Shown: in pieces, positions 1 through 64,000 of the stretch
Layout of the letters: each line of letters starts with the position of its first letter
Position numbering within the stretch: the stretch's first letter is position 1
Assembly: GCA_044228435.1 (NCBI GenBank)
Contig: JBGAUW010000005.1
Span: forward strand, 76,061-140,060
Direction of reading: 5' to 3'
Source of the DNA: Chitinophagales bacterium
Lineage (GTDB): Bacteria > Bacteroidota > Bacteroidia > Chitinophagales > LD1
DNA length: 64,000 bases
Translations under genes and position numbers: made by a program
Notes under the pieces: model-generated
Told to the model about the DNA's origin: nothing
What the model saw: the letters and a program-made list of their open reading frames with translations, nothing else
Databases searched by the model: none

Positions 1-6
1 AGAAGT

Positions 7-1581
7 ATGAAAATTTTGGTGGTAGAGCATGATTTGTACGACATTGACTTGCTGCGGTATGAGTTGAGCCGTGCGTTTCCGAACCATATTGCTGAGGTAG
101 TACAAACAGAAGCTGATTTTTGCAAAGCGCTTGAAAGTAAGCCCGATATTATTTTATCCGATTACTCGCTACCATCGTTTGATGGTACCCGCGCATTTGA
201 AATTAAAAAGCAACTGGCACCCGACATACCTTTCATTTTAGTATCGGGTACCATAGGCGAGGAGAATGCAGTGGAGCTTATTAAGAACGGGGTTACTGAT
301 TACGCGCTTAAAGATAAGCTATACGCCCTGGCTCCTAAAATAGTACGTGCACTAAACGAGGCCGAAGAGAAGCAGTACAAAAAATCGGTAGAGGAGGCCC
401 TGCTTAAATCAGAAGCCAACCTGCGCGCTATGTTTGATAGCACCGATGTGGGCTTTTTGTTTTTAAACCCCGATGGTACCATACTGGCCTTTAACCCCAT
501 GAGCCAGCATTGGGCCAGGCATTCGTTTGGTGTAAAGCTAACTACCAACATTAACTTCCGCAGCCTGCTTACCCCCGAAAATTTAAACGCTTTTAATACT
601 CTTTTGGCGAGGGTAATGGGTGGTAAAGAGGTTAGCTACGAAACCAGCTACCCTATAGCGGGTGGTTCGCATACCTGGTTTAATATACATGCCAAGCCGG
701 TTACCGATGAGCAAAAAACGGTTATAGGTATGTGTATTGCCGTAAATGACATAACCGCCAATAAACTGGCTGAAGAAGAGATACGTATACTTAACAGCGG
801 ACTTGAAGAGCGGGTAAAAGAACGCACCACTGAATTGATTGAAGCCAATACTGCGCTGGAGGCATTCAGCTATTCGGTATCGCATGATTTACGTTCGCCG
901 GTACGATCGGTAATGGGGTTTGCACAAATTATTACCAAAGAACACGGCCATGCTTTAACTGCCGAGCTAAAAGAACTGTTTACGCACATTGAAAGCAGCA
1001 GCAAAAGAATGAACGCTATTATAGACGACCTGCTGGCCCTTGCAAAATGCGGTAAAGATAAATTGCAAAAGGGCGACGTAAACATGACCAACCTGTTTTA
1101 TAGCGTGTGGGATAACCTTCTTTTTTCTAACTCGCACCAGGCTGCCATTGAGGTAAGGCCCATGCCGGTTGTTTATGCCGACAGCAGCATGCTGGAGCAG
1201 GTAATTGTAAACTTACTTTCGAACGCCATTAAATACAGCAGCAAAAAAGAGAAGCCACTTATTAGAGTAGGTTGCGACGAAAGCGACGACCGGTATACTT
1301 TTTATGTAAAAGATAACGGCGCCGGTTTTGATATGAAAAACTACAAGCGCCTGTTTAACGCCTTTCAGCGCCTGCACTCAATTGGCGAGTTTGAAGGCAC
1401 CGGTATAGGCCTGACACTAATAAAACGTATAATTGATAAGCATGGCGGCGAAGTTTGGGCAGAAGGAGTAGTAGGTGAAGGCGCTACATTTTACTTTACT
1501 TTGCCTAAGGCTAATTACGCAGGTAATAACAACCGCAAAAGTACCGGGTTGCCATCTTCAGCGCAAGAGCATCAATCGTAA
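7..1581 (+). CDS. hybrid sensor histidine kinase / response regulator (REC-PAS-HisKA-HATPase_c)
   Basis: 524-aa ORF. N-terminal receiver-like domain (acceptor context IILSDYSLPSFDG), central PAS-like segment, H-box FSYSVSHDLRSP, ATP-binding motifs DNGAGF and GTGIGL. Confidence 0.85.
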   Translation: MKILVVEHDLYDIDLLRYELSRAFPNHIAEVVQTEADFCKALESKPDIILSDYSLPSFDGTRAFEIKKQLAPDIPFILVSGTIGEENAVELIKNGVTDYALKDKLYALAPKIVRALNEAEEKQYKKSVEEALLKSEANLRAMFDSTDVGFLFLNPDGTILAFNPMSQHWARHSFGVKLTTNINFRSLLTPENLNAFNTLLARVMGGKEVSYETSYPIAGGSHTWFNIHAKPVTDEQKTVIGMCIAVNDITANKLAEEEIRILNSGLEERVKERTTELIEANTALEAFSYSVSHDLRSPVRSVMGFAQIITKEHGHALTAELKELFTHIESSSKRMNAIIDDLLALAKCGKDKLQKGDVNMTNLFYSVWDNLLFSNSHQAAIEVRPMPVVYADSSMLEQVIVNLLSNAIKYSSKKEKPLIRVGCDESDDRYTFYVKDNGAGFDMKNYKRLFNAFQRLHSIGEFEGTGIGLTLIKRIIDKHGGEVWAEGVVGEGATFYFTLPKANYAGNNNRKSTGLPSSAQEHQS

Positions 1582-1690
1582 ATCCGGCTTTATTAGGCCA
1601 CACTTAATATTAGCATGTATGTAAGTCAATTTTTATATGCATGTCATTTTTATTACATTAGTTTTAGCGCCAACAACCGGCTAACTCCAC

Positions 1691-2713
1691 ATGTACAAAA
1701 ATCTTCTTCTTTTGTCATTTGTGTTAATAATGTCGCTTATAGCCGGCGAACTTATATGCAGGCTAAATGGCAAGTATTCCACTTACCTTGAACGCACCCG
1801 GTCCGGAAAAGAAAGAGTATACGTTTCGCCCTACAATAGCGGCAGGCAAACCTGGTATCATATAAACCAACCGCATAGCCAGAGAACCTATACATTGAAT
1901 GAATTTAATATTGAATGGAGGGTAAATAACGAGGGCTTAAGGGATATTGATTTTGTGGCAGGCAACGATAGTATTAAGCGAATAATGGTTTTAGGCGATA
2001 GTTTTACTGAAGGTTTTGGTGCTGTAAATGATAGCAGCTATCCGCGGCAATTAGCCTTACTGCTACGTGAAAATGGATTACAAAACATACAGGTGATGAA
2101 TTGTGGCGTAAGCGGCTCGGACCCGGTATTTGAATACCGGCTTTTAAACGACAGGCTTTTAAAATACAAACCCTCCTGCCTATTAGTAACAGTTAATACC
2201 ACTTCTATAGGCATGATGCAAACCCGAGGGGGCTTTAAACGATTTAAGGCAGATAGCACCGTAAGCTACAACCAGGCGCCCTGGTTTGAGACTATTTATG
2301 CCAAAAGTTTTTTAGCGCGTAGAATTGTGCATGATGTGTTGCGATATAACATGCAGTTTATTTCACCCTTTAAAAAGCAACAAGCCGAAGTACAAGCCAT
2401 TGCCGACATAAATATGGCACTGGATAGCATGCACACGGTATGCAACAATAACAAGATAAAGATGCTGGTGGTTCTACAGCCAGGCTATTGGGAATATACC
2501 GGACAGGACGAACACTCGACACATGCGATAGAGCAACATTGCATTGCGAATAATCTGCCCGTTGTAAATGCCCGAAAAGAATTTGAAAGCTTAGGAGTAA
2601 ACGCCACCAACTTTGAAACTATTTACTGGCACAACGATAAACACTTTAACGCTACGGGCTATAACTATTTAGCCCGTAGTGTTTTACCCGCAACTATTAA
2701 ATTGCTAAACTGA
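1691..2713 (+). CDS. membrane-anchored SGNH/GDSL-like hydrolase family protein
   Basis: 340-aa ORF. N-terminal hydrophobic anchor (LLLLSFVLIMSLIAG), block-I-like VLGDSFTEGFG, C-terminal WHNDKHFNATGYNYLA resembling the His block. Same layout as ORF 61607..62860. Confidence 0.55.
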   Translation: MYKNLLLLSFVLIMSLIAGELICRLNGKYSTYLERTRSGKERVYVSPYNSGRQTWYHINQPHSQRTYTLNEFNIEWRVNNEGLRDIDFVAGNDSIKRIMVLGDSFTEGFGAVNDSSYPRQLALLLRENGLQNIQVMNCGVSGSDPVFEYRLLNDRLLKYKPSCLLVTVNTTSIGMMQTRGGFKRFKADSTVSYNQAPWFETIYAKSFLARRIVHDVLRYNMQFISPFKKQQAEVQAIADINMALDSMHTVCNNNKIKMLVVLQPGYWEYTGQDEHSTHAIEQHCIANNLPVVNARKEFESLGVNATNFETIYWHNDKHFNATGYNYLARSVLPATIKLLN

Positions 2714-2715
2714 GT

Positions 2716-3588
2716 TTAATTGCGCTGGTCGCTGCCCCAGTTTAGTTTGGTTTTAAGGGCGGTTAAAAAGCTTTGGTCGGTAAGGCGTACAATGTTGGCG
2801 CTAAACGGAGCCTTTTTAACCGCTAACTGAAAGCTGGAGTCTATAGCCTTGGCCCGCGCATCGAGCGTGCATAAAAAGCTATCGCCACGGCCTGTAACTT
2901 CAAATGAGAGGATTGATTTATCGCTAACCACCATAGGTCTTACGTTTAAGTTGTGGGGGGCAACGGGTGTAATTACAAAGTTATCGCTGGTTGGGTAAAG
3001 TATAGGCCCGCCACAGCTAAGGGAGTAACCGGTGCTGCCCGTTGGGGTAGAAACAATCAGGCCATCGGCCCAATAGGTATTGAGCAACTCGCCGTTTAAG
3101 TAGGCATTAACGGTAATCATACTGCTTTGGTCGCGGCGCTGTATAGTCATATCGTTCAGCGCATAGCTATCTTCAAACAAGGGCTGGTTGCTTTGCAACT
3201 CAATTAACGAGCGCTTATCAATCATATACCCGCCTTTTTCAATAGCATCTACGGCCGCATGTATTTGTCCACGGCCCAGGCTGGCCAAAAAGCCCAGCCG
3301 GCCAAAATTGATACCCAGTATAGGCACTTCGCTTTCTTTTATCATTATAGCAGCCTCTAATATGGTGCCATCGCCGCCCATGCTAAAAACCACCTCGGTG
3401 CTGTTTTTAATTTCATCAAAGCTTTCAAACACTTCGGCATTTACATTCAACTGCATTTCGTTTTTAATCAGTTGCAGAAACTTCTTTTCTACCACATACT
3501 TCATTTTTTTAAGCGCCAGGTAATCAAAAAGCTCCTGCGCATAAACAGCGTTGCTTTTATTAAATGTTTTTCCGAAGATGGCTATCAT
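2716..3588 (-). CDS. nadK: NAD kinase
   Basis: 290-aa ORF with the GGDGT motif (SMGGDGTILEAA) and the conserved STPTGSTGYSLSCGGP block. Confidence 0.85.
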   Translation of the reverse strand: MIAIFGKTFNKSNAVYAQELFDYLALKKMKYVVEKKFLQLIKNEMQLNVNAEVFESFDEIKNSTEVVFSMGGDGTILEAAIMIKESEVPILGINFGRLGFLASLGRGQIHAAVDAIEKGGYMIDKRSLIELQSNQPLFEDSYALNDMTIQRRDQSSMITVNAYLNGELLNTYWADGLIVSTPTGSTGYSLSCGGPILYPTSDNFVITPVAPHNLNVRPMVVSDKSILSFEVTGRGDSFLCTLDARAKAIDSSFQLAVKKAPFSANIVRLTDQSFLTALKTKLNWGSDQRN

Positions 3589-3744
3589 GGTTGCTAAAAT
3601 AGGAAATTGGGGACATTAGGGAATGCAGGGAGGCAAAGGTCAGATGCTAAAGGTGAAAGAGCAGAGAGAAATACAATAGAGAAGAGAGTAGTTAGTAGTG
3701 AATGGTGAATAGGAAAGGCAGGGGCAAGCTGCCGTATCCGGCAG

Positions 3745-6270
3745 TTAGAAACTCGGTTTAAGTATAAACTTAACGCCCCAGTTTTGGCCGCCGTTATTGC
3801 GGTAAGTGGCTCGCCATAAAAAGTCGACCCTAAACAGGTAGGCAATATTTTCTATACCAAAGCCCAACTCGATATAAGGCACCTTTGATGGTGATGTTAA
3901 CTCGGAAGGCGTTGAAAGCAATTTTTTGTGCTTATCATCAAAGCTACCCATAAGGCTTTTAAAAATTACTACCTCGCGCAGTTTCAGTTTATTAAAGCCC
4001 GGAATTTTGTTGAAGAAGAAACCATTGAAGTGGTGTTCAATCCAAAGCTGAGCATACTGGTCGCTTACAAACTCAAACTCGCGCAATAAGTTGTAGTTGT
4101 ACTTATCTAACAAAACACCCAGGTTACCCTGTGTAAGATAAGCAGCAGTATAAGGCACGCGGCCAAAAATTTTGGCTGCTTTAAATGAGTAGTTGGTAAA
4201 CCCTATGGCCGAAAACAAGCGTTGCGAAAAGGTAAGCTGCAGGTTGTGGTAGTTAAAATTATCGCGGCCTATGGTGCCCACACCGGCTAAATAGCGCAAC
4301 TGTATTACCGGCCAGCGGGTAGTGGCAAAATACCGGTAAAACACACCAGCGGTGTAAACACTTTTGTAAGAGTAGCGGGCGTTTATTAAAAACTCCGTCA
4401 TACTAAATTGAGAGATGGGCATAACCACGTTTCGTTCCTCGTGGGCAAATTTTGAAACGCCCGGTATATCGTAGTATGTTTTTTCATTAATGCCTACAAT
4501 GGTCGAAAAATCTTTGGTCCAGTCTTTTTCATGCGACACACTAAACTCGCGCACCTTCATTAGCTTAGAAAAAACGCGGCCGCTGATAAGGGTAACAATA
4601 TTATCGAAGGTTAACAGCGTTTGGCTTTCATCCTGCCCGGGTATTTTAATATCGTAGCGGTAATAGGCCTCCAGCGAGTTCCAGCGGTCGTTTTTTGTAG
4701 GCAGGTTAATACGGATAAGGGAAAGATATTTCCAGTCTTTATCTTTAAACCCATAAGCCCCATAACCGGTGTAATAAAAGGTACGGAAAAAATTATTTAC
4801 CGGTGTGCCCCTTTTCATAAACCGCGCGCGGGTTTCAAAACCAAAGCGCACGCGCCAGCCCTCTACGTTATTGCGGCTGCCAAAATTTAATACCCGCCCA
4901 ATACTTATAGGGCCGGCATCGGCAAAGGCGCTGGTAAAAAACACGCCAAACCATTGGTAGGCTTTCCAGGCAGGTACTTCCTTAATAGTATCGGCAATAA
5001 CAAACACCCGTTGCTGCGATTTACTAAGCGGCGAAAAACGGCTGCTATCCCAATACTCCTTTGTATGTAAACGCGCACTATCCAACACATATCTTTCATC
5101 GGGCCTGCTAAAAACGGTATCGGGCAACTCAGTATTTATTTCAAAGCCTCTTTTTTCGGTTAGTTTTTGCACATACAATCCCAGCTTATTTTTCTTTTTA
5201 AACAGAGAGCCAACGGAGTTCATCTCTTCGCGGCTTTTAATCCAATGCTTATCATCTACCAGCGTAAAATCAATTTTAGAATCGTACTCGTTTATAAAGT
5301 TCAGGTTGGCCTTTTCGTTCGGACGAAACTGTATATACCTAATGGCCCACGTTGCAGAGTCAATCCAGGCATAACCCTTCAAAGCAAGGTCTTCTTTTGT
5401 TTTACCTACAAAGTGCAGCTTATAAGATATACGGCCATCCAATTTGGCAGTATCGGTTAAATAGTAAAAGTAGGTGCCGGTGCCTATAGGAGCAAACGGA
5501 GCGCTAAAAAAGGTGCGGGCGAAATAATACAGATTATCATACGGGTCGCACTCCTTAAACTCTGTATGAATAAGACCATAAACCGACTTATTATCTACAC
5601 CGGTCATTTTTTCGGCCTTTACCACCTCGCGTATTTGCTTGCGCGGTTTGGACCGGAAATAAATATCGCTTAGTGTTTCTTTAATTACACCGGGTATATA
5701 CATACTGCCGGTTTCGGTAGTGTCCTTGTTTTCGAAGGCAAACCTGAATGGCTTAAACAGAAAGAAGTTCTGAAACTTTGGCCCGGGGTTAAGCAGCGAA
5801 ATTTGAAAGCGGTCGTAGTTTTCGTATTTATAACTGCCAAAGCTATTGGCCCGGTTTTGCTCTTTATGTTTTAATACCTGGTAAAAAACATAATTGGCAG
5901 TGGTGTCTATTACCCTCTTCCGTTTTTTGCCGGCCTTTACGGTAATTTCGGTCAGCTTCAATTCATCGCTTCCCATTTCCACATTTAACTCCTGTACACC
6001 GCCGCGCTTAAGGGCAATTTTGCGGGGGCGATAGCCCAGGTACGAAAAAACTATCGAGTCTACTCTTTCGGCGGTGCGTATGCGGAACTCGCCTTTAGGG
6101 TCGGTAATGGCCATACGCGGCACCCCGCCGTATAGCTTTACGTTTACGTAGGGTATAGGTTCTTTATTGGCCGCATCGGTTACTTTGCCAAAAATTTCGG
6201 TAGCCGTTTGGGCCAACAAAACCTTGGTGCACAATACAAAAGCCAGTAATAGAAACTTAGATGCCCTCAT
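3745..6270 (-). CDS. CarboxypepD_reg-like / DUF5686-type outer-membrane-associated protein
   Basis: 841-aa ORF. Signal peptide (FLLLAFVLCTKVLLAQ), N-terminal carboxypeptidase-regulatory-like segment (IFGKVTDAANKEPIPYVNVKL...DPKGEFRI), long beta-rich C-terminus ending in Phe (KPSF). Family name is from memory. Confidence 0.6.
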   Translation of the reverse strand: MRASKFLLLAFVLCTKVLLAQTATEIFGKVTDAANKEPIPYVNVKLYGGVPRMAITDPKGEFRIRTAERVDSIVFSYLGYRPRKIALKRGGVQELNVEMGSDELKLTEITVKAGKKRKRVIDTTANYVFYQVLKHKEQNRANSFGSYKYENYDRFQISLLNPGPKFQNFFLFKPFRFAFENKDTTETGSMYIPGVIKETLSDIYFRSKPRKQIREVVKAEKMTGVDNKSVYGLIHTEFKECDPYDNLYYFARTFFSAPFAPIGTGTYFYYLTDTAKLDGRISYKLHFVGKTKEDLALKGYAWIDSATWAIRYIQFRPNEKANLNFINEYDSKIDFTLVDDKHWIKSREEMNSVGSLFKKKNKLGLYVQKLTEKRGFEINTELPDTVFSRPDERYVLDSARLHTKEYWDSSRFSPLSKSQQRVFVIADTIKEVPAWKAYQWFGVFFTSAFADAGPISIGRVLNFGSRNNVEGWRVRFGFETRARFMKRGTPVNNFFRTFYYTGYGAYGFKDKDWKYLSLIRINLPTKNDRWNSLEAYYRYDIKIPGQDESQTLLTFDNIVTLISGRVFSKLMKVREFSVSHEKDWTKDFSTIVGINEKTYYDIPGVSKFAHEERNVVMPISQFSMTEFLINARYSYKSVYTAGVFYRYFATTRWPVIQLRYLAGVGTIGRDNFNYHNLQLTFSQRLFSAIGFTNYSFKAAKIFGRVPYTAAYLTQGNLGVLLDKYNYNLLREFEFVSDQYAQLWIEHHFNGFFFNKIPGFNKLKLREVVIFKSLMGSFDDKHKKLLSTPSELTSPSKVPYIELGFGIENIAYLFRVDFLWRATYRNNGGQNWGVKFILKPSF

Positions 6271-6381
6271 TTTTTAAGAGCGGCAAAAATAGAAGAATTA
6301 GCGAGGGCAGGTGCTTCGACTAAACGCAACATGGCATTTTATGATGTTATTGCTTAATAAGATACCCACAAATAATTGGGT

Positions 6382-7044
6382 TTAAACATTCAAATAACGC
6401 ATTAACAAATCGTAGCGTTCTTTCAGGTTTTCGGCATAGCCGGTATCGTTATGTATAGCCTTCACTTCGTATTCGTAGCGCTCGAAGGCTGCTACAATGG
6501 CCGAAACCTCGGTAGTGTTTAGCTTAATAGTAATCTCTGCTTTCTGCTCCGATTGGTTGATGTTGGTGTAAAGACATAAAATTTCGGCTTCATTATCTTC
6601 TACAATACGAGCTACCTCGCTCATTAGGTAATCTTTTACCGGTATTTCGAGTTCTAAAATGCCACCCGCATCTTTTACCGAGTTTAACACGGCAAAAGCA
6701 CGTAAACAGCTTTCGGCCGAAATAAGGCCCAGGTAAGTATGGTCCTCATCAATTACAGGCACCACGCGCACGTTAAAATCAAGCGCCGCTTTCATTACAT
6801 CAAAAATATGGGCCGTGTCTTTTACAAAAGGTTTGCGGAAAGTTTGAACAAAGCTTTTAAGCGGTTGGCTAAGCGGTTTAATGCTAATAATATCTTCCAT
6901 GGTTACCAGTCCAATGTAGCTGTTGCCATCTACTACCGGCATTTGGCTTACGTTATATTCGTGCATGGCCATCATGGCTTGTTCTCCGCTATCATCTAAG
7001 TGCAGGGCTGCTATGGAATCAGAAATCAGGTTCGGTGCTATCAT
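6382..7044 (-). CDS. CBS domain-containing protein
   Basis: 220-aa ORF with two CBS-like repeats (MPVVDGNSYIGLVTMEDI; RVVPVIDEDHTYLGLISAESCL) and a small C-terminal regulatory-like domain. Confidence 0.7.
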   Translation of the reverse strand: MIAPNLISDSIAALHLDDSGEQAMMAMHEYNVSQMPVVDGNSYIGLVTMEDIISIKPLSQPLKSFVQTFRKPFVKDTAHIFDVMKAALDFNVRVVPVIDEDHTYLGLISAESCLRAFAVLNSVKDAGGILELEIPVKDYLMSEVARIVEDNEAEILCLYTNINQSEQKAEITIKLNTTEVSAIVAAFERYEYEVKAIHNDTGYAENLKERYDLLMRYLNV

Positions 7045-7160
7045 AAGGCGCTTGTATATATGTTAGACGTATAATTTGAAAAAAGGTTAAGACAGGTACT
7101 GTATTTTACGTGTTTTTTACACTTGTATGACAATCAGCTGCTTTTTGCCTGCATTCGCTG

Positions 7161-7916
7161 TTAATTTTTAGCCAAAAACACCTCCAGCAGCTTATTAAAT
7201 TCTTCTGGTTGCTCCATCATAGGCGCATGGCCGCATTGGTCAATTATATGCAGCTCGGCATCCGGCAACAGTTGTTTAAATTCTTCTGCCACAAAAGGCG
7301 GCGTTATAGTATCGTTTTTACCCCATATAAGGCATACCGGCAATTGCATAGTGGGTATACTATCGCGCAGGTTATGGCGAAGCGCCGATTTTGCCATGGA
7401 TACCAAACGGATAGCCTTTGCGCGGTTGTTTACTATTTCGAAAACCTCATCGATTAACTCTTTAGTAGCCAGGGCAGGGTTGTAAAAAGTGGCCTGCGTT
7501 TTTTTGGTCATGTAATCGTAATCGCTCTTGCGGGGGTAAGTTTCGCCCAGCGAGTTTTCGAACAGGCCCGAACTACCGGTAAGGGTCATGGTTTTAACCT
7601 TTTGCGGACGGCGCAGGTAATATAACTGTGCAATGTGCCCGCCCAGCGAGTTGCCAATTAAGTGCACCTGCTTATACTGTTTAAACGCAATAAACTCATC
7701 AATATAATCTACCATACCGGTTACGGTGGTTTCGCTAACTTCTAAATCGTATAGGGGTAGCAGGGGTATGGCTACATTGTATTTAGGGGCAAAGTGCTCA
7801 ATAAGCTGGTTAAAGTTGCTTAGCGCGCCAAACAGGCCATGCAGTAACACAATGGCCTCGCCGGTGCCCTCTTCGCAATATTTAAAACGCTGCTCACTTT
7901 TAACTTCAAATGCCAT
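7161..7916 (-). CDS. alpha/beta hydrolase
   Basis: 251-aa ORF. HGLFGA oxyanion region, nucleophile elbow GNSLGG, C-terminal catalytic His context CGHAPMMEQP. Confidence 0.8.
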   Translation of the reverse strand: MAFEVKSEQRFKYCEEGTGEAIVLLHGLFGALSNFNQLIEHFAPKYNVAIPLLPLYDLEVSETTVTGMVDYIDEFIAFKQYKQVHLIGNSLGGHIAQLYYLRRPQKVKTMTLTGSSGLFENSLGETYPRKSDYDYMTKKTQATFYNPALATKELIDEVFEIVNNRAKAIRLVSMAKSALRHNLRDSIPTMQLPVCLIWGKNDTITPPFVAEEFKQLLPDAELHIIDQCGHAPMMEQPEEFNKLLEVFLAKN

Positions 7917-7998
7917 TGATACAATTTCGATTACAAACGAAAGTAATTTTTTGAACAGAAAACAAAATTGTGTTTAAGTTAACGAATATGAACAGTTG

Positions 7999-8071
7999 CA
8001 ATGGGGTGTAGTATAAAAGGGAATCGGGATAAATGGGAAGTGAGAAGGCAGAAGGCAACCTCACCCCATTG
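7999..8071. repeat. 10-bp perfect inverted repeat (caatggggtg / caccccattg) in a 230-nt intergenic spacer
   Basis: Arms at 7999-8008 and 8062-8071 are exact reverse complements. Followed by a 6-bp hairpin cctctc/gagagg (8088-8105) and an 8-bp hairpin ctgaattt/aaattcag (8120-8150). Confidence 0.5.
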
Positions 8072-8146
8072 TCCTTCGGACATTTCCCCTCTCCTGAAAG
8101 AGAGGAAAACCGTTTTTGCCTGAATTTACGTGATATAAAAGCAAAT

Positions 8147-8713
8147 TCAGCGAATTTCTTCGAACCAGTTTTTCATTATTTGTAAGCCGTGTGTGGTAAG
8201 CACCGATTCCGGGTGAAACTGCACACCTGCCAATTTTAACACCGGGTGGGCAAAAGCCATTACTTCACCCTGCGCGGTAGTGGCGGTTACCTGCAAGGGT
8301 GTATTTTGTAGTTGCGTAAGTATAAGCGAGTGATAGCGCATTACTTCCAGCTGAGCAGGCAAGTTGCGAAACAGGTAATTATTGTTGTGTGTTATTACCG
8401 ATGTTTTACCGTGCACAGGCTTTGCGGCCTTTACCAGTTTAGCGCCTAAAAACTCACCAATAGCCTGGTGGCCAAGGCAAATACCCAATATGGGTTTTTG
8501 TAAATAAAAACGCTCGATAAATTTAAGTGTAACACCGGCTTCGGCAGGTGTTTTAGGCCCCGGTGAAATTATAGCCGATGTAAAATTTAGTTTCTCTATT
8601 TCATCCAGGCTCATTTCATCGTTCCGCACTACCACACATTGCTGCCCGCACTGCAAAATATAATCGCGCAGGTTATAGGTAAACGAATCGTAATTATCGA
8701 GCAATAAAACCAT
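8147..8713 (-). CDS. anthranilate / aminodeoxychorismate synthase component II (class-I glutamine amidotransferase)
   Basis: 188-aa ORF. Catalytic Cys context GICLGHQ and His/Glu context VQFHPES. trpG versus pabA cannot be resolved by eye. Confidence 0.85.
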   Translation of the reverse strand: MVLLLDNYDSFTYNLRDYILQCGQQCVVVRNDEMSLDEIEKLNFTSAIISPGPKTPAEAGVTLKFIERFYLQKPILGICLGHQAIGEFLGAKLVKAAKPVHGKTSVITHNNNYLFRNLPAQLEVMRYHSLILTQLQNTPLQVTATTAQGEVMAFAHPVLKLAGVQFHPESVLTTHGLQIMKNWFEEIR

Positions 8714-8796
8714 CTTTTTTGATTACAGCGATAGATGCAGAAAGGCAAAGATAATGCAGGATTAAACAGCCGCGTAATTAAATGATTGACCTCTCG

Positions 8797-8822
8797 AAAA
8801 AAAGCTATTCATCCGATGAATA
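8797..8822 (-). terminator. weak rho-independent terminator candidate downstream of the CvpA-like gene
   Basis: 7-bp AT-rich stem tattcat/atgaata (8806-8822), then GC plus seven T on the minus strand (plus-strand A-run 8797-8803). Confidence 0.35.
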
Positions 8823-8840
8823 CTCTCAATATTCGACTGA

Positions 8841-9359
8841 TTAAAAAAGGGCGTCAAACTTTGCAAAAGTATCGCGGAACATGGGCACTATAGCACCGGC
8901 TGTTTCTACCACCCTTGGTGCCAGGTTAGCTATGTAAGGGTACACATGCGAGGATTCTTTCTGGCTTTTGGGAAACACATCCAGCCTGTTTACAAACCAA
9001 ATAAGCACACAAAGCACAAATAAGCCTACCAGCGAATGCAGCAAGCCCCCAAACACCTGGTTAAACAGGTTCATAGAGAACGACTTTAAAATCTGCTCCA
9101 GCCCCCAGGCTATTAACTTCATTAAGCCTACTACCAATGCCAGTACCAATATAAAAGCAACAATGGCTAAAGTTTTAGGTTCTAAATGAGCAAAGCCATG
9201 CAGCAGACTTACCATTAGGTACGAAAACTTAAGCGCGGCTATAATGCCCAAAAACCATCCCAGTATAGAAAAAATGGAATAGATAATTCCGTTTTTATAC
9301 CCCTGGTAAAAGCCTACAGCAATAAATACAATAAAAAGAATGTCGAATAGCATAAGCAC
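8841..9359 (-). CDS. CvpA family membrane protein
   Basis: 172-aa ORF with about 4 TM helices. N-terminus DILFIVFIAVGFYQGYKNGII is typical of colicin V production (CvpA) family proteins, from memory. Confidence 0.6.
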   Translation of the reverse strand: MLMLFDILFIVFIAVGFYQGYKNGIIYSIFSILGWFLGIIAALKFSYLMVSLLHGFAHLEPKTLAIVAFILVLALVVGLMKLIAWGLEQILKSFSMNLFNQVFGGLLHSLVGLFVLCVLIWFVNRLDVFPKSQKESSHVYPYIANLAPRVVETAGAIVPMFRDTFAKFDALF

Positions 9360-9452
9360 GAAAATCTAAATTCTAAATACTAAACAAATCCCTACAACGC
9401 ACACCAAAATCCACAGTGTAGCATTTCGTATTTAGATTTTTGTGGGCTAAGG

Positions 9453-9902
9453 TTAGTTTAGTAAACTCTTAACGGTGTCGGCTATCATTTTATTATCTGC
9501 TTTGCCGGCTAATTGTTTGCTTACCACGCCAATTACTTTACCCATTTCTTTTTGGGTAGTAGCGCCAGTAGTAGCAATAGCTGCCTTTACTACCTCACGC
9601 ACTTCGTCTTCGCTCATCATAGCCGGCAAGTATTTTTCAATTACGGCTACCTCTTCCTGCTCTTTAGCTATCAAATCGGTGCGGTTGGCTTTTTCAAATT
9701 CGGCAATCGAATCGCGGCGTTGCTTAACCAGCTTTTGCAACATCTGCACTTCTTTTTCGGGGCTTATTACGCCGTTAGCGCCTTTTTCGGTTTTAGCAAT
9801 AATAATGGCGCTTTTAATAGCACGCACACCTCTTAAGCGCACTTCGTCTTTAGCCATCATGGCGGCTTTCAGGTCGGTATTAATTTGTTCTTCTAAGGTC
9901 AT
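9453..9902 (-). CDS. GatB/YqeY domain-containing protein
   Basis: ORF 9453..9938. I prefer the internal Met (MTLEEQINTDLKAAMMAKDEVRLRGVRAIKSAI), which matches the usual YqeY N-terminus. Confidence 0.8.
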   Translation of the reverse strand: MTLEEQINTDLKAAMMAKDEVRLRGVRAIKSAIIIAKTEKGANGVISPEKEVQMLQKLVKQRRDSIAEFEKANRTDLIAKEQEEVAVIEKYLPAMMSEDEVREVVKAAIATTGATTQKEMGKVIGVVSKQLAGKADNKMIADTVKSLLN

Positions 9903-10039
9903 GGTTCGTAATTTATGGTGCGAATTTAAAATGTTCAATCATTTTCTTCGCTTCTGTTTAGGTCGGGGCTTAAGCGCACATATTTTGAAACTGACAAATT
10001 TCATACACACAAATAAACTTTGTTCATAGTTTCGCCCCC

Positions 10040-11392
10040 ATGCAAAAAAACATAACCATAGTAGGCGCCGGCCTGGTGGGCTCGCTGCTGGCTTGCTACT
10101 TTAGCAAGCGCGGCCATACTGTAAATGTATTTGAACGCCGCCCCGATATGCGCGTGGCAGGCTATGTAGGTGGCCGCTCTATTAACCTGGCGCTTAGCCA
10201 CCGCGGCTGGAAGGCCCTTAAGAAGATTGGCTTAGAGAAAGCCGTAGAAAAAATTGCGATACCCATGAAGGGCCGAGTAATACACGATGTAGCAGGCAAT
10301 ACTTCGTTTTTTCCGTATGGTAACGAAAGCCAGGCTATTTACTCAGTTTCGCGTGGCGACCTGAATAAAATAATGGTAGAGAAGGCCGATAAGTTTAAAG
10401 GCGTTAACTTTTACTTTGGCGAGCGTTGCACTAAAATAGATTTCGCCCGCACGCACATTACTTTCGAAAACACAGCTACTGAACATATTTCGGAAATAAA
10501 CGCCGATATAATTTTTGGTGCCGATGGGGCTTACAGCGAGGTGCGCTACGAGATGCAAAAGACGCCCAACTTTAACCTTAGCCAACAGCACGAAGAGTAT
10601 GGCTATAAGGAATTAACCATACCCGCCCTGGAAAAAGGCAAACACGCCATTGAAAAAAATGCCCTGCACATTTGGCCCCGTAAAAGCTTTATGATGATTG
10701 CCCTGCCTAATTTAGATGGCAGTTTTACCGTTACTTTGTTTGCCCCTTTTAAAGGCGAAAACTCTTTTGAAACTATAACCAACGCCGAAGAGGTAGCTGA
10801 ATATTTTAACCGCAACTTTAAAGATGCGGTGCCGCTGATGCCCGATTTGCAAAGCGACTTTTTCGAAAACCCTACCTCATCGTTGGTAACGGTAAAAGCC
10901 TACCCATGGAAAAACCACAATACCTGTTTAATTGGCGATGCGGCCCATGCCATAGTGCCTTTTTACGGACAGGGAATGAACTGCGGGTTTGAAGATGTGA
11001 GCGAGTTGGATGAAATACTAAGCGCCACTAACGAAAACTGGGAAGAAGCCCTTGCGCAATTTGAAAAGCAGCGCAAACCCAATGCCGATGCTATTGCCGA
11101 CCTGGCCCTGTATAATTTTATTGAAATGCGCGACCTTGCCGGGCGTGAAGATTTTCAGCTGCGCACTAAAATTGAAAAGAAGATAGCCGAAGCTTTTCCG
11201 GATACGTTTATGACCCATTACTCGATGGTTACCTTCAGCGATTTATCGTACAGCGAGGCCAAAAAGCGCGGCGAAAAACAGAAAGAACTACTGGACCAAC
11301 TAATGGCTATGCCCCAAATTGAAAAAAACTGGGATAGCCCCGAAATGCTTAAAATTGCCGGGGGCTGGATAGCCGCGAATGCAAAAAATTAA
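10040..11392 (+). CDS. kmo: kynurenine 3-monooxygenase (FAD-dependent)
   Basis: 450-aa ORF. Rossmann motif IVGAGLVGS, GRSINLALSHRG block, GDAAHAIVPFYGQGMN block. Resembles bacterial KMO as I recall it. Confidence 0.85.
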   Translation: MQKNITIVGAGLVGSLLACYFSKRGHTVNVFERRPDMRVAGYVGGRSINLALSHRGWKALKKIGLEKAVEKIAIPMKGRVIHDVAGNTSFFPYGNESQAIYSVSRGDLNKIMVEKADKFKGVNFYFGERCTKIDFARTHITFENTATEHISEINADIIFGADGAYSEVRYEMQKTPNFNLSQQHEEYGYKELTIPALEKGKHAIEKNALHIWPRKSFMMIALPNLDGSFTVTLFAPFKGENSFETITNAEEVAEYFNRNFKDAVPLMPDLQSDFFENPTSSLVTVKAYPWKNHNTCLIGDAAHAIVPFYGQGMNCGFEDVSELDEILSATNENWEEALAQFEKQRKPNADAIADLALYNFIEMRDLAGREDFQLRTKIEKKIAEAFPDTFMTHYSMVTFSDLSYSEAKKRGEKQKELLDQLMAMPQIEKNWDSPEMLKIAGGWIAANAKN

Positions 11393-11419
11393 GAAACGGG
11401 AGAACGAATGCCCGATTTT

Positions 11420-11450
11420 TCTCATCTTTAATGTAAGATGAGATTGTTTA
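11420..11450 (+). terminator. rho-independent terminator candidate after kmo
   Basis: 9-bp stem tctcatctt/aagatgaga (11420-11428 / 11435-11443), 6-nt loop, T-rich tail ttgttta. It covers the first ATG (11438) of the next ORF. Confidence 0.5.
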
Positions 11451-11458
11451 ATGCCCCT

Positions 11459-13579
11459 ATGACTGCCTTTTTTGCCAACCGCTGCCGGTTTTTTTTAATT
11501 GCCACAGCGGTGTATTTATTACTGTTACCCTTATCGGGGCAGGCGCAAACCGATGCCGAAGACAGCCGCATTTCCGATGAGTTTATTGTAATGCTTAAAC
11601 CCGGGCACAGTATTGATGCCCTGATACAGGATATTTCAAAATCGCCATTGGCGAATGGAGCTAAAGTTGAAAAATGCCTTTCGCCACGCATGGGCATTTA
11701 CCACCTAAAGCGTGCTACTACCGCTGCCAGCGAAGAGTTTTTACTGTTGCTTAAGCAAAACCCGCATATAAAACTGGCGCAGCATAACCACAAGGTTAAG
11801 CAACGCTCGCTTATACCTAACGACCCTCAGTTTGGCACCCAATGGAACATGCTTAATACAGCCCAAAGCGCTAATAGCATTGCCGGCGATGATATAGATG
11901 CCACCCAGGCCTGGGAACTAAACCACGATAATGTAGATGCGAATGGCGACACGGTGGTAGTGGCTGTAATTGACGATGTGTTTGATTTGGGCCACGAGGA
12001 CCTTAACTTTTTTACCAACTATAATGAAATAGGCGGCAATGGTATTGATGATGATGGTAATGGCTACATTGATGATGTAAATGGCTGGAATGTTTTTTCG
12101 CAAAACGGCGATGTAAATGGAGCAGGCCGCCACTCTACTCATTGCGCGGGCATAGTGGGAGCAATTGGCAATAATAATTTAGGTATTGCTGGTGTTTGCT
12201 GGGGCGCTAAAATTTTGGCAGTATCCGGCTCAGCTACTACCGAAGCACCGGTGGTAGAGGCTTACGACTATGTGCGAAACATGCGCCTGCTGTATAACAA
12301 CACGTTTGGAACAAAAGGCGCTTACGTGGTGGCTACTAACTCAAGCTTTGGTTTAAACTTCGGCAACCCGGCCAATTTTCCTATTTGGTGTGCTATGTAT
12401 GATTCGATGGGTGCCACTGGCATATTAAGTGCTGCGGCAACAACCAATACATTTACAGATGTTGACGATGTGGGCGATATGCCCACCCAATGTCCCAGCA
12501 AGTGGTTGTTAACAGTTACAAATACTAATCAAAGTGATATTAATGTCGCGGGATATGGCCTTAGCAATATTGATTTAGGCGCCCCCGGGCAGAGCATCCT
12601 TTCTACTATACCGCAAAACAATTACTTACCAATGTCGGGAACATCTATGGCAACCCCTCACGTAGCGGGTGCTATTGCGGCCATGTTTTCCGCGGCCTGC
12701 AAATCATTTATTGATAAATACCGCGAGTACCCCGATAGCTTTGCCCTGCAGGTGAAAGATTATTTGTTGCAGGGGGCAGAATGGAATTCGAGCCTTAACA
12801 ACAAAAGCACTACCGGTGGCCGGCTAAACTTATTCCGCGCAGTTTCGCTGCTTAAGCAGTTTGACTGCGACTCGTGCGGGTTTACTGCAAACCTGAATGT
12901 AACCCCCATTACTTGCAAGAATGAAGATGACGGGATGGCAGAAATAACCGTAAACAACCGAAGTACAACATCCTTTAATATTTTATGGTCGGATAGTTTA
13001 ACTACAGATACCCGCCAGCATTTAACGCCCGGGTTTTATTCGGCTTTGGTAACCGACACCGCTACCGGTTGCTCGCGCGTGGTAGCCGGCGCTTACCATA
13101 ACCCCGACAGCATTACCATTATAGCGATACTTGCCAGCGGTCCCGGCGATGGCGCCCCCGGCACTATAGTGGTTCAGGCTAAAGCCAGCAACGAAGTGCT
13201 TATGTATTCTATCGATGGCATAAACTATCAGCAGACCTCGGTATTTTCTGTAGCCGATACAGGCACTTACAATGTATATATTAAAAACACTTCGGGGTGT
13301 ATTTTAGAACGCACCATAACTGTGCGCATAACCGGGCTTAATGAATTAGATGGTTCTTCATTTCCATTGCAACTTTATCCCAATCCCGCCCAAAACTTAG
13401 TGACCCTATATTTTAGCAAACCCAAAACTTTAGTTGAAGTTTTTGACTTAACTGGCCGAAGGATTTTTGAAATTACGCCGGTAGCCGAAAAAACGGTTAT
13501 CGATACCCGGTTATGGCAAAACGGCGTGTACCTGGTAAAGGCAGCCGGAGTGGATAAGAAGCTTATAGTATTACATTAA
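11459..13579 (+). CDS. S8 family serine peptidase with SprB-like repeat and T9SS C-terminal sorting domain
   Basis: ORF 11438..13579. Start moved to the Met at 11459, giving a signal peptide (MTAFFANRCRFFLIATAVYLLLLPLSGQAQ). Subtilase triad contexts VAVIDDVFD, HSTHCAGIVGA, GTSMATPHVAG. C-terminus LYPNPAQNLVTLYF...GVYLVKA is a Por_Secre_tail-type CTD. Confidence 0.85.
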   Translation: MTAFFANRCRFFLIATAVYLLLLPLSGQAQTDAEDSRISDEFIVMLKPGHSIDALIQDISKSPLANGAKVEKCLSPRMGIYHLKRATTAASEEFLLLLKQNPHIKLAQHNHKVKQRSLIPNDPQFGTQWNMLNTAQSANSIAGDDIDATQAWELNHDNVDANGDTVVVAVIDDVFDLGHEDLNFFTNYNEIGGNGIDDDGNGYIDDVNGWNVFSQNGDVNGAGRHSTHCAGIVGAIGNNNLGIAGVCWGAKILAVSGSATTEAPVVEAYDYVRNMRLLYNNTFGTKGAYVVATNSSFGLNFGNPANFPIWCAMYDSMGATGILSAAATTNTFTDVDDVGDMPTQCPSKWLLTVTNTNQSDINVAGYGLSNIDLGAPGQSILSTIPQNNYLPMSGTSMATPHVAGAIAAMFSAACKSFIDKYREYPDSFALQVKDYLLQGAEWNSSLNNKSTTGGRLNLFRAVSLLKQFDCDSCGFTANLNVTPITCKNEDDGMAEITVNNRSTTSFNILWSDSLTTDTRQHLTPGFYSALVTDTATGCSRVVAGAYHNPDSITIIAILASGPGDGAPGTIVVQAKASNEVLMYSIDGINYQQTSVFSVADTGTYNVYIKNTSGCILERTITVRITGLNELDGSSFPLQLYPNPAQNLVTLYFSKPKTLVEVFDLTGRRIFEITPVAEKTVIDTRLWQNGVYLVKAAGVDKKLIVLH

Positions 13580-13626
13580 ATAGTTAAAAGGCAAACCCTT
13601 AAAAATTCATTTTTTACTTTGGCCCC

Positions 13627-14229
13627 ATGCTACTCCCACGCTATCAAAGCAAGTTTATAGAGGTTGGCTGCGATGAGGCCGGGCGCGGCTGCCTTGCCGG
13701 ACCGGTGTTTGCCGCAGCGGTTATACTGCCCAAAGGCTTTAAAAACGAGGTGCTGAACGATTCGAAAAAACTAAACCGCAAACAGCGCGATGAATTGCGC
13801 CTTGTAATAGAAAAAGAAGCGGTAGATTTTGCCGTAGCCAGCGTAGACAATTATAAAATTGACGAGATAAACATTTTAAACGCCTCTATACTGGCTATGC
13901 ACATGGCTTTAGAGCAATTAAAAAAGCCTTTTAAGTACATTATTGTAGATGGCAACCGCTTTAAGCCCTATAAGGAGATACCACACACCACCATTGTAGA
14001 GGGTGATGGTAAATATTTAAGCATTGCGGCGGCATCTATCTTAGCTAAAACTTACCGCGATGAGTATATGGAGCAACAGCATCACCTGTTTCCGCAATAT
14101 GGCTGGTTAAGCAACAAAGGCTATGGCACCCAACTGCACAGGCAAACAATTATAACTATGGGCCATACGCCGTTGCACCGTAAAAGCTTTGTGCTTAAAG
14201 AGATGCAGTTAGAAATATTTGAAAGTTAA
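13627..14229 (+). CDS. rnhB: ribonuclease HII
   Basis: 200-aa ORF with the GCDEAGRGCLAGPV active-site motif. Confidence 0.9.
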   Translation: MLLPRYQSKFIEVGCDEAGRGCLAGPVFAAAVILPKGFKNEVLNDSKKLNRKQRDELRLVIEKEAVDFAVASVDNYKIDEINILNASILAMHMALEQLKKPFKYIIVDGNRFKPYKEIPHTTIVEGDGKYLSIAAASILAKTYRDEYMEQQHHLFPQYGWLSNKGYGTQLHRQTIITMGHTPLHRKSFVLKEMQLEIFES

Positions 14230-14333
14230 AACTTTACAACACCCGCCTTTTACCGCTTCTGCCCCCCTTTGTTTTTACACAGTTTAGCATTTGTGCCCGA
14301 AACATTTAACTACTTTCATCGTTCGGTATTACT

Positions 14334-15155
14334 ATGAAAAAGATATTATCAGTTTTATTGATTGCAGCTGCATTTACCACTACCGTAGTGGCGCAAAACG
14401 AAGAGATTATAATTGTAAACGGCAGCTACGAAGGAGAATATAAAGATGGAAAGATGGATGGCTTTGGTAAGGCTATGCTGAACGATGGCAGCATGTATAC
14501 CGGCCAATGGAAAAACGGCATGCGCAATGGCACCGGCCGTGCGGGGTTTAAAGATGGGTCGGCATACTACGGCGATTGGAAGAACGACAAAATGGATGGT
14601 ACCGGTACATACGAGTATATAAACGGCGATAAATACAACGGCGGTTTTTTAAACAGCGAAATGCACGGCCACGGTACTTACACTTATGCTAACGGCAACC
14701 GCTACATAGGTGAGTTTGTACACGATAAACTTACTGGCACCGGCACTATATTATATGCCAATGGCGATTTATACGAGGGCAGGGTGTTAAATGGCGTAAA
14801 GTCAGGTAAAGGGAAATATACTTACCGCAACGGTAATGTGTATGATGGTTATTTTTTAGCCGATAAAAAAGATGGCTACGGCACCATGACGTTTGCCAAC
14901 GGCGATGTATATACCGGTGACTTTAAAAATAACAACCGCACCGGTAAAGGTGTATTTACACTGGCCAAAGGCGATAAATACGAAGGCGAATTTTTAAATG
15001 GTATGATGCACGGTAAAGGCTTATACATGTGGGCCGATGGCGAAAAGTTTTCCGGCACCTGGCATAACAATCAGCGCGATGGACAGGGAACACTTATAAC
15101 CAAATATGGCGAAGAGAAAATTTTAACATACGAAAACGGAAACAAACAGGATTAA
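14334..15155 (+). CDS. secreted MORN-repeat protein
   Basis: 273-aa ORF. Signal peptide, then about ten 23-aa repeats of the Y-x-G-x-[WF]-x-x-[GDN]-x-x-x-G-x-G type (e.g. YTGQWKNGMRNGTG, YIGEFVHDKLTGTG). Confidence 0.85.
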   Translation: MKKILSVLLIAAAFTTTVVAQNEEIIIVNGSYEGEYKDGKMDGFGKAMLNDGSMYTGQWKNGMRNGTGRAGFKDGSAYYGDWKNDKMDGTGTYEYINGDKYNGGFLNSEMHGHGTYTYANGNRYIGEFVHDKLTGTGTILYANGDLYEGRVLNGVKSGKGKYTYRNGNVYDGYFLADKKDGYGTMTFANGDVYTGDFKNNNRTGKGVFTLAKGDKYEGEFLNGMMHGKGLYMWADGEKFSGTWHNNQRDGQGTLITKYGEEKILTYENGNKQD

Positions 15156-15178
15156 AAATCCGTTACATAAAATATCAG

Positions 15179-15217
15179 ATGCCATCCCGAGCAGAAAGGG
15201 ATGGCATATCTGTTTTA
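15179..15217 (+). terminator. rho-independent terminator after the MORN gene
   Basis: 10-bp stem atgccatccc/gggatggcat (15179-15188 / 15198-15207), 9-nt loop, tail atctgtttta. Confidence 0.65.
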
Positions 15218-15327
15218 GGCAGGTAGTGTTTTAACCTACCGTACAATTTTCTTTCATTTTTTTATCGGCCAAATCTTTCCGATTGTGATATTATGAATAT
15301 GTTTAGTGCCCTGTTAAACACTAAAGC

Positions 15328-15942
15328 ATGTTAGGTATTTTTTTGCGCGATATATTTACAACCGGCGATGCTGTGGTTACAACCACCATACAGCAATTTG
15401 ATGCGGATGACCTGGCGGATGCCGGCGCCGTGCTTTCAGACTACTATAAGCTGGATATAGAAAACATGCCACACCATATGCCGGCGTTTAACCAACCGGC
15501 GGCTATATGGGCAGCGCAGTATTTATACCACAGTATGCAGCTATTACTGCTGCGCCAGTTAGGCGAGGAACACATTGCAAAATTACTGACAGACTATACC
15601 GGTAAAGTATCGGAAGATGTGGTTTACTCTGTAGACCTTACCTTTAGATATTTGCCCGATTTATTAAACGCAGCCAAAGGGTTGGCGCCCGATGACCCTT
15701 TCGTGCAAAAGCTGACTCATACGGCCAACCAATGGCAATATTCATCGGTAGGTGCGCAAATAACTGCGCTTGAAACAGAAAGCGTTATTATGGAGAGTAC
15801 GGCCCTACGCACCGAGTATATTGACCGGATAATTGAAAAAAAGGATAAACACCGTTTAAAACAAACTATAACCAGGCAGGTGGTAACCGAGGCATTAGGC
15901 GTTCATTCAGAATTGATTTGGCCCGGCTTTAAAGATTTATAA
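15328..15942 (+). CDS. hypothetical protein, first gene of the MoxR-vWA operon
   Basis: 204-aa ORF, acidic, no TM segment, no motif I can name. 5-nt spacer to the next gene. Confidence 0.6.
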   Translation: MLGIFLRDIFTTGDAVVTTTIQQFDADDLADAGAVLSDYYKLDIENMPHHMPAFNQPAAIWAAQYLYHSMQLLLLRQLGEEHIAKLLTDYTGKVSEDVVYSVDLTFRYLPDLLNAAKGLAPDDPFVQKLTHTANQWQYSSVGAQITALETESVIMESTALRTEYIDRIIEKKDKHRLKQTITRQVVTEALGVHSELIWPGFKDL

Positions 15943-15947
15943 GAACT

Positions 15948-17096
15948 ATGGAAAACAAAATAGAAATGGCGGAAGCAACCGCTAAACTGAATAACGTTTT
16001 AAAGCACGTTAAATCGACTTTTGTGGGTAAGGACACCATAATAGATTTAATGGGCATTTGCCTTGTAGCACGCGAAAACATTTTTTTGCTGGGCCCTCCG
16101 GGTACTGCAAAAAGCGCCATTGTACACGCCGTTGCCGAGCGGCTTAAAGGCAAAACTTTTGAATACCTGCTTACGCGGTTTACCGAGCCTAACGAATTGT
16201 TTGGCCCCTTTGATATACGCAAGTTGCGCGAGGGCGAATTGGTAACCAATACCGAAGGAATGCTACCCGAAGCCAACCTGGTGTTTTTAGATGAGTTGCT
16301 AAACGCCAACAGCGCCATATTAAATAGCTTATTAACTGCTTTGAACGAACGGGTGTTTAGAAGAGGGCGCGAAATTAAAAAGCTGCCTACCTTAATGATA
16401 GTAGGGGCCAGCAATCACCTGCCCGAAGATGAAGCCTTACAAGCGCTGTTCGACCGTTTTTTAATACGGGTGCGCTGCGATTATGTAGATACTAAAATGC
16501 TGAATGAAGTATTAAATGCCGGTTGGGCATTAGAGCAAAAAAATACGGGCGACTACCCCGAAATTACCAATGAAGAGGTTTTATACCTGCAAAGCTGTAT
16601 TACCCGCGTAGATATGAGTGCTGTGCGCGAAAGCTATATAGACCTGATACATAAGCTACGTAATGCAGGTGTGCAGGTATCGGACCGCCGCGCGGTAAAA
16701 CTACAGCGCGTAATTGCTGCCAGCGCCCTGTTGTGTAACCGCCAGGCCGCTGTACTATCAGATATGTGGGTGCTGCGCTATATATGGGATACCGACGACC
16801 AGATAGAAATTATAGCGGGCATTATAAATGCCGCTATAACTACCGAAGATACTACGGTAAAACACCACGAAGAAGCACTGGTTAACACTTTACCCGACGC
16901 CGATGAAATTTATACCGAGGTAATGCACCTTACGCGGGAGTGGATGAAAGAAGATGTAACCCTGGCCAAGCGCGATGAGATAAAGGACCGGCTAAGATAC
17001 ATTAACGGGCGCAGCGAATGGATAAGTAATGAAACCAAACGCGAGTATGTGCGGGGGCCGATTAATGAACTGTGGCAAAAAATAATTCAGGCCTGA
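15948..17096 (+). CDS. RavA-like MoxR-family AAA+ ATPase
   Basis: 382-aa ORF. Walker A GPPGTAKS (nt 16092-16115), Walker B VFLDEL, sensor-1 GASN, DRF arginine, sensor-2 SDRR. Block similarity to E. coli RavA as I recall it. Confidence 0.85.
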   Translation: MENKIEMAEATAKLNNVLKHVKSTFVGKDTIIDLMGICLVARENIFLLGPPGTAKSAIVHAVAERLKGKTFEYLLTRFTEPNELFGPFDIRKLREGELVTNTEGMLPEANLVFLDELLNANSAILNSLLTALNERVFRRGREIKKLPTLMIVGASNHLPEDEALQALFDRFLIRVRCDYVDTKMLNEVLNAGWALEQKNTGDYPEITNEEVLYLQSCITRVDMSAVRESYIDLIHKLRNAGVQVSDRRAVKLQRVIAASALLCNRQAAVLSDMWVLRYIWDTDDQIEIIAGIINAAITTEDTTVKHHEEALVNTLPDADEIYTEVMHLTREWMKEDVTLAKRDEIKDRLRYINGRSEWISNETKREYVRGPINELWQKIIQA

Positions 17097-17809
17097 TGCG
17101 CGAAATTGTTTTAGAGCTTAGTGACGTAAATGCTTTGGCATTAATAAGAGATACACCGGGTTTGCAGGCCGCACATCATGGCGAAAGCGTGTGGGTAAAA
17201 GGCATACTCCATAGCAACGCTACCGACCCTAAGTACTGGCAGCTGCCCTTTAAAAAAATATGCAGTTTAGATTCCGATGGCTATTTATACGAATGGAACA
17301 CGCAAGTGCCTTTTTCTAAGTTTCCGGATTTAGCGTGGCAGCCCTTAACTGATATGCTTAAAGTAGCACCACCAGTAGCTGCTATAGCCGGGCAAGTATC
17401 CGCGCCAGAATCGTTCCGACTGGTACCTTCGGCTATGGTTAAAAAAAGTGAGGCGCTTATAACTTCTGTAGCCCATTTAAAACAATATGCGCAAACAGCC
17501 TACCGGTTCAGGCTGCAATGCCTGCGTGTGGCAGTAAACCCAAACGGGCAAGCCCTCTTGTTAGGCAACCCATTGCCACCTTTACCGGGGCGCGAATTTT
17601 GGTTTTATAACAATATGCTGCTACCCTGCGGCTACCAACCCGAATATGAGGTTACCGGTGCGGTATTGGCAAAACAACTTACCGCAGGGGGCACCATGCT
17701 GCCGTTGTTTGCACCCGATGGCAGTTATGAACTTGTTCCGCTTGCGCTTTTTACACCGGTTACACGCAGCAGCGTACGCCAGCTTAAATTACTGCCTGAG
17801 TTATGCTAA
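17096..17809 (+). CDS. hypothetical protein (possible bpX-type accessory domain protein)
   Basis: The ORF track starts at a GTG at 17072. The ATG at 17096 overlaps the upstream stop (TGATG), so a 237-aa product is preferred. No recognisable motif. Confidence 0.6.
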   Translation: MREIVLELSDVNALALIRDTPGLQAAHHGESVWVKGILHSNATDPKYWQLPFKKICSLDSDGYLYEWNTQVPFSKFPDLAWQPLTDMLKVAPPVAAIAGQVSAPESFRLVPSAMVKKSEALITSVAHLKQYAQTAYRFRLQCLRVAVNPNGQALLLGNPLPPLPGREFWFYNNMLLPCGYQPEYEVTGAVLAKQLTAGGTMLPLFAPDGSYELVPLALFTPVTRSSVRQLKLLPELC

Positions 17810-20259
17810 GCGATGCGGTAAGTTATTTTAAGCCACCAGCCAATTATTTTTGGCGCTGGGCCGAAAACGGAAAAGTTGCCGAAGGGCAACACATGGGGAC
17901 TATTTGCTACCGCGACGACCTGGTGCAGATATTAAGAGCACTGGCCCCTTATGGCTTGCCACCTTTAGGTAGTGTACTGCTTGTAATTGCAGCCTGCCAC
18001 GAGGGCAGCTATGGTATTGGTGCTACGCAATCGAACATTACTAAGTTTTTAGAGTCTCTGAAAATCGAATTAAAAGATATTCCGCGTGGCCTTTTAGAAG
18101 AGTTTAACCAAGTCGCGCTTAAACTAATAAATACAGTACGCAACTTGCCGGTTGATCTGAGAAGCGGCAATGCGCGTATACATTTAATTAATACGCTTTT
18201 TGAAAAAACGGCTCGCCCGGTTGTTGGCAATAAGGCGTTGGAGGTAATTGATGAATTTACGGCACATGTGTTAGATGCCGAGTTGCTGAGTAAGAATAAG
18301 CCTTACCTGGTAACAATAGACTTTATTGAAAAAGAATTTGTAGCTATTAGCTCTGCCACTTACTATTATACTGATACAGAAACCCTTGCACAAAAATTAA
18401 AAACCAGTGTTTTCGCACCACCGGAACCGGTTAAAATTGCGGTACCGGTGCCAGAAAACTTGGATGCTCCGTTAATGGTGCAATTAGAGGCTGATGTGCA
18501 AACGGCAGGCATTGCGAGGCTTACGCAAAGCATTGTAGCGGCACTAAATATCCCTATGCACTCGCGTAATGCCGGCGACCAGCCTATTGGCGGCATAAGT
18601 GATATTACTAACCGCGGCAACTTTGATAAGCTGCTTATAAGCGAGCTGGCTAACGACGACCTAACCCTTACGGCCCGGCTGGTAAATAACGAAGCGCTAT
18701 ACCTGCGGCGCGAAGTGCCACCGGTAAACATGCACCGTCAACGGAATATTTTAATTGACAGCACCATTCGCCTGTGGGGCAAGCCGCGCATTTATGGCAT
18801 TTCGGCCGCGCTGGCCTGCACATTAAACACGCAGCACCTGCAAGCTGTTAATTGCTACATCCTTACCGGTGCAGGTTTTTTATCTCAAAATTTTGCAACA
18901 AAGGCCGGTGTACTACGCGGCATGGAAACCCTAAGCGCCGACCTGCATTGTATCCCCGCTCTGCTAAAATTTATAACCGAACATGAATCCATTGAGGGTA
19001 CTGAAAACATATTGGTAACAAGCGAGGCCTCCCTGCAAAATGCGCAATACCTGGCCAACTATCAATACATACAGCAGGGGCTTAAGTTTTTAGTGAGCGT
19101 AAACCGCGATGGGCACTTAAATTTTTACGAGTTTGTAAACGGGCACCGCAAGCTGCTAAGCACTGCCCACCTGGATTTGAACGAATTATTAAAAGAAAAG
19201 CGCAACCGGGTTAAGCCACAAACCTATAATGATAAAGTGCCTGCCTTTTATCAGCAAAAGACTGCGCCGTTATTTTACCCAACAACACAGGTACGGCCAT
19301 CGCTAAACAATTTCTTTTGTATAAGAAACAAAGAGTTTTTAGGAACTACTGAAACACAAAGGCTTCTATACTGGCCAGAGCATGACAAAGGTGCTATTGA
19401 GCTTTTACCGTTCATAGAAAAAGGCAATTATAAATCAGCATTGTGCCCCCTCACCAATAAGCTTTATATTTTTGCAGGCACAGGTGATGTTAAATACCAA
19501 ATAAGCCCGGTTACACTGAAGGAGCAGGCCATATACTGCCCGGGCCCTGACGGCTCTGTTTTATATGTAGTACATTTAAGATCGCTTAAAGAACCTTTAA
19601 AATTAAGTAACATAAGGGCAGAGGTTTTAAATATAGCTACCGATTCGAATGTTTGTTTTATTGAAACAACCGAAGGTATAAAGACAGTGGTTGAAGAAAC
19701 AGAAAAAATAAGTGTTGCTAAAATTACCAATGCCAGGTTCATTGAGTTACTGTCTTATCAAAAATCCTTTACCAGGCCCGACAATACGCCTAACCGGCAT
19801 ATTAATAATGGCTACAGTGCATTACACCGTATTGAAAACATAGCCGTTACCAACTCCGGCAATATTTGTTTTGGCCTCAGAGAGCTAAAGCTATTAGAAG
19901 ACCAATCGCAACTTAAATTTAAAGAAATGAAGGTCCGTTCGATTGCTACTAAATCTATAAAGACAGAACTAAAAGATATACAACCCGGCACCCTGCTAAA
20001 GGGCACTTGCTTTAAACATACTAATGGCCACAGCATTATAATAGACTCAAACGGACTGGCGCATTTTAAAGCCGGCAATGATAGTCTGCCTGAGTTTACA
20101 ATAACCAGCGTTATTAATAAATCGGTAGCCGGATGGACCAGCGACGGAAAGATTTTTGGCTCCCCGTATTTTGTTCCGCCAGGCGATACGTGGCAAAAAA
20201 TAAGTGCGAAAGAGTTTTACATCAATTACCTTAAAAAGTTTGCAGAACAATTACGCTAG
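17803..20259 (+). CDS. vWA-like domain protein with degenerate MIDAS (MoxR partner candidate)
   Basis: 818-aa ORF whose ATG overlaps the upstream stop (ATGCTAA). aa 314-440 show a vWA-like beta1 NILIDSTIRLWG and a later ILVTSEAS at the TDG position. The C-terminal ~300 aa are beta-rich. The CDS is solid; the family call is tentative. Confidence 0.5.
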   Translation: MLSDAVSYFKPPANYFWRWAENGKVAEGQHMGTICYRDDLVQILRALAPYGLPPLGSVLLVIAACHEGSYGIGATQSNITKFLESLKIELKDIPRGLLEEFNQVALKLINTVRNLPVDLRSGNARIHLINTLFEKTARPVVGNKALEVIDEFTAHVLDAELLSKNKPYLVTIDFIEKEFVAISSATYYYTDTETLAQKLKTSVFAPPEPVKIAVPVPENLDAPLMVQLEADVQTAGIARLTQSIVAALNIPMHSRNAGDQPIGGISDITNRGNFDKLLISELANDDLTLTARLVNNEALYLRREVPPVNMHRQRNILIDSTIRLWGKPRIYGISAALACTLNTQHLQAVNCYILTGAGFLSQNFATKAGVLRGMETLSADLHCIPALLKFITEHESIEGTENILVTSEASLQNAQYLANYQYIQQGLKFLVSVNRDGHLNFYEFVNGHRKLLSTAHLDLNELLKEKRNRVKPQTYNDKVPAFYQQKTAPLFYPTTQVRPSLNNFFCIRNKEFLGTTETQRLLYWPEHDKGAIELLPFIEKGNYKSALCPLTNKLYIFAGTGDVKYQISPVTLKEQAIYCPGPDGSVLYVVHLRSLKEPLKLSNIRAEVLNIATDSNVCFIETTEGIKTVVEETEKISVAKITNARFIELLSYQKSFTRPDNTPNRHINNGYSALHRIENIAVTNSGNICFGLRELKLLEDQSQLKFKEMKVRSIATKSIKTELKDIQPGTLLKGTCFKHTNGHSIIIDSNGLAHFKAGNDSLPEFTITSVINKSVAGWTSDGKIFGSPYFVPPGDTWQKISAKEFYINYLKKFAEQLR

Positions 20260-22985
20260 TGGAACTACAGATAAAATATAACCCCAAACAAAAAGGCAAC
20301 ACCGATGCTGTATTTATTGCAGGCAGCACAGCCGCGGCATGGTTGCGCGAAATTGATAGCTGGCAGATACCTTACGGCCAGTTGCAGTGTTATGTGGTTC
20401 CCGAATCGATACGCAGTATTAAACCTGCGGGCCTTTTTGTTATAGTAAGTGCCACAGGCAACAAAGCTATGCAGCAATTACCTGCTTATACTGCTGTAAC
20501 GGGCCGGCTATATATACCGGCATCCGCTGCCTTGTATCCTGCAGTTACTAAATCTGAACTTGAAAAAATATTGCTTTGGAAGGTGCAGTTTTTCCATCCC
20601 ACTATAGGCCTGGTTGGCTTTGAGCCTGAAGACCGCATTGACTTACTTCAACTGATTCAACTACCGGTAGTATTAGAGAACAGGTGGCAAAGCGCACCGG
20701 CAGCTATCACAGTGCCGCCCTTACAGTCTATAAGGGTGCAGCGCGATGAAGTGCAGGATTTGCTTGAAAGTTTTAAAAAAGAAATTGGTGTAAAACCTAT
20801 TGAAGAAATACCCGGCAAACCGGCACCGGCCGCGCAAGCTGCAAAAATGGCGGGCAACCGCATTCTTTATTATCTGCTTGCAGCAATTATGTTCATACCA
20901 ATGGTGCTGGGTACTTTAATTGCCTTATTGGTTAACCTGCTACCAAAAAGCAATAGCCCATCAGCACCCCCCGCAAGCTATCGCTCTCCTTCGTGGTTAG
21001 AAGGTTTTTTAGGAAACATAACCGAACGCACCACTACCTGGATTAAAAAAACCATGGAGGAGCTACAAAAAGAACGCGATAGCGAAATAAACCGGTTAAT
21101 GAACCTGTTTGAAACCGACCCCGATGAGGCGCTTAAATATGCTATACCCTTATCGAGCATGTACCAGGGCCGTGGAACTACCGATGAGGGCAGTAAACTG
21201 ACCCGGCAGGATAGCTTGTTTAATATGCGGGGCTTAGGCGGTGGGCAAGTGCGCAGCGTGTGGAATATTGGCGACCGGGCAAACGATTTACGGATAAAGT
21301 ATATAAAGGCAGCTGAACAGGAGTTAAAACGAGGTAACTACAAACGTGCGGCTTATATATATACCAACCTGCTGGGCGATTATAACAGTGCCGCCAATGC
21401 ACTTATGCAGGGTAAGTTTTACCGCGAAGCGGCAGCACTCTACAAAGACCACCTGCACCGTAAACAAGCGGCTGCTGATTGCCTTGAAAAAGGAGGGCTT
21501 CTGGAAGAGGCGATAGAGCTGTATATAGAACTAAATAACTACGAAAAGGCCGGAGACCTTTACACCGTATTGGGGCAAAATACAAAAGCAGAAGCCTGCT
21601 ATGCTAAATGTGTTGAAAGCGCCCTGCAGGTAAAAAACTATTTAGAGGTAGCCCGGTTACAACATTACAAACTAAATAATACCGCCGAAGCATTTACTAC
21701 CTTAATGCTTGGCTGGGAAGAAAACATAAAGCCCGCAGAATGCCTTACACAATATTATACTCTGAAGCAGCAAACGGGCGAAACAGAAGTGGTGGCGGAT
21801 ATTGAAGCGGTTTATAAAAAGGCATCTACTTCGCAGCAAAAAAATATGCTGCTGGATGTAATGCAGCAGGTAAACAAATTGTACCCCGGTAAAACTACCG
21901 AAACAACCACCAATATAGCTTATGAAATTATAAGCGAACAGGCCAACGCGGGAAACCTTACCCGCCTGAGCGTTTTAGCAAACTACACCGAAGATGACCA
22001 ACTGGTAACAAGCGATTGCAGCCGTTACATACACCTGCATAAAAAACAAACCGCTATACAAAATGTGGTTAGCGATTTAAGGCTGAATAAAGATGTGAAA
22101 TGGTTTAAGGCCATGAACGTGCATAATTGCGTTTATTCATTCGGCATTTCGCAGGGCAGGCTTATTTTTTCGCGCACCAACTGGTATAACAATACCGACT
22201 ATTGTATTTGGAATGAACCCTTAGCCGTAGTAGATAAAATGGTAATAGCCGTAAATGCTTTACAAAAAAACAGTGTTGTTATATACTACCTGACCGGTAA
22301 CGGTTTTTACGATAAAAAGCTGCAGGCAAATAAATACTTCGATTTTTCGCTGAATCTTTATACCTGCGCCTACCTTCCGGCCGATATGCTTGCCGTGGGA
22401 GTTGATAACATAAACCGCATTGCTGCCGTTGTAAGGCACGATGACGGAGCATCGCTAAATCATTACAACACCGACAATAGCCTGGTAAAAACTACCGATT
22501 GTACCGGTGATTTTGCGCGGCTTAATTTTTATACCGCTGCCGTGCCAATGACGGCCAAAGCCGGTGGCTTTTATTTTAAACAAGATGACGTATTGTTTTT
22601 TATTTCTAACGACGGAGATGTGCGCTCCATCGATTTTGATTCTACCATCAGCTATTTAGCTATATCGCACTTACTGGGCGCACCTAAATTTATTATCAGC
22701 TGCACGGTTGGGGTTTTGTTTGTAACCGATGCCAACGGCCAGTTTGCTTTATTAGGTGATAGCAGCGAAATGGGAATAATAAGCGCTGTATTTATATCGG
22801 ATACCTGCGCGGCAGCAGCCAGTGGACATTGCCTAACCGTATATACTATAGATGGAGCGGTTAGCGTGAAGCAACAAATTGAAGTAGAAGAAACGATTGT
22901 TGCGGTGCTTACTACCAACCAACGAAACGAAATTGCTTTGCTGTTGGAAAATGGCGAAATGAAGAAGTTTGCAATTGAAGAATAG
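20259..22985 (+). CDS. single-pass membrane protein with TPR-like helical repeats and beta-propeller-like C-terminal domain
   Basis: 908-aa ORF with a GTG start overlapping the upstream TAG (TAGTG). TM helix ILYYLLAAIMFIPMVLGTLIALLVNLL (nt 20862-20942). Helical repeats at aa ~355-485. About seven strand-turn-strand repeats at aa ~610-908. Confidence 0.5.
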   Translation: MELQIKYNPKQKGNTDAVFIAGSTAAAWLREIDSWQIPYGQLQCYVVPESIRSIKPAGLFVIVSATGNKAMQQLPAYTAVTGRLYIPASAALYPAVTKSELEKILLWKVQFFHPTIGLVGFEPEDRIDLLQLIQLPVVLENRWQSAPAAITVPPLQSIRVQRDEVQDLLESFKKEIGVKPIEEIPGKPAPAAQAAKMAGNRILYYLLAAIMFIPMVLGTLIALLVNLLPKSNSPSAPPASYRSPSWLEGFLGNITERTTTWIKKTMEELQKERDSEINRLMNLFETDPDEALKYAIPLSSMYQGRGTTDEGSKLTRQDSLFNMRGLGGGQVRSVWNIGDRANDLRIKYIKAAEQELKRGNYKRAAYIYTNLLGDYNSAANALMQGKFYREAAALYKDHLHRKQAAADCLEKGGLLEEAIELYIELNNYEKAGDLYTVLGQNTKAEACYAKCVESALQVKNYLEVARLQHYKLNNTAEAFTTLMLGWEENIKPAECLTQYYTLKQQTGETEVVADIEAVYKKASTSQQKNMLLDVMQQVNKLYPGKTTETTTNIAYEIISEQANAGNLTRLSVLANYTEDDQLVTSDCSRYIHLHKKQTAIQNVVSDLRLNKDVKWFKAMNVHNCVYSFGISQGRLIFSRTNWYNNTDYCIWNEPLAVVDKMVIAVNALQKNSVVIYYLTGNGFYDKKLQANKYFDFSLNLYTCAYLPADMLAVGVDNINRIAAVVRHDDGASLNHYNTDNSLVKTTDCTGDFARLNFYTAAVPMTAKAGGFYFKQDDVLFFISNDGDVRSIDFDSTISYLAISHLLGAPKFIISCTVGVLFVTDANGQFALLGDSSEMGIISAVFISDTCAAAASGHCLTVYTIDGAVSVKQQIEVEETIVAVLTTNQRNEIALLLENGEMKKFAIEE

Positions 22986-22991
22986 CGGGTA

Positions 22992-24038
22992 TTACCGTTT
23001 AGCTATTTGCTTAGCCCACTTAGGCAATATTATTAAGCCCAACAGTATATACAAGTAGTACGAATACAGCCGCCATACCAACGCTACCGCCGCCGAAAGC
23101 CCTACCGGTGTAAACTCGCAGTTAAGCGCCATAAATGATAACTCTGCTACACCGGTTGCCCCCGGGGTAGTAGGCACGCCGGTAAATATCCAAAGCACAT
23201 ATTGGCGCGAAAGGGCCATTAAAAAACTAAAATCGGTTATTGCAAAGGCATACAACAACGATACCGCCAACAGGTAACGGCCTACCCAGTTTATCAGTGT
23301 GGCAATACTCATTTTAACCCAAAAAGCTAAGGGGCGGCCTTTGAACTCGCGGGCTGTTAGTTCTACTTCATCACCCAGTTCGGCAATACCTTTTTCGAAA
23401 CGGTTTAATAATACAACCTTAGAAAGGCGATGGAAAAACTTTTTGGCAGCATGCGGAAAAACAAACAAGGCGCTGCCTAAAAAAATACAGGCGCATAATA
23501 AAACGCCATAGCCAATCCAGGCATAACTGCCAAAGGCGCGTAAAGTTTGTAACACCGGGCTATCGGCCAGGTCGGCGCAGGCGTAAGTAAAGTTAAGCAT
23601 ACTGCTACCCAGTATTGAATACAATACCGTCCAAACCACCACAAAAGCCATGTTATCGAAAAAGGCATTCAGCATTAATACTGCTACGCTTTTGCCATAG
23701 GTAAGTCCGCTGTTTTTTAATATAAACAATACAAAAGGGGCCTCGCTTACTTTAGGTACTATACAAGCGCTAAACTCCCACATGGTAATGGTCTGAAAAG
23801 TCTTTTTCCAGGTCATGTGCTTATTAGTGCTAAGCCGCAGCTTATACATAAAAGCAGCATCGCGCACAATTACCGTTAAGGCCGCAATAAGTAACCCAAC
23901 AATCAATTTAGTGTTGATGCTAACCGCCTGTAAGGCTGCAAAATTCATTTTGGTAATAAGGTACGCCGAAGCACCTATGCCTATGCTTAAAGGTATAAGC
24001 AGTTTCCAAAGGTTTATTTTTTGCGGGGCGTCGCTCAC
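22992..24038 (-). CDS. polytopic membrane protein, lysylphosphatidylglycerol-synthase-TM / flippase-like (UPF0104-type)
   Basis: 348-aa ORF with at least 8 hydrophobic helices. Family assignment is from overall resemblance only. Confidence 0.45.
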   Translation of the reverse strand: MSDAPQKINLWKLLIPLSIGIGASAYLITKMNFAALQAVSINTKLIVGLLIAALTVIVRDAAFMYKLRLSTNKHMTWKKTFQTITMWEFSACIVPKVSEAPFVLFILKNSGLTYGKSVAVLMLNAFFDNMAFVVVWTVLYSILGSSMLNFTYACADLADSPVLQTLRAFGSYAWIGYGVLLCACIFLGSALFVFPHAAKKFFHRLSKVVLLNRFEKGIAELGDEVELTAREFKGRPLAFWVKMSIATLINWVGRYLLAVSLLYAFAITDFSFLMALSRQYVLWIFTGVPTTPGATGVAELSFMALNCEFTPVGLSAAVALVWRLYSYYLYILLGLIILPKWAKQIAKR

Positions 24039-24043
24039 GCGTT

Positions 24044-24076
24044 AAAAATAAAAAACCCGCTTGCATAAGCGGGTTT
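24044..24076 (-). terminator. rho-independent terminator after scpA
   Basis: 10-bp stem aaacccgctt/aagcgggttt (24053-24062 / 24067-24076), GCAT loop, minus-strand tail TTTATTTTT. Confidence 0.7.
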
Positions 24077-24098
24077 GTATTTTCAGTTGTCGACGGCA

Positions 24099-24890
24099 TT
24101 AATTCTGCTGCCCTTCCAACACTACTTCTTTAATTTCTTCGGGGTCGTTCTTTTCTACCCAAAAATTATTGTAGCCTTCGCCTATGGTAATTTTTATCTG
24201 CTGCTCTTGTATTAACTCTAACACTGAAAGAAAGACGAAAATGGCATGTATGCGATTTTCCACTTCGGCAAACACTTCTTCAAAAGCTGTCTTTTGTCCT
24301 ATTTTAATTTTTTCGAGCAGCATCATTTTTTCACCGCTAATGGTATACGCCGGCGATTCAACGGTGTGCACCACCTTCTTATTCTTTTCGCGGGCAATGC
24401 GATCCAACACGTTTTGGAAAGATTTAAGCAACCGGAACATGGTTAAGCTTTGCATCTCGAACTCGGTTTCAAACAAGTCGGCTATCTCTTTATTCTCATG
24501 CAGGGTGTTTCCGCGTTTGGTAATGCTTTGGCGGTCTTCTTCCATTTTGCGCATGTTCTCGGTTACCTCTTTGTACTTTTTGTACTCAATAAGGCGGGTA
24601 ACCAATTCATCGCGGGGGTCAATTTCTTTACCGGTTTCTGGGTCTACCTCTTTACGTGGCAACAGCAACTTAGCCTTTATGCGCATAAGCGTAGCGGCTA
24701 CTAAAATAAATTCGCTGGCCACCTCAATGTTTAAGGCATCCATTTTCCGGATAAAATCCAAAAAGTCGTTGGCTACTTTAAAAATAGGAACGTCGTATAT
24801 ATCCAATTCATCGCGCTCGATAAAAAACAGTAGCAGGTCGAAGGGACCTTCAAACTGCGGCAATTTTATTTCATACGTTTCCTGGCTCAT
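24099..24890 (-). CDS. scpA: segregation and condensation protein A
   Basis: 263-aa ORF with the N-terminal FEGPFDLLLFFIERDELDIYDVPI signature of ScpA. Confidence 0.8.
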   Translation of the reverse strand: MSQETYEIKLPQFEGPFDLLLFFIERDELDIYDVPIFKVANDFLDFIRKMDALNIEVASEFILVAATLMRIKAKLLLPRKEVDPETGKEIDPRDELVTRLIEYKKYKEVTENMRKMEEDRQSITKRGNTLHENKEIADLFETEFEMQSLTMFRLLKSFQNVLDRIAREKNKKVVHTVESPAYTISGEKMMLLEKIKIGQKTAFEEVFAEVENRIHAIFVFLSVLELIQEQQIKITIGEGYNNFWVEKNDPEEIKEVVLEGQQN

Positions 24891-24921
24891 TTCTTTTAAA
24901 CTTTAATGGTGGCTGTAACTT

Positions 24922-27126
24922 TTAGTTCGCCATTTCGCTCATAAACTTAATGCGCATCAGCTGTAGGTTTTCTATATCTACATCATCGTTTTTAAACTCT
25001 TCGCAGGCAGCATCTAACGAATCGGTAGGGGCTGTGCGATAGTATTCGTATATGTCCTCAATCAAATCCTCATCTAAAACTGTTTCTAAATAATAATCGA
25101 GGTTAAGTTTGGTACCGCTATTTACAATCGTTTCTAATTCATGAATCAGCTCAGGGCGCTTTTTACCAAGCATTTTGGCAATCTCATCAATCGAAATCTT
25201 TTTATCGATGGCCTGTATAATCCTGATTTTATCGCCGCTTTTGTTTACCACACCCTTCACTACAAAATCGGTAGGGCGCTCTATGTCGTTCTCTTCAACA
25301 TACTTTTTAATCGCCTCTATAAATTTCTTACCGTAGCGCTCGGCCTTACCTTTACTAACCCCACTAATGTTGCATAGCTCATCCATACTAATAGGGTACT
25401 TGGTAGCCATCTCTTCCAACGATGAATCCTGGAAGATAACGTATGGCGGCAGGTTGTGCTGCTTACCTACCTGCTTGCGCAGTTCCTTAAGCATGTTAAG
25501 CACCTGTGGGTCTAATACGCCACGGCTTGCGCTGCCATCTTCTACAATTACATCGCTGCCATCATCTTCGTAGTTGTGATTTATAGAAACCTTCATTACG
25601 CGCGGTTTGCGTAAAAACTCGTGACCGCGGGCTGTAATTTTTAATAAACCATATTGCTCAATATCCTTATCCAGCAAACCGGCCATCATAGCATGGCGGA
25701 TAACCGAGTTCCAGTGGTGCTCGTCTTTATCGGAGCCATTACCAAACCAAGGTTGCTTATCGTATTTAAAGTCGGTAACTTCTTTTCCTTTTTTACCTAT
25801 CAACAACTTGGTTACGTAAGGTAAATCGTGGTTTTCTTTTACCGCGCGTATAACTGTAAGGGCCAGCTTGGTATCTTCCGTTACATCCAGTTTTTCTTTC
25901 GGGTGTTTGCAGTTATCGCACATGCAGTTGCAATCTTTGGCGTTAAACTCTTCGCCAAAGTAATGCAGTAAAAATTTACGACGACACTCGGCACTTTCTA
26001 TATAAGCAACGGTTTCGTTAATCAGCTGTATGTTGCGCTCGCGCTCTGCTACGCTCTTATCGCGCAGTAGCTTTTCGAGCTTCGAAATATCTTTATACGA
26101 AAAATACACTACACACTCTCCGTCCAGCCCGTCGCGGCCGGCACGGCCTGTTTCCTGATAGTAGTTTTCTAAGCTTTTAGGTATATCGTAGTGTATTACA
26201 AAGCGGATATCCGGCTTATCTATACCCATACCAAAGGCAATGGTAGCCACTATTACATCCAGCTCTTCCATCAAAAAGGCATCCTGGGTTTGAGTGCGCA
26301 GTTTACCCTCCAGCCCGGCGTGGTAAGGCTGGGCCTTAATACCATTGGCGCGCAAAACCTCCGACAAATCATCGCAGGTTTTGCGGTTAATAACATAAAT
26401 AATACCGCTTTTACCCGGGCGCTGTTTTATAAACTGCACCATATTTTTAATGGCCAGCTGCGGTGTTTTTTTGCTGCGGATTTCGTAATAAAGGTTGGGC
26501 CTGTTAAACGACGAAATAAAAATGTTGGGCTTTTTAAGCTCCAGCGTTTTTACAATATCGCTTTGCACCTTAGGGGTTGCCGTAGCCGTAAGGGCTATGA
26601 TGGGGAACTTTTGATTGAGGGCCGTAATAATTTCGCGTATGCGGCGATACTCGGGCCTAAAATCGTGTCCCCATTCCGATATACAGTGGGCCTCATCAAC
26701 CGCAATAAAGCTAACCCTTACTTCTTTAAAAAGGTCTACCGTATCCTGCTTGGTAAGCGTTTCGGGCGCTACATAGAGCATTTTGGTTTTGCCCTCTTTA
26801 ATATCCTTAATAACCACATTGCGCTCGGTGCGGTTAAGCGACGAGTTTAAAAAGTGGGCTATGCTGTCTTTATCTGAGTAGTTACGCACCAGGTCTACCT
26901 GGTTTTTCATAAGGGCGATAAGCGGCGAAATAATAATAGCCACCCCCTCGCTCATAATGGCGGGCAATTGGTAGCAAAGCGACTTGCCGCCTCCGGTAGG
27001 CATAATTACAAAGGTATCTTTGCCGGCCAGCACCGATTTAACGATTGCCTCCTGGGTACCTTTAAATTTGGTAAAGCCGAAAAACTCCTGTAGGGCTTCC
27101 TGTGGGCTCATTTCTGCTATAGTCAT
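24922..27126 (-). CDS. recQ: ATP-dependent DNA helicase RecQ
   Basis: 734-aa ORF. Motif I PTGGGKS, DEAH box VDEAHCISEWGHDFRPEY, Zn-binding Cys cluster (CRRKFLLHYFGE...CDNC), C-terminal HRDC-like region. Confidence 0.95.
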   Translation of the reverse strand: MTIAEMSPQEALQEFFGFTKFKGTQEAIVKSVLAGKDTFVIMPTGGGKSLCYQLPAIMSEGVAIIISPLIALMKNQVDLVRNYSDKDSIAHFLNSSLNRTERNVVIKDIKEGKTKMLYVAPETLTKQDTVDLFKEVRVSFIAVDEAHCISEWGHDFRPEYRRIREIITALNQKFPIIALTATATPKVQSDIVKTLELKKPNIFISSFNRPNLYYEIRSKKTPQLAIKNMVQFIKQRPGKSGIIYVINRKTCDDLSEVLRANGIKAQPYHAGLEGKLRTQTQDAFLMEELDVIVATIAFGMGIDKPDIRFVIHYDIPKSLENYYQETGRAGRDGLDGECVVYFSYKDISKLEKLLRDKSVAERERNIQLINETVAYIESAECRRKFLLHYFGEEFNAKDCNCMCDNCKHPKEKLDVTEDTKLALTVIRAVKENHDLPYVTKLLIGKKGKEVTDFKYDKQPWFGNGSDKDEHHWNSVIRHAMMAGLLDKDIEQYGLLKITARGHEFLRKPRVMKVSINHNYEDDGSDVIVEDGSASRGVLDPQVLNMLKELRKQVGKQHNLPPYVIFQDSSLEEMATKYPISMDELCNISGVSKGKAERYGKKFIEAIKKYVEENDIERPTDFVVKGVVNKSGDKIRIIQAIDKKISIDEIAKMLGKKRPELIHELETIVNSGTKLNLDYYLETVLDEDLIEDIYEYYRTAPTDSLDAACEEFKNDDVDIENLQLMRIKFMSEMAN

Positions 27127-27408
27127 AATCCTTAATTTTTTTGATGTAAAACTACCTCTCTATATAGCGTATGTTTATTTGCGTGCTTTAAAATAATTCT
27201 TTTTTTAAAAAAGGATGGCGAATTTAAAAACAAGTTTTGAAGAAAGCAGGGGGTTACGAATTATTATGAGATGGTTTTTATATACGAATAAATAGGATGC
27301 TTGTTGCAAAGCTTAAAGCTTGTGCAAGTAGCTGTTATTCAACCGTTTTGAATGGAAACCACCCATGTAGGGGCGGCCTTTGGTGTAAAATAAGATAACG
27401 CAACCCAT

Positions 27409-27438
27409 TTTGACACACCGTTTGAATAATTACTTTTG
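27409..27438 (+). promoter_or_regulatory. Bacteroidota-type promoter candidate for the guanylyltransferase gene
   Basis: TTTG at 27409-27412 and TACTTTTG (TAnnTTTG) at 27431-27438, 18-nt spacing, 25 nt upstream of the ATG at 27464. Confidence 0.4.
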
Positions 27439-27463
27439 CGCCTCTTTAAAATAAGCATCACTA

Positions 27464-28543
27464 ATGAGCAACACATACGTTGCAATAATGGCGGGAGGAA
27501 TTGGTAGCCGTTTTTGGCCCGAAAGCAGAACCGCCAAGCCCAAACAGTTTTTAGATATACTGAACACCGGCAAAACGCTGCTGCAGATGACCTATCAGCG
27601 TTTTGAGCACATTGTACCCAAAGAAAATATTTACGTGGTAACCGCCGAGGCCTACGAAAACCTGGTAAAAGAGCAGCTGCCCCACCTGAGCGACTCGCAG
27701 ATTTTAAAGGAGCCCATGCGCCGTAACACCGCGCCATGCATTACCTACGCCTGCGATAAAATTTATGCCCGCGATAAAAATGCTACGGTGGTAATAGCCG
27801 CCAGCGACCACCTTATACTGGAAGAAACCCGGTTTTTGGAGGTAGTGCAAAAATGTGTTGACTTTGTTAAAAATAATACCTACCTGGTAACTATAGGGGT
27901 TAAGCCAAGTAAACCCTCTACCGGCTACGGCTATATACAGTTTGAAGACGAAACCGGAAAAGACGGCTTTTATAAGGTAAAAACCTTTACCGAAAAACCG
28001 ACCCTTGATATTGCCAAAATGTTTTTAAACAGCGGTGATTTTTTATGGAACAGTGGTATGTTTGTGTGGAAGGCCAAAACACTTTTACAGGCCGTAGTTA
28101 AACACCTGCCCGAAATTGCAGAGGCCTTTAGGGAAGCCCATAAACATTACAATACGCCCGGCGAGGCCCGTTTTATACAACAGGTTTACTCGCAATGCAC
28201 CAATATTTCGATTGATTACGGCGTTATGGAAAAGGCCGATAACGTTTATACCATTCCGGCGCAGTTTGGTTGGAGCGATATAGGCTCGTGGGATTCGCTG
28301 TATGAGGTTTACGAGCACGATTACCTGGGTAACGCTGTTGCAGGCAAAAACGTAAAAATTTACGATTCGTCGAACAACATGATAATGGTGCCTAAGGATA
28401 AACTGGTAGTGCTGCAGGGCCTGACTGGTTATTGTGTAGTAGATACCGGCGATGTGCTGCTGGTTTGCGAAAAAGCGAAGGAACAGGAGATTAAGCAGAT
28501 AACGGTTGACTTAAAAGTAGCCGACCTGGATAAGTATCTTTAA
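27464..28543 (+). CDS. mannose-1-phosphate guanylyltransferase
   Basis: 359-aa ORF. N-terminal nucleotidyltransferase motif AIMAGGIGSRFWPESR. Length and C-terminus are typical of the ManC-type enzyme without a PMI domain. Confidence 0.85.
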   Translation: MSNTYVAIMAGGIGSRFWPESRTAKPKQFLDILNTGKTLLQMTYQRFEHIVPKENIYVVTAEAYENLVKEQLPHLSDSQILKEPMRRNTAPCITYACDKIYARDKNATVVIAASDHLILEETRFLEVVQKCVDFVKNNTYLVTIGVKPSKPSTGYGYIQFEDETGKDGFYKVKTFTEKPTLDIAKMFLNSGDFLWNSGMFVWKAKTLLQAVVKHLPEIAEAFREAHKHYNTPGEARFIQQVYSQCTNISIDYGVMEKADNVYTIPAQFGWSDIGSWDSLYEVYEHDYLGNAVAGKNVKIYDSSNNMIMVPKDKLVVLQGLTGYCVVDTGDVLLVCEKAKEQEIKQITVDLKVADLDKYL

Positions 28544-28620
28544 GAGGGAAAAAGATTAACCAATTCATTTTAGCGTTTGCTTTTTGTATTGTCTGATTGT
28601 TCAATTTACTTTTCAAACAA

Positions 28621-29775
28621 ATGATTTTCCCTTCCTCAGTAAGTTCAAAGCTTCCTAACACAGGCACCACCATTTTTACGGTTATGAGTGCCCTGGCAAA
28701 GGAGCATAATGCCATTAACCTCTCGCAGGGGTTTCCGGATTTTAAGCCACACCCCGTATTAATAGAAGAAGTAGAAAAAGCTATGCGTGGCAGCCATAAC
28801 CAATATGCCCCCATGGCCGGCAATGTGCTTTTGCGCGAACGCATTGCCGAAAAAGCAGAGGCCCTTTACGGTGCTAAAATTGAGCCCGATACAGAAGTTA
28901 CTATAACCGCCGGTGGCACACAGGCTATTTTTACGGCCATACTATCGGTAATACGCGAAGATGACGAGGTTATTTTGTTTGCACCTGCCTATGATAGCTA
29001 CGCCCCTGCGGTAGAGTTAGCAGGAGGCAAAGCCATTTTTTACGACCTGGAATCGCCGGATTATAAAGTTGATTGGCAAAAGGTAAAGCGCCTGATAAAC
29101 CAGCGCACCAAAATGCTTATCATAAACACTCCGCACAACCCTACCGGCTCTACCCTAAAAGCCAACGATATGGCGGAATTAGAGAAGCTGATTAAGGGGA
29201 GCGATATAATGCTGATAAGCGATGAAGTTTATGAGCATATTATTTTTGATGGCATAAAGCATGAGAGCGTGTTGCGTCACCCCAGGCTGGCCGAACGCAG
29301 TTTTGTTATTGGCAGCTTTGGTAAAACCTACCACAACACTGGTTGGAAATTAGGCTACTGCATTGCCCCTAAAAATTTAACTGTCGAGTTCCGCAAGGTA
29401 CACCAGTTTAATGTGTTTAGTGTAAACTCGGTAGCGCAAGAGGCCTTTGCACAAATTTTACCCCGCAAGGAATTGTATTTGGAATTAAACGCCTTTTACC
29501 AGCAAAAGCGCGATTTTTTCCGCAGAGCTATTCAATCATCCCGCTTTAATTTACTTAACTGCGAGGGCACCTATTTTCAATTAGTATCGTACAGCCGCAT
29601 TAGCGATGAACGCGATATTGAATTTGTAAAACGCCTTACCCGCGATAATGGCGTGGCGGCTATACCGGTATCGGTTTTTTACCGCCATAACATAGATAAC
29701 AGCGTAATTAGGTTTTGCTTTGCTAAAGAAGAAGAAACCCTTAAACGGGCAGCCGAGCAGCTATCGCGCATTTAA
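28621..29775 (+). CDS. PLP-dependent aminotransferase class I/II (YbdL/methionine aminotransferase-like)
   Basis: The ORF track starts at a TTG at 28597; the ATG at 28621 is preferred. NTPHNPTG block and PLP-Lys context SFGKTYHNTGWKLGY. Confidence 0.85.
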   Translation: MIFPSSVSSKLPNTGTTIFTVMSALAKEHNAINLSQGFPDFKPHPVLIEEVEKAMRGSHNQYAPMAGNVLLRERIAEKAEALYGAKIEPDTEVTITAGGTQAIFTAILSVIREDDEVILFAPAYDSYAPAVELAGGKAIFYDLESPDYKVDWQKVKRLINQRTKMLIINTPHNPTGSTLKANDMAELEKLIKGSDIMLISDEVYEHIIFDGIKHESVLRHPRLAERSFVIGSFGKTYHNTGWKLGYCIAPKNLTVEFRKVHQFNVFSVNSVAQEAFAQILPRKELYLELNAFYQQKRDFFRRAIQSSRFNLLNCEGTYFQLVSYSRISDERDIEFVKRLTRDNGVAAIPVSVFYRHNIDNSVIRFCFAKEEETLKRAAEQLSRI

Positions 29776-31103
29776 ATTAAATCGCGGGCCTTTAGCTCCA
29801 GGTATTTATTGATAGTGTTTACCGTTAACTGCTGCGGTGGGGTAAGTATGCTGTATATGCCGTGTTGCTTTAGCTCCTTCACTATTTGCCGTTTTTCAAA
29901 AGCAAATTTTTCGGCAATGGTTTTTTGGTAAATACCCTCGGTATCGGGTGCCGCATCTTTAATAAGGTCCTTAAGCTCTGTGTTCTCAAAAAATATAACT
30001 ACCACCACATGCCTTGCCGCAATTGATTTTAAATACTTCAGCTGCCGGTGCATACCCTGCAGCGATTCAAAATTAGTATACAGTAACACCAAACTGCGCT
30101 GTTGCAACTTACGCACTACTGTAGCATTTAGCAATTCGAAATTGGCATCTAAAAAACGGGTCTGTTCACGATACAGGGCTTCCTGTATTTTATTCATCTG
30201 TGTAGCACGGCTTTCGGCCGGCACCAGCGAGTTTATCTTTTCGGAAAAAGAAACAAGCCCCGGCTTATCGCCCTTTTTAAGTGCTATGTTGGATATAACC
30301 AGTGCAGCGTTAATTGAATAGTCCAGCAAAGTCATTCCCTCAAACGGCATTTTCATTAACCGGCTCTTATCTATGATGGAGTATACATGCTGGCTTTTCT
30401 CATCCTGAAACTGGTTAACCATTAGTTGGTTTTTGCGGGCGGTAGCTTTCCAGTTTACAGTACGGTAATCATCGCCCTGCACATACTCGCGTATTTTTTC
30501 AAACTCCATACTATGCCCTATGCGCCGTATTTTTTTTAGCCCATAATCGCTTAACCGGTTAGATATGGCGAGTAGTTCGTACTTACGCATTTGCAAAAAC
30601 GAAGGGTATACCGGTACCATCTTATCTGCACTAAAAACAAACCGGCGGCTTACCAGCCCTATAACGCTGGTGGCAAAAACGTTTACACCACCAAAGCTAT
30701 ACTCGCCGCGCTCAACCGGCTTTAGGCTGTAGCTTATTTTTTTGTTTGTTCCGGGCGAAAGCGTGGTAAAAAACAAAAGGTCGCGCCGCTGAAACTGGTG
30801 AGGTATTTCGTCTATTACCCTTAGGTTAACACCAAAGCTAAAGTTGTTCTCTATATAAATATTAAGCTCATTATCATCACCGTTCGATAGCCGCTCCGGG
30901 GTTAACCTGGTACCAACTATGCCGCTTTTTTTGCCAAACAGCATTAGTGTTTCCACCAGTGTAACCAGCAGCACCACAAAAAATAACACCTGCGCAATTA
31001 CAAACAAGCCTTTAACAGCAGCGCTTAAAGTAAACAGCACTACCAGGCCTGCCAGTATGGCAAACAAACGTTTTTGCAAAAAAATGGTGCGAAAAAATTC
31101 CAT
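29772..31103 (-). CDS. DUF58 domain-containing protein
   Basis: 443-aa ORF. Two N-terminal TM helices and the DUF58 signature REYVQGDDYRTVNWKATAR. Lies 7 nt downstream of MoxR. Confidence 0.8.
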   Translation of the reverse strand: MEFFRTIFLQKRLFAILAGLVVLFTLSAAVKGLFVIAQVLFFVVLLVTLVETLMLFGKKSGIVGTRLTPERLSNGDDNELNIYIENNFSFGVNLRVIDEIPHQFQRRDLLFFTTLSPGTNKKISYSLKPVERGEYSFGGVNVFATSVIGLVSRRFVFSADKMVPVYPSFLQMRKYELLAISNRLSDYGLKKIRRIGHSMEFEKIREYVQGDDYRTVNWKATARKNQLMVNQFQDEKSQHVYSIIDKSRLMKMPFEGMTLLDYSINAALVISNIALKKGDKPGLVSFSEKINSLVPAESRATQMNKIQEALYREQTRFLDANFELLNATVVRKLQQRSLVLLYTNFESLQGMHRQLKYLKSIAARHVVVVIFFENTELKDLIKDAAPDTEGIYQKTIAEKFAFEKRQIVKELKQHGIYSILTPPQQLTVNTINKYLELKARDLI

Positions 31104-31110
31104 GTTCTTT

Positions 31111-32091
31111 TTATCGTGGTACGTCTACCGATTTCATTAACGCATCTATCACTTCATTGGTAGTAGCACCCTCCATTTCTTTTTCGGGAGTTAAAATAAT
31201 GCGGTGTCGCATTACCGGCTTGGCCGCAAAGGTTATATCATCGGGTGTTACAAAGTTGCGGCCGCGTATAGCTGCCAATGCTTTTGATGCTGCCAATAAA
31301 GCCAGCGATGCCCTTGGCGAGGCCCCTACATATAAATCAACATTATCGCGGGTTTTAGCCGTTAAGCGGGCAATAAATTCAATTAGCTTAGGCTCTATGT
31401 ATACATGGCGCACCGCTTTTTGGTATGCCTTTAAATCGGTTACACTTAAAACCGCATTTACCGTATTCAAATCATTTACGCCACCCCGTTCCTGAAAGTC
31501 GTTTAGTATCTGAATTTCATTTTCCAGCGTAGGGTAGTTAACCTCTATTTTATAAATAAACCGGTCCAGCTGCGCTTCGGGCAAACGATAAGTGCCTTCA
31601 TGCTCAATGGGGTTTTGTGTGGCAAACACTATAAACGGTTCTTCCATTATATAGGTTTTCGAATCCAGCGAAACCTGGCGCTCTTCCATTATTTCAAACA
31701 ATGCCGCCTGCGTTTTTGCCGGTGCCCGGTTAATCTCGTCAATTAAAATAACGTTTGAAAAGATGGGCCCGCGCCTAAATTCAAACTCGCTGGCTTTAAA
31801 GTTGAAAATATTTGTACCCAAAATATCGCTGGGCATTAAGTCGGGCGTAAACTGAATGCGCGAAAAACCGGCCGATATACAGCGCGCAATAATTTTTGCA
31901 GTAAGGGTTTTTGCTACCCCCGGCACACCCTCAATAAGCACGTGCCCGTTGCTTAGTATAGCCGTAAGCAACAAGTCAATCATTTGCTCTTGCCCCACTA
32001 TTATTTTATGCACTTCGGTCTTTATTTGCGTAACGGCCTCGCGTAGCTTTTCTAATTCGGGGTTCGGGTTTTGCTGAACTAAATCTTCCAT
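31111..32091 (-). CDS. MoxR-family AAA+ ATPase (canonical MoxR-proper type)
   Basis: 326-aa ORF. Walker A GVPGVAKT, Walker B ILIDEINRA, FATQNPIEHEGTYRLPEAQLDRF block. Confidence 0.9.
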   Translation of the reverse strand: MEDLVQQNPNPELEKLREAVTQIKTEVHKIIVGQEQMIDLLLTAILSNGHVLIEGVPGVAKTLTAKIIARCISAGFSRIQFTPDLMPSDILGTNIFNFKASEFEFRRGPIFSNVILIDEINRAPAKTQAALFEIMEERQVSLDSKTYIMEEPFIVFATQNPIEHEGTYRLPEAQLDRFIYKIEVNYPTLENEIQILNDFQERGGVNDLNTVNAVLSVTDLKAYQKAVRHVYIEPKLIEFIARLTAKTRDNVDLYVGASPRASLALLAASKALAAIRGRNFVTPDDITFAAKPVMRHRIILTPEKEMEGATTNEVIDALMKSVDVPR

Positions 32092-32097
32092 CTGTTT

Positions 32098-33357
32098 TTA
32101 TTTATTGGTTAAACCTGATTCGTTATAAAATTTTTCGAGCGCCGCATTAAAGGCGATTAAAGTTTGCTCATTTATACTACGTTGTTCGCGTATATAGTTA
32201 AAATATATCCTGAATATTTCTTTTACTGTTTCCTTTTCGGTATTGCTTTTATAGGCGAGCTTTTCCTGAAAATCTTCATTGGTTAAGTTAGTGGCCAGGT
32301 AGTAATGGTTCCGCACCCGCTCTAAAAAATAGGTCATTTTTTTCTCTGCTAAATCGCGGTGGTCTTTTTGCTGATAATATAAAGTGCCCACGGTGCGTGC
32401 GAACTCCAGCGAAAGATTTCTGAACGGTTCTATAATAGGGATTATGCGCTGCTGCCGCCGGGCATAAACCAGTACATAAATAAGTATAGAAAATATAGCT
32501 AAGTAATAAGCCCAGCGGTATGCAGGCACCGATAAAATGTAGCGCAGGGGTGTTTGGGCCGCACGAAATTTATTCGGTTTGTAATATTCATCCCAAAATA
32601 CAGTTTGATTAGGCAAATACGACAGGCACTTGGCCACATACTCGTTGTTATTGGCTTTAAGCATATTGTAATTTGTAAAAGCTATTGGGAACGAATGGAT
32701 ATAAAAACTGCCTTCGCCCAGCGGTATGCGCGCAAAATTCACATCGTCGCCCGCATAAGTGCCCAGTGCAAAGCGCGGCAGCCGATTATGATAATGCTCC
32801 AACAACACCGGCGTTTTTTTTGCCACTGAATCAACATCGATTATTTTATAGTTTACATAGCCCTGCTTAAAATTATAGCTCTGCCCGCCTTGCAACGCCG
32901 GGTTTAAAAAATAGAGTGGCGTTGTTTTTCCGGAATCGGAATTTGCAAGCCTGCCATAGGCAATAGTTTCGGTAATGCTTATACCTAACGAATCTTCTAA
33001 AGCAGCAGAAAGGCCGTTTGTGGCAATAAAAACGTTGCCTCCTTCGCGCACAAAGTTCATCATGGCGTTTACATCCAGTTCATCGGCATTGCACTGGTTA
33101 TTAACTATTATAAAGTTTGCCGGCTGATTTTCCTGCTCGTTTACATAATTATAAAAAGGTACTTCGCTTGTAAAAACCTCGTTTTTCGCAAATAAGGTTT
33201 GCAGCTGTTTATAGAGGACAAAATTGCCATACGGTATTTTATCGGCCGATGAATAAGTGGGTGTCCAGTTTATTTCGGTGGGTTGCATTACTCCTATCAG
33301 CACCAAAAGCACTGCATAAAACACCAGTAAAAATAGTTGCAGTTTTTTCCCTTTCAC
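32098..33357 (-). CDS. DUF4350-like exported/membrane protein
   Basis: 419-aa ORF with a GTG start directly abutting the upstream stop. N-terminal TM and one late TM helix (WAYYLAIFSILIYVLVYA). Family call rests on position in the conserved cluster plus memory. Confidence 0.5.
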   Translation of the reverse strand: MKGKKLQLFLLVFYAVLLVLIGVMQPTEINWTPTYSSADKIPYGNFVLYKQLQTLFAKNEVFTSEVPFYNYVNEQENQPANFIIVNNQCNADELDVNAMMNFVREGGNVFIATNGLSAALEDSLGISITETIAYGRLANSDSGKTTPLYFLNPALQGGQSYNFKQGYVNYKIIDVDSVAKKTPVLLEHYHNRLPRFALGTYAGDDVNFARIPLGEGSFYIHSFPIAFTNYNMLKANNNEYVAKCLSYLPNQTVFWDEYYKPNKFRAAQTPLRYILSVPAYRWAYYLAIFSILIYVLVYARRQQRIIPIIEPFRNLSLEFARTVGTLYYQQKDHRDLAEKKMTYFLERVRNHYYLATNLTNEDFQEKLAYKSNTEKETVKEIFRIYFNYIREQRSINEQTLIAFNAALEKFYNESGLTNK

Positions 33358-34074
33358 TTACGCCCGGTATTGCTTTATCTGCCCGTAAAAACTTTCAAAA
33401 TGTCCCTTGGTTTGTAAATAATCTGCCTCTGTTACTTCTGCATTTCCATACCAGGCGTTTTCAAACGCGCTGGTCACCTCTAAAAATGCATGCCTTGCAT
33501 TTTCTCCTTTAAGTTCGTAGTAGTAGTCCATATTGGTTTTGCCGGGCTGCCAGCGTATCAGTTCCTTATCGGTTAGCAGGCGCAGGGCTTTCAAATATTG
33601 GTACCGTATACCCAGCCGCCATTGCCCTGCATTAAACGCTTGTGCAATCAACTCGTCCAGATTCATTTCGCGTATATTCTCTTCGGCAATCGAGTGTGGC
33701 ATTATGGCCTGCGATTCGGTTGCAAAAAGCCGCCTTATATCAATACCAAGCAGGTTTAATATAATTAGTAATACACTAACTATCATCAGGCCATAGGCTA
33801 ACACCCTGTAAATGGTTACCTCCTGTTCCGAAGAAAATAATTGCCGGAACAACTTGCCCAAATAATGCATTACAAGAGAGAAAAAATCCAGCTGCTCCGT
33901 TGCAACGGTTTCATACTCAAATTCGGGTTGGCTGCGGTATTTTTCAAGCGCAGTTTGATCAAACTTTCTTATTTCTATAGCGCTGCTATCCTGGGCTACC
34001 AGCGCATTTAATGCAAGCAGCAATAAGGCTAATAAAAAAGATTTGACAACAGTAAAATAAGGCCTGCGCTGCAT
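33358..34074 (-). CDS. DUF4129-like protein
   Basis: 238-aa ORF. Signal/TM, mid TM helix, C-terminal AFENAWYGNAEVTEADY resembling the DUF4129 C-terminal motif. Confidence 0.55.
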   Translation of the reverse strand: MQRRPYFTVVKSFLLALLLLALNALVAQDSSAIEIRKFDQTALEKYRSQPEFEYETVATEQLDFFSLVMHYLGKLFRQLFSSEQEVTIYRVLAYGLMIVSVLLIILNLLGIDIRRLFATESQAIMPHSIAEENIREMNLDELIAQAFNAGQWRLGIRYQYLKALRLLTDKELIRWQPGKTNMDYYYELKGENARHAFLEVTSAFENAWYGNAEVTEADYLQTKGHFESFYGQIKQYRA

Positions 34075-34092
34075 AGCTAATGGGTTGGCTAT

Positions 34093-35037
34093 TTATGCCT
34101 GTGGAGTTTCTGTGGAACCCAGGTTTTCAATCTGCTGCATTATATCAACGCCGTCTTTCCTTTCAACCAGGCTGTAGTACTGCACAACAAACGACATATT
34201 AATAAGCGACGACAACACGAACATACCGCAAAACATAAACATCATAGATACAGTACCCCACGTACCCATTTCAAACGAAGGGGTACCGCCATTTTTTACA
34301 CCATGCATAATACCGGTAAAAAAGATAGCATAAAAAGGAATAATAAAAATCAGGCTGGCTAGGTATACTACCATGTAAGTAGCAAAAAAGATTCCGAGGG
34401 TTTGCCACCAGTGGCCCTTAATAAGGTAAAATGCGCGCGAAATAGCCTCTAAAATTCCATTGCGTTCGCGCATGTAAATAAAAGGGGTAAAAGCCATGGT
34501 AATCATTAAATAAAAAAAGCCGAAAAACATGGCAATACCCAATAATACACCGCCCACCTTACCGCCAAAACTAAACACCGCAATGACAAGGCCTATTAAC
34601 AACACCATGCTAACCGAAAGCACTATTGCAAATACCACTATAAAACCAATAAAGCTTAAAAAGTCCTTCTTCATTCCATTCAAAATGTCGCTGGCCGTAA
34701 GTTTACCATCTTCGCTTGCCTCGTACTTCAAAAAAGTTGCAACCACTGCCAGGTATAGCAGTATACTGGCCAACATAATGCCGCCCATGCCTAAAAAAAT
34801 GTTAGCTGCACTATTTCGTATTGCGCTTTGGGATGCATACGGGTCGGTGTTGCCCATTATACTGAAAATAGAGGACATATAACGCGAATAAAAATAGCTG
34901 CCTACAATAAGCACCGGAAATACTACGTATAAAATAACCTGTAAAAGCGGCTTAAAAACTTCTTTTGCGAACGCAAAAGTCTCATTCATTACATCGCCAA
35001 AGTTGCGTGGTTTAAGCAGCTGAATTTTGTTTTCCAT
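34093..35037 (-). CDS. polytopic membrane protein (family unresolved)
   Basis: 314-aa ORF with about 6 TM helices. Overlaps the upstream gene by 26 nt. Confidence 0.5.
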   Translation of the reverse strand: MENKIQLLKPRNFGDVMNETFAFAKEVFKPLLQVILYVVFPVLIVGSYFYSRYMSSIFSIMGNTDPYASQSAIRNSAANIFLGMGGIMLASILLYLAVVATFLKYEASEDGKLTASDILNGMKKDFLSFIGFIVVFAIVLSVSMVLLIGLVIAVFSFGGKVGGVLLGIAMFFGFFYLMITMAFTPFIYMRERNGILEAISRAFYLIKGHWWQTLGIFFATYMVVYLASLIFIIPFYAIFFTGIMHGVKNGGTPSFEMGTWGTVSMMFMFCGMFVLSSLINMSFVVQYYSLVERKDGVDIMQQIENLGSTETPQA

Positions 35038-35992
35038 TTTGTTTGTTTTTTAGACTTAGCGGGTACAAAATAAAATACCATATTATAAAACTAAAAGATA
35101 CAAGAATTATAATTACCCGCAATAGCTGTGGCATTACATTATAATACCGGGTAACAAAGCTTTCAAGTATGGCGGCCACCACAAATACGGGTATTAAGCC
35201 TATAATAATTTTAAGGCTGCGTTTTGCTGCCTCTGTAAGCGAATCTAACCGCGAGTAAGTGCCCGGAAAAACAATACTGTTGCCCAGCACCATACCTGCA
35301 CCGGCCGCAATTACAATAGCCGAAAGTTCTAACGCGCCATGCAGGTAAATAGCCAGCATAGCAGTAGTAAAAACCTGCTTTTGATAAAATAAATATTGAA
35401 AAGCGCCTACCATAACGCCATTGCTAAACAGCATATACACCGAACCTACCGAAAAGAAAATACCCATTACATAAGCTAAAAATGACACATAAATATTATT
35501 GGTGCTAATGGCAAAAAACATTTCCTGCTGGTGCATTTTTGAATAAACAGCCATAGGGTCGCCCTTTTCAATGTTTTCCAGAGTCATATTTACATAACTA
35601 TCGCCCATTATCAGCCGCGTAAAATTTTCGTCGTTGGCCGACGATACCGTGCCTATAAGTATTGAAGTTACAAATATGAGCAGTGCATAAAATAACTGGC
35701 GATGGCTTTTTAATACTGCGTAGGGCACTTCATATTTCCAAAAGGTAAGTATACGGCTGCCCCGCTCTCTTTTATTCTTGTAAATAGCCCGGTGAAAATG
35801 AGCTGTTAGTTCGTTAAGATATTTGGTGGTATTACTTTTAGGGTAAAAAGTACGGGCATAAGCAAGGTCATCCTGCAGGCCGAGGTATAAATCAGAAAGT
35901 TCATCGGCAGAAACGTTGTTCGACGATTTAACTATCTGTTCAAACTTTTCCCACTTAGGGCCGTTGTTTTTAATAAATACTACTTCTCTCAC
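35012..35992 (-). CDS. stage II sporulation protein M-like (DUF95) membrane protein
   Basis: 326-aa ORF. Soluble N-terminal ~90 aa, then about 6 TM helices. Resembles SpoIIM/DUF95 family proteins found in this conserved cluster. Confidence 0.55.
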   Translation of the reverse strand: MREVVFIKNNGPKWEKFEQIVKSSNNVSADELSDLYLGLQDDLAYARTFYPKSNTTKYLNELTAHFHRAIYKNKRERGSRILTFWKYEVPYAVLKSHRQLFYALLIFVTSILIGTVSSANDENFTRLIMGDSYVNMTLENIEKGDPMAVYSKMHQQEMFFAISTNNIYVSFLAYVMGIFFSVGSVYMLFSNGVMVGAFQYLFYQKQVFTTAMLAIYLHGALELSAIVIAAGAGMVLGNSIVFPGTYSRLDSLTEAAKRSLKIIIGLIPVFVVAAILESFVTRYYNVMPQLLRVIIILVSFSFIIWYFILYPLSLKNKQNGKQNSAA

Positions 35993-36067
35993 AGGTTTTG
36001 TATTGCTATTTTAGCAACGTAATATAAACACGATATATTCAAAAAACATAAAATCATTTTTTAGCCA

Positions 36068-36778
36068 GTGAACTCGTTAGATATAAACACCTCGCACAAT
36101 GTAACCATTCAATATGAAGTGGGCAGCCTTGCCGACCGTATGCTGGCGTACCTGATAGACTCGATTATTAAAGTGGGTTATATAATTTTTATAGCGGTGG
36201 TTTATTTTGGCATTTTTGACGGCAAAAATGCGTACTGGCTTTTAGCCTTACTGGCGCTGCCATTTTTGTTTTACAGTTTACTGTTCGAAACCTTTATGGA
36301 GGGCCAAACCCCCGGCAAGCGGATACGCCAAATAAAAGTAGTAAAACTGGATGGCGCACAAGCCGGATTTGGGGCTTATTTAATACGCTGGATGTTCCGG
36401 CTTATAGACATTAACATCCTTTCGGGTATGGTAGCCATCATAACTATTCTGGTTAATAAAAGGGGCCAGCGCCTGGGTGATATTTTGGCGCAAACTGCTG
36501 TAATAAGAGTGCAGGACCGCGTACTGCTAAAAGATACGCTATACGAAAGAGTTAACAGTAATCACCAGGTTACCTACCCTGAGGCGCAAAAGCTAACCGG
36601 CGAAGATATTGTGTTAATTAAACGCGTTTTAAACACCCCCAATTACCGCGATAATTTTGAAATGTTTTATACGCTTACCAATAAAATACAGGCTAAAATG
36701 GGCGTAACCCGTACCGAAAGCCCCGAAGATTTTTTAAGCATTGTTGTTAAGGATTACAATCATTTACAGGATGAGTGA
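36068..36778 (+). CDS. RDD family membrane protein
   Basis: 236-aa ORF. N-terminal R..A..ID (ADRMLAYLIDSII), a central Arg and a later RLGD, with 3 TM helices. Confidence 0.7.
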   Translation: MNSLDINTSHNVTIQYEVGSLADRMLAYLIDSIIKVGYIIFIAVVYFGIFDGKNAYWLLALLALPFLFYSLLFETFMEGQTPGKRIRQIKVVKLDGAQAGFGAYLIRWMFRLIDINILSGMVAIITILVNKRGQRLGDILAQTAVIRVQDRVLLKDTLYERVNSNHQVTYPEAQKLTGEDIVLIKRVLNTPNYRDNFEMFYTLTNKIQAKMGVTRTESPEDFLSIVVKDYNHLQDE

Positions 36779-37589
36779 AAACCTTCGCATTACCCTTATA
36801 CAAACCAGCCTGCATTGGGAAAACATTCCGGTTAACCTTAAAATGTTTACCGATAAAATAGCAGCTGTTGAGCAAACCGACCTGATTATATTGCCGGAAA
36901 TGTTTAGCACCGGGTTTAGCATGAATGCCAGAGCATTGGCTGAAGATATGCATGGTTCGGCGGTGCAATGGATGAAAAGAACGGCCGCGGCAAAAGACTG
37001 TGTGCTGTGTGGCAGTTTGCTAATTAAAGAAGGCGATCGATTTTTTAACCGCCTGGTGTGGATGCAACCTGATGGGCAATTTGAGCTATACGATAAGCGC
37101 CATTTGTTTTCGCTTAGCACCGAACCACAAATTTTTACCGCAGGTAATGAACGCCTGATAGTTACTTTAAAGGGCTGGAAGATTTGCCCGATGGTATGTT
37201 ACGATTTACGCTTTCCGGTGTGGGCACGCAATACGATAAATGCAGAAACAGACAAACCGGCTTACGATTTGCTGGTGTATGTAGCTAACTGGCCGGAGCA
37301 GCGCAATTTTGCATGGAAAAGCCTGCTGGTTGCGCGTGCCATAGAAAATCAGGCGTATGTTGCGGGCGTAAACCGCATAGGGCAGGATATTACCGGTATA
37401 AACCACAGCGGCGACACCATGGTGCTCGACGCCGTAGGCAGCACTTTATATACTAAAGCGCACACCGAAGATGTTTTTACTATTGAACTAGATTTTGAAG
37501 CCCTGCAGAAAATAAGAGAACGGCTGCCCTTTTTAAAAAGCGCCGATGAATTTGAGTTGAACCATAAAAAGAAAATTAAAAGCCACTAA
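36771..37589 (+). CDS. carbon-nitrogen hydrolase family amidohydrolase (YafV/omega-amidase-like)
   Basis: The ORF track starts at 36741. The ATG at 36771 (MSENLRITLIQ) overlaps the upstream stop (ATGAGTGA). Glu-Lys-Cys triad contexts ILPEMFSTGF, LYDKRHLF, CYDLRFP. Confidence 0.85.
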   Translation: MSENLRITLIQTSLHWENIPVNLKMFTDKIAAVEQTDLIILPEMFSTGFSMNARALAEDMHGSAVQWMKRTAAAKDCVLCGSLLIKEGDRFFNRLVWMQPDGQFELYDKRHLFSLSTEPQIFTAGNERLIVTLKGWKICPMVCYDLRFPVWARNTINAETDKPAYDLLVYVANWPEQRNFAWKSLLVARAIENQAYVAGVNRIGQDITGINHSGDTMVLDAVGSTLYTKAHTEDVFTIELDFEALQKIRERLPFLKSADEFELNHKKKIKSH

Positions 37590-37951
37590 TGCCCTTATTA
37601 AACGAACATAAAAGTGAAGATGAAAAAAGCTTTGCACTGCGCTGGTACGAGGTACGTAACCGGGTAAAAAATGAATTTGGCCAGCGACCCGATATTAATG
37701 CCATGCTATTTTTAATAGGCATTAATGAGGTGGGCATTGTAAAAGATAAATGGGAGAAAGAAGAAAAGCAGGACCTGATGCACGTGGCTATCTGTAAGCT
37801 TTTTTCAACCGATGGCTACTTTAAATACCTGGGTAATGATGATGAAGGCTGGCCACAATACGAAACCGTGCAAAACATACCTAAGCTGGTTTTAAAAGAG
37901 CAGGACGAAACGCTTAAGCGGAAGATTGTAGAGTATTTTGAGGGGTTGTAA
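37589..37951 (+). CDS. hypothetical protein
   Basis: 120-aa ORF whose ATG overlaps the upstream TAA. No recognisable motif. Confidence 0.5.
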   Translation: MPLLNEHKSEDEKSFALRWYEVRNRVKNEFGQRPDINAMLFLIGINEVGIVKDKWEKEEKQDLMHVAICKLFSTDGYFKYLGNDDEGWPQYETVQNIPKLVLKEQDETLKRKIVEYFEGL

Positions 37952-37975
37952 ATCTTTTTTAAAAAAATAAATTTG
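37946..37975 (+). promoter_or_regulatory. Bacteroidota-type promoter candidate for the small Zn-ribbon ORF
   Basis: TTG at 37946-37948 and TAAATTTG (exact TAnnTTTG) at 37968-37975, 19-nt spacing, 40 nt upstream of the ATG at 38016. Confidence 0.35.
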
Positions 37976-38015
37976 ATTATTTTCGAATATCTTTTTTAAC
38001 CGTAAAGTTCTGTGT

Positions 38016-38189
38016 ATGGCAAATTTAAGTGAGCAAGTCGGAAATATCAAGCATTTGGATTGTTCGTCGTGTGGTAAAAGGACATCCCATATTTTTTGTT
38101 CTGAATTTGTAAGTAGAATTCAAACATGGACGGATTATTTTTGGAAATGTACTGGTTGTGACAAAAGAATATATGTGAAAAAAGGTTGA
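38016..38189 (+). CDS. small CxxC...CxxC zinc-ribbon-like protein (57 aa), absent from the ORF track
   Basis: Hand translation: MANLSEQVGNIKHLDCSSCGKRTSHIFCSEFVSRIQTWTDYFWKCTGCDKRIYVKKG. Cys pairs at 16/19 and 45/48. Lies in an otherwise empty 294-nt gap with a promoter-like box upstream. Confidence 0.35.
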   Translation: MANLSEQVGNIKHLDCSSCGKRTSHIFCSEFVSRIQTWTDYFWKCTGCDKRIYVKKG

Positions 38190-38245
38190 TTTTGGAAATA
38201 CAAGCGCAGCAAAAGCCAGTTGATATCAATCTAACAACCACCTAA

Positions 38246-39322
38246 TTAAAAATTCACGCCGCCCTCTTTCAGTTTCTCACTCTGCTCAGCTACGGCAAGG
38301 GCATCAATCATTTCGTTAATGTTGCCATCCATAAACACCTGCAGGTTGTAAATAGAAAGGTTTATGCGGTGGTCGGTAATACGGCCTTGTGGGTAGTTGT
38401 ACGTTCTGATTTTGGCAGAGCGGTCGCCGGTGCTTACCAAAGTTTTACGGCGGGCGGCGATTTCATCTTCGTGTTTGCGCACCGCTGTTTCGTAAATTTT
38501 GGTTTTCAGCATCTTCATAGCATGCTCGCGGTTTTTGTGCTGCGAACGCTCCTGCTGGCACTCTACTACTGTATTGGTTGGTATGTGCGTTAAACGCACC
38601 GCACTCTCCGTTCTGTTTACGTGCTGCCCGCCCGCACCCGAAGCACGGAACACATCTAATCTAATATCCGCCGGGTTAATGTAAACCTCTACTTCATCGG
38701 CCTCGGGCAACACCGCTACCGTAACTGCCGATGTATGCACACGGCCTTTGGCTTCGGTTTCGGGTATGCGCTGCACGCGGTGCACACCGCTTTCAAACTT
38801 TAACCTTCCGTATACATTTTCTCCGCTAATTTCTAATACAATTTCTTTATAACCGCCTACGCTACCTTCGTTGGCATTGGCTATTACTACCTGCCAGCCT
38901 ATGGTTTCGCAATAGCGGGTATACATACGGGCAAGGTCGCCTACAAAAATACTCGCCTCATCGCCACCGGTACCGGCACGAATTTCTAACAGTACATTAC
39001 GCTCATCTTCCGGCTCTTTAGGAACTAACAGAGTTTTTAACTCGTCCTCCAGTTTACTTTTATCGGTTTCTAACTGCGATAAATCGTTTTTAGCTAATTC
39101 GCGGAACTCCTCATCGCTTTCAGTGGCAATAATCTGTTTATTGGTATCAATGTTGGCCAATACATTGCGGTATTCATCATACACCTTTACCACCTTCTCC
39201 AGCTCCCTGTATTCTTTATTAAGCTGCGTAAAGCGCTTCATATCGCTCATAGTAGCAGGATCGCTAAGCGTTTTGCCTACCTCAATAAACTTTCCTTTTA
39301 TATTTTCTAACTGGCTGAACAT
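38246..39322 (-). CDS. prfA: peptide chain release factor 1
   Basis: 358-aa ORF. GGQ motif SGAGGQHVNRTES and RF1-type tripeptide region VHRVQRIPETEAKGRVHTS. Confidence 0.95.
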   Translation of the reverse strand: MFSQLENIKGKFIEVGKTLSDPATMSDMKRFTQLNKEYRELEKVVKVYDEYRNVLANIDTNKQIIATESDEEFRELAKNDLSQLETDKSKLEDELKTLLVPKEPEDERNVLLEIRAGTGGDEASIFVGDLARMYTRYCETIGWQVVIANANEGSVGGYKEIVLEISGENVYGRLKFESGVHRVQRIPETEAKGRVHTSAVTVAVLPEADEVEVYINPADIRLDVFRASGAGGQHVNRTESAVRLTHIPTNTVVECQQERSQHKNREHAMKMLKTKIYETAVRKHEDEIAARRKTLVSTGDRSAKIRTYNYPQGRITDHRINLSIYNLQVFMDGNINEMIDALAVAEQSEKLKEGGVNF

Positions 39323-39408
39323 AGTTTGAGATTACACAGGTTAAAACTGATTACACCGATTTTTTGCGGCGCTAATTTAATTGAATTGGCGAAAGAGGGG
39401 AAGCGCCG

Positions 39409-40227
39409 CTAATACTTGTAAAAATCTACCTTTTCGGCTTTCATTATGCCCAGGCGGTTTTTTTCTAAAACGGCAAGCGAAACTCCGGTTGTGTCGGGTA
39501 AGGTAAATGATTTATGCTCCAGTGTAAGTGAATTGTAGGAGCTTAAAGTCCCGTTTTCGAAGTATACAATCTGGTCCTGCAAAATCTGGAATTTTTTAAG
39601 GCCTTTAATCGGAATTGTCTTCTCGTAGCTCCCAAAAATATCAAACACCATTACGCCAATAGCCGAATCGTTGAGGTACACCTTGTTATCGCGCTCAATC
39701 ATATAATTAGGATTGGGAGTTTGCTCCAACACCAGGTTTAGCTGCTGACTTTCTCTGAATATTTTGCCCGCTTCATCCAGCTTTTTAAGTTTAAAATCTA
39801 TGTTATCGTAAAACCAAATGCGCCCATCGGTAGACGAGGCAACGGCCGAAACATTCTGGTAGCCGAGGTCGAAAAAGTTATAGGTATTTATAGGCACTAA
39901 AAATTTATCGAGTATAACCACCGTCATAAAATCACTGTAAAACAGCATCATCTTCATTGGGTTGCTTACGTCTATCATCCCTATTTTGCCATACTTAAAT
40001 TCGCCATACCGGTACAAAAATTTACCATCGGGCGAATACTTAAGCACCTCGTTATTGGATGCTGAATAAAAATTACCAAAGTTATCTACGGCCATGCTGT
40101 TTGCCTTGGTGTCGTAGGAATTGATGAACGTGAAGGAAGTGGCAGATATGAAGATGCAAGACGCAAGACACAAAATAGCGGCCGCCAGACGATTGACGGC
40201 TGACGATTGACGATTGCGAACAGCCAT
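39409..40227 (-). CDS. hypothetical lipoprotein, beta-rich
   Basis: ORF 39409..40293. The internal Met at 40227 gives MAVRNRQSSAVNRLAAAILCLASC, a signal peptide with a lipobox-like LASC. No family recognised. Confidence 0.5.
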   Translation of the reverse strand: MAVRNRQSSAVNRLAAAILCLASCIFISATSFTFINSYDTKANSMAVDNFGNFYSASNNEVLKYSPDGKFLYRYGEFKYGKIGMIDVSNPMKMMLFYSDFMTVVILDKFLVPINTYNFFDLGYQNVSAVASSTDGRIWFYDNIDFKLKKLDEAGKIFRESQQLNLVLEQTPNPNYMIERDNKVYLNDSAIGVMVFDIFGSYEKTIPIKGLKKFQILQDQIVYFENGTLSSYNSLTLEHKSFTLPDTTGVSLAVLEKNRLGIMKAEKVDFYKY

Positions 40228-40330
40228 CCTTGTCGTTTCTATTTGAATGAATATGCTCTTAAATAGCTGTATCATAATTTTAAAACCCATCATTTCTTTT
40301 GCAATGGTCGATTGTCAGCCGTCAATAGTC
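40188..40330. repeat. 30-nt imperfect inverted repeat (26/30 complementary) bridging the lpxH stop and the start of the downstream gene
   Basis: Arm 1 at 40188-40218 (gacgattgacggctgacgattgacgattgcg). Arm 2 at 40301-40330 (gcaatggtcgattgtcagccgtcaatagtc). Perfect 13-bp core at 40192-40204 / 40314-40326. Confidence 0.6.
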
Positions 40331-41091
40331 GGCTGCTTATAGTATTTCAACTCCACCTTCTCTCCATCAAACACTGCATAGCTATAATAATCGAGCCAAT
40401 CTCCGGTGTTTATGTAACGGCTGGTTTCATTTAGCTTAATATCTAAGGGTAAATGGCGGTGGCCAAACACAAAAAAGTCGAAATGCTCTTTCTTTAATGT
40501 CTCACGGCAAAACTGTACCAGCCATTCCTTATCCTCATTGGTATATTGCTCAGCAACTGCCTTTTTGCCCTCGTTTCCAAAGCGGCTTTCGTACGAAAAA
40601 TAGCTGGCAATGCGTGTGCCAATATCGGGATGCAGCCACCTGAAAAAAAACTGGCATACCGGGTTAGAGAACACTTTTTTAATAAACTTATAGCCGTGGT
40701 CGCCGGGGCCCAGGCCATCGCCGTGGCCTATAAAAAACTTTTTGCCGTTAAACTCCCGCTGAGTTGGCCGGGTATGCACTTTGGCACCTAACTCCTTTTC
40801 AAAGTAGCCAAACATCCACAAATCGTGGTTGCCACTAAAAATGTGCACAGGTATGCCGGCATCGCAAAGCTCGGCAATTTTGCCCTGCAAACGCACAAAG
40901 CCCTTTGGTATTACGGTAGTGTATTCGTGCCAAAAATCGAAGATATCGCCTATTATAAAAATCTCTTGCGCATCGGCTTTTATTTCATCCAGCCATTGCA
41001 CAAAAAGCTTTTCGCGGGCGGCACTCAATTTTTCGTTGGGTGTGCCCAGGTGAAGGTCAGAAGCAAAGTAGATTTTCCCCGAAGGCTGCAT
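40315..41091 (-). CDS. lpxH: UDP-2,3-diacylglucosamine diphosphatase
   Basis: 258-aa ORF with calcineurin-like phosphoesterase motifs DLHLG, GDIFDFW, GNHD, GHRH, in LpxH-like order and length. Confidence 0.75.
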   Translation of the reverse strand: MQPSGKIYFASDLHLGTPNEKLSAAREKLFVQWLDEIKADAQEIFIIGDIFDFWHEYTTVIPKGFVRLQGKIAELCDAGIPVHIFSGNHDLWMFGYFEKELGAKVHTRPTQREFNGKKFFIGHGDGLGPGDHGYKFIKKVFSNPVCQFFFRWLHPDIGTRIASYFSYESRFGNEGKKAVAEQYTNEDKEWLVQFCRETLKKEHFDFFVFGHRHLPLDIKLNETSRYINTGDWLDYYSYAVFDGEKVELKYYKQPTIDG

Positions 41092-41119
41092 CGGGCTAAA
41101 ATAAAATTATTGTGGCAGC

Positions 41120-41953
41120 TTATGGGCGAAGAGAAGGCGGAATTGGCTTATCTACCAAAAACACATATACATCTTCAGTACCTTCGGCATTTAAAATAAG
41201 GCGTTGCTTATCGTAAAAGTGGCCATTGTTGCACGAGCCCAGCTTAATAATATTAGGTAGTTCGCCTTTATTAAGCGCGTAAAACTTCTCCAGTCCTTCT
41301 GCCTCAGTTGCTGCTAAATGAGCCACATCGGTAATTATAATGTGGGTTTTAGGGAAGCAGTGCAGCCTTCTGCGCGAAGCCTGCTTAGGGTTAAGTATGA
41401 TAGTTCCCTCATCAGCAATCAGGCTTTCGCAAAGCGAAATAGCAGCGTCTGAGTTTTCAATGGTATAGCCAATAGCACCCTTTTGAAAATTGCTTTCGCA
41501 AAAGGCATCTTTAATTTCGTTCTCCCAGCAAAAAATGTGCGACCAATTTCTTTCGGCCTTCAACATTCTTAAGCCTTCAATAGCTTCTTTCAGGTTTTCG
41601 CAAAAAACAAACTTACCGTTGGCTTGTATAAATTTTGTGGCAAAGCGTATGTCTAAGTCCTTCTCAACGTTTAAGGTATAAACCGGCGCAGTTACTTCTA
41701 CCGTGCGTAATGGAATTTCGCGTTCAGTTACACTTTCGGCACTTACGCGCGAGGTATAGGTTAATACCGGTTCGCTAAAAGCATTTACCGTTTCAGCCTG
41801 GCTGGTGCTAAACTTAACTTTTAAGTCAGATGAAGCCTCGGGTGCAGCAACAAGTGTTTCGGTAATTGTTTCTGTATTGTTTGTTTTTTCGGTGTACGAA
41901 AAAACGTTCTTCATCTTCGCAAAAAATCCGCTTCCGCTTTCTTCTTTAAACAT
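41120..41953 (-). CDS. LUD (LutC-like) domain-containing protein
   Basis: ORF 41120..42001; the internal Met (MFKEESGSG) is preferred. The C-terminal half resembles the LutC/YkgG layout (ADEGTIILNP...RRRLHCFPKTHIIITD). Tentative. Confidence 0.45.
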   Translation of the reverse strand: MFKEESGSGFFAKMKNVFSYTEKTNNTETITETLVAAPEASSDLKVKFSTSQAETVNAFSEPVLTYTSRVSAESVTEREIPLRTVEVTAPVYTLNVEKDLDIRFATKFIQANGKFVFCENLKEAIEGLRMLKAERNWSHIFCWENEIKDAFCESNFQKGAIGYTIENSDAAISLCESLIADEGTIILNPKQASRRRLHCFPKTHIIITDVAHLAATEAEGLEKFYALNKGELPNIIKLGSCNNGHFYDKQRLILNAEGTEDVYVFLVDKPIPPSLRP

Positions 41954-42028
41954 AGTGCCGGGGTTTTGTCGATAAAATATTATCGAAACCAAAATTAACA
42001 CTGCACTATGGCAAATAAAGTTTTATGC

Positions 42029-44083
42029 CTATGTATTCTCAACAGTAGCATTATGAGCGTCTGTGATTATAGACACGGTTAAAGTGCCATCCACATTCGG
42101 GTTGTTTTCGTCTACCGGTTCTTGCTTATCGTAAGGGCGTTTGCCTATCAGTGCTTCCAAATCATCTTTAAACAGCACTTCTTTCTCCAGCAACAAGGCT
42201 GCTAAGGCATCCAGTTCTTTGCGTTTATCTTTAAGCAGGTTTTGTGCACGCAAGTATTGCGCCTCTATAATTTTGCGCGATTCTTCATCAATCAGTTTCG
42301 ATGTTTCTTCGCTAAATGGCTTACTGAAAGAGTTCTGGTTTTGCATATCGTAAAACGATACGTTACCCACCTTTTCGTTCATACCAAAAATAGAAACCAT
42401 AGCATACGCAACACGTGTTACATGGTCAAGGTCGTTTTGCGCACCGGTAGAAATTTTATCAAACACCACACGTTCTGCAGCACGGCCGCCAAGGGTCATA
42501 CACATGCGGTCCAGCATTTCTTCTTCGCGCTCAATGTATTTTTCTTTAGGCAAATACTGTGCGTAGCCAAGTGCTGCAACACCCCGTGGTATTATACTCA
42601 CCTTCAACAATGGGTGCGCGTTCTCTAAAAACCAACCGCATACGGCGTGGCCGGCTTCGTGGTAAGCAATTATCTTTTTCTCTTCCGGCGAAATCAACTT
42701 ATTCTTCTTTTCAAGCCCTCCAATGGCACGGTCAACCGCATCATTAAAGTCCTGCATATCAATTTCGGTTTTATCCTTACGGGCAGCAATAAGGGCAGCC
42801 TCGTTACAAATGTTGGCTATATCGGCGCCAACAAAACCAGGGGTTAAAGCAGATAGTTTTTGCACATCTACCTTCGGGCTAAGCTTAATTGTTTTTAAGT
42901 GCACTTTAAAAATCTGTTCACGGCCCTTTAAGTCTGGCTTATCAATCGAAATCTGGCGGTCGAAACGGCCCGGACGAAGCAAGGCAGTATCTAGCACATC
43001 TGGCCGGTTAGTGGCGGCAATCATAATTACGCCTTTCTCTGAGCTAAAACCATCCATTTCCACCAACAACTGGTTAAGTGTGTTTTCGCGCTCATCGTTA
43101 CCCTGCACCAGGTTTTTGCCGCGTGCACGACCTATTGCATCAATCTCATCAATAAATATTATACAAGGGGCTTTTTCGCGGGCCTGGCGGAACAAATCGC
43201 GAACGCGCGAAGCACCTACACCCACAAACATCTCCACAAAATCGGAACCGCTAATGCTGAAAAACGGCACCTGAGCTTCGCCGGCCATAGCCTTGGCAAT
43301 TAAGGTTTTACCCGTTCCCGGAGGGCCTATTAATAAAGCGCCCTTTGGTATTTTACCACCCAACGCAGTATACTTTTTAGGGTTCTTTAAAAAGTTTACA
43401 ATCTCATGCACCTCTACTTTGGCTTCATCCAATCCGGCTACATCGTCAAAGGTTATGTTTATCTTCTCATCGCGGTCAAACAAAATGGCTTTGCTCTTTC
43501 CAATATTAAAGATGTTGCCACCCGGTCCGCCAATGCCGCCACCCGATTTGCGCAGCATAAAAATCCACAAGCCGGCAATAATCAATAACGGCAACAGCCA
43601 TGGCACTACGTCTCTCCACCAATCCTGGCGCAGTTCGTATTCTACGTTAACCGATGCAATGCCTGGTTTTTCCTTATAAAATTCGGTAATAAACTTATCA
43701 AAGGCATCGTTGCTTGGCACAGTTAAATGAAAGTGAGGGCCCTTGTTAGGCGAACCAAAACGATTGCTGGCAACCTTCTTGTACTTCTCTTTTTTAAGCG
43801 ATGAATCTTTAATAAAAACCTCGGCCAGCTTTTCGTTTACTATAATTATTTTGTCTACGTCATCATCCGTCATCATGGTGCGCAGGTCATTCATGTTACT
43901 TTTCTGGATATTCTCAGAAAAGAAAGACAGATTGATAGAAATAACTATGAAAGCGAATATGATTGCGTATACCCAGAAGTAGTTAAACTTAGGGTTTTCG
44001 TCTAAAATACCCTTCGGGCGTTTATTTTTAGGCTGTTCGCCCGATTGGTTGTTTTCTGCGTTTTTATTTTCCTGATTTTCCAT
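42029..44083 (-). CDS. ftsH: ATP-dependent zinc metalloprotease FtsH
   Basis: 684-aa ORF. Walker A GPPGTGKT, Walker B IIFIDEID, Zn motif HEAGHA, N-terminal TM helices. Confidence 0.95.
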   Translation of the reverse strand: MENQENKNAENNQSGEQPKNKRPKGILDENPKFNYFWVYAIIFAFIVISINLSFFSENIQKSNMNDLRTMMTDDDVDKIIIVNEKLAEVFIKDSSLKKEKYKKVASNRFGSPNKGPHFHLTVPSNDAFDKFITEFYKEKPGIASVNVEYELRQDWWRDVVPWLLPLLIIAGLWIFMLRKSGGGIGGPGGNIFNIGKSKAILFDRDEKINITFDDVAGLDEAKVEVHEIVNFLKNPKKYTALGGKIPKGALLIGPPGTGKTLIAKAMAGEAQVPFFSISGSDFVEMFVGVGASRVRDLFRQAREKAPCIIFIDEIDAIGRARGKNLVQGNDERENTLNQLLVEMDGFSSEKGVIMIAATNRPDVLDTALLRPGRFDRQISIDKPDLKGREQIFKVHLKTIKLSPKVDVQKLSALTPGFVGADIANICNEAALIAARKDKTEIDMQDFNDAVDRAIGGLEKKNKLISPEEKKIIAYHEAGHAVCGWFLENAHPLLKVSIIPRGVAALGYAQYLPKEKYIEREEEMLDRMCMTLGGRAAERVVFDKISTGAQNDLDHVTRVAYAMVSIFGMNEKVGNVSFYDMQNQNSFSKPFSEETSKLIDEESRKIIEAQYLRAQNLLKDKRKELDALAALLLEKEVLFKDDLEALIGKRPYDKQEPVDENNPNVDGTLTVSIITDAHNATVENT

Positions 44084-44151
44084 TTGCTCGTTTTTTCAAT
44101 GTCTCTTTCAGACGATTCTTCTTTTTATTTATTGTAATCTCAAATAGTTTT

Positions 44152-44517
44152 TCACACATCGCTATACAGTATAAGCTTAGCATCGCTCCATAATTCTTCA
44201 AGAGCATAAAAGTCTCTTTTATCGCGATGGAAGATATGTACTACCACATCCACAAAGTCAATAATAATCCATTCAGAATTCTTGCTTCCTTCGCTATGGT
44301 AAGGGCTCATTCCTTTCTTGATGCACTCCTCTGCCACATTATCAAAAATTGCCTTTACGTGTGTACTGGAGTCGCCATGTGTAATTATAAAATAGTCGGC
44401 AGCAGCATCGTTTATTTTGCGTAGATCCAACGCCACCACATCATGTCCTTTTTTATCTAAAATCGCATCCACCACCATCTTCTTCAAATCCGGAGTTTCG
44501 TTTTTCTTTTTCGCCAA
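44152..44517 (-). CDS. rsfS: ribosome silencing factor RsfS
   Basis: 121-aa ORF with the typical RsfS/Iojap core (DYFIITHGDSSTHVKAI...WIIIDFVDVVVHIF). Confidence 0.85.
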   Translation of the reverse strand: MAKKKNETPDLKKMVVDAILDKKGHDVVALDLRKINDAAADYFIITHGDSSTHVKAIFDNVAEECIKKGMSPYHSEGSKNSEWIIIDFVDVVVHIFHRDKRDFYALEELWSDAKLILYSDV

Positions 44518-44600
44518 TCTCTAAGTTTTTGTTGAAAAAATCACATTCAATAACTCTCAAAAGTAATTAGTTTTCGAGAAAGGAAAAGTAACCGCAGCCC

Positions 44601-45350
44601 ATGGATACAATGTTTACCGGAAAAACCCGTATAGAACTAGAAACGGTAGACTCTACCAATAATTATGCAAAACAGCTATTGGCCACCGAAAGGCCTGCCG
44701 ATGGCACCCTGGTTTTTGCCCACCAACAGCATAGTGGGCGCGGGCAAATGGGCAATAACTGGCTTACCGAACCCGGCAAAAACATTACGGCCAGTTTTAT
44801 TTTTTACCCCAACTTTTTAGATGCCGATGAGCAATTTTACCTGAATATGGCTGTTTCGCTGGCTGTTAAGGATTTTTGTGAAAGTTTAATACCAGACGAG
44901 ATTAAAATTAAGTGGCCCAACGATATTTACTGGGGCGATAAGAAACTGGGGGGTATATTGATAGAAAACAGCATAAGCGGCACAAAAATTTCATCATCGG
45001 TTATAGGTATTGGCATAAATGTAAACCAAACCGATTTTGAGCCCGGCCTGGCAAACCCTGTTTCGCTCAATCAAATTACCCATTTAAAATACGATTTACC
45101 TTTGCTTTTAGACGAGTTAAGCGGATTTATTGAGAAATATTACCTGCAACTGCGCCAGCGGCATTTTAACTTTTTAGATAAAGGCTATACGGTAGCCCTG
45201 TACCGCTACCAGCAAACGCACGAGTTTAAAAAGGGCGGGCATGTAATACGCGGCGAAATAAATGGGGTTGCTAAGGATGGCAAGCTTATTTTGCACAGCC
45301 ATGGTAAAGAGATGCGCTTTGCATTTAAAGAGTTAGAATATATCGTTTAA
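44601..45350 (+). CDS. birA: biotin--[acetyl-CoA-carboxylase] ligase (group I, no HTH)
   Basis: 249-aa ORF with GRGQMGNNW (GRGRxGRxW-type) and KWPNDIY motifs. Confidence 0.8.
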   Translation: MDTMFTGKTRIELETVDSTNNYAKQLLATERPADGTLVFAHQQHSGRGQMGNNWLTEPGKNITASFIFYPNFLDADEQFYLNMAVSLAVKDFCESLIPDEIKIKWPNDIYWGDKKLGGILIENSISGTKISSSVIGIGINVNQTDFEPGLANPVSLNQITHLKYDLPLLLDELSGFIEKYYLQLRQRHFNFLDKGYTVALYRYQQTHEFKKGGHVIRGEINGVAKDGKLILHSHGKEMRFAFKELEYIV

Positions 45351-45413
45351 CCTTGCCACAAAAAACTACCGCACTTTTCAGCGGTATCATTATTAACCAG
45401 GGTATACCAAGGC

Positions 45414-47186
45414 ATGTGTGGCATTACAGGACAAATAAATTTTAGTGCACCGGTAAAAGAAGGCAGCATAATTGCCATGAACGAGGCCCTTAAACACCGC
45501 GGGCCCGATGGGGATGGTGTATATGTAAACCCGGCACAAAACGCCGGCCTTGGGCACCGCAGGCTATCGTTTTTAGATTTAAGCATAGCAGGCAAGCAAC
45601 CGATGTGCAATGAAGATGGCACGCTTTGGCTTACTTACAACGGCGAGGTATACAATTACGTAGAGCTAAAGAGTGAATTAGAAAAGCTGGGCCACACCTT
45701 TAAATCGCATACCGATACTGAGGTTATTGTGCACGGCTATGAGCAGTGGGGCGCCAACGTGTTACAAAAGCTAAAAGGCATGTTCGCCTTTGCCATTTGG
45801 GATGACAAAAATAAGGAACTTTTTTTGGCACGCGACCGGTTTGGTATTAAGCCCGTTTACTATTACCAGCAGGGTAAAAACTTTGTTTTTGCATCGGAAA
45901 TAAAAGGGATTAAGGCTAACCCGGAGGTAACTACCACACTTAATTACGCCGCGTTTGCCAACTATTTTATTTACCGGTATGTACCAAGCCCCGAAACTAT
46001 ATGGAACGAGGTAAAAAAGTTGCCGCCCGCCCATTACCTTGTTTGTAAGGCAGATGGCACAACACAACTACAGAAATATTGGAATATTCCCTTTGGCGAA
46101 AAAACAATACCCGACAAAGAGGCTGTTGAAAAATTTGACGACTTATTGCTTACCTCTGTGCGAACGCATGCACGCAGCGATGTACCGGTAGGTTCCTTCT
46201 TAAGCGGTGGATACGATAGTTCGGCCCTGGTATATTACATGAGCCGGTTTGGCTATACACCCGATACCTTTTCTATCGGTTTTGAAAACTGGGATGTAAG
46301 CGAACATTTTTTTGCAGAGATGGTTGCAAAGCAATATGGTACTAACCATCATTCGCTTATTCTCGAATCGCAATCGCTGGATATATTAGATCACCTTGCC
46401 TGGGTATACGATGAACCCAACGGCGATATTTCTATTATTCCTACTTACCTGGTAAGCCAATCGGCCAGTAAAAATGTAAAGGCGGTAATGAGTGGCGAGG
46501 GTGCCGATGAGATATTAGTAGGGTACCAGTGGCAAAAAGATTATGTGCCACAAAAGCAATCGCTAAAGCAAAAATTGGTGGGCCTTTTTTCGGGTAACAA
46601 TTCACCTTATTTAATACAATACTACACCCATTGCATGGCAATGGGCAAATTTGACGGGCCGGAATTAAAAAGACTATTGCACCCCGATTTGCACCAGCAT
46701 ATTCCGGCTAAAAGCGATTGGTGGTACCGGCAGCTATACAACCCTGCTTTGCCCGAATTAAAAGCCATGCAGGTGTTAGATGTTAAGCACTTTATGGGCG
46801 AGCAGGTATTGGCCAAGGTGGATAGAGCCAGCATGGCCAACTCGCTGGAAGTTCGCGTGCCTTTTTTAGATCATGAAATTTGCGAGTTTGTTTTTGGTTT
46901 AACACCCGATGTATATTACCGCAAAGACGAGACTAAGCACCTGCTATATCAAAACCTAAAAAACCACTTACCCGATAAAATTCTTAACCGCACTAAACAG
47001 GGTTTTGTGGGGCCCGATAAATATTATATGAATATGGCCTGGTACCAGGCCCGCTTAAGCCAGAGTAAATTAGTACAGGATAAAATAGTGAACGGAGACT
47101 ACGTGGATGAGCTATTGAACAACAAAGACCATTGGCGTCTATGGAAAGTAGCGGTAATGGAAGCCTGGTACCGGCAATGGGTTTAA
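45414..47186 (+). CDS. asparagine synthase (glutamine-hydrolysing) family amidotransferase
   Basis: 590-aa ORF. N-terminal nucleophile MCGI and PP-loop FLSGGYDSSAL. Confidence 0.85.
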   Translation: MCGITGQINFSAPVKEGSIIAMNEALKHRGPDGDGVYVNPAQNAGLGHRRLSFLDLSIAGKQPMCNEDGTLWLTYNGEVYNYVELKSELEKLGHTFKSHTDTEVIVHGYEQWGANVLQKLKGMFAFAIWDDKNKELFLARDRFGIKPVYYYQQGKNFVFASEIKGIKANPEVTTTLNYAAFANYFIYRYVPSPETIWNEVKKLPPAHYLVCKADGTTQLQKYWNIPFGEKTIPDKEAVEKFDDLLLTSVRTHARSDVPVGSFLSGGYDSSALVYYMSRFGYTPDTFSIGFENWDVSEHFFAEMVAKQYGTNHHSLILESQSLDILDHLAWVYDEPNGDISIIPTYLVSQSASKNVKAVMSGEGADEILVGYQWQKDYVPQKQSLKQKLVGLFSGNNSPYLIQYYTHCMAMGKFDGPELKRLLHPDLHQHIPAKSDWWYRQLYNPALPELKAMQVLDVKHFMGEQVLAKVDRASMANSLEVRVPFLDHEICEFVFGLTPDVYYRKDETKHLLYQNLKNHLPDKILNRTKQGFVGPDKYYMNMAWYQARLSQSKLVQDKIVNGDYVDELLNNKDHWRLWKVAVMEAWYRQWV

Positions 47187-48169
47187 TAGGCCATTACAGG
47201 CTTTTGCGCCCTCACCTGCTCTGCAATCCACTGGTATGTTTTTTCTATTCCTTTTCTTAAGGGGTAGTTGGGTTGCCAGCCTAATTTTTCGCCTATTAGT
47301 TTATTATCCGAGTTTCTTCCGCGCACCCCTATAGGGCCCTTAATGTTGCGCAGCGTTAGCTTTTTACCCGATACCTCTATAATCATCCTGGCAAAATCAT
47401 TAATCGAAATCATTTCTTCCGACCCTATGTTTACCGGCCCTTCCCAATCACCCGCCATTAACCTATTCACTCCTTCAAGGCATTCATCTACATATAAAAA
47501 CGACCGGGTTTGTTCCCCATCGCCCCAAATCTCTATTTCTCCTCCCTCTTCGGCCTGGGCTACCTTGCGGCATAAGGCTGCAGGTGCTTTCTCTTTACCT
47601 CCCTGCCAGGCGCATTGGGGCCCGAAAATGTTATGAAAGCGCGCTATTCTTACATCTACACCATGATTACGCATAAACGATAAATAAAGCCTTTCGCTAA
47701 ACAACTTTTCCCAACCGTATTCACTATCGGGGCTTGCAGGATAGGCCGAGTTTTCGCTACAAACCGGTGTATTGTTTTGCTGATTATAGGCCGGGTATAT
47801 GCAGGCCGATGATGAATAAAACACACGCCCTGCTTTAGTTTGTTTGCAAAGGTTTACAATGTTGAGGTTAATAGCCGCCGAGTTATACATTACATCGGCA
47901 TCGTTATCGCCGGTAAAAATATAACCAGCCCCGCCCATATCAGCAGCCAGTTGGTAAACCTGCCAGTAAGTAGTATCGAACAAATCGGCACAGGCTTGTT
48001 GGTTGCGTAAATCGGCAATCACAAAATCATCGGCCACGGTGGTTTCAAATTCAGGTAGCTTTAAATCAACCGCCCTTACCCAAAAACCTTCTGCCTTTAA
48101 TTTTTTAATCAAGTGGCTGCCTAAAAAGCCACCACCACCACAAACCAAAATTTTTTTTGTGCTCGTCAT
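47183..48169 (-). CDS. GDP-mannose 3,5-epimerase-like NAD-dependent epimerase
   Basis: ORF 47183..48223. The start is moved to 48169 (MTSTKKILVCGGGGFLGSHL) because a terminator hairpin covers 48204-48233. Blocks LAADMGGAGYI, SSSACIYPAYNQ, RFHNIFGPQCAWQGGKEKAPAALCRK, WGDGEQTRSF, GVRGRNSDNKLIGEKLGW closely parallel plant GME as I recall it. Confidence 0.75.
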   Translation of the reverse strand: MTSTKKILVCGGGGFLGSHLIKKLKAEGFWVRAVDLKLPEFETTVADDFVIADLRNQQACADLFDTTYWQVYQLAADMGGAGYIFTGDNDADVMYNSAAINLNIVNLCKQTKAGRVFYSSSACIYPAYNQQNNTPVCSENSAYPASPDSEYGWEKLFSERLYLSFMRNHGVDVRIARFHNIFGPQCAWQGGKEKAPAALCRKVAQAEEGGEIEIWGDGEQTRSFLYVDECLEGVNRLMAGDWEGPVNIGSEEMISINDFARMIIEVSGKKLTLRNIKGPIGVRGRNSDNKLIGEKLGWQPNYPLRKGIEKTYQWIAEQVRAQKPVMAY

Positions 48170-48197
48170 ACCTGTCAAAATCAAACTGTTTGTCTGT

Positions 48198-48233
48198 AAT
48201 AAAAATCGCAGTAATGTTTCCATTACTGCGATT
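48198..48233 (-). terminator. strong rho-independent terminator after the giant adhesin gene
   Basis: Perfect 13-bp stem aatcgcagtaatg/cattactgcgatt (48204-48216 / 48221-48233), 4-nt loop, minus-strand tail TTTATTA. Confidence 0.65.
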
Positions 48234-48259
48234 CTGTTTCTTTAAAATGTTACCGGTTG

Positions 48260-51200
48260 TTATTTAGTAAGCACTATCTTTTTGGTATATACCTCGTTAG
48301 CAGCCGATACTACCGCAGTGTAAGTCCCTGCAGCAAGTTTTTCAAGGCTAAACTCAAGTTGGTTTGCGCCTTTGTTTACCATCGTATTGCTTTCAAGTAC
48401 TTTTTGGCCAACAATGTTGTAGAACACCACCGATATTTCCTGGTCTTTTACAGCAGTAATTATCAGGTTAGTTTTATCCATTGTTGGATTTGGTATAAAG
48501 TCTTTTACACTAAAGGTGGTTTCGCCGTTCAGCTTAGCGGTAACTATATCGGTGTACTCAAAAGCACCATCATTATCAACCTGTTTTAACCGGTAGTAGT
48601 AAACTATGCCTGCAGTTACATCCATATCGTTGTAGCTGTAGTTGTTTTGTGTTGTGGCGTTGTTATGGCCTTCTACAAAACTTACTTTAGTCCAGGTTTG
48701 TCCGTCAATACTACGTTCCACATCAAAGCCCTTGTTATTAACCTCAATGGCGGTAGCCCATGTTAACCGGATGTATGAGTTATTAATAGCATCGGCCTGG
48801 AAGAATATCATTTGCACCGGTAATGCTTCTCCATGCGATGAACCATGTAACCAGAATTCAGAGAACTCAGTTACGGTTAACTGCACATAGTGGTGCGTTT
48901 GCGAGCCACCGTAAATGCTTTGGAAACCAGTATTAGACCCTGTGTATTCGCCCTTGGTAAGTGGCAGATAAGGTGTTGTGTTGTCTCCATAAACCTTATA
49001 TATACCACCGGCCAGGTTGTTCATATAATCGCCATCTTCATTAGCGCCGCTGTATTTGGTTACATATAATCCGGCGAAAGAGTAAACATCATCATCGTTA
49101 GCGCACTCATAACCCGGATTAGGATAAGGAATATTGCTGTTAAAGGCGTCATTCTTTAAGTCGATATACTCCTGGTCACTAAAGAACAGAGCAACATCTA
49201 CACCGGTAGTTGGAGCAGCGGTTGTAGTAACCTTAAAGTGACGACGCATAGCTGTGCTGGTTCCACCGCAACCACCGTTGTTTACATACTGGTCAGAAAG
49301 AATAACCGGTGCAGTGGCTTCTTTATAAACACTTACCGAAACCAATCCTAAATTGTTTTGGTTGTCGTTAACGGCCATGATAGCTTCATTGGTAATGCCA
49401 TCGCGGAAAGTAACCCACTTATTAAAGTTACTTACCCAACAATCAGAAGTTACCACACCTGCAGTAGAAGGCGTTAATGTAATAGATGTAGGGTGACCTG
49501 TTGGAGTAGTTACATTTGAAGTAGTGGCTGTGCAACCCGCATTATCTGTAACAGTATAGTTTACAGTAGTGCCCGGGCTTACCTCATAAACACCCTCGTA
49601 AGTTGGTGATGTATAAACCGAACCCGGATAGGTATACGGGGCTGTTCCGCCTGTTGCTGTTACAAGCACGTAGTACTTGTCAAGGCTTCCTACATTTACA
49701 CATTCATCCACAATAGCTGATGCTGTCATGGTAGAAGAGCTTCCTGTAACCTCTGCTGTGGCTGATGTAGCGGTTCCACAACCGTCGCCAACTACTGAAA
49801 CAACTACATAGTAGTAGCGGCTTCCTGCAACTACTGCCGGTGTATAGCTGGCCGATGTTGCGCCCGAGATTAAAGTTCCGCCTGAGTTAGAGTTGGTTGT
49901 ATTTTCATACCACTGGTAGCTGTAGCTTCCGGTTCCGCCAGCTGCGGTTACCGAAATAGCAGATGCTGATCCGCCGGCACATATACCGCTTTGAACAGCC
50001 GGAGATGGCGCAGATACTGTAGGGTCGGCATATACGTTTAAGTCGTTACTTACACTAAAGCTTACGTTACAGCCGGTTCCGGTTGCATATACTTTCAATA
50101 CAAAACTGGAAGTGCCCGCTGTAGCTGTGGTATTATCTGTTGCAATAGTTAATGCTGTAGTATTAGCATTGGTATATGTATGTCCTGTTGGCGTTCCGTT
50201 TGCCAATGAGGTAAGGTCAGAATATACCCACTCATACAATAAGGCTGGTGTACCGCCGCCGGTAAGTGTTGCTGTAAAGGTAGCCGAGCCCCCCTTACAA
50301 ATATCTGCCTGCATGCTGGCATCGTTAGCATAAGGTTGCTGTGCAACATTTGCCGACACATTAGAAGACACGGCAGAACAGTTAGAACCACTTTGAGTTA
50401 AAGTAACCTTGTATAAATAGCTGCCTGATGTTAATCCGCTGGATGTAGCATAGGTGGCCGAAGCTGTATTTTGCACAATCGTCCAGGTACCGCCGCCGTT
50501 GCTGCTACGCTCCCATTTATAATTAGTAGCAGAGCCCGCACCACCCGAAGGGGTAGCGGTTAAAGTTATTGAAGTGCCTTCGCAAACATCTTCTTGGCCT
50601 GTAATTGCTACTGTAGGGGCGGCATTAATTACAATATTAGCTGTGTTGCCTGTAGTTAAAGTAGCGCTGCAACCTGCAGCATTTTGTATAGAAGTAAGAG
50701 TAATTGTAGTGGTACCCGTTGCGCTTAAGGCAGCGGTTGTAAACGAACCTACGCCGCTGCTTAAGGCTACACTGGCAGTTAAACCTGTAGCTGCGTTAGG
50801 TGCGCTTAAGTTATAGGTAACTGTAAATGTGCCGGTGCCCAGAGTAGCAGCGTTAATACCTATTGTAGAAGTTCCACTGGCGCATATTGGGCTGGTGGCA
50901 CTTGTACTAAACGAAGTTGTATTAGGAGAATCATCCACAAACACATGCGTAGTTTTAGGAGGACAAGCACCGTTGGTGGCGGTAACAGTTACATCTACCT
51001 GGCCAGAAACTACCGTAACACCAGATAATGTAATATCCTGTGCAGGCGAAGTAAAGCTGCCTGATGTAGCCGTCCATACAACACCATCTACATCTCCATC
51101 AATAAACGATGTGCCGGTTTCGCAAATAGGCGTTTGGGTGGTTATTATACTGTTATTATTATCTACCTGTATGTTTACCGAAGGTGCAGTACAAACACCG

Positions 51201-54200
51201 TTAGTAGCCGTTACAGTAAGTGTGGCGTTCTGTGTAGGTGTAGCCACCGAGCCATACGTAACATCGGCATTTTTATTATTACCACTGTTAGCTGTTGCGG
51301 CAGAACCTGTTAAGCCAGAACCCATGCCTGTGCTCCATGTTACACCGTTTACGTCACCCACAACCGCGTTGGTAACTACCGATGCAGACTCACAAATTGG
51401 TGTAGTAGGTGTATTTAAAGTGTTTTGGTTATCAATACGGATTGGGAAGTTATATACACAAGCCCCATTTTGAGAGGTTACACGAATATTGCCTGAAACA
51501 TTTTGTGTTGGGGTAGCAATATTTGCCGGTGTATAATCATTAGTAAGCGACGGGAACCCTACATTCGTCAGAAAACCTCCGCCCGCAGTTACAGCCCAGA
51601 AAGCTGCTGGTGTTGAAGATAAACCGGTAAGCGTACTGTTATCGCAAACAGGCATTGGGTTAGATGGGAAACCGGTAATAGCCAGACCTTTATCTACGTT
51701 AAACAATACAGTAGAACTGCAACCAGGCCCTGTAGCTGCATCTATACCATAAAGAGCAGACGTAGCTCCCGGATTTGGTGCTGTAAAGGTGGTTCCTGTT
51801 AAGCACGAAGTGCAGTTTGGACCCTGCGTTACAGACCAGGTAACACCAGCTGGAGTTATATCTGAAGCCAAACTAAGTGATATACCTTCGCAAATTGCCG
51901 CACCACTAGGAGTGCTTACCGATGGTTTATTGTAAATTGTAACATTCAAAGAAGCCGTGCAAGAGCCATTTTGTGCCTTAAGAATTACAGGGCCTGATGC
52001 TGTTGGGGCCGCTATATCTGTAGGGTCGAATATACCGCTGCTGTTAATGGTTCCCATACCCGGTGTAGATGCGTCAATGCTCCAAAGAGAAGTTGAAGGA
52101 GTACTGGTATAAGTATATGTAGCGGCCAGCGGTGCATCGCATAAGGTAGTGTTACCACTAATAAAGTTCTGCTGGTCGTTTGTTAAAAACACATCATCTG
52201 TGTGGGTACAAGTTGCATTAGTCACCGTCCAGCGAAGAGTAGATGTAGTTCCGTTAGAAACACCGGTTGTTAAGCCAGTATTGGTTGGTGCCGGTGTTAC
52301 GCCGCCACAACTACCAACACAACTCCATACACCAGTACTTCCTGTAACAGGGTCGGCGCCACCGGTTGCCGGGTTAATAGCCGCCATTGTAAAGTTAGAA
52401 GTATTACAAAGTGCCTGATCGGGGCCTGCTGTAGCAAGCGGCCTGTTATCCACTCGTATTGTACGGGTAGCATTTACGCAGGCACCATTAGTTAAGGTAA
52501 TAGTTGCCGTTACATTTTGGGCAGAGCCAGAGTAAAGCGCAGGGGTGAAGTTATTAGTAGTGGTAGAAGTAGCAGTGCCAAAAGATCCATTACCGCTTAC
52601 CGTCCAAACAGATGCTACAGATGAAGTTAAAGTAACAGCCGAAGAGCTTTCGCATATTGGCGAAGCATTAGCAGCCGGCGATAAATCAGGATAAGCATCA
52701 ACCGTTAAAGTAAGCGTTTTAGTATTAGAGCATCCAAGTGCATTGGTGTAGGTCATTGTACCTGTATAAGTGCCAACCGCAGTTCCTGCCGGAACTACTA
52801 TGCCACTTACCGACCCGCCACCTGCTACAAAAGTATACGCTGTTGAACCCTGAGCGGCTAAGCCGGTCCATGCAATACTATATGAAGTAGCGCTACCTGT
52901 AGATGCGGTATAAGGAAGAACAGTTGTTTGAGCACTTGCGCTTACACACACACGCGTTACAACCGCAGGCGTTGCTGCTGTAGTAAGTGTAGGTAAGGCT
53001 GGTGCTGTAGTAGACGCTGTAAGACATACAGGTTCTTCTAAAGCATCTCCGTTTCTAACATAAATCTCATATGCATAAGTGCTACCTGCTGTTAAACCGG
53101 TATGGGCAAAACTGGATGCGCTACCGGTATAAATATCCGTAGCCGTAGTAGTACAACGTACTCTTACATTCGTCCAGGCACCACCACCCCACGCTAAATC
53201 TATACGGCCGCAAACAGTAGTACTTGTGGTTGCAGTAAATGAAGTAACACAGGTTGCCTTAGTATATTTACAAGTAGTGCTACTATATGCAGATTCGTTA
53301 GGGGCCGCTGCGTTTGATGAGTTAACGGCCTGGTCGCGTGCGCGCACCTGGTAACAATACTGGGTGTTTGGGCTAAGGCCACCATCGCTATATGTAAGGG
53401 CAGATTGATAAGAACCATCGGTTGAACCAGCTGCACCTGTAGTTTCGTTAACCTGGTAAGGATTTGCATCCAGCCCTTTGGTATATAATACGTTGGTAGT
53501 GCCGGCAGTACCTACTGTACCCAAGCCATCATGCGGCTGTGCATTATAATAATAGGTGGTTCCGTTATCGCTTACAGCTGACCACGACATATCCAACTGG
53601 GTAGACGATGTAACAGTAACACTTGGTGCGGCTGGTGTTGCAGGAGCTGCCACATCAATTACCGGATTAAGCACCGTGTTATTATCGGCATAATCATTCG
53701 TGTTATAAATAGGATATTTAGAGGCTACAAAATCATCTATATAAAAATCGCCGGTTGGGCCACTATACCCCCCACCATCGTGCCAGATAATTGAGTTAAC
53801 CGTTTGGTTACCACCAATCATTTCGCGCAGGTTAATGGTTTTGTAGTGCCATGCATTATCGGCATACATTGGCTTCATACTACTGCTTTGGGGGTAAGTA
53901 CCCAAATATGGATAGCTGGTAGGGAAGTCTCCCTGGGTCATAGTAATAGAGCGCCAACCACCGGCACTTGTATTAATGAGCATATTGCACAGCGTGCCCG
54001 AAGGAATTTTATAAGCAAAACTAAGGAATGGGAAGTTATCGGTATTATAAGACGCTGGCATGCCGCTCTCTACATTGGCGCCACCTTCAAAGTTTTGACC
54101 CCATCCGGTAGGCATATACAAACCAGCTGCTCCTGTAAATTGTTGTGCAGTTGAAATAGATGGGTCTACAGAATTTCTTAACGCCCACTCATCACTCGCA

Positions 54201-55483
54201 TTTTCAAAATTATCAAAATCATAATGGTTGTTTGCATCATACTCCGCAGTTTTTATCAGCTTAAGCTGGGTAGCGGCAGTATTCTTATTCAGGTTAAACA
54301 TTCTAAAGCCTTGCAAGCCATCGGCTATTATCTGGTTTTCAGTGCGAGCAGCATTATAAACTCTAAATTCATCTATTCTTCCGTTAAAAGTTTGGCCTGT
54401 TGCATGCACAGAACTACCGATTCGCAATGGTTGGCCGGCAGCCGGCGTTACATTACTACCACCTGCGGTAGTAGTAGAACCAAGTAAGGTTCCATTCACA
54501 TAAATAAGGAATGTTCCACTAGAGCGAACTAACGCAAGGTGATACCACTTATTAGTTTGCGGAGTAAATGACCATGCACCCGCAGCAACACCGCTTATAT
54601 ACAGATTGAGCGAGTTGGTGGCATCCTGGCGGAAAAGAATAGTGTTACCCGACCATTGCCCGCACTCAAAATAAGTGTTGCTGGAGGTAAAACTGGTTCC
54701 GTTCATCCAAAATTCATAAGTAAAGTCACCGGTTCCAAAATTGAATTTAGTATCTGCATTAGAAATTTCGGCATAGCCACCCGAAAGGCTTAAGGCACTA
54801 CCGGTACCTGGTAAACTTGTTTGTGCTATACCCTCGCCCCATGCAGAAGTAGAGGTGTTTGTTCCATCGTAGTTATTCGGGCCCCAGTCTGATACAGTAG
54901 TACCACTTCTTTCTTCAAACGGATAATAAGCTCTTAGATTTGTGGTATTGCTTTCTTTAGTATTTAGGTCAATTTTATTACTTGCCGGTACTGCGGTTGC
55001 TGTAATTACCGGCTGAGTAACCGAAACGTTACTGGCGCTTCTAATTTTTAATACGTGCGAGTTACCGCTTCCACCACCCTGCCAGTTTCCACCCGCACCA
55101 CGGCTGGAAGAAACACGTAAAGTGCCTGTAAAATCGGCCACCCATTCTACCGAAGTATGGGTTCCAATTACACCGGTATTTCCATAAAATCTGGGTATAC
55201 CGCTTTCGCCATCTTTATGCCCTGTAATACGGGTATCAAAAGCCGGACTGGAGTTGGTATTAAAGCGGTATTTAACACCCTCTGTAACCTGAAACAGGGT
55301 ATAAGTGCCGGGTCCAACATTCCACGTGCCATCGGCATCGTTAGTTATAGTCTGCACGGTAGCACCGTAGGCCGTTTCGGTAGAGGTATTATACCATTGG
55401 GCCGAAACCACGCTGCAAGAAAAAATTGCAGCCAGGGCAATAATTGCTCTTAAGGCTTTAAATGAAGAGGAAATTTGTTTCAT
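48260..55483 (-). CDS. giant T9SS-secreted surface protein (LamG/ConA-like, FN3, tandem Cys-bracketed Ig-like modules, T9SS type A CTD)
   Basis: 2407-aa ORF. Signal peptide (AIIALAAIFSCSVVSAQ). Laminin_G_3-like domain at aa ~183-388 (nt 54320-54937: LRAYYPFEE...FTYEFWM...WYHLALV...FNGRIDEFRVYN). FN3-like segments. At least 11 Ig-like modules. C-terminal FIPNPTMDKTNLII...GTYTAVVSAANEVYTKKIVLTK sorting domain. Confidence 0.85.
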   Translation of the reverse strand: MKQISSSFKALRAIIALAAIFSCSVVSAQWYNTSTETAYGATVQTITNDADGTWNVGPGTYTLFQVTEGVKYRFNTNSSPAFDTRITGHKDGESGIPRFYGNTGVIGTHTSVEWVADFTGTLRVSSSRGAGGNWQGGGSGNSHVLKIRSASNVSVTQPVITATAVPASNKIDLNTKESNTTNLRAYYPFEERSGTTVSDWGPNNYDGTNTSTSAWGEGIAQTSLPGTGSALSLSGGYAEISNADTKFNFGTGDFTYEFWMNGTSFTSSNTYFECGQWSGNTILFRQDATNSLNLYISGVAAGAWSFTPQTNKWYHLALVRSSGTFLIYVNGTLLGSTTTAGGSNVTPAAGQPLRIGSSVHATGQTFNGRIDEFRVYNAARTENQIIADGLQGFRMFNLNKNTAATQLKLIKTAEYDANNHYDFDNFENASDEWALRNSVDPSISTAQQFTGAAGLYMPTGWGQNFEGGANVESGMPASYNTDNFPFLSFAYKIPSGTLCNMLINTSAGGWRSITMTQGDFPTSYPYLGTYPQSSSMKPMYADNAWHYKTINLREMIGGNQTVNSIIWHDGGGYSGPTGDFYIDDFVASKYPIYNTNDYADNNTVLNPVIDVAAPATPAAPSVTVTSSTQLDMSWSAVSDNGTTYYYNAQPHDGLGTVGTAGTTNVLYTKGLDANPYQVNETTGAAGSTDGSYQSALTYSDGGLSPNTQYCYQVRARDQAVNSSNAAAPNESAYSSTTCKYTKATCVTSFTATTSTTVCGRIDLAWGGGAWTNVRVRCTTTATDIYTGSASSFAHTGLTAGSTYAYEIYVRNGDALEEPVCLTASTTAPALPTLTTAATPAVVTRVCVSASAQTTVLPYTASTGSATSYSIAWTGLAAQGSTAYTFVAGGGSVSGIVVPAGTAVGTYTGTMTYTNALGCSNTKTLTLTVDAYPDLSPAANASPICESSSAVTLTSSVASVWTVSGNGSFGTATSTTTNNFTPALYSGSAQNVTATITLTNGACVNATRTIRVDNRPLATAGPDQALCNTSNFTMAAINPATGGADPVTGSTGVWSCVGSCGGVTPAPTNTGLTTGVSNGTTSTLRWTVTNATCTHTDDVFLTNDQQNFISGNTTLCDAPLAATYTYTSTPSTSLWSIDASTPGMGTINSSGIFDPTDIAAPTASGPVILKAQNGSCTASLNVTIYNKPSVSTPSGAAICEGISLSLASDITPAGVTWSVTQGPNCTSCLTGTTFTAPNPGATSALYGIDAATGPGCSSTVLFNVDKGLAITGFPSNPMPVCDNSTLTGLSSTPAAFWAVTAGGGFLTNVGFPSLTNDYTPANIATPTQNVSGNIRVTSQNGACVYNFPIRIDNQNTLNTPTTPICESASVVTNAVVGDVNGVTWSTGMGSGLTGSAATANSGNNKNADVTYGSVATPTQNATLTVTATNGVCTAPSVNIQVDNNNSIITTQTPICETGTSFIDGDVDGVVWTATSGSFTSPAQDITLSGVTVVSGQVDVTVTATNGACPPKTTHVFVDDSPNTTSFSTSATSPICASGTSTIGINAATLGTGTFTVTYNLSAPNAATGLTASVALSSGVGSFTTAALSATGTTTITLTSIQNAAGCSATLTTGNTANIVINAAPTVAITGQEDVCEGTSITLTATPSGGAGSATNYKWERSSNGGGTWTIVQNTASATYATSSGLTSGSYLYKVTLTQSGSNCSAVSSNVSANVAQQPYANDASMQADICKGGSATFTATLTGGGTPALLYEWVYSDLTSLANGTPTGHTYTNANTTALTIATDNTTATAGTSSFVLKVYATGTGCNVSFSVSNDLNVYADPTVSAPSPAVQSGICAGGSASAISVTAAGGTGSYSYQWYENTTNSNSGGTLISGATSASYTPAVVAGSRYYYVVVSVVGDGCGTATSATAEVTGSSSTMTASAIVDECVNVGSLDKYYVLVTATGGTAPYTYPGSVYTSPTYEGVYEVSPGTTVNYTVTDNAGCTATTSNVTTPTGHPTSITLTPSTAGVVTSDCWVSNFNKWVTFRDGITNEAIMAVNDNQNNLGLVSVSVYKEATAPVILSDQYVNNGGCGGTSTAMRRHFKVTTTAAPTTGVDVALFFSDQEYIDLKNDAFNSNIPYPNPGYECANDDDVYSFAGLYVTKYSGANEDGDYMNNLAGGIYKVYGDNTTPYLPLTKGEYTGSNTGFQSIYGGSQTHHYVQLTVTEFSEFWLHGSSHGEALPVQMIFFQADAINNSYIRLTWATAIEVNNKGFDVERSIDGQTWTKVSFVEGHNNATTQNNYSYNDMDVTAGIVYYYRLKQVDNDGAFEYTDIVTAKLNGETTFSVKDFIPNPTMDKTNLIITAVKDQEISVVFYNIVGQKVLESNTMVNKGANQLEFSLEKLAAGTYTAVVSAANEVYTKKIVLTK

Positions 55484-55837
55484 AATCGCTTGAGCTAGTT
55501 TGAGAATTATTCTAAATATAAAAACAAAAAATTCTACCCTAAAATACGCAATGCAAAAAATTTTGTCAATTCAAAACTTACAATTACAATGCCCAATTTG
55601 TTAATTTTTAACTAAAAACAGCTAACTACTTGATTATTAGACATCAAATAATCCCTTGTATTTTACCCAAAAAAGCTAACACAACCAACGTGCATGTATT
55701 TTAGTACAGGTATGGATGGTTTTATACTACACCTTTTTAACAAAAAACAAGATGCAGTAAGGGCTGTTTACGTAACCTTTACAAATTAGTTACCTGTATT
55801 GGTAATGTGGTTTAGTTATAGGTAAGGCTTTCAAGTA

Positions 55838-56758
55838 TTAGCTTCTTACAAAGAAAGTATGCTTGTTGCTATTGTAAAATATATACGGTGGTAAGTTAAG
55901 CAGGTACGGGTAAATTTTTTTCAAAACAGGAATATCGTAGTAATAAAAACTTTTTAGAAGTTTAGCAGCGCCGGACAATATAAAGCGATAAGCTTTTTCG
56001 CGTAAAGCGCTTTTTTGTTTAAAGGTTTTAATAAACTTTTCGGCCTCGGCTTGATAAAGCGCTTTTTGGTTTATCGAAATTTGGTTGCCGTGCATTCGAA
56101 ACCCGGCTATTAAAACCATAGCGGTATATAGCTTGTCGTAATAAAAGAACCGTGTCCATAATTCCAAATCAAATGCAATGGTGTTTTGATGTATAAATTT
56201 ACCCGCTTTAACCCACAGCGTGCGGCGCCAAAAGGTACTTTCTTGTTGTATAGAGCTAAAGTCGCCCAGCGCAAAACGCCATTTGCTCCAACGGGCAAAC
56301 TTGGCATGCAGGTTATCGTTTATATAAGCCGGCGAATGGTAAAATTTACTACGCGGGTAGGGTATTTCGTTTACACAAACACCGTCGGCGCTATACCAGG
56401 TTGGGAACCCCATAATCCAATTAGCCGAGGGCACTGAATTAAAAATTTCGGCAATGGCAAAAAGTGCATTATGGTGCAAACAGTCGTCGCTGTTTAACCA
56501 GCCCATTATTTCGCCTGTAGAAACTGCAAACCCTTTATTAAGCGCCTCGGCTGGCCCTGTATCCGCTTCTGTAATTAGTACGCTCACTTTATCACTATAC
56601 TTATTGATAATATTTACGGTGCCATCGGTACTACCCCCATCTACAATAATATATTCCAGCGCAGGGTAGCCTTGTTCTACCACAGATTTTATACACTCCT
56701 CGATATAATCGCGGCTGTTAAAAGAAACTGTTACTATGGTTATTTTAGGAAACTGCAT
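55838..56758 (-). CDS. glycosyltransferase family 2
   Basis: 306-aa ORF. ITIVTVSFNSRDYIEECIKS, IIVDGGSTDGT and WLNSDD motifs. Confidence 0.85.
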   Translation of the reverse strand: MQFPKITIVTVSFNSRDYIEECIKSVVEQGYPALEYIIVDGGSTDGTVNIINKYSDKVSVLITEADTGPAEALNKGFAVSTGEIMGWLNSDDCLHHNALFAIAEIFNSVPSANWIMGFPTWYSADGVCVNEIPYPRSKFYHSPAYINDNLHAKFARWSKWRFALGDFSSIQQESTFWRRTLWVKAGKFIHQNTIAFDLELWTRFFYYDKLYTAMVLIAGFRMHGNQISINQKALYQAEAEKFIKTFKQKSALREKAYRFILSGAAKLLKSFYYYDIPVLKKIYPYLLNLPPYIFYNSNKHTFFVRS

Positions 56759-56759
56759 A

Positions 56760-58691
56760 TCAGTAATCGCACAAAAAATAGCACTGTGTATAATGGTCGA
56801 ATCTAATTACAGGTTTTAACTCGTTTTTATTTTTATAAACCGATCTTAAATAAGGGAGGTTATTGATAAAGAAATACTCCCACATTTTACTTAAAAAATT
56901 ATCCTCGGCAAAAACATAGCTGGTTGAAGCGGTATTAACAGGTAAGGCATTTTTTTGCACCAGTTGCGATGCTGCTATATAAACCTCACAGGTATAAAGC
57001 GGGGCTACGGTAAAAAAGTGTACGAAAAGGTTATCGGCAATTGTTTTACCGGCATCAAACTTTAGCAGTGGCCTGGCCACATCCCAAAGCTCTTTCTTCC
57101 AAAAGGTAGCCGCAGGTGGTAGCCGGCGGGCATTGTTTTTAAGCTGCAGCTTTTCAAATATTGGTTTGTTCCAGCGCCGTGCAGCAGTGGCCCCATACAT
57201 ATATGCAATGCCATTTTGGGTTTGGGGGGTTTCTATACCGGTTACCCACCTTACGTCGGGGTAATTTCGTAATATCCGGTTTACAGCATTAAATGCCTGG
57301 TCGAAAAAAACATCGCCGCTATTAAAGCATACATTGTAAGTACATGCAGCCTTGCTTACCTGGTTGCTAATAACGGTAAAAAGATCTTCATTATCGGCAT
57401 AAGCTATAGCTTCCACGCCGTTATAATCCGTTATATTAGGAGTGTTGTGCTTTTGATATAATACTTTAATAAACAGCTGCGAAGCAACATACTGCTGCCT
57501 GAATACAGAATTTAGGGTGGCCTTCAAACCGTCGGCGCTGCCGGTATATATAATTAGTACCAGTAAGGGTGGATGGCTCTGTACACTATCTATATACGAT
57601 TTAAAAACCAAATCGCGAATAGAATTTATACCGGGGTAAAAAAGACCTATGTCGGGTTTTATAGAATGATCAAATACACTTGCCTGGGCAAATGCATAAA
57701 AATTACCGGGTAGATTTTCTATTACATTTTCTTCGGCACTGCCCAGATCGTTTGCAAAAGAAAATAGCGGGCCATAGCACCTTTTAGAGGAGAGCATAAA
57801 TGTGTTCACACCTTCAGTATCTTTGGTGCCGTGCAAATCCACTATATAGCTATATGCCGAAAGTTGAGGACAAAATTTGTTGAGCGTGGATGGTGTAATT
57901 TCGTACCAGGCATCATATACCGCTTTAGATTGCTCAAATTTTGCAAAGCTGAACGATTTTTCGCCCTGTAATAACGGTGTTTGAAAAAGACCCCGCCTGT
58001 CGGTATTGGCTCCATCCTCTCCAAAGTTAGTGCTAAGGCCAACGCGTGGATAAACGAAATATTTATTAGTTTGAATAAGAAAATGAATGAAGTGCTTCTT
58101 CCAACTGTTGGCCGACCAACCCCGCAGATATGCAGGCGTATAAGCAGGAAGTTCCGGCTTATCATTTTGCTCTAACCATGTTCTGAATTCCTTCCACCAG
58201 TGGGCAAAAAAAAGCTGGCCCCACGATGATGCCACCTGTATAAAGTAAACATCAGTTCCATCCTGCACAGCGCTAAAAGGGAAAAAGTGATTTTCGGCTA
58301 CCTGGTAATTAAATAACGAAATACCGGCTATGTTATCATCGTTTTTATAAAAGTGGGCTGCGCTTACGGCATAGTTATAAAATGCCGGCGATACCAGCAG
58401 ATCGTCTTCCAGCATTATTATACTTCCGTATTGTTGGCTCAAATCGCCGCATTGCAGTATATGTTGCTTAAGGCCAAGGCGCTTATTACTGGTAAGTATT
58501 TTTTTATTGCCAAATTTCCAATCAAAAGCATTGGCAATATTAACCACATCATCGTTGCCCGAGTAATCAATACTTATAATCAAATCAATATTGCCCGGCG
58601 GATAGTGTGCCTTAAGCAATGAGTTAAGCAACCGCTTTAAACTGGCGGTACGATTATAGGCAACCACTACAATAGCTGGGGGCGGGTTCAT
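56760..58691 (-). CDS. two-domain GT-A glycosyltransferase (N-terminal GnT-I/GT13-like, C-terminal GT2-like)
   Basis: 643-aa ORF. N-terminal IVVVAYNRTASLKRLLNSL and MLEDDLLVSPAFYNY (EDD at nt 58401-58409). Second GT-A-like start at LLVLIIYTGSADGLKATLNSVFRQ. Confidence 0.6.
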   Translation of the reverse strand: MNPPPAIVVVAYNRTASLKRLLNSLLKAHYPPGNIDLIISIDYSGNDDVVNIANAFDWKFGNKKILTSNKRLGLKQHILQCGDLSQQYGSIIMLEDDLLVSPAFYNYAVSAAHFYKNDDNIAGISLFNYQVAENHFFPFSAVQDGTDVYFIQVASSWGQLFFAHWWKEFRTWLEQNDKPELPAYTPAYLRGWSANSWKKHFIHFLIQTNKYFVYPRVGLSTNFGEDGANTDRRGLFQTPLLQGEKSFSFAKFEQSKAVYDAWYEITPSTLNKFCPQLSAYSYIVDLHGTKDTEGVNTFMLSSKRCYGPLFSFANDLGSAEENVIENLPGNFYAFAQASVFDHSIKPDIGLFYPGINSIRDLVFKSYIDSVQSHPPLLVLIIYTGSADGLKATLNSVFRQQYVASQLFIKVLYQKHNTPNITDYNGVEAIAYADNEDLFTVISNQVSKAACTYNVCFNSGDVFFDQAFNAVNRILRNYPDVRWVTGIETPQTQNGIAYMYGATAARRWNKPIFEKLQLKNNARRLPPAATFWKKELWDVARPLLKFDAGKTIADNLFVHFFTVAPLYTCEVYIAASQLVQKNALPVNTASTSYVFAEDNFLSKMWEYFFINNLPYLRSVYKNKNELKPVIRFDHYTQCYFLCDY

Positions 58692-58694
58692 TAT

Positions 58695-59801
58695 TTAGGT
58701 TGTCGTGCTTTGGTAAGCAAAAATATTGCCATACAGCCTTTTCAGCTCATCAATAACCGGCTGTTTTTCACGTATAAGCACTTTGCGGCCAGCTCCGGCC
58801 AGCTTAAGCGCCAATGCCAGCTGCTGCGATTCATCCAGGTAAACCGTTCCCTTTTTGTATACAACCTCTTCCATCACTATCGTTTCGCCTTCCGCATGTT
58901 GTCGCATATATTGGTCAAACTGAAACTGTAAATGCTGCGCATTTGCTTTATCGGTTGCTTCGCTAAGTAATAAATTATAACCACTATGGTTGGCAAAAAA
59001 ATTAAGTGCCCGGTTATCGCGGGGCAAGCAGGGGCCGCCAAAACCAAAGCCATAGTTCAAAAATTTTTCGCCAATTCGCGAGTCAGCTCCTATTGCCGCA
59101 AGAATTTTATCGGGTTCAGCACCAGCCTTTATGGCTAAGTCGCCTATACTATTGGCAAATGAAATTTTAGTGGTTAAAAAACAATTAGTAGCCACCTTGC
59201 AAATTTCTGCACTAAGCGGTTTCATCCGGCAAATAGCCGGGGTACTGCGGCACATTTTTTTATAAATCTCTTCTAACCGGTCACCCGCATCTGTATTGGC
59301 TTCGCCTATTAAAATCTGATCGCAATAAATTTGATTTTGCACAATGCTGCCCTGTGCTATAAAACCGGGGTTGTAGCTTACTACATAATTATACGGGGCT
59401 AACTTTTGTTGTAGCTGTTCACAGTATCCGGGCATTACCGTTGCCCCAATTATTAAATGTACAGGGCGCTCTCTTTTACCCAAAGCGGCTAATTGCCCGG
59501 CAACTCTTTCAAGTTGTGTATGGTCGTATGCGCCATCGGGTAGCGAGGGCGTAGCTACCATTATAAAAAGCAAATCAAAATCGGCGCCTGTTACTTTTTC
59601 TATTTGAGTGGTAGCGGTAAAATTTTTCGAAGCCCGTAGCAAATCATTAACCTGCGGCTCGTACGAAAAAAAGGTTTTGGCATTTAGCTGTTCAATATAT
59701 TCTTCCGAAATATCTACCCCGGTAACCTTATACCCCGATCGTTCTAAATTAAGTGCAAAACATAACCCCAGCCGGCCAATCCCCAAAATTCCAATCGTCA
59801 T
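58695..59801 (-). CDS. nucleotide-sugar dehydrogenase (UDP-glucose/GDP-mannose dehydrogenase family)
   Basis: 368-aa ORF. Rossmann IGILGIGRLG and catalytic Cys context GFGGPCLPRD. Shorter than typical Ugd. Confidence 0.8.
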   Translation of the reverse strand: MTIGILGIGRLGLCFALNLERSGYKVTGVDISEEYIEQLNAKTFFSYEPQVNDLLRASKNFTATTQIEKVTGADFDLLFIMVATPSLPDGAYDHTQLERVAGQLAALGKRERPVHLIIGATVMPGYCEQLQQKLAPYNYVVSYNPGFIAQGSIVQNQIYCDQILIGEANTDAGDRLEEIYKKMCRSTPAICRMKPLSAEICKVATNCFLTTKISFANSIGDLAIKAGAEPDKILAAIGADSRIGEKFLNYGFGFGGPCLPRDNRALNFFANHSGYNLLLSEATDKANAQHLQFQFDQYMRQHAEGETIVMEEVVYKKGTVYLDESQQLALALKLAGAGRKVLIREKQPVIDELKRLYGNIFAYQSTTT

Positions 59802-59827
59802 TCAGCAAAGTTTAAAATCGAAGTTAA

Positions 59828-60814
59828 TTATTCAAAGGAATTAAAAACGTGCTCTTCGAATTTTTCATTAGCAAAGCCCCATTCGGCGGTATTAATGCCG
59901 TAGTTTGTTTTATGATGTATGATATGCTGGCCTGCCTGCTGCATTACACTCCAGTCAATGCCGGGGCGTAAGGCTAAAAAGTGAAGGGCTTTTAAAGGAC
60001 CCATAGCTGCCCACCCTTCTTCGTGGTAAATATGATAAGCGCAAAGCGCTGGCGGATAAACCACTTGTTCAATATCCTGCGCTATACAGGCGTTTAAAGC
60101 CATCGAGTCTATATGTATAGAGTATAAATCGAGTTCGGCATAACCTTCTATTTTTAGCCAGTCGGCTTTGCTCATTAGCGTAAAATCGCCACAGGCAACA
60201 TAATCGGTAGATGCCAGCTGGGGCCACATGTTATTAAACCTGTTTAAAACGGGTTTAAGCAAACGTTTAAATTGCGATTTAGGGGTTTCTACCAAACCAT
60301 GCCTAACCATAATGTTTTTGCTGCACCAATCCAGTTGTTGTTCAACCGAAACATTTTCGGGTATATCTTTGGGCACGTCGCAACGATTGCACCTGTAAAA
60401 TTTTCCCGCTTGCAATTTTCTTTCGGCAAGTTCAGCAATAAGAGCATCGTTAAAAAGTAAATCAACGTTGGTACATAAAATAAATTCGGCCCGGGCCCGG
60501 CGTATACCTACGTTTTTTGCCGTCATTTGAAAAAGCGGAATACGCTGCCCGAGTAAATACCGGTTATGGATTTCAGCAGGCACTTCAATATATCTTAGGG
60601 TAAGATAATCGCCTTTTGTTGGTTTAGGCAACACATCTTTTAGCAATACGCCTGTGGGCGGGTTCCATTCTACAAACAAGAGCTCGGCGGGCAGTTTAAA
60701 TTTATTGCACTGGTATATAAGCCCGTTTATAAATAAACGCATCCGGCGGGTCATGTCTCCTCCGTGGTTATCATTTCGGCTGGCTACTACAATAGACAAA
60801 TATGGGCTGTGCAT
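59828..60814 (-). CDS. GT-A-like glycosyltransferase (family unresolved)
   Basis: 328-aa ORF. N-terminal LSIVVASRNDNHGGD and TNVDLLF (DxD-like). Assignment is tentative. Confidence 0.4.
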   Translation of the reverse strand: MHSPYLSIVVASRNDNHGGDMTRRMRLFINGLIYQCNKFKLPAELLFVEWNPPTGVLLKDVLPKPTKGDYLTLRYIEVPAEIHNRYLLGQRIPLFQMTAKNVGIRRARAEFILCTNVDLLFNDALIAELAERKLQAGKFYRCNRCDVPKDIPENVSVEQQLDWCSKNIMVRHGLVETPKSQFKRLLKPVLNRFNNMWPQLASTDYVACGDFTLMSKADWLKIEGYAELDLYSIHIDSMALNACIAQDIEQVVYPPALCAYHIYHEEGWAAMGPLKALHFLALRPGIDWSVMQQAGQHIIHHKTNYGINTAEWGFANEKFEEHVFNSFE

Positions 60815-60869
60815 TAAAACGTGTTATGGGCTAAAATAAATATTTTAGCGTGTATCATTCATATAAAAT

Positions 60870-61574
60870 ATGTCGCAAAAATTTTTCGAAGAAAATAAAT
60901 CATGGTGGAATCTGTTGCCGGGAGGTAAAAAAAGACACCGCGTAGAGCGCTTGTTGCAACATCCCGATTGGTGGTTAAAATTTAGGTACAACAGGTTTAT
61001 TAAATTTTGGAACAAGGATCGTAGCTGGGAGTACGAAAAGTATAGCGCGCTTTTTAAAGATAGAAACGTGCTTGAAATTGGAGGGGGGCTTGGTTACGAT
61101 GGGATTGTTTATTCAAAAACAGCGCGCTCTTATACGTATGCTGAACTAAATGAAACGCAGCTTAGTTTTATAAAACGCATTACCAAATTGTTTGGCGTTA
61201 CCAATGCACATTATGTTTGGATGAAGGATATCTATTACTCATTTCCGCGTAGCTACAATGCTTTTTTTGCGCATGGGGTTTTACACCATGTTCCGTTCGA
61301 AGTAGCCAAAGAAGAGTTTGCCAACATTAATAAGTACCTCGAAAAAGGAACCATTGCTGTGTTTTTAATGTACCCTAAAGAACGCTGGGAGCATTGGGGT
61401 AGCCCATCTTTTGAAAAGTTTGGCGAGTATACGGATGGTGGTTGCCCCTGGAGCGAATATTACGATGAAGAGAAAATTAAAGCCCTAACGGGGCCTGAGT
61501 TTGAGCTGGTTTCGACAAAAAAATGGGGCTGGAAAAATATTGAGTTTGTAAACTTTGAGTTAGTGAAGAAATGA
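60870..61574 (+). CDS. class I SAM-dependent methyltransferase
   Basis: 234-aa ORF with motif I VLEIGGGLGYDG and a downstream acidic loop. Confidence 0.65.
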   Translation: MSQKFFEENKSWWNLLPGGKKRHRVERLLQHPDWWLKFRYNRFIKFWNKDRSWEYEKYSALFKDRNVLEIGGGLGYDGIVYSKTARSYTYAELNETQLSFIKRITKLFGVTNAHYVWMKDIYYSFPRSYNAFFAHGVLHHVPFEVAKEEFANINKYLEKGTIAVFLMYPKERWEHWGSPSFEKFGEYTDGGCPWSEYYDEEKIKALTGPEFELVSTKKWGWKNIEFVNFELVKK

Positions 61575-61606
61575 AATAGGTAGCACACGAAAAGTAGCCA
61601 GCCCCG

Positions 61607-62860
61607 TTACTGTTTTTGAGTTAACGATTGAATATACTCTGCATGTTTCCGCTGTCCTTCTTCATTATAATGCCCATTACCAGCTTCGTAATCGGCAGTG
61701 GTTATTCCTGCCGGCAGGGTGTATGGTAAACTATCAAACAGATGTGGAACCTCAACCGGATAGATTAAACGGCCGTTTCTAATTTCGGGCATAGCTATCA
61801 ATAGAAACTTTGCACCATTACTTTCGCAAATTCGTTCTACTTCCTTCAGTTCATCATTACATACCGGCAAGGTGCTTTTGTATTTTTCAGTTGCTTTCCA
61901 GTAGGCCTCATACTCTACCGGTATAGTTGAAACATGAAAATTAAATTTTGCCATTACTTTCCATAATAAAGTGCCGGTAGCGGTTAAAGAGCAAAACTTA
62001 TCAAACCAATTATGAATGGGAATATGGTAATGCGCCTTTACAAATTGATAAGCCTGTTGTTGATTAGCGAAATAGATGCCGTTGGGGCAAGCAATAAGAT
62101 TACTGGCGTTACACGAATAATGAATAGGCATATAAGGCACTATAGGCCTTTTATAATATTGAATATCGTTACCCATAAAAAAATTAACCACCACATAGTC
62201 GGGTTTTAGTTGAGCAACATATTTTTTTGCTACTGCTAAATACTGAGCAGGGTCGGCACCACTTATGCCCGTATTATAAACTACATACCCTTTAGCCAAA
62301 AGCAAATCAGCAAAGCTGCTGGTTTTGTTTTTTGTACTATGCCCCCAGGTAAAAGAGTCGCCAAGCAGCAATATTTTCTTTTTAGTAGTATGATAGTTTT
62401 TAAACTCTATACCCCGGAAACCATCTGTGTTTAAAGGATATTTTAAATACTGAAGTATAGCCTTTTCAACTTCATCCAGCTGCGCTGTATCTCGCGCACT
62501 AAGGTTTCGTACATAATCAGTAAACGTGTTGCGATAATCAGGATTCTGTATTTCGAGGTAATCGCGGTCCAGCCCGTAAAATTCAAGCGAAATATTCTTT
62601 AAAAAATTAGGCGGCACATTTTTAAAGGTAAATGAATCGAGCCGGTTATGCAGATACACTGCCACATCGGGATCGGTTTTAAATATACCATCGCTATCGG
62701 CATAAAACCCCTTATTGGCAATAAGAGTATCTACTTCATTAAACCATTGGCTATAGGTATGCACACCAGGAATTATATGCACATATTTACGCAGTACTAC
62801 TTCGCAGGCCAACGCCAGTATAAGTAAAGTGCCAATCAACAAAGCTAACTTACTTTTCAT
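61607..62860 (-). CDS. membrane-anchored SGNH/GDSL-like protein
   Basis: 417-aa ORF. N-terminal anchor (LALLIGTLLILALA), block-I-like LLLGDSFTWGHS, C-terminal GNGHYNEEGQRKHAEYI. Overlaps the upstream HTTM gene by 11 nt. Confidence 0.5.
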   Translation of the reverse strand: MKSKLALLIGTLLILALACEVVLRKYVHIIPGVHTYSQWFNEVDTLIANKGFYADSDGIFKTDPDVAVYLHNRLDSFTFKNVPPNFLKNISLEFYGLDRDYLEIQNPDYRNTFTDYVRNLSARDTAQLDEVEKAILQYLKYPLNTDGFRGIEFKNYHTTKKKILLLGDSFTWGHSTKNKTSSFADLLLAKGYVVYNTGISGADPAQYLAVAKKYVAQLKPDYVVVNFFMGNDIQYYKRPIVPYMPIHYSCNASNLIACPNGIYFANQQQAYQFVKAHYHIPIHNWFDKFCSLTATGTLLWKVMAKFNFHVSTIPVEYEAYWKATEKYKSTLPVCNDELKEVERICESNGAKFLLIAMPEIRNGRLIYPVEVPHLFDSLPYTLPAGITTADYEAGNGHYNEEGQRKHAEYIQSLTQKQ

Positions 62861-64000
62861 TGAAATGTTCCGGTTTTATAATGGCCAGCGTTTCCTTTTC
62901 TACATTAGTTAAATCAGTCTCCGGTTTTAAGGGCCTTACTATTTTATAAACCAAAATCGAATCTACCGCTATGCTATCTTTTAAAGGCCGCAACAAATTC
63001 TGTATGCCAGCAAACATTGGGTCCGATTGCCCTTGCGAATAAAAACTAATTATCCGGTTTTCGCGCGCGGCAACATTATAACTTGAAAAAGTACTGTTTA
63101 AATATTTGCGAAAGGTTGAATCATTAGCCGCTAACTTTCCATTACTATATCCCTCATAATAAATCACAGCTGTTTTTTCGGGCACCATATAGTCAAATGC
63201 CGGAAAACAGGCAAAGGGCCAGCTTACTACTTTTAAAAAGCCGAATAAAACATTACCGCTTACCAACACAATCAATACCAGCCGCGACACTGAATAAGCT
63301 GCAGGTATTTGCACCACCACCGGTGAACCGACTTTATTTATTTTTTTTCTAAGCCACTCTACTATTTTCCCCCAATCAAACAAGCACACATATACGGGCA
63401 ATAAAAAAGTAAAATTTATTTGCGTGAAATATAGAACGCTGTAGTGAAACGCAATACCACCGGATAAAAGCAGCCAACTATGTTTGCGCGCTAATGCCCA
63501 AAAAACAAACACCAACTCAAAAGCTACGGCAAAAAGCGAAACCAAAACTATAATCGTGTCTGACTGATCGATGCGAATTGCCGGAAGCCAGTGGTTTAGC
63601 TCTACCCACTTGGTATAAAAAATATTGCGCAAATTATAGCGAAAAATCCAATCCAATCCGCAAGTCCATATTTTCCAAAAGCCCGGAAAAAAATAAAGAA
63701 TGCCCAACAAAATTAATGAGGCATTAACGGCAGGCGTATAGGCATTGCTTCTCGCATCATTTGGCCATGCACCTGTACGAAGGCGCGTAATTAACGCATC
63801 TGCAGAAAGAACCCTTCCGCAATCGGCGCACGAAAGCACTATGGGAAACCATAACAAATAATGGTTGTTAACCGGTTTGCCAAACAAATGGCAAATACTA
63901 TAAATGTAAAAAGCCAGGATGGTATAAATGATGACAGATGCCCTGGTAAATAAACCAATGAAAGAGGTTATGGACACCAACAAAAACACCGGCTGTATAA
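62850..64000 (-). CDS. HTTM (vitamin K-dependent gamma-carboxylase-like) domain membrane protein, probably 5'-truncated by the window edge
   Basis: The ORF is open to the window edge; the first listed start at 63989 is a GTG with no in-frame stop upstream. Motifs HYLLWFPIVLSCADCGRVLSAD and GGIAFHYSVLYFTQINF resemble the HTTM core. C-terminal ~150-aa soluble domain. Confidence 0.5.
   Translation of the reverse strand, partial: IQPVFLLVSITSFIGLFTRASVIIYTILAFYIYSICHLFGKPVNNHYLLWFPIVLSCADCGRVLSADALITRLRTGAWPNDARSNAYTPAVNASLILLGILYFFPGFWKIWTCGLDWIFRYNLRNIFYTKWVELNHWLPAIRIDQSDTIIVLVSLFAVAFELVFVFWALARKHSWLLLSGGIAFHYSVLYFTQINFTFLLPVYVCLFDWGKIVEWLRKKINKVGSPVVVQIPAAYSVSRLVLIVLVSGNVLFGFLKVVSWPFACFPAFDYMVPEKTAVIYYEGYSNGKLAANDSTFRKYLNSTFSSYNVAARENRIISFYSQGQSDPMFAGIQNLLRPLKDSIAVDSILVYKIVRPLKPETDLTNVEKETLAIIKPEHFNEK

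Follow-up and report, generated by a model that had tools for sequence, protein, structure and literature searches.

A MoxR-vWA-beta-propeller ternary system in a five-gene accessory cassette of an uncultured Chitinophagales bacterium

Five adjacent genes in a 64,000-nucleotide stretch of DNA (“the window”) from an uncultured Chitinophagales bacterium were found to be a complete, intact and selectively maintained MoxR-vWA-beta-propeller ternary system of Kaur et al. 2020. Such systems were described computationally as “vWA-MoxR subsystem 4” (Kaur, Burroughs, Iyer & Aravind, eLife 2020, PMC7159879); a literature search for experimental characterization of this subtype found none. The genes form a self-contained accessory cassette of ~7.8 kb that is absent from close relatives.

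All five proteins were matched by Pfam families far above the cut-offs (E from 1e-19 to 1e-102): ORF1 by bpX4 (PF19920; 2.5e-59, full length), ORF2 by bpMoxR (PF20030; 1.1e-102, plus AAA_5 and AAA_lid_8), ORF3 by bpX2 (PF19918; 5.4e-58), ORF4 by bpX0 (9.9e-25, residues 33-198) and bpX1 (5.2e-19, residues 737-817), and ORF5 by bpX3 (6.9e-45). The identity that an earlier note on this DNA had proposed, a MoxR-vWA-beta-propeller ternary system with bpX domains, was thus borne out for every protein; its description of the locus as a novel functional module was not, since the family is already catalogued and this locus is typical of it. The likeness to subsystem 4 (PMC7159879) comprises the GxxxTAKS P-loop, the Bacteroidota host, all five Pfam families, a vWA component with a helical N-terminal domain, a C-terminal propeller and a beta-rich tail, a third component with a globular N-domain, a membrane segment, TPR and a propeller, additional linked genes of unknown fold, and the absence of a conventional effector. 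No essential difference was encountered. Four refinements can be added for the Bacteroidota clade: the five-gene order is fixed; only ~38% of members carry the membrane segment; variability is greatest in the propellers and not in the N-terminal region, bpX3 being moderately conserved; and bpX1 is seemingly continuous with the propeller in the AlphaFold2 (AF2) model.

All features are on the forward (+) strand and are numbered by window position. The five ORFs, within 15328-22985, are ORF1 (15328..15942; 204 aa), ORF2 (15948..17096; 382 aa, the AAA+ ATPase), ORF3 (17096..17809; 237 aa), ORF4 (17803..20259; 818 aa, the vWA component) and ORF5 (20259..22985; 908 aa, GTG start, the third component). 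An alternative in-frame GTG start at 17072 would lengthen ORF3 to 245 aa; the 237-aa start is the one used in the gene calls of close relatives, and the 908-aa start of ORF5 is that of an independent gene call on an identical contig. The tight junctions first read from the sequence proved exact (a GAACT spacer at 15943-15947 and the overlaps TGATG at 17094-17098, ATGCTAA at 17803-17809 and TAGTG at 20257-20261), as did the 6-nt distance between the ORF5 stop and that of the convergent gene (22992). Relatives of ORF1 were absent from the PDB, PHROGs, NCBIfam and PADLOC, and relatives of ORF3 from the PDB.

The claimed upstream hairpin (15179..15217; 10-bp stem) was also present, with a folding energy of -23.1 kcal/mol (z = -4.67; none of 200 shuffles was as stable). 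It is the terminator of an upstream MORN-repeat gene and lies at the left edge of the cassette (15218..22991; 7,774 bp), which was delimited by blastn breakpoints against L084 and L085 and consists of a 110-nt leader (15218..15327) and the five genes. Four contigs from relatives whose RecQ is 96-97% identical (L084, L085, L089 and L090) have an empty site, with ~10 bp where the cassette would be. The hairpin is conserved in L084 and L085, ~10 bp from the stop of the convergent gene; in these sister genomes it is a bidirectional terminator common to both genes and abuts the convergent LPG_synthase_TM gene. In L091, the same site is occupied by the cassette at 92% nucleotide identity, and the leader is conserved there as well. 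The leader holds a TAnnTTTG-like octamer, TATGTTTA (15298-15305), 23 nt 5' of the ATG, that is tentatively regarded as a possible Bacteroidota-type -7 promoter element; a sigma-70 scan gave no enrichment over shuffles. Neither a target-site duplication nor a terminal inverted repeat of at least 9 nt was found at the cassette ends, and whether the indel was gained or lost is judged solely from two empty-site lineages and from where the terminator lies. No ORF4 homologue above 46% identity occurred outside the L091 lineage in a database that included the empty-site sisters.

Synteny was conserved across Bacteroidota: the five-gene order and the tight junctions were maintained in 67 of 69 informative loci, bpX4-MoxR-bpX2-vWA-third component being the fixed order of the clade. 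They recurred in 66 of 80 related loci (modal overlaps -4, -1 and -8; the exceptions were mostly contig-end truncations), and because of this recurrence the arrangement is more than a chance observation. The genomic neighbors were unrelated across 59 loci. A pattern-limited scan of 185,579 species genomes returned only 118 matches. In comparison with L091, dN/dS was 0.02-0.18 for all five genes (ORF1, 0.11; ORF2, 0.02; ORF3, 0.18). The conserved order, the overlapping junctions and these ratios suggest that the five genes are a functional unit. A decaying, non-functional remnant of horizontal acquisition, or an annotation artifact, would be consistent with the indel relative to sister genomes and with the lack of a terminator between ORF5 and the convergent gene. 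However, none of the five ORFs is truncated and the catalytic motifs are intact, the low dN/dS was obtained against a copy at the same site, and a search of 1.84 billion proteins gave 2,342 representative relatives of ORF4 (E≤1e-3), strong representatives of the family numbering over 1,200 and being almost all of full length; this reading is extremely improbable and close to refuted.

The motifs attributed to ORF2 were confirmed: Walker A GPPGTAKS (residues 49-56; 16092-16115), Walker B VFLDEL (112-117; 16281-16298), GASN (153-156) and SDRR (245-248), all of which align to the corresponding motifs of RavA. RavA structures are the closest solved relatives (2e-44 over residues 32-293); the NCBIfam RavA model scored 184 bits against a cut-off of 681. 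Walker A was identical in 71/71 aligned orthologues (two others were gapped there) and FLDELL was present at Walker B in 73/73. Given the homology to RavA and the invariant Walker motifs, ORF2 is probably an active ATPase. The cassette shares with E. coli RavA-ViaA the homologous AAA+ module and the placement of the ATPase gene 5' of the vWA-protein gene. It differs in that ORF3 lies between these two genes, in having three more obligate genes, in the lack of the triple-helix and LARA domains in ORF2 (382 aa compared to 498 aa in RavA), and in the additional bpX0, propeller and bpX1 modules and degenerate MIDAS of ORF4 relative to ViaA.

ORF4 (AF2 model, pLDDT 85) is laid out as a helical bpX0 domain, a conserved pre-vWA segment, a degenerate vWA-like alpha/beta domain, a beta-propeller with a helical insert, bpX1 and a C-terminal helix. 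The pre-vWA segment (residues 225-310; 18475..18732), partly disordered in the model, is ultra-conserved: it has the lowest column entropy and a mean pairwise identity of 65%, compared to 36% for the whole protein, and tracks the MoxR protein (69%). It is a candidate MoxR-docking element. The vWA-like domain (residues 311-456; 18733..19170) has the strand/helix order b-a-b-b-a-a-b-a-b in the model. Its MIDAS is degenerate; D319-x-T321-x-R323 replaces DxSxS, and T406-S407 stands where the second Asp is expected, so the mode of peptide capture may differ from that of canonical vWA domains. Conservation at these sites was 78/78 for D319, 78/78 for T/S321, 74/78 for K/R323 and 47/78 for D/E407. 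In hhalign, the only match of ORF4 to ViaA was to the ViaA vWA domain, in the MIDAS register (ILIDSTIRLWG on VCVDTSGSMGG), at an E of 0.065 compared to 0.06-0.47 for unrelated controls. Phage VWFA proteins appeared in the Foldseek viral list (E 2-3e-3). Topology and weak profile matches thus favor the vWA fold claimed for ORF4 without establishing it statistically, the ViaA E value being in the control range. The ivWA model (PF19997) of FtsH-containing MoxR-vWA ternary systems gave weak matches in 13/61 ORF4 relatives, far under the Pfam threshold (best E 0.011); for two of the matching members the coordinates were checked, and in these model positions 1-72 fall at the equivalent place, on the counterpart of the pre-vWA segment (residues ~259-328). 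Those systems resemble the present one in their divergent vWA and TAKS P-loop variant; the cassette differs in encoding neither FtsH nor a ubiquitin-like conjugation apparatus nor a NEFF1/radical-SAM effector.

The propeller region of ORF4 (residues ~500-790; 19300..20172) was delineated by DSSP of the AF2 model and by Foldseek; it has ~26 strands in roughly 6-7 blades, with a helical insert at 643-667, and bpX1 appears in the model to contribute the last blades. Foldseek against the PDB returned WD40 and other propellers (E 2e-4, probability up to 1.0, whole-chain TM ≤0.29), and DUF6923 repeats were matched in 6/61 relatives. No strong hydrophobic segment was found in ORF4 (maximum KD19 1.69, within bpX0).

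ORF5 (AF2 pLDDT 82, pTM 0.62) comprises the alpha/beta bpX3 domain, a variable linker with a hydrophobic segment, a long helix, a conserved disordered segment, a TPR solenoid and a seven-bladed beta-propeller. The disordered peptide (residues 296-337; 21144..21269; pLDDT <50 over most of it) has the highest mean pairwise identity of any ORF5 region (53%) and is a candidate handle for the vWA domain or the MoxR pore. The TPR-like solenoid (residues 338-603; 21270..22067; ~16 helices in the model) gave weak matches to Pfam TPR_GEMI5, SNAP and TPR, and the family profile weakly matched the TPR region of WDR19 (E 9e-4). The propeller (residues 614-905; 22098..22973; 27 strands) matched the seven-bladed virginiamycin B lyase in the PDB by Foldseek (E 5e-8, probability 1.0, TM by target 0.64), with TM values of 0.55-0.61 against Sec12/WD40. 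The propeller fold that had been predicted was accordingly found in ORF5, and ORF4 is propeller-like.

The TM-competent segment of the window copy, LYYLLAAIMFIPMVLGTLIALLVNL (residues 203-227; 20865..20939; KD19 maximum 2.64), is a single strong stretch of 25 aa. The earlier suggestion of an output through “the membrane protein ORF5” is weakened, because the segment is strong (KD ≥2.0) in only 50/131 family members; many orthologues lack it, which rules out membrane action as the output of the family in general. ORF5 might alternatively be a type II transmembrane sensor, with bpX3 in the cytoplasm and TPR and propeller in the periplasm, that passes an extracytoplasmic signal through bpX3 to MoxR/vWA. 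Besides the strong segment, the K+R content of TM-positive relatives (N-flank 2.58, C-flank 1.48; N>C in 34, C>N in 10) favors this N-in topology, and the variable propeller would face outward, like EsrA (bioRxiv 10.64898/2026.09.08.750141). Yet 26%-41% of the orthologues (16/61 and 29/71, overlapping samples) have KD <1.0, with amphipathic or Gly-rich segments instead, and informally no signal peptide was noticed at the N-terminus; this would place the TPR-propeller part of these proteins in the cytoplasm, and it is improbable that orthologous domains function in different compartments. The ORF4 propeller, moreover, is equally variable in a protein without a strong hydrophobic segment. The sensor arrangement is considered rather improbable.

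Both propellers are the fastest-evolving parts of the system (mean pairwise identity 23-25%; 23% for ORF5), whereas MoxR and the pre-vWA segment are highly conserved. Against L091, a hypervariable patch of ORF4 (residues 481-660; 19243..19782; blades ~1-4) shows 13-40% amino-acid identity between flanks at 87-100%; no nucleotide similarity was detectable over 19362-19791, inside a cassette otherwise 92% identical. The GC content of the patch is 0.388 vs. 0.444, and dS exceeds 2 vs. 0.2-0.4 elsewhere in the cassette. Judged from these comparisons, residues ~481-660 have been replaced by recombination. In other close pairs, patch identity was below that of the ORF4 core in 11/13, and in 12/13 close pairs the ORF5 propeller was less identical than the TPR region.

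An effector domain was sought in the five proteins with Pfam, NCBIfam and PADLOC and none was found, in keeping with the original impression and with the published subsystem 4, which lacks a conventional effector. PADLOC gave no match in the cassette, and since only ~4/150 neighboring proteins in other genomes match defense models, there is no defense-island signal. These absences, together with RavA as the closest solved relative of ORF2, ordinary metabolic and housekeeping neighbors and strong purifying selection, would also suit an accessory assembly or maturation chaperone modeled on RavA-ViaA, NorQ-NorD, CoxD-CoxE and CbbQ-CbbO, in which MoxR-vWA inserts a cofactor into, or remodels, a membrane or envelope client, with ORF5, ORF1 and ORF3 as adaptors and no conflict involved. 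We regard this as unlikely: no candidate client gene is linked in the 59 loci, the cassette is absent from sisters with the same flanking genes, a chaperone with a conserved client would not usually have fast-evolving propellers with a recombined patch, and the MIDAS used by canonical chaperone vWA domains is degenerate in ORF4.

Two further systems offer comparisons. Midasin/Rea1 with Rsa4/Ytm1 resembles the cassette in working principle only: a MoxR-clade AAA+ (weak matches, 1e-4), a MIDAS-type domain and WD40-like propeller partners; here there is no UBL domain or ribosome context, and the vWA protein itself carries the propeller. For the Esr pathway of Actinomycetota, a recent preprint gives experimental evidence that MoxR-vWA modules with beta-propeller sensors mediate threat sensing (bioRxiv 10.64898/2026.09.08.750141), which supports such a role for related modules; MoxR and vWA proteins are likewise linked to a sequence-diverse propeller sensor, but the secreted, filamentous, surface-anchored propeller, kinase/phosphatase pair, FHA outputs and Esx-secretion link of Esr are absent here.

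On balance, the cassette is considered somewhat likely to encode an ATP-driven remodeling switch with propeller specificity modules. Every step of the proposed mechanism is modeled on RavA-ViaA, CbbQ-CbbO and Midasin: ORF2 would form an active RavA-like AAA+ ring that docks on ORF4 via the co-conserved pre-vWA/vWA module. ORF4 and ORF5 would form a scaffold via their propeller and TPR regions, and the disordered peptide of ORF5 could plausibly be held by the degenerate vWA site or the ATPase pore. This complex would then be remodeled, assembled or disassembled through ATP hydrolysis, with ORF1 and ORF3 as putative obligate co-factors. Because they are fastest-evolving and exchanged by recombination, the two propellers may be specificity modules that read a variable ligand. 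The output would be non-enzymatic and, in this genome, probably at the inner membrane via the ORF5 hydrophobic segment. Given the accessory distribution and the swappable, sensor-like repeats, a role in biological conflict or threat sensing is plausible and fits better than housekeeping.

The five same-strand genes picked out in the earlier note (ORF1 to ORF5; window 15328-22985, + strand) were recovered with exactly the lengths given there (204, 382, 237, 818, and 908 aa). The junctions were likewise borne out: a GAACT spacer separates ORF1 from ORF2 (15943-15947), and the remaining genes overlap at TGATG (ORF2/ORF3, 17094-17098), ATGCTAA (ORF3/ORF4, 17803-17809), and TAGTG (ORF4/ORF5, 20257-20261). 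The hairpin reported upstream (15179-15217) folds at -23.1 kcal/mol (z = -4.67). As had been noted, 6 nt separate the end of ORF5 from a convergent gene, an LPG_synthase_TM-like one with its stop at 22992, and no terminator is present between the two gene ends (22985-22992). No tRNA genes or Rfam families were found in the window, and an exact-sequence look-up of its ORF4 returned no record.

The locus had been proposed to be a MoxR-vWA-beta-propeller ternary system, and Pfam supported this identification by placing each ORF in a family built for these systems. ORF1 matched bpX4 (PF19920; E 2.5e-59), ORF2 matched bpMoxR (PF20030; E 1.1e-102) together with AAA_5 and AAA_lid_8, and ORF3 matched bpX2 (PF19918; E 5.4e-58). 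ORF4 contained bpX0 (PF19915) at residues 33-198 (E 9.9e-25) and bpX1 (PF19917) at residues 737-817 (E 5.2e-19), both of which were present in all 61 of its relatives; ORF5 contained bpX3 (PF19919) at residues 2-171 (E 6.9e-45), plus weak TPR matches. Other database checks yielded less. PADLOC-DB v2 called no defense system, giving ORF2 only generic P-loop matches (IetA, E 5.7e-5, over 30 residues) and the other four proteins nothing. NCBIfam returned only a sub-threshold RavA match for ORF2 (184 bits against an equivalog cut-off of 681, limited to residues 4-301), and PHROGs yielded ATPase families for ORF2 only.

All of the ATPase motifs previously read in ORF2 (GPPGTAKS, VFLDEL, GASN, and SDRR) were found, and the equivalent motifs of RavA align to them. 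The P-loop, of the GxxxTAKS type, is identical in the 71 of 71 orthologues that were aligned at that position. By its sequence, ORF2 is an active-looking RavA-type AAA+ ATPase. Its PDB match to RavA is confined to the AAA+ module, and ORF2 lacks the LARA and triple-helical C-terminal domains of RavA. For ORF1, ORF3, ORF4, and ORF5, sequence-level links to solved structures were rejected as chance matches (NDUA8, IgA Fc, and a designed protein), apart from a weak WDR19 match in the TPR region of ORF5. The idea that bpX2 consists of a tandemly duplicated domain also present in bpX3, bpX4, or bpX0 was likewise dismissed, as hhalign comparisons of the family alignments (E 0.06-0.47) detected no homology.

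The architecture of the locus is that of “vWA-MoxR subsystem 4”, for which Bacteroidetes were listed among the host phyla (Kaur, Burroughs, Iyer & Aravind 2020, PMC7159879). In that description, the vWA protein has a propeller of roughly four blades between a helical N-terminal domain and a beta-rich C-terminal one, and the third protein comprises an N-terminal globular domain, a membrane segment, TPRs, and a propeller. The subsystem was also described as having a GxxxTAKS P-loop, linked extra genes of unknown fold, a divergent vWA domain possibly missing its MIDAS (metal-binding motif) aspartates, and no conventional effector. In the present family, the extra genes are bpX2 (PF19918) and bpX4 (PF19920), which are operonically linked to the core components. 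The locus is therefore a new but typical representative of a family already catalogued and not the novel functional module that had been envisaged, and it does not alter the classification of MoxR-vWA ternary systems. A role in biological conflict was proposed for the family, not as a defining trait; at this locus, the accessory indel and the hypervariable, swapped propellers favor it indirectly, and the lack of a PADLOC match and of a defense-island setting speaks against it. A literature search found no experimental paper on the beta-propeller subtype, in accord with the earlier note. Among MoxR-vWA ternary systems, this experimentally blank subtype, in which no effector can be recognized, is the most enigmatic. 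The first experimental support for threat sensing by related MoxR-vWA modules that use propeller sensors comes from a 2026 preprint describing the Esr pathway of actinobacteria (bioRxiv 10.64898/2026.09.08.750141).

A pattern-limited scan across 185,579 species genomes identified 118 relatives, and 80 of these were retrieved. Almost all came from Bacteroidota-labelled records (including Hymenobacter, Niastella, Chitinophaga, Mucilaginibacter, and Saprospiraceae), with a few MAG records labelled otherwise. Culturable carriers of homologous cassettes include Niastella koreensis/yeongjuensis and species of Chitinophaga, Hymenobacter, and Mucilaginibacter. The ORF1-to-ORF5 order on one strand was found in 66 of the 80 loci; the exceptions were 11 contig-end cuts, one locus with a divergent ORF3 (L064), and two without ORF1-3 (L019 and L057). 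Among informative loci, the five-gene order was held by 67 of 69, so the synteny that the note had proposed checking across Bacteroidota is conserved. Junctions were tight in all loci, with modal overlaps of -4, -1, and -8. ORF1 and ORF3 are two obligate small partners, strictly co-inherited with the rest. An exhaustive ORF4 profile search of 1.84 billion clusters returned 2,342 representative relatives at E≤1e-3 and 1,269 at E≤1e-30, nearly all of 780-860 aa; this search serves for family size only, the best 150 listed being filled by orthologues.

At the two loci without ORF1-3, pairs of ORF4-ORF5 homologues (L019:2952-8064 and L057:5681-10931) have no bpX4, MoxR, or bpX2 upstream; a gene for an FG-GAP/VCBS-like protein is found there in the former and TetR/TolC/HlyD-like genes in the latter. 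Either the ATPase is encoded elsewhere in these genomes, or the pair is able to act alone. In another locus (L083:10188-10559), whose ORF4 homologue is 46% identical, a 123-aa gene located 1 nt after the ORF5 homologue has as its sole match AAA_lid_3, which is the lid in classical AAA proteins of the FtsH type, and recalls the proposed kinship with FtsH ternary systems. No conserved sixth gene was found beside the cassette in 59 loci. In seven of these (L005, L006, L008, L009, and L028 among them; e.g. L009:15234-18016 and beyond), a second cluster lies near the cassette, mostly directly downstream. It consists of a SWIM zinc-finger protein, DUF5691, and an AAA_5/MoxR-like ATPase (ca. 359 aa), accompanied in five of the seven loci by a ca. 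780-aa protein. Two MoxR-type systems may be recurrently paired at such loci.

The unit is accessory. By its RecQ protein, which is 96-97% identical to that of relatives, the window belongs among uncultured Chitinophagales. Four sister contigs (L084, L085, L089, and L090) share the gene order RecQ, ScpA, LPG_synthase_TM, MORN-repeat gene, and RNase HII, with ca. 75 bp between the called LPG_synthase_TM and MORN genes. Nucleotide alignment located the breakpoints at window 15217/15218 and 22991/22992; the site thus holds a cassette of 7,774 bp (15218-22991, comprising a leader and the five genes) in the window versus 10 bp in the sisters. The hairpin at 15179-15217 is kept in the sisters, where it adjoins the stop of the convergent gene and hence serves as a shared terminator. 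Because the cassette lies between this hairpin and that stop, insertion in the window lineage is argued, and the LPG_synthase_TM-like gene has been parted from its presumed terminator. The cassette ends featured no target-site duplication or inverted repeat of at least 9 nt, no integrase, and no transposase. In a database of 5.8 billion proteins, no ORF4 homologue exceeded 46% identity except in one lineage (80%), and the sister genomes are therefore probably without the cassette altogether.

The flanking genes of 59 other loci were unrelated to each other and mostly ordinary. A PADLOC/Pfam scan of 150 immediate neighbors at these loci was used to assess a defense-island reading, which was rejected: about four of the 150 matched defense models (PycTM twice, PDC-S02 once, and mad3 once), three integrases were present, and no convincing enrichment was evident.

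Several other features of the window were recorded. A 713-aa subtilisin-like protein with a C-terminal sorting-domain-like tail is encoded at 11438-13579 (GTSMATPHVAG motif, recognized by eye). The nucleotide alignment to L084 and L085 starts only at 13607, and those sisters have an SLT-domain gene beyond RNase HII; the neighborhood has thus been rearranged on that side too. A second MoxR cluster, unrelated to the cassette, occupies 29772-35992 on the - strand. It encodes DUF58 (29772-31103), a MoxR AAA_3 protein (31111-32091), DUF4350 (32098-33357), DUF4129 (33358-34074), a 314-aa protein of no assigned family, and a SpoIIM-like protein (35012-35992); it is found in L089 and L090 and is absent at that place from L084 and L085. 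The - strand also encodes, at 48260-55483, a protein of 2,407 aa that is predicted to be a type IX secretion cargo and carries Laminin_G_3 and a Por_Secre_tail C-terminal sorting domain.

AF2 models of ORF4 and ORF5 were built on 61-sequence alignments. In the ORF4 model (pLDDT 85), the helical bpX0 domain is followed by helices (residues 224-302, of which 256-274 form a disordered loop), an alpha/beta unit with vWA-like strand/helix order (312-456), about 26 beta-strands in four-strand groups interrupted by helices at 643-667 (504-785), and a terminal helix. Its top Foldseek matches were propellers, WD40 ones among them (E 2e-4; probabilities reaching 1.0), with poor whole-chain TM-scores; propellers dominated the whole-chain list from the PDB, and the vWA domain was not exposed. 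In the viral library, phage VWFA proteins and Ro-like proteins were among the matches, all of them weak and none significant. ivWA (PF19997) weakly matched 13 of 61 ORF4 relatives (E 0.011-0.09, none significant), and in the two hitting relatives examined, the match was to the start of the model, at the expected place. The single hhalign match between ORF4 and E. coli ViaA fell on the ViaA vWA domain, with an E-value (0.065) within the range of unrelated control pairs; its register sets ILIDSTIRLWG of ORF4 opposite the MIDAS loop VCVDTSGSMGG. These three kinds of match and the AF2 topology support a vWA domain at residues 311-456, and none of the four reaches statistical significance. The ORF4 MIDAS is degenerate: D319 is invariant and position 321 is T/S in 78 of 78 sequences, position 323, at which Ser is expected, is K/R in 74 of 78, and the second acidic position (407) is D/E in 47 of 78 and Ser in the window. 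This degeneracy agrees with the family description, which allows it. ORF4 can be described as an adaptor of several domains, a vWA-like core and a propeller among them. In the loop that joins helix 2 of the vWA-like domain to helix 3 (residues 378-383; window 18934-18951), the family has the motif L-D-P-A-L-H-C-G (D378 in 53/78, H382 in 66/78, C383 in 56/78), the window having S378, H382, and C383. Lying beside the degenerate MIDAS, this conserved His-Cys pair could provide another site for a metal or a ligand.

The ORF5 model (pLDDT 82) starts with the bpX3 alpha/beta domain (residues 1-135). Next come two long helices (192-227, which is hydrophobic, and 246-286) and disorder over roughly residues 295-335, after which the chain forms a TPR-like solenoid with ca. 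16 helices (338-603) and a 27-strand propeller (614-905), which Foldseek identified as seven-bladed (E 5e-8, probability 1.0, TM by target up to 0.64). The propellers anticipated for ORF4 and ORF5 were thus recovered, and ORF5 is a TPR-propeller scaffold protein. Over residues ~391-474 (window ~21429-21680), the family profile has a weak match (E 9e-4) to the WDR19/IFT144 TPR region, and sub-threshold Pfam matches to TPR_GEMI5 and SNAP occur in the TPR region; these likenesses are probably generic solenoid similarity. The earlier view of ORF5 as a membrane protein stood for the window, in which there is one strong hydrophobic stretch (residues 203-227; hydrophobicity score KD19 2.64), and failed to extend to the family. 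A score of at least 2.0 was reached in only 50 of 131 family members, and values below 1.0 were obtained in 16 of 61 and 29 of 71 relatives (two overlapping samples), with an amphipathic helix or Gly-rich segment there instead. Members with a transmembrane segment had 2.58 K+R in the N-flank versus 1.48 in the C-flank, which weakly favors an N-in orientation. Membrane anchoring of the third component is variable or optional and not family-defining, which corrects the expectation for this protein.

The components evolve at different rates. Mean pairwise identity over 60 genomes was 69% for MoxR, 41% for both bpX4 and bpX2, 36% for ORF4, and 34% for ORF5. Within ORF4, the pre-vWA segment (225-310) was at 65% and the propeller (500-640) at 25%; within ORF5, the disordered segment (296-337) was at 53% and the propeller at 23%. 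One contig (L091) has a cassette of 92% nucleotide identity at the corresponding site, yet window 19362-19791 had no detectable nucleotide match in it. At the protein level, ORF4 residues 541-660 were 13-40% identical to this relative, versus 87-100% for residues 1-480 and 83-100% for 721-818. The GC content of the patch was 0.388, versus 0.444 in the rest of ORF4. Nei-Gojobori estimates for all genes of this pair gave dS of 0.21-0.39 and dN/dS of 0.02-0.18, whereas dS exceeded 2 over ORF4 residues 481-660. The patch is an allelic replacement by recombination, not the product of local mutation.

Diversity-generating retroelements (DGRs) were considered as an alternative source of this variation. 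Conflict sensors diversified by DGRs are marked by a reverse transcriptase and a template/variable repeat pair close to their variable domain (Doré et al. 2024, PMC10907252). No such repeat pair of at least 16 nt was found in 15100-23100, no reverse transcriptase is among the cassette genes, and the saturated dS of the patch argues for recombination rather than a DGR. In 13 other close cassette pairs, identity in the ORF4 patch was below that of the ORF4 core in 11, and that of the ORF5 propeller was below that of the TPR region in 12, sometimes abruptly. In one pair (L068/L080), the ORF5 propellers were 36% identical, versus 92% for bpX3, 82% for the TPR region, and 97% for MoxR; this is probably a second case of propeller replacement, in the third component. 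The unit as a whole is under purifying selection, with the propellers as diversification hot spots.

In the mechanism that we propose, MoxR would dock on the co-conserved pre-vWA/vWA module of ORF4, and ATP hydrolysis would remodel the ORF4-ORF5 assembly, for which the conserved disordered peptide of ORF5 may serve as a handle. The propellers would read a variable ligand, and the output would be structural and, in this genome, at the membrane. In the main rival reading, which is less probable, the unit would serve an unlinked client as an accessory assembly chaperone; the indel polymorphism and the propeller swaps speak against it. A further reading, to which we accord only a slim chance, would have this “effector-less” ternary system carry out surveillance in the cytoplasm in the manner of an immune receptor. 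The two propellers would then act as interchangeable modules for recognition, moved between lineages by homologous recombination and not by DGRs; its output would be purely structural, with MoxR-driven release or assembly of ORF5 perturbing the membrane via a conditionally inserting hydrophobic, amphipathic, or Gly-rich segment.

The locus offers several handles for function: natural isogenic-like pairs with occupied and empty sites, a five-gene unit of fixed order under purifying selection, and two conserved unstructured or linker segments at which the ATPase and the vWA domain could make contact. The propeller regions swapped between near-identical cassettes are now mapped and are likely specificity determinants. 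A conflict role, if real, would make this a receptor-like system whose output is non-enzymatic, in a phylum little explored for defense biology, and the surveillance reading, if true, would give Bacteroidota a new, non-enzymatic kind of abortive or threat response.
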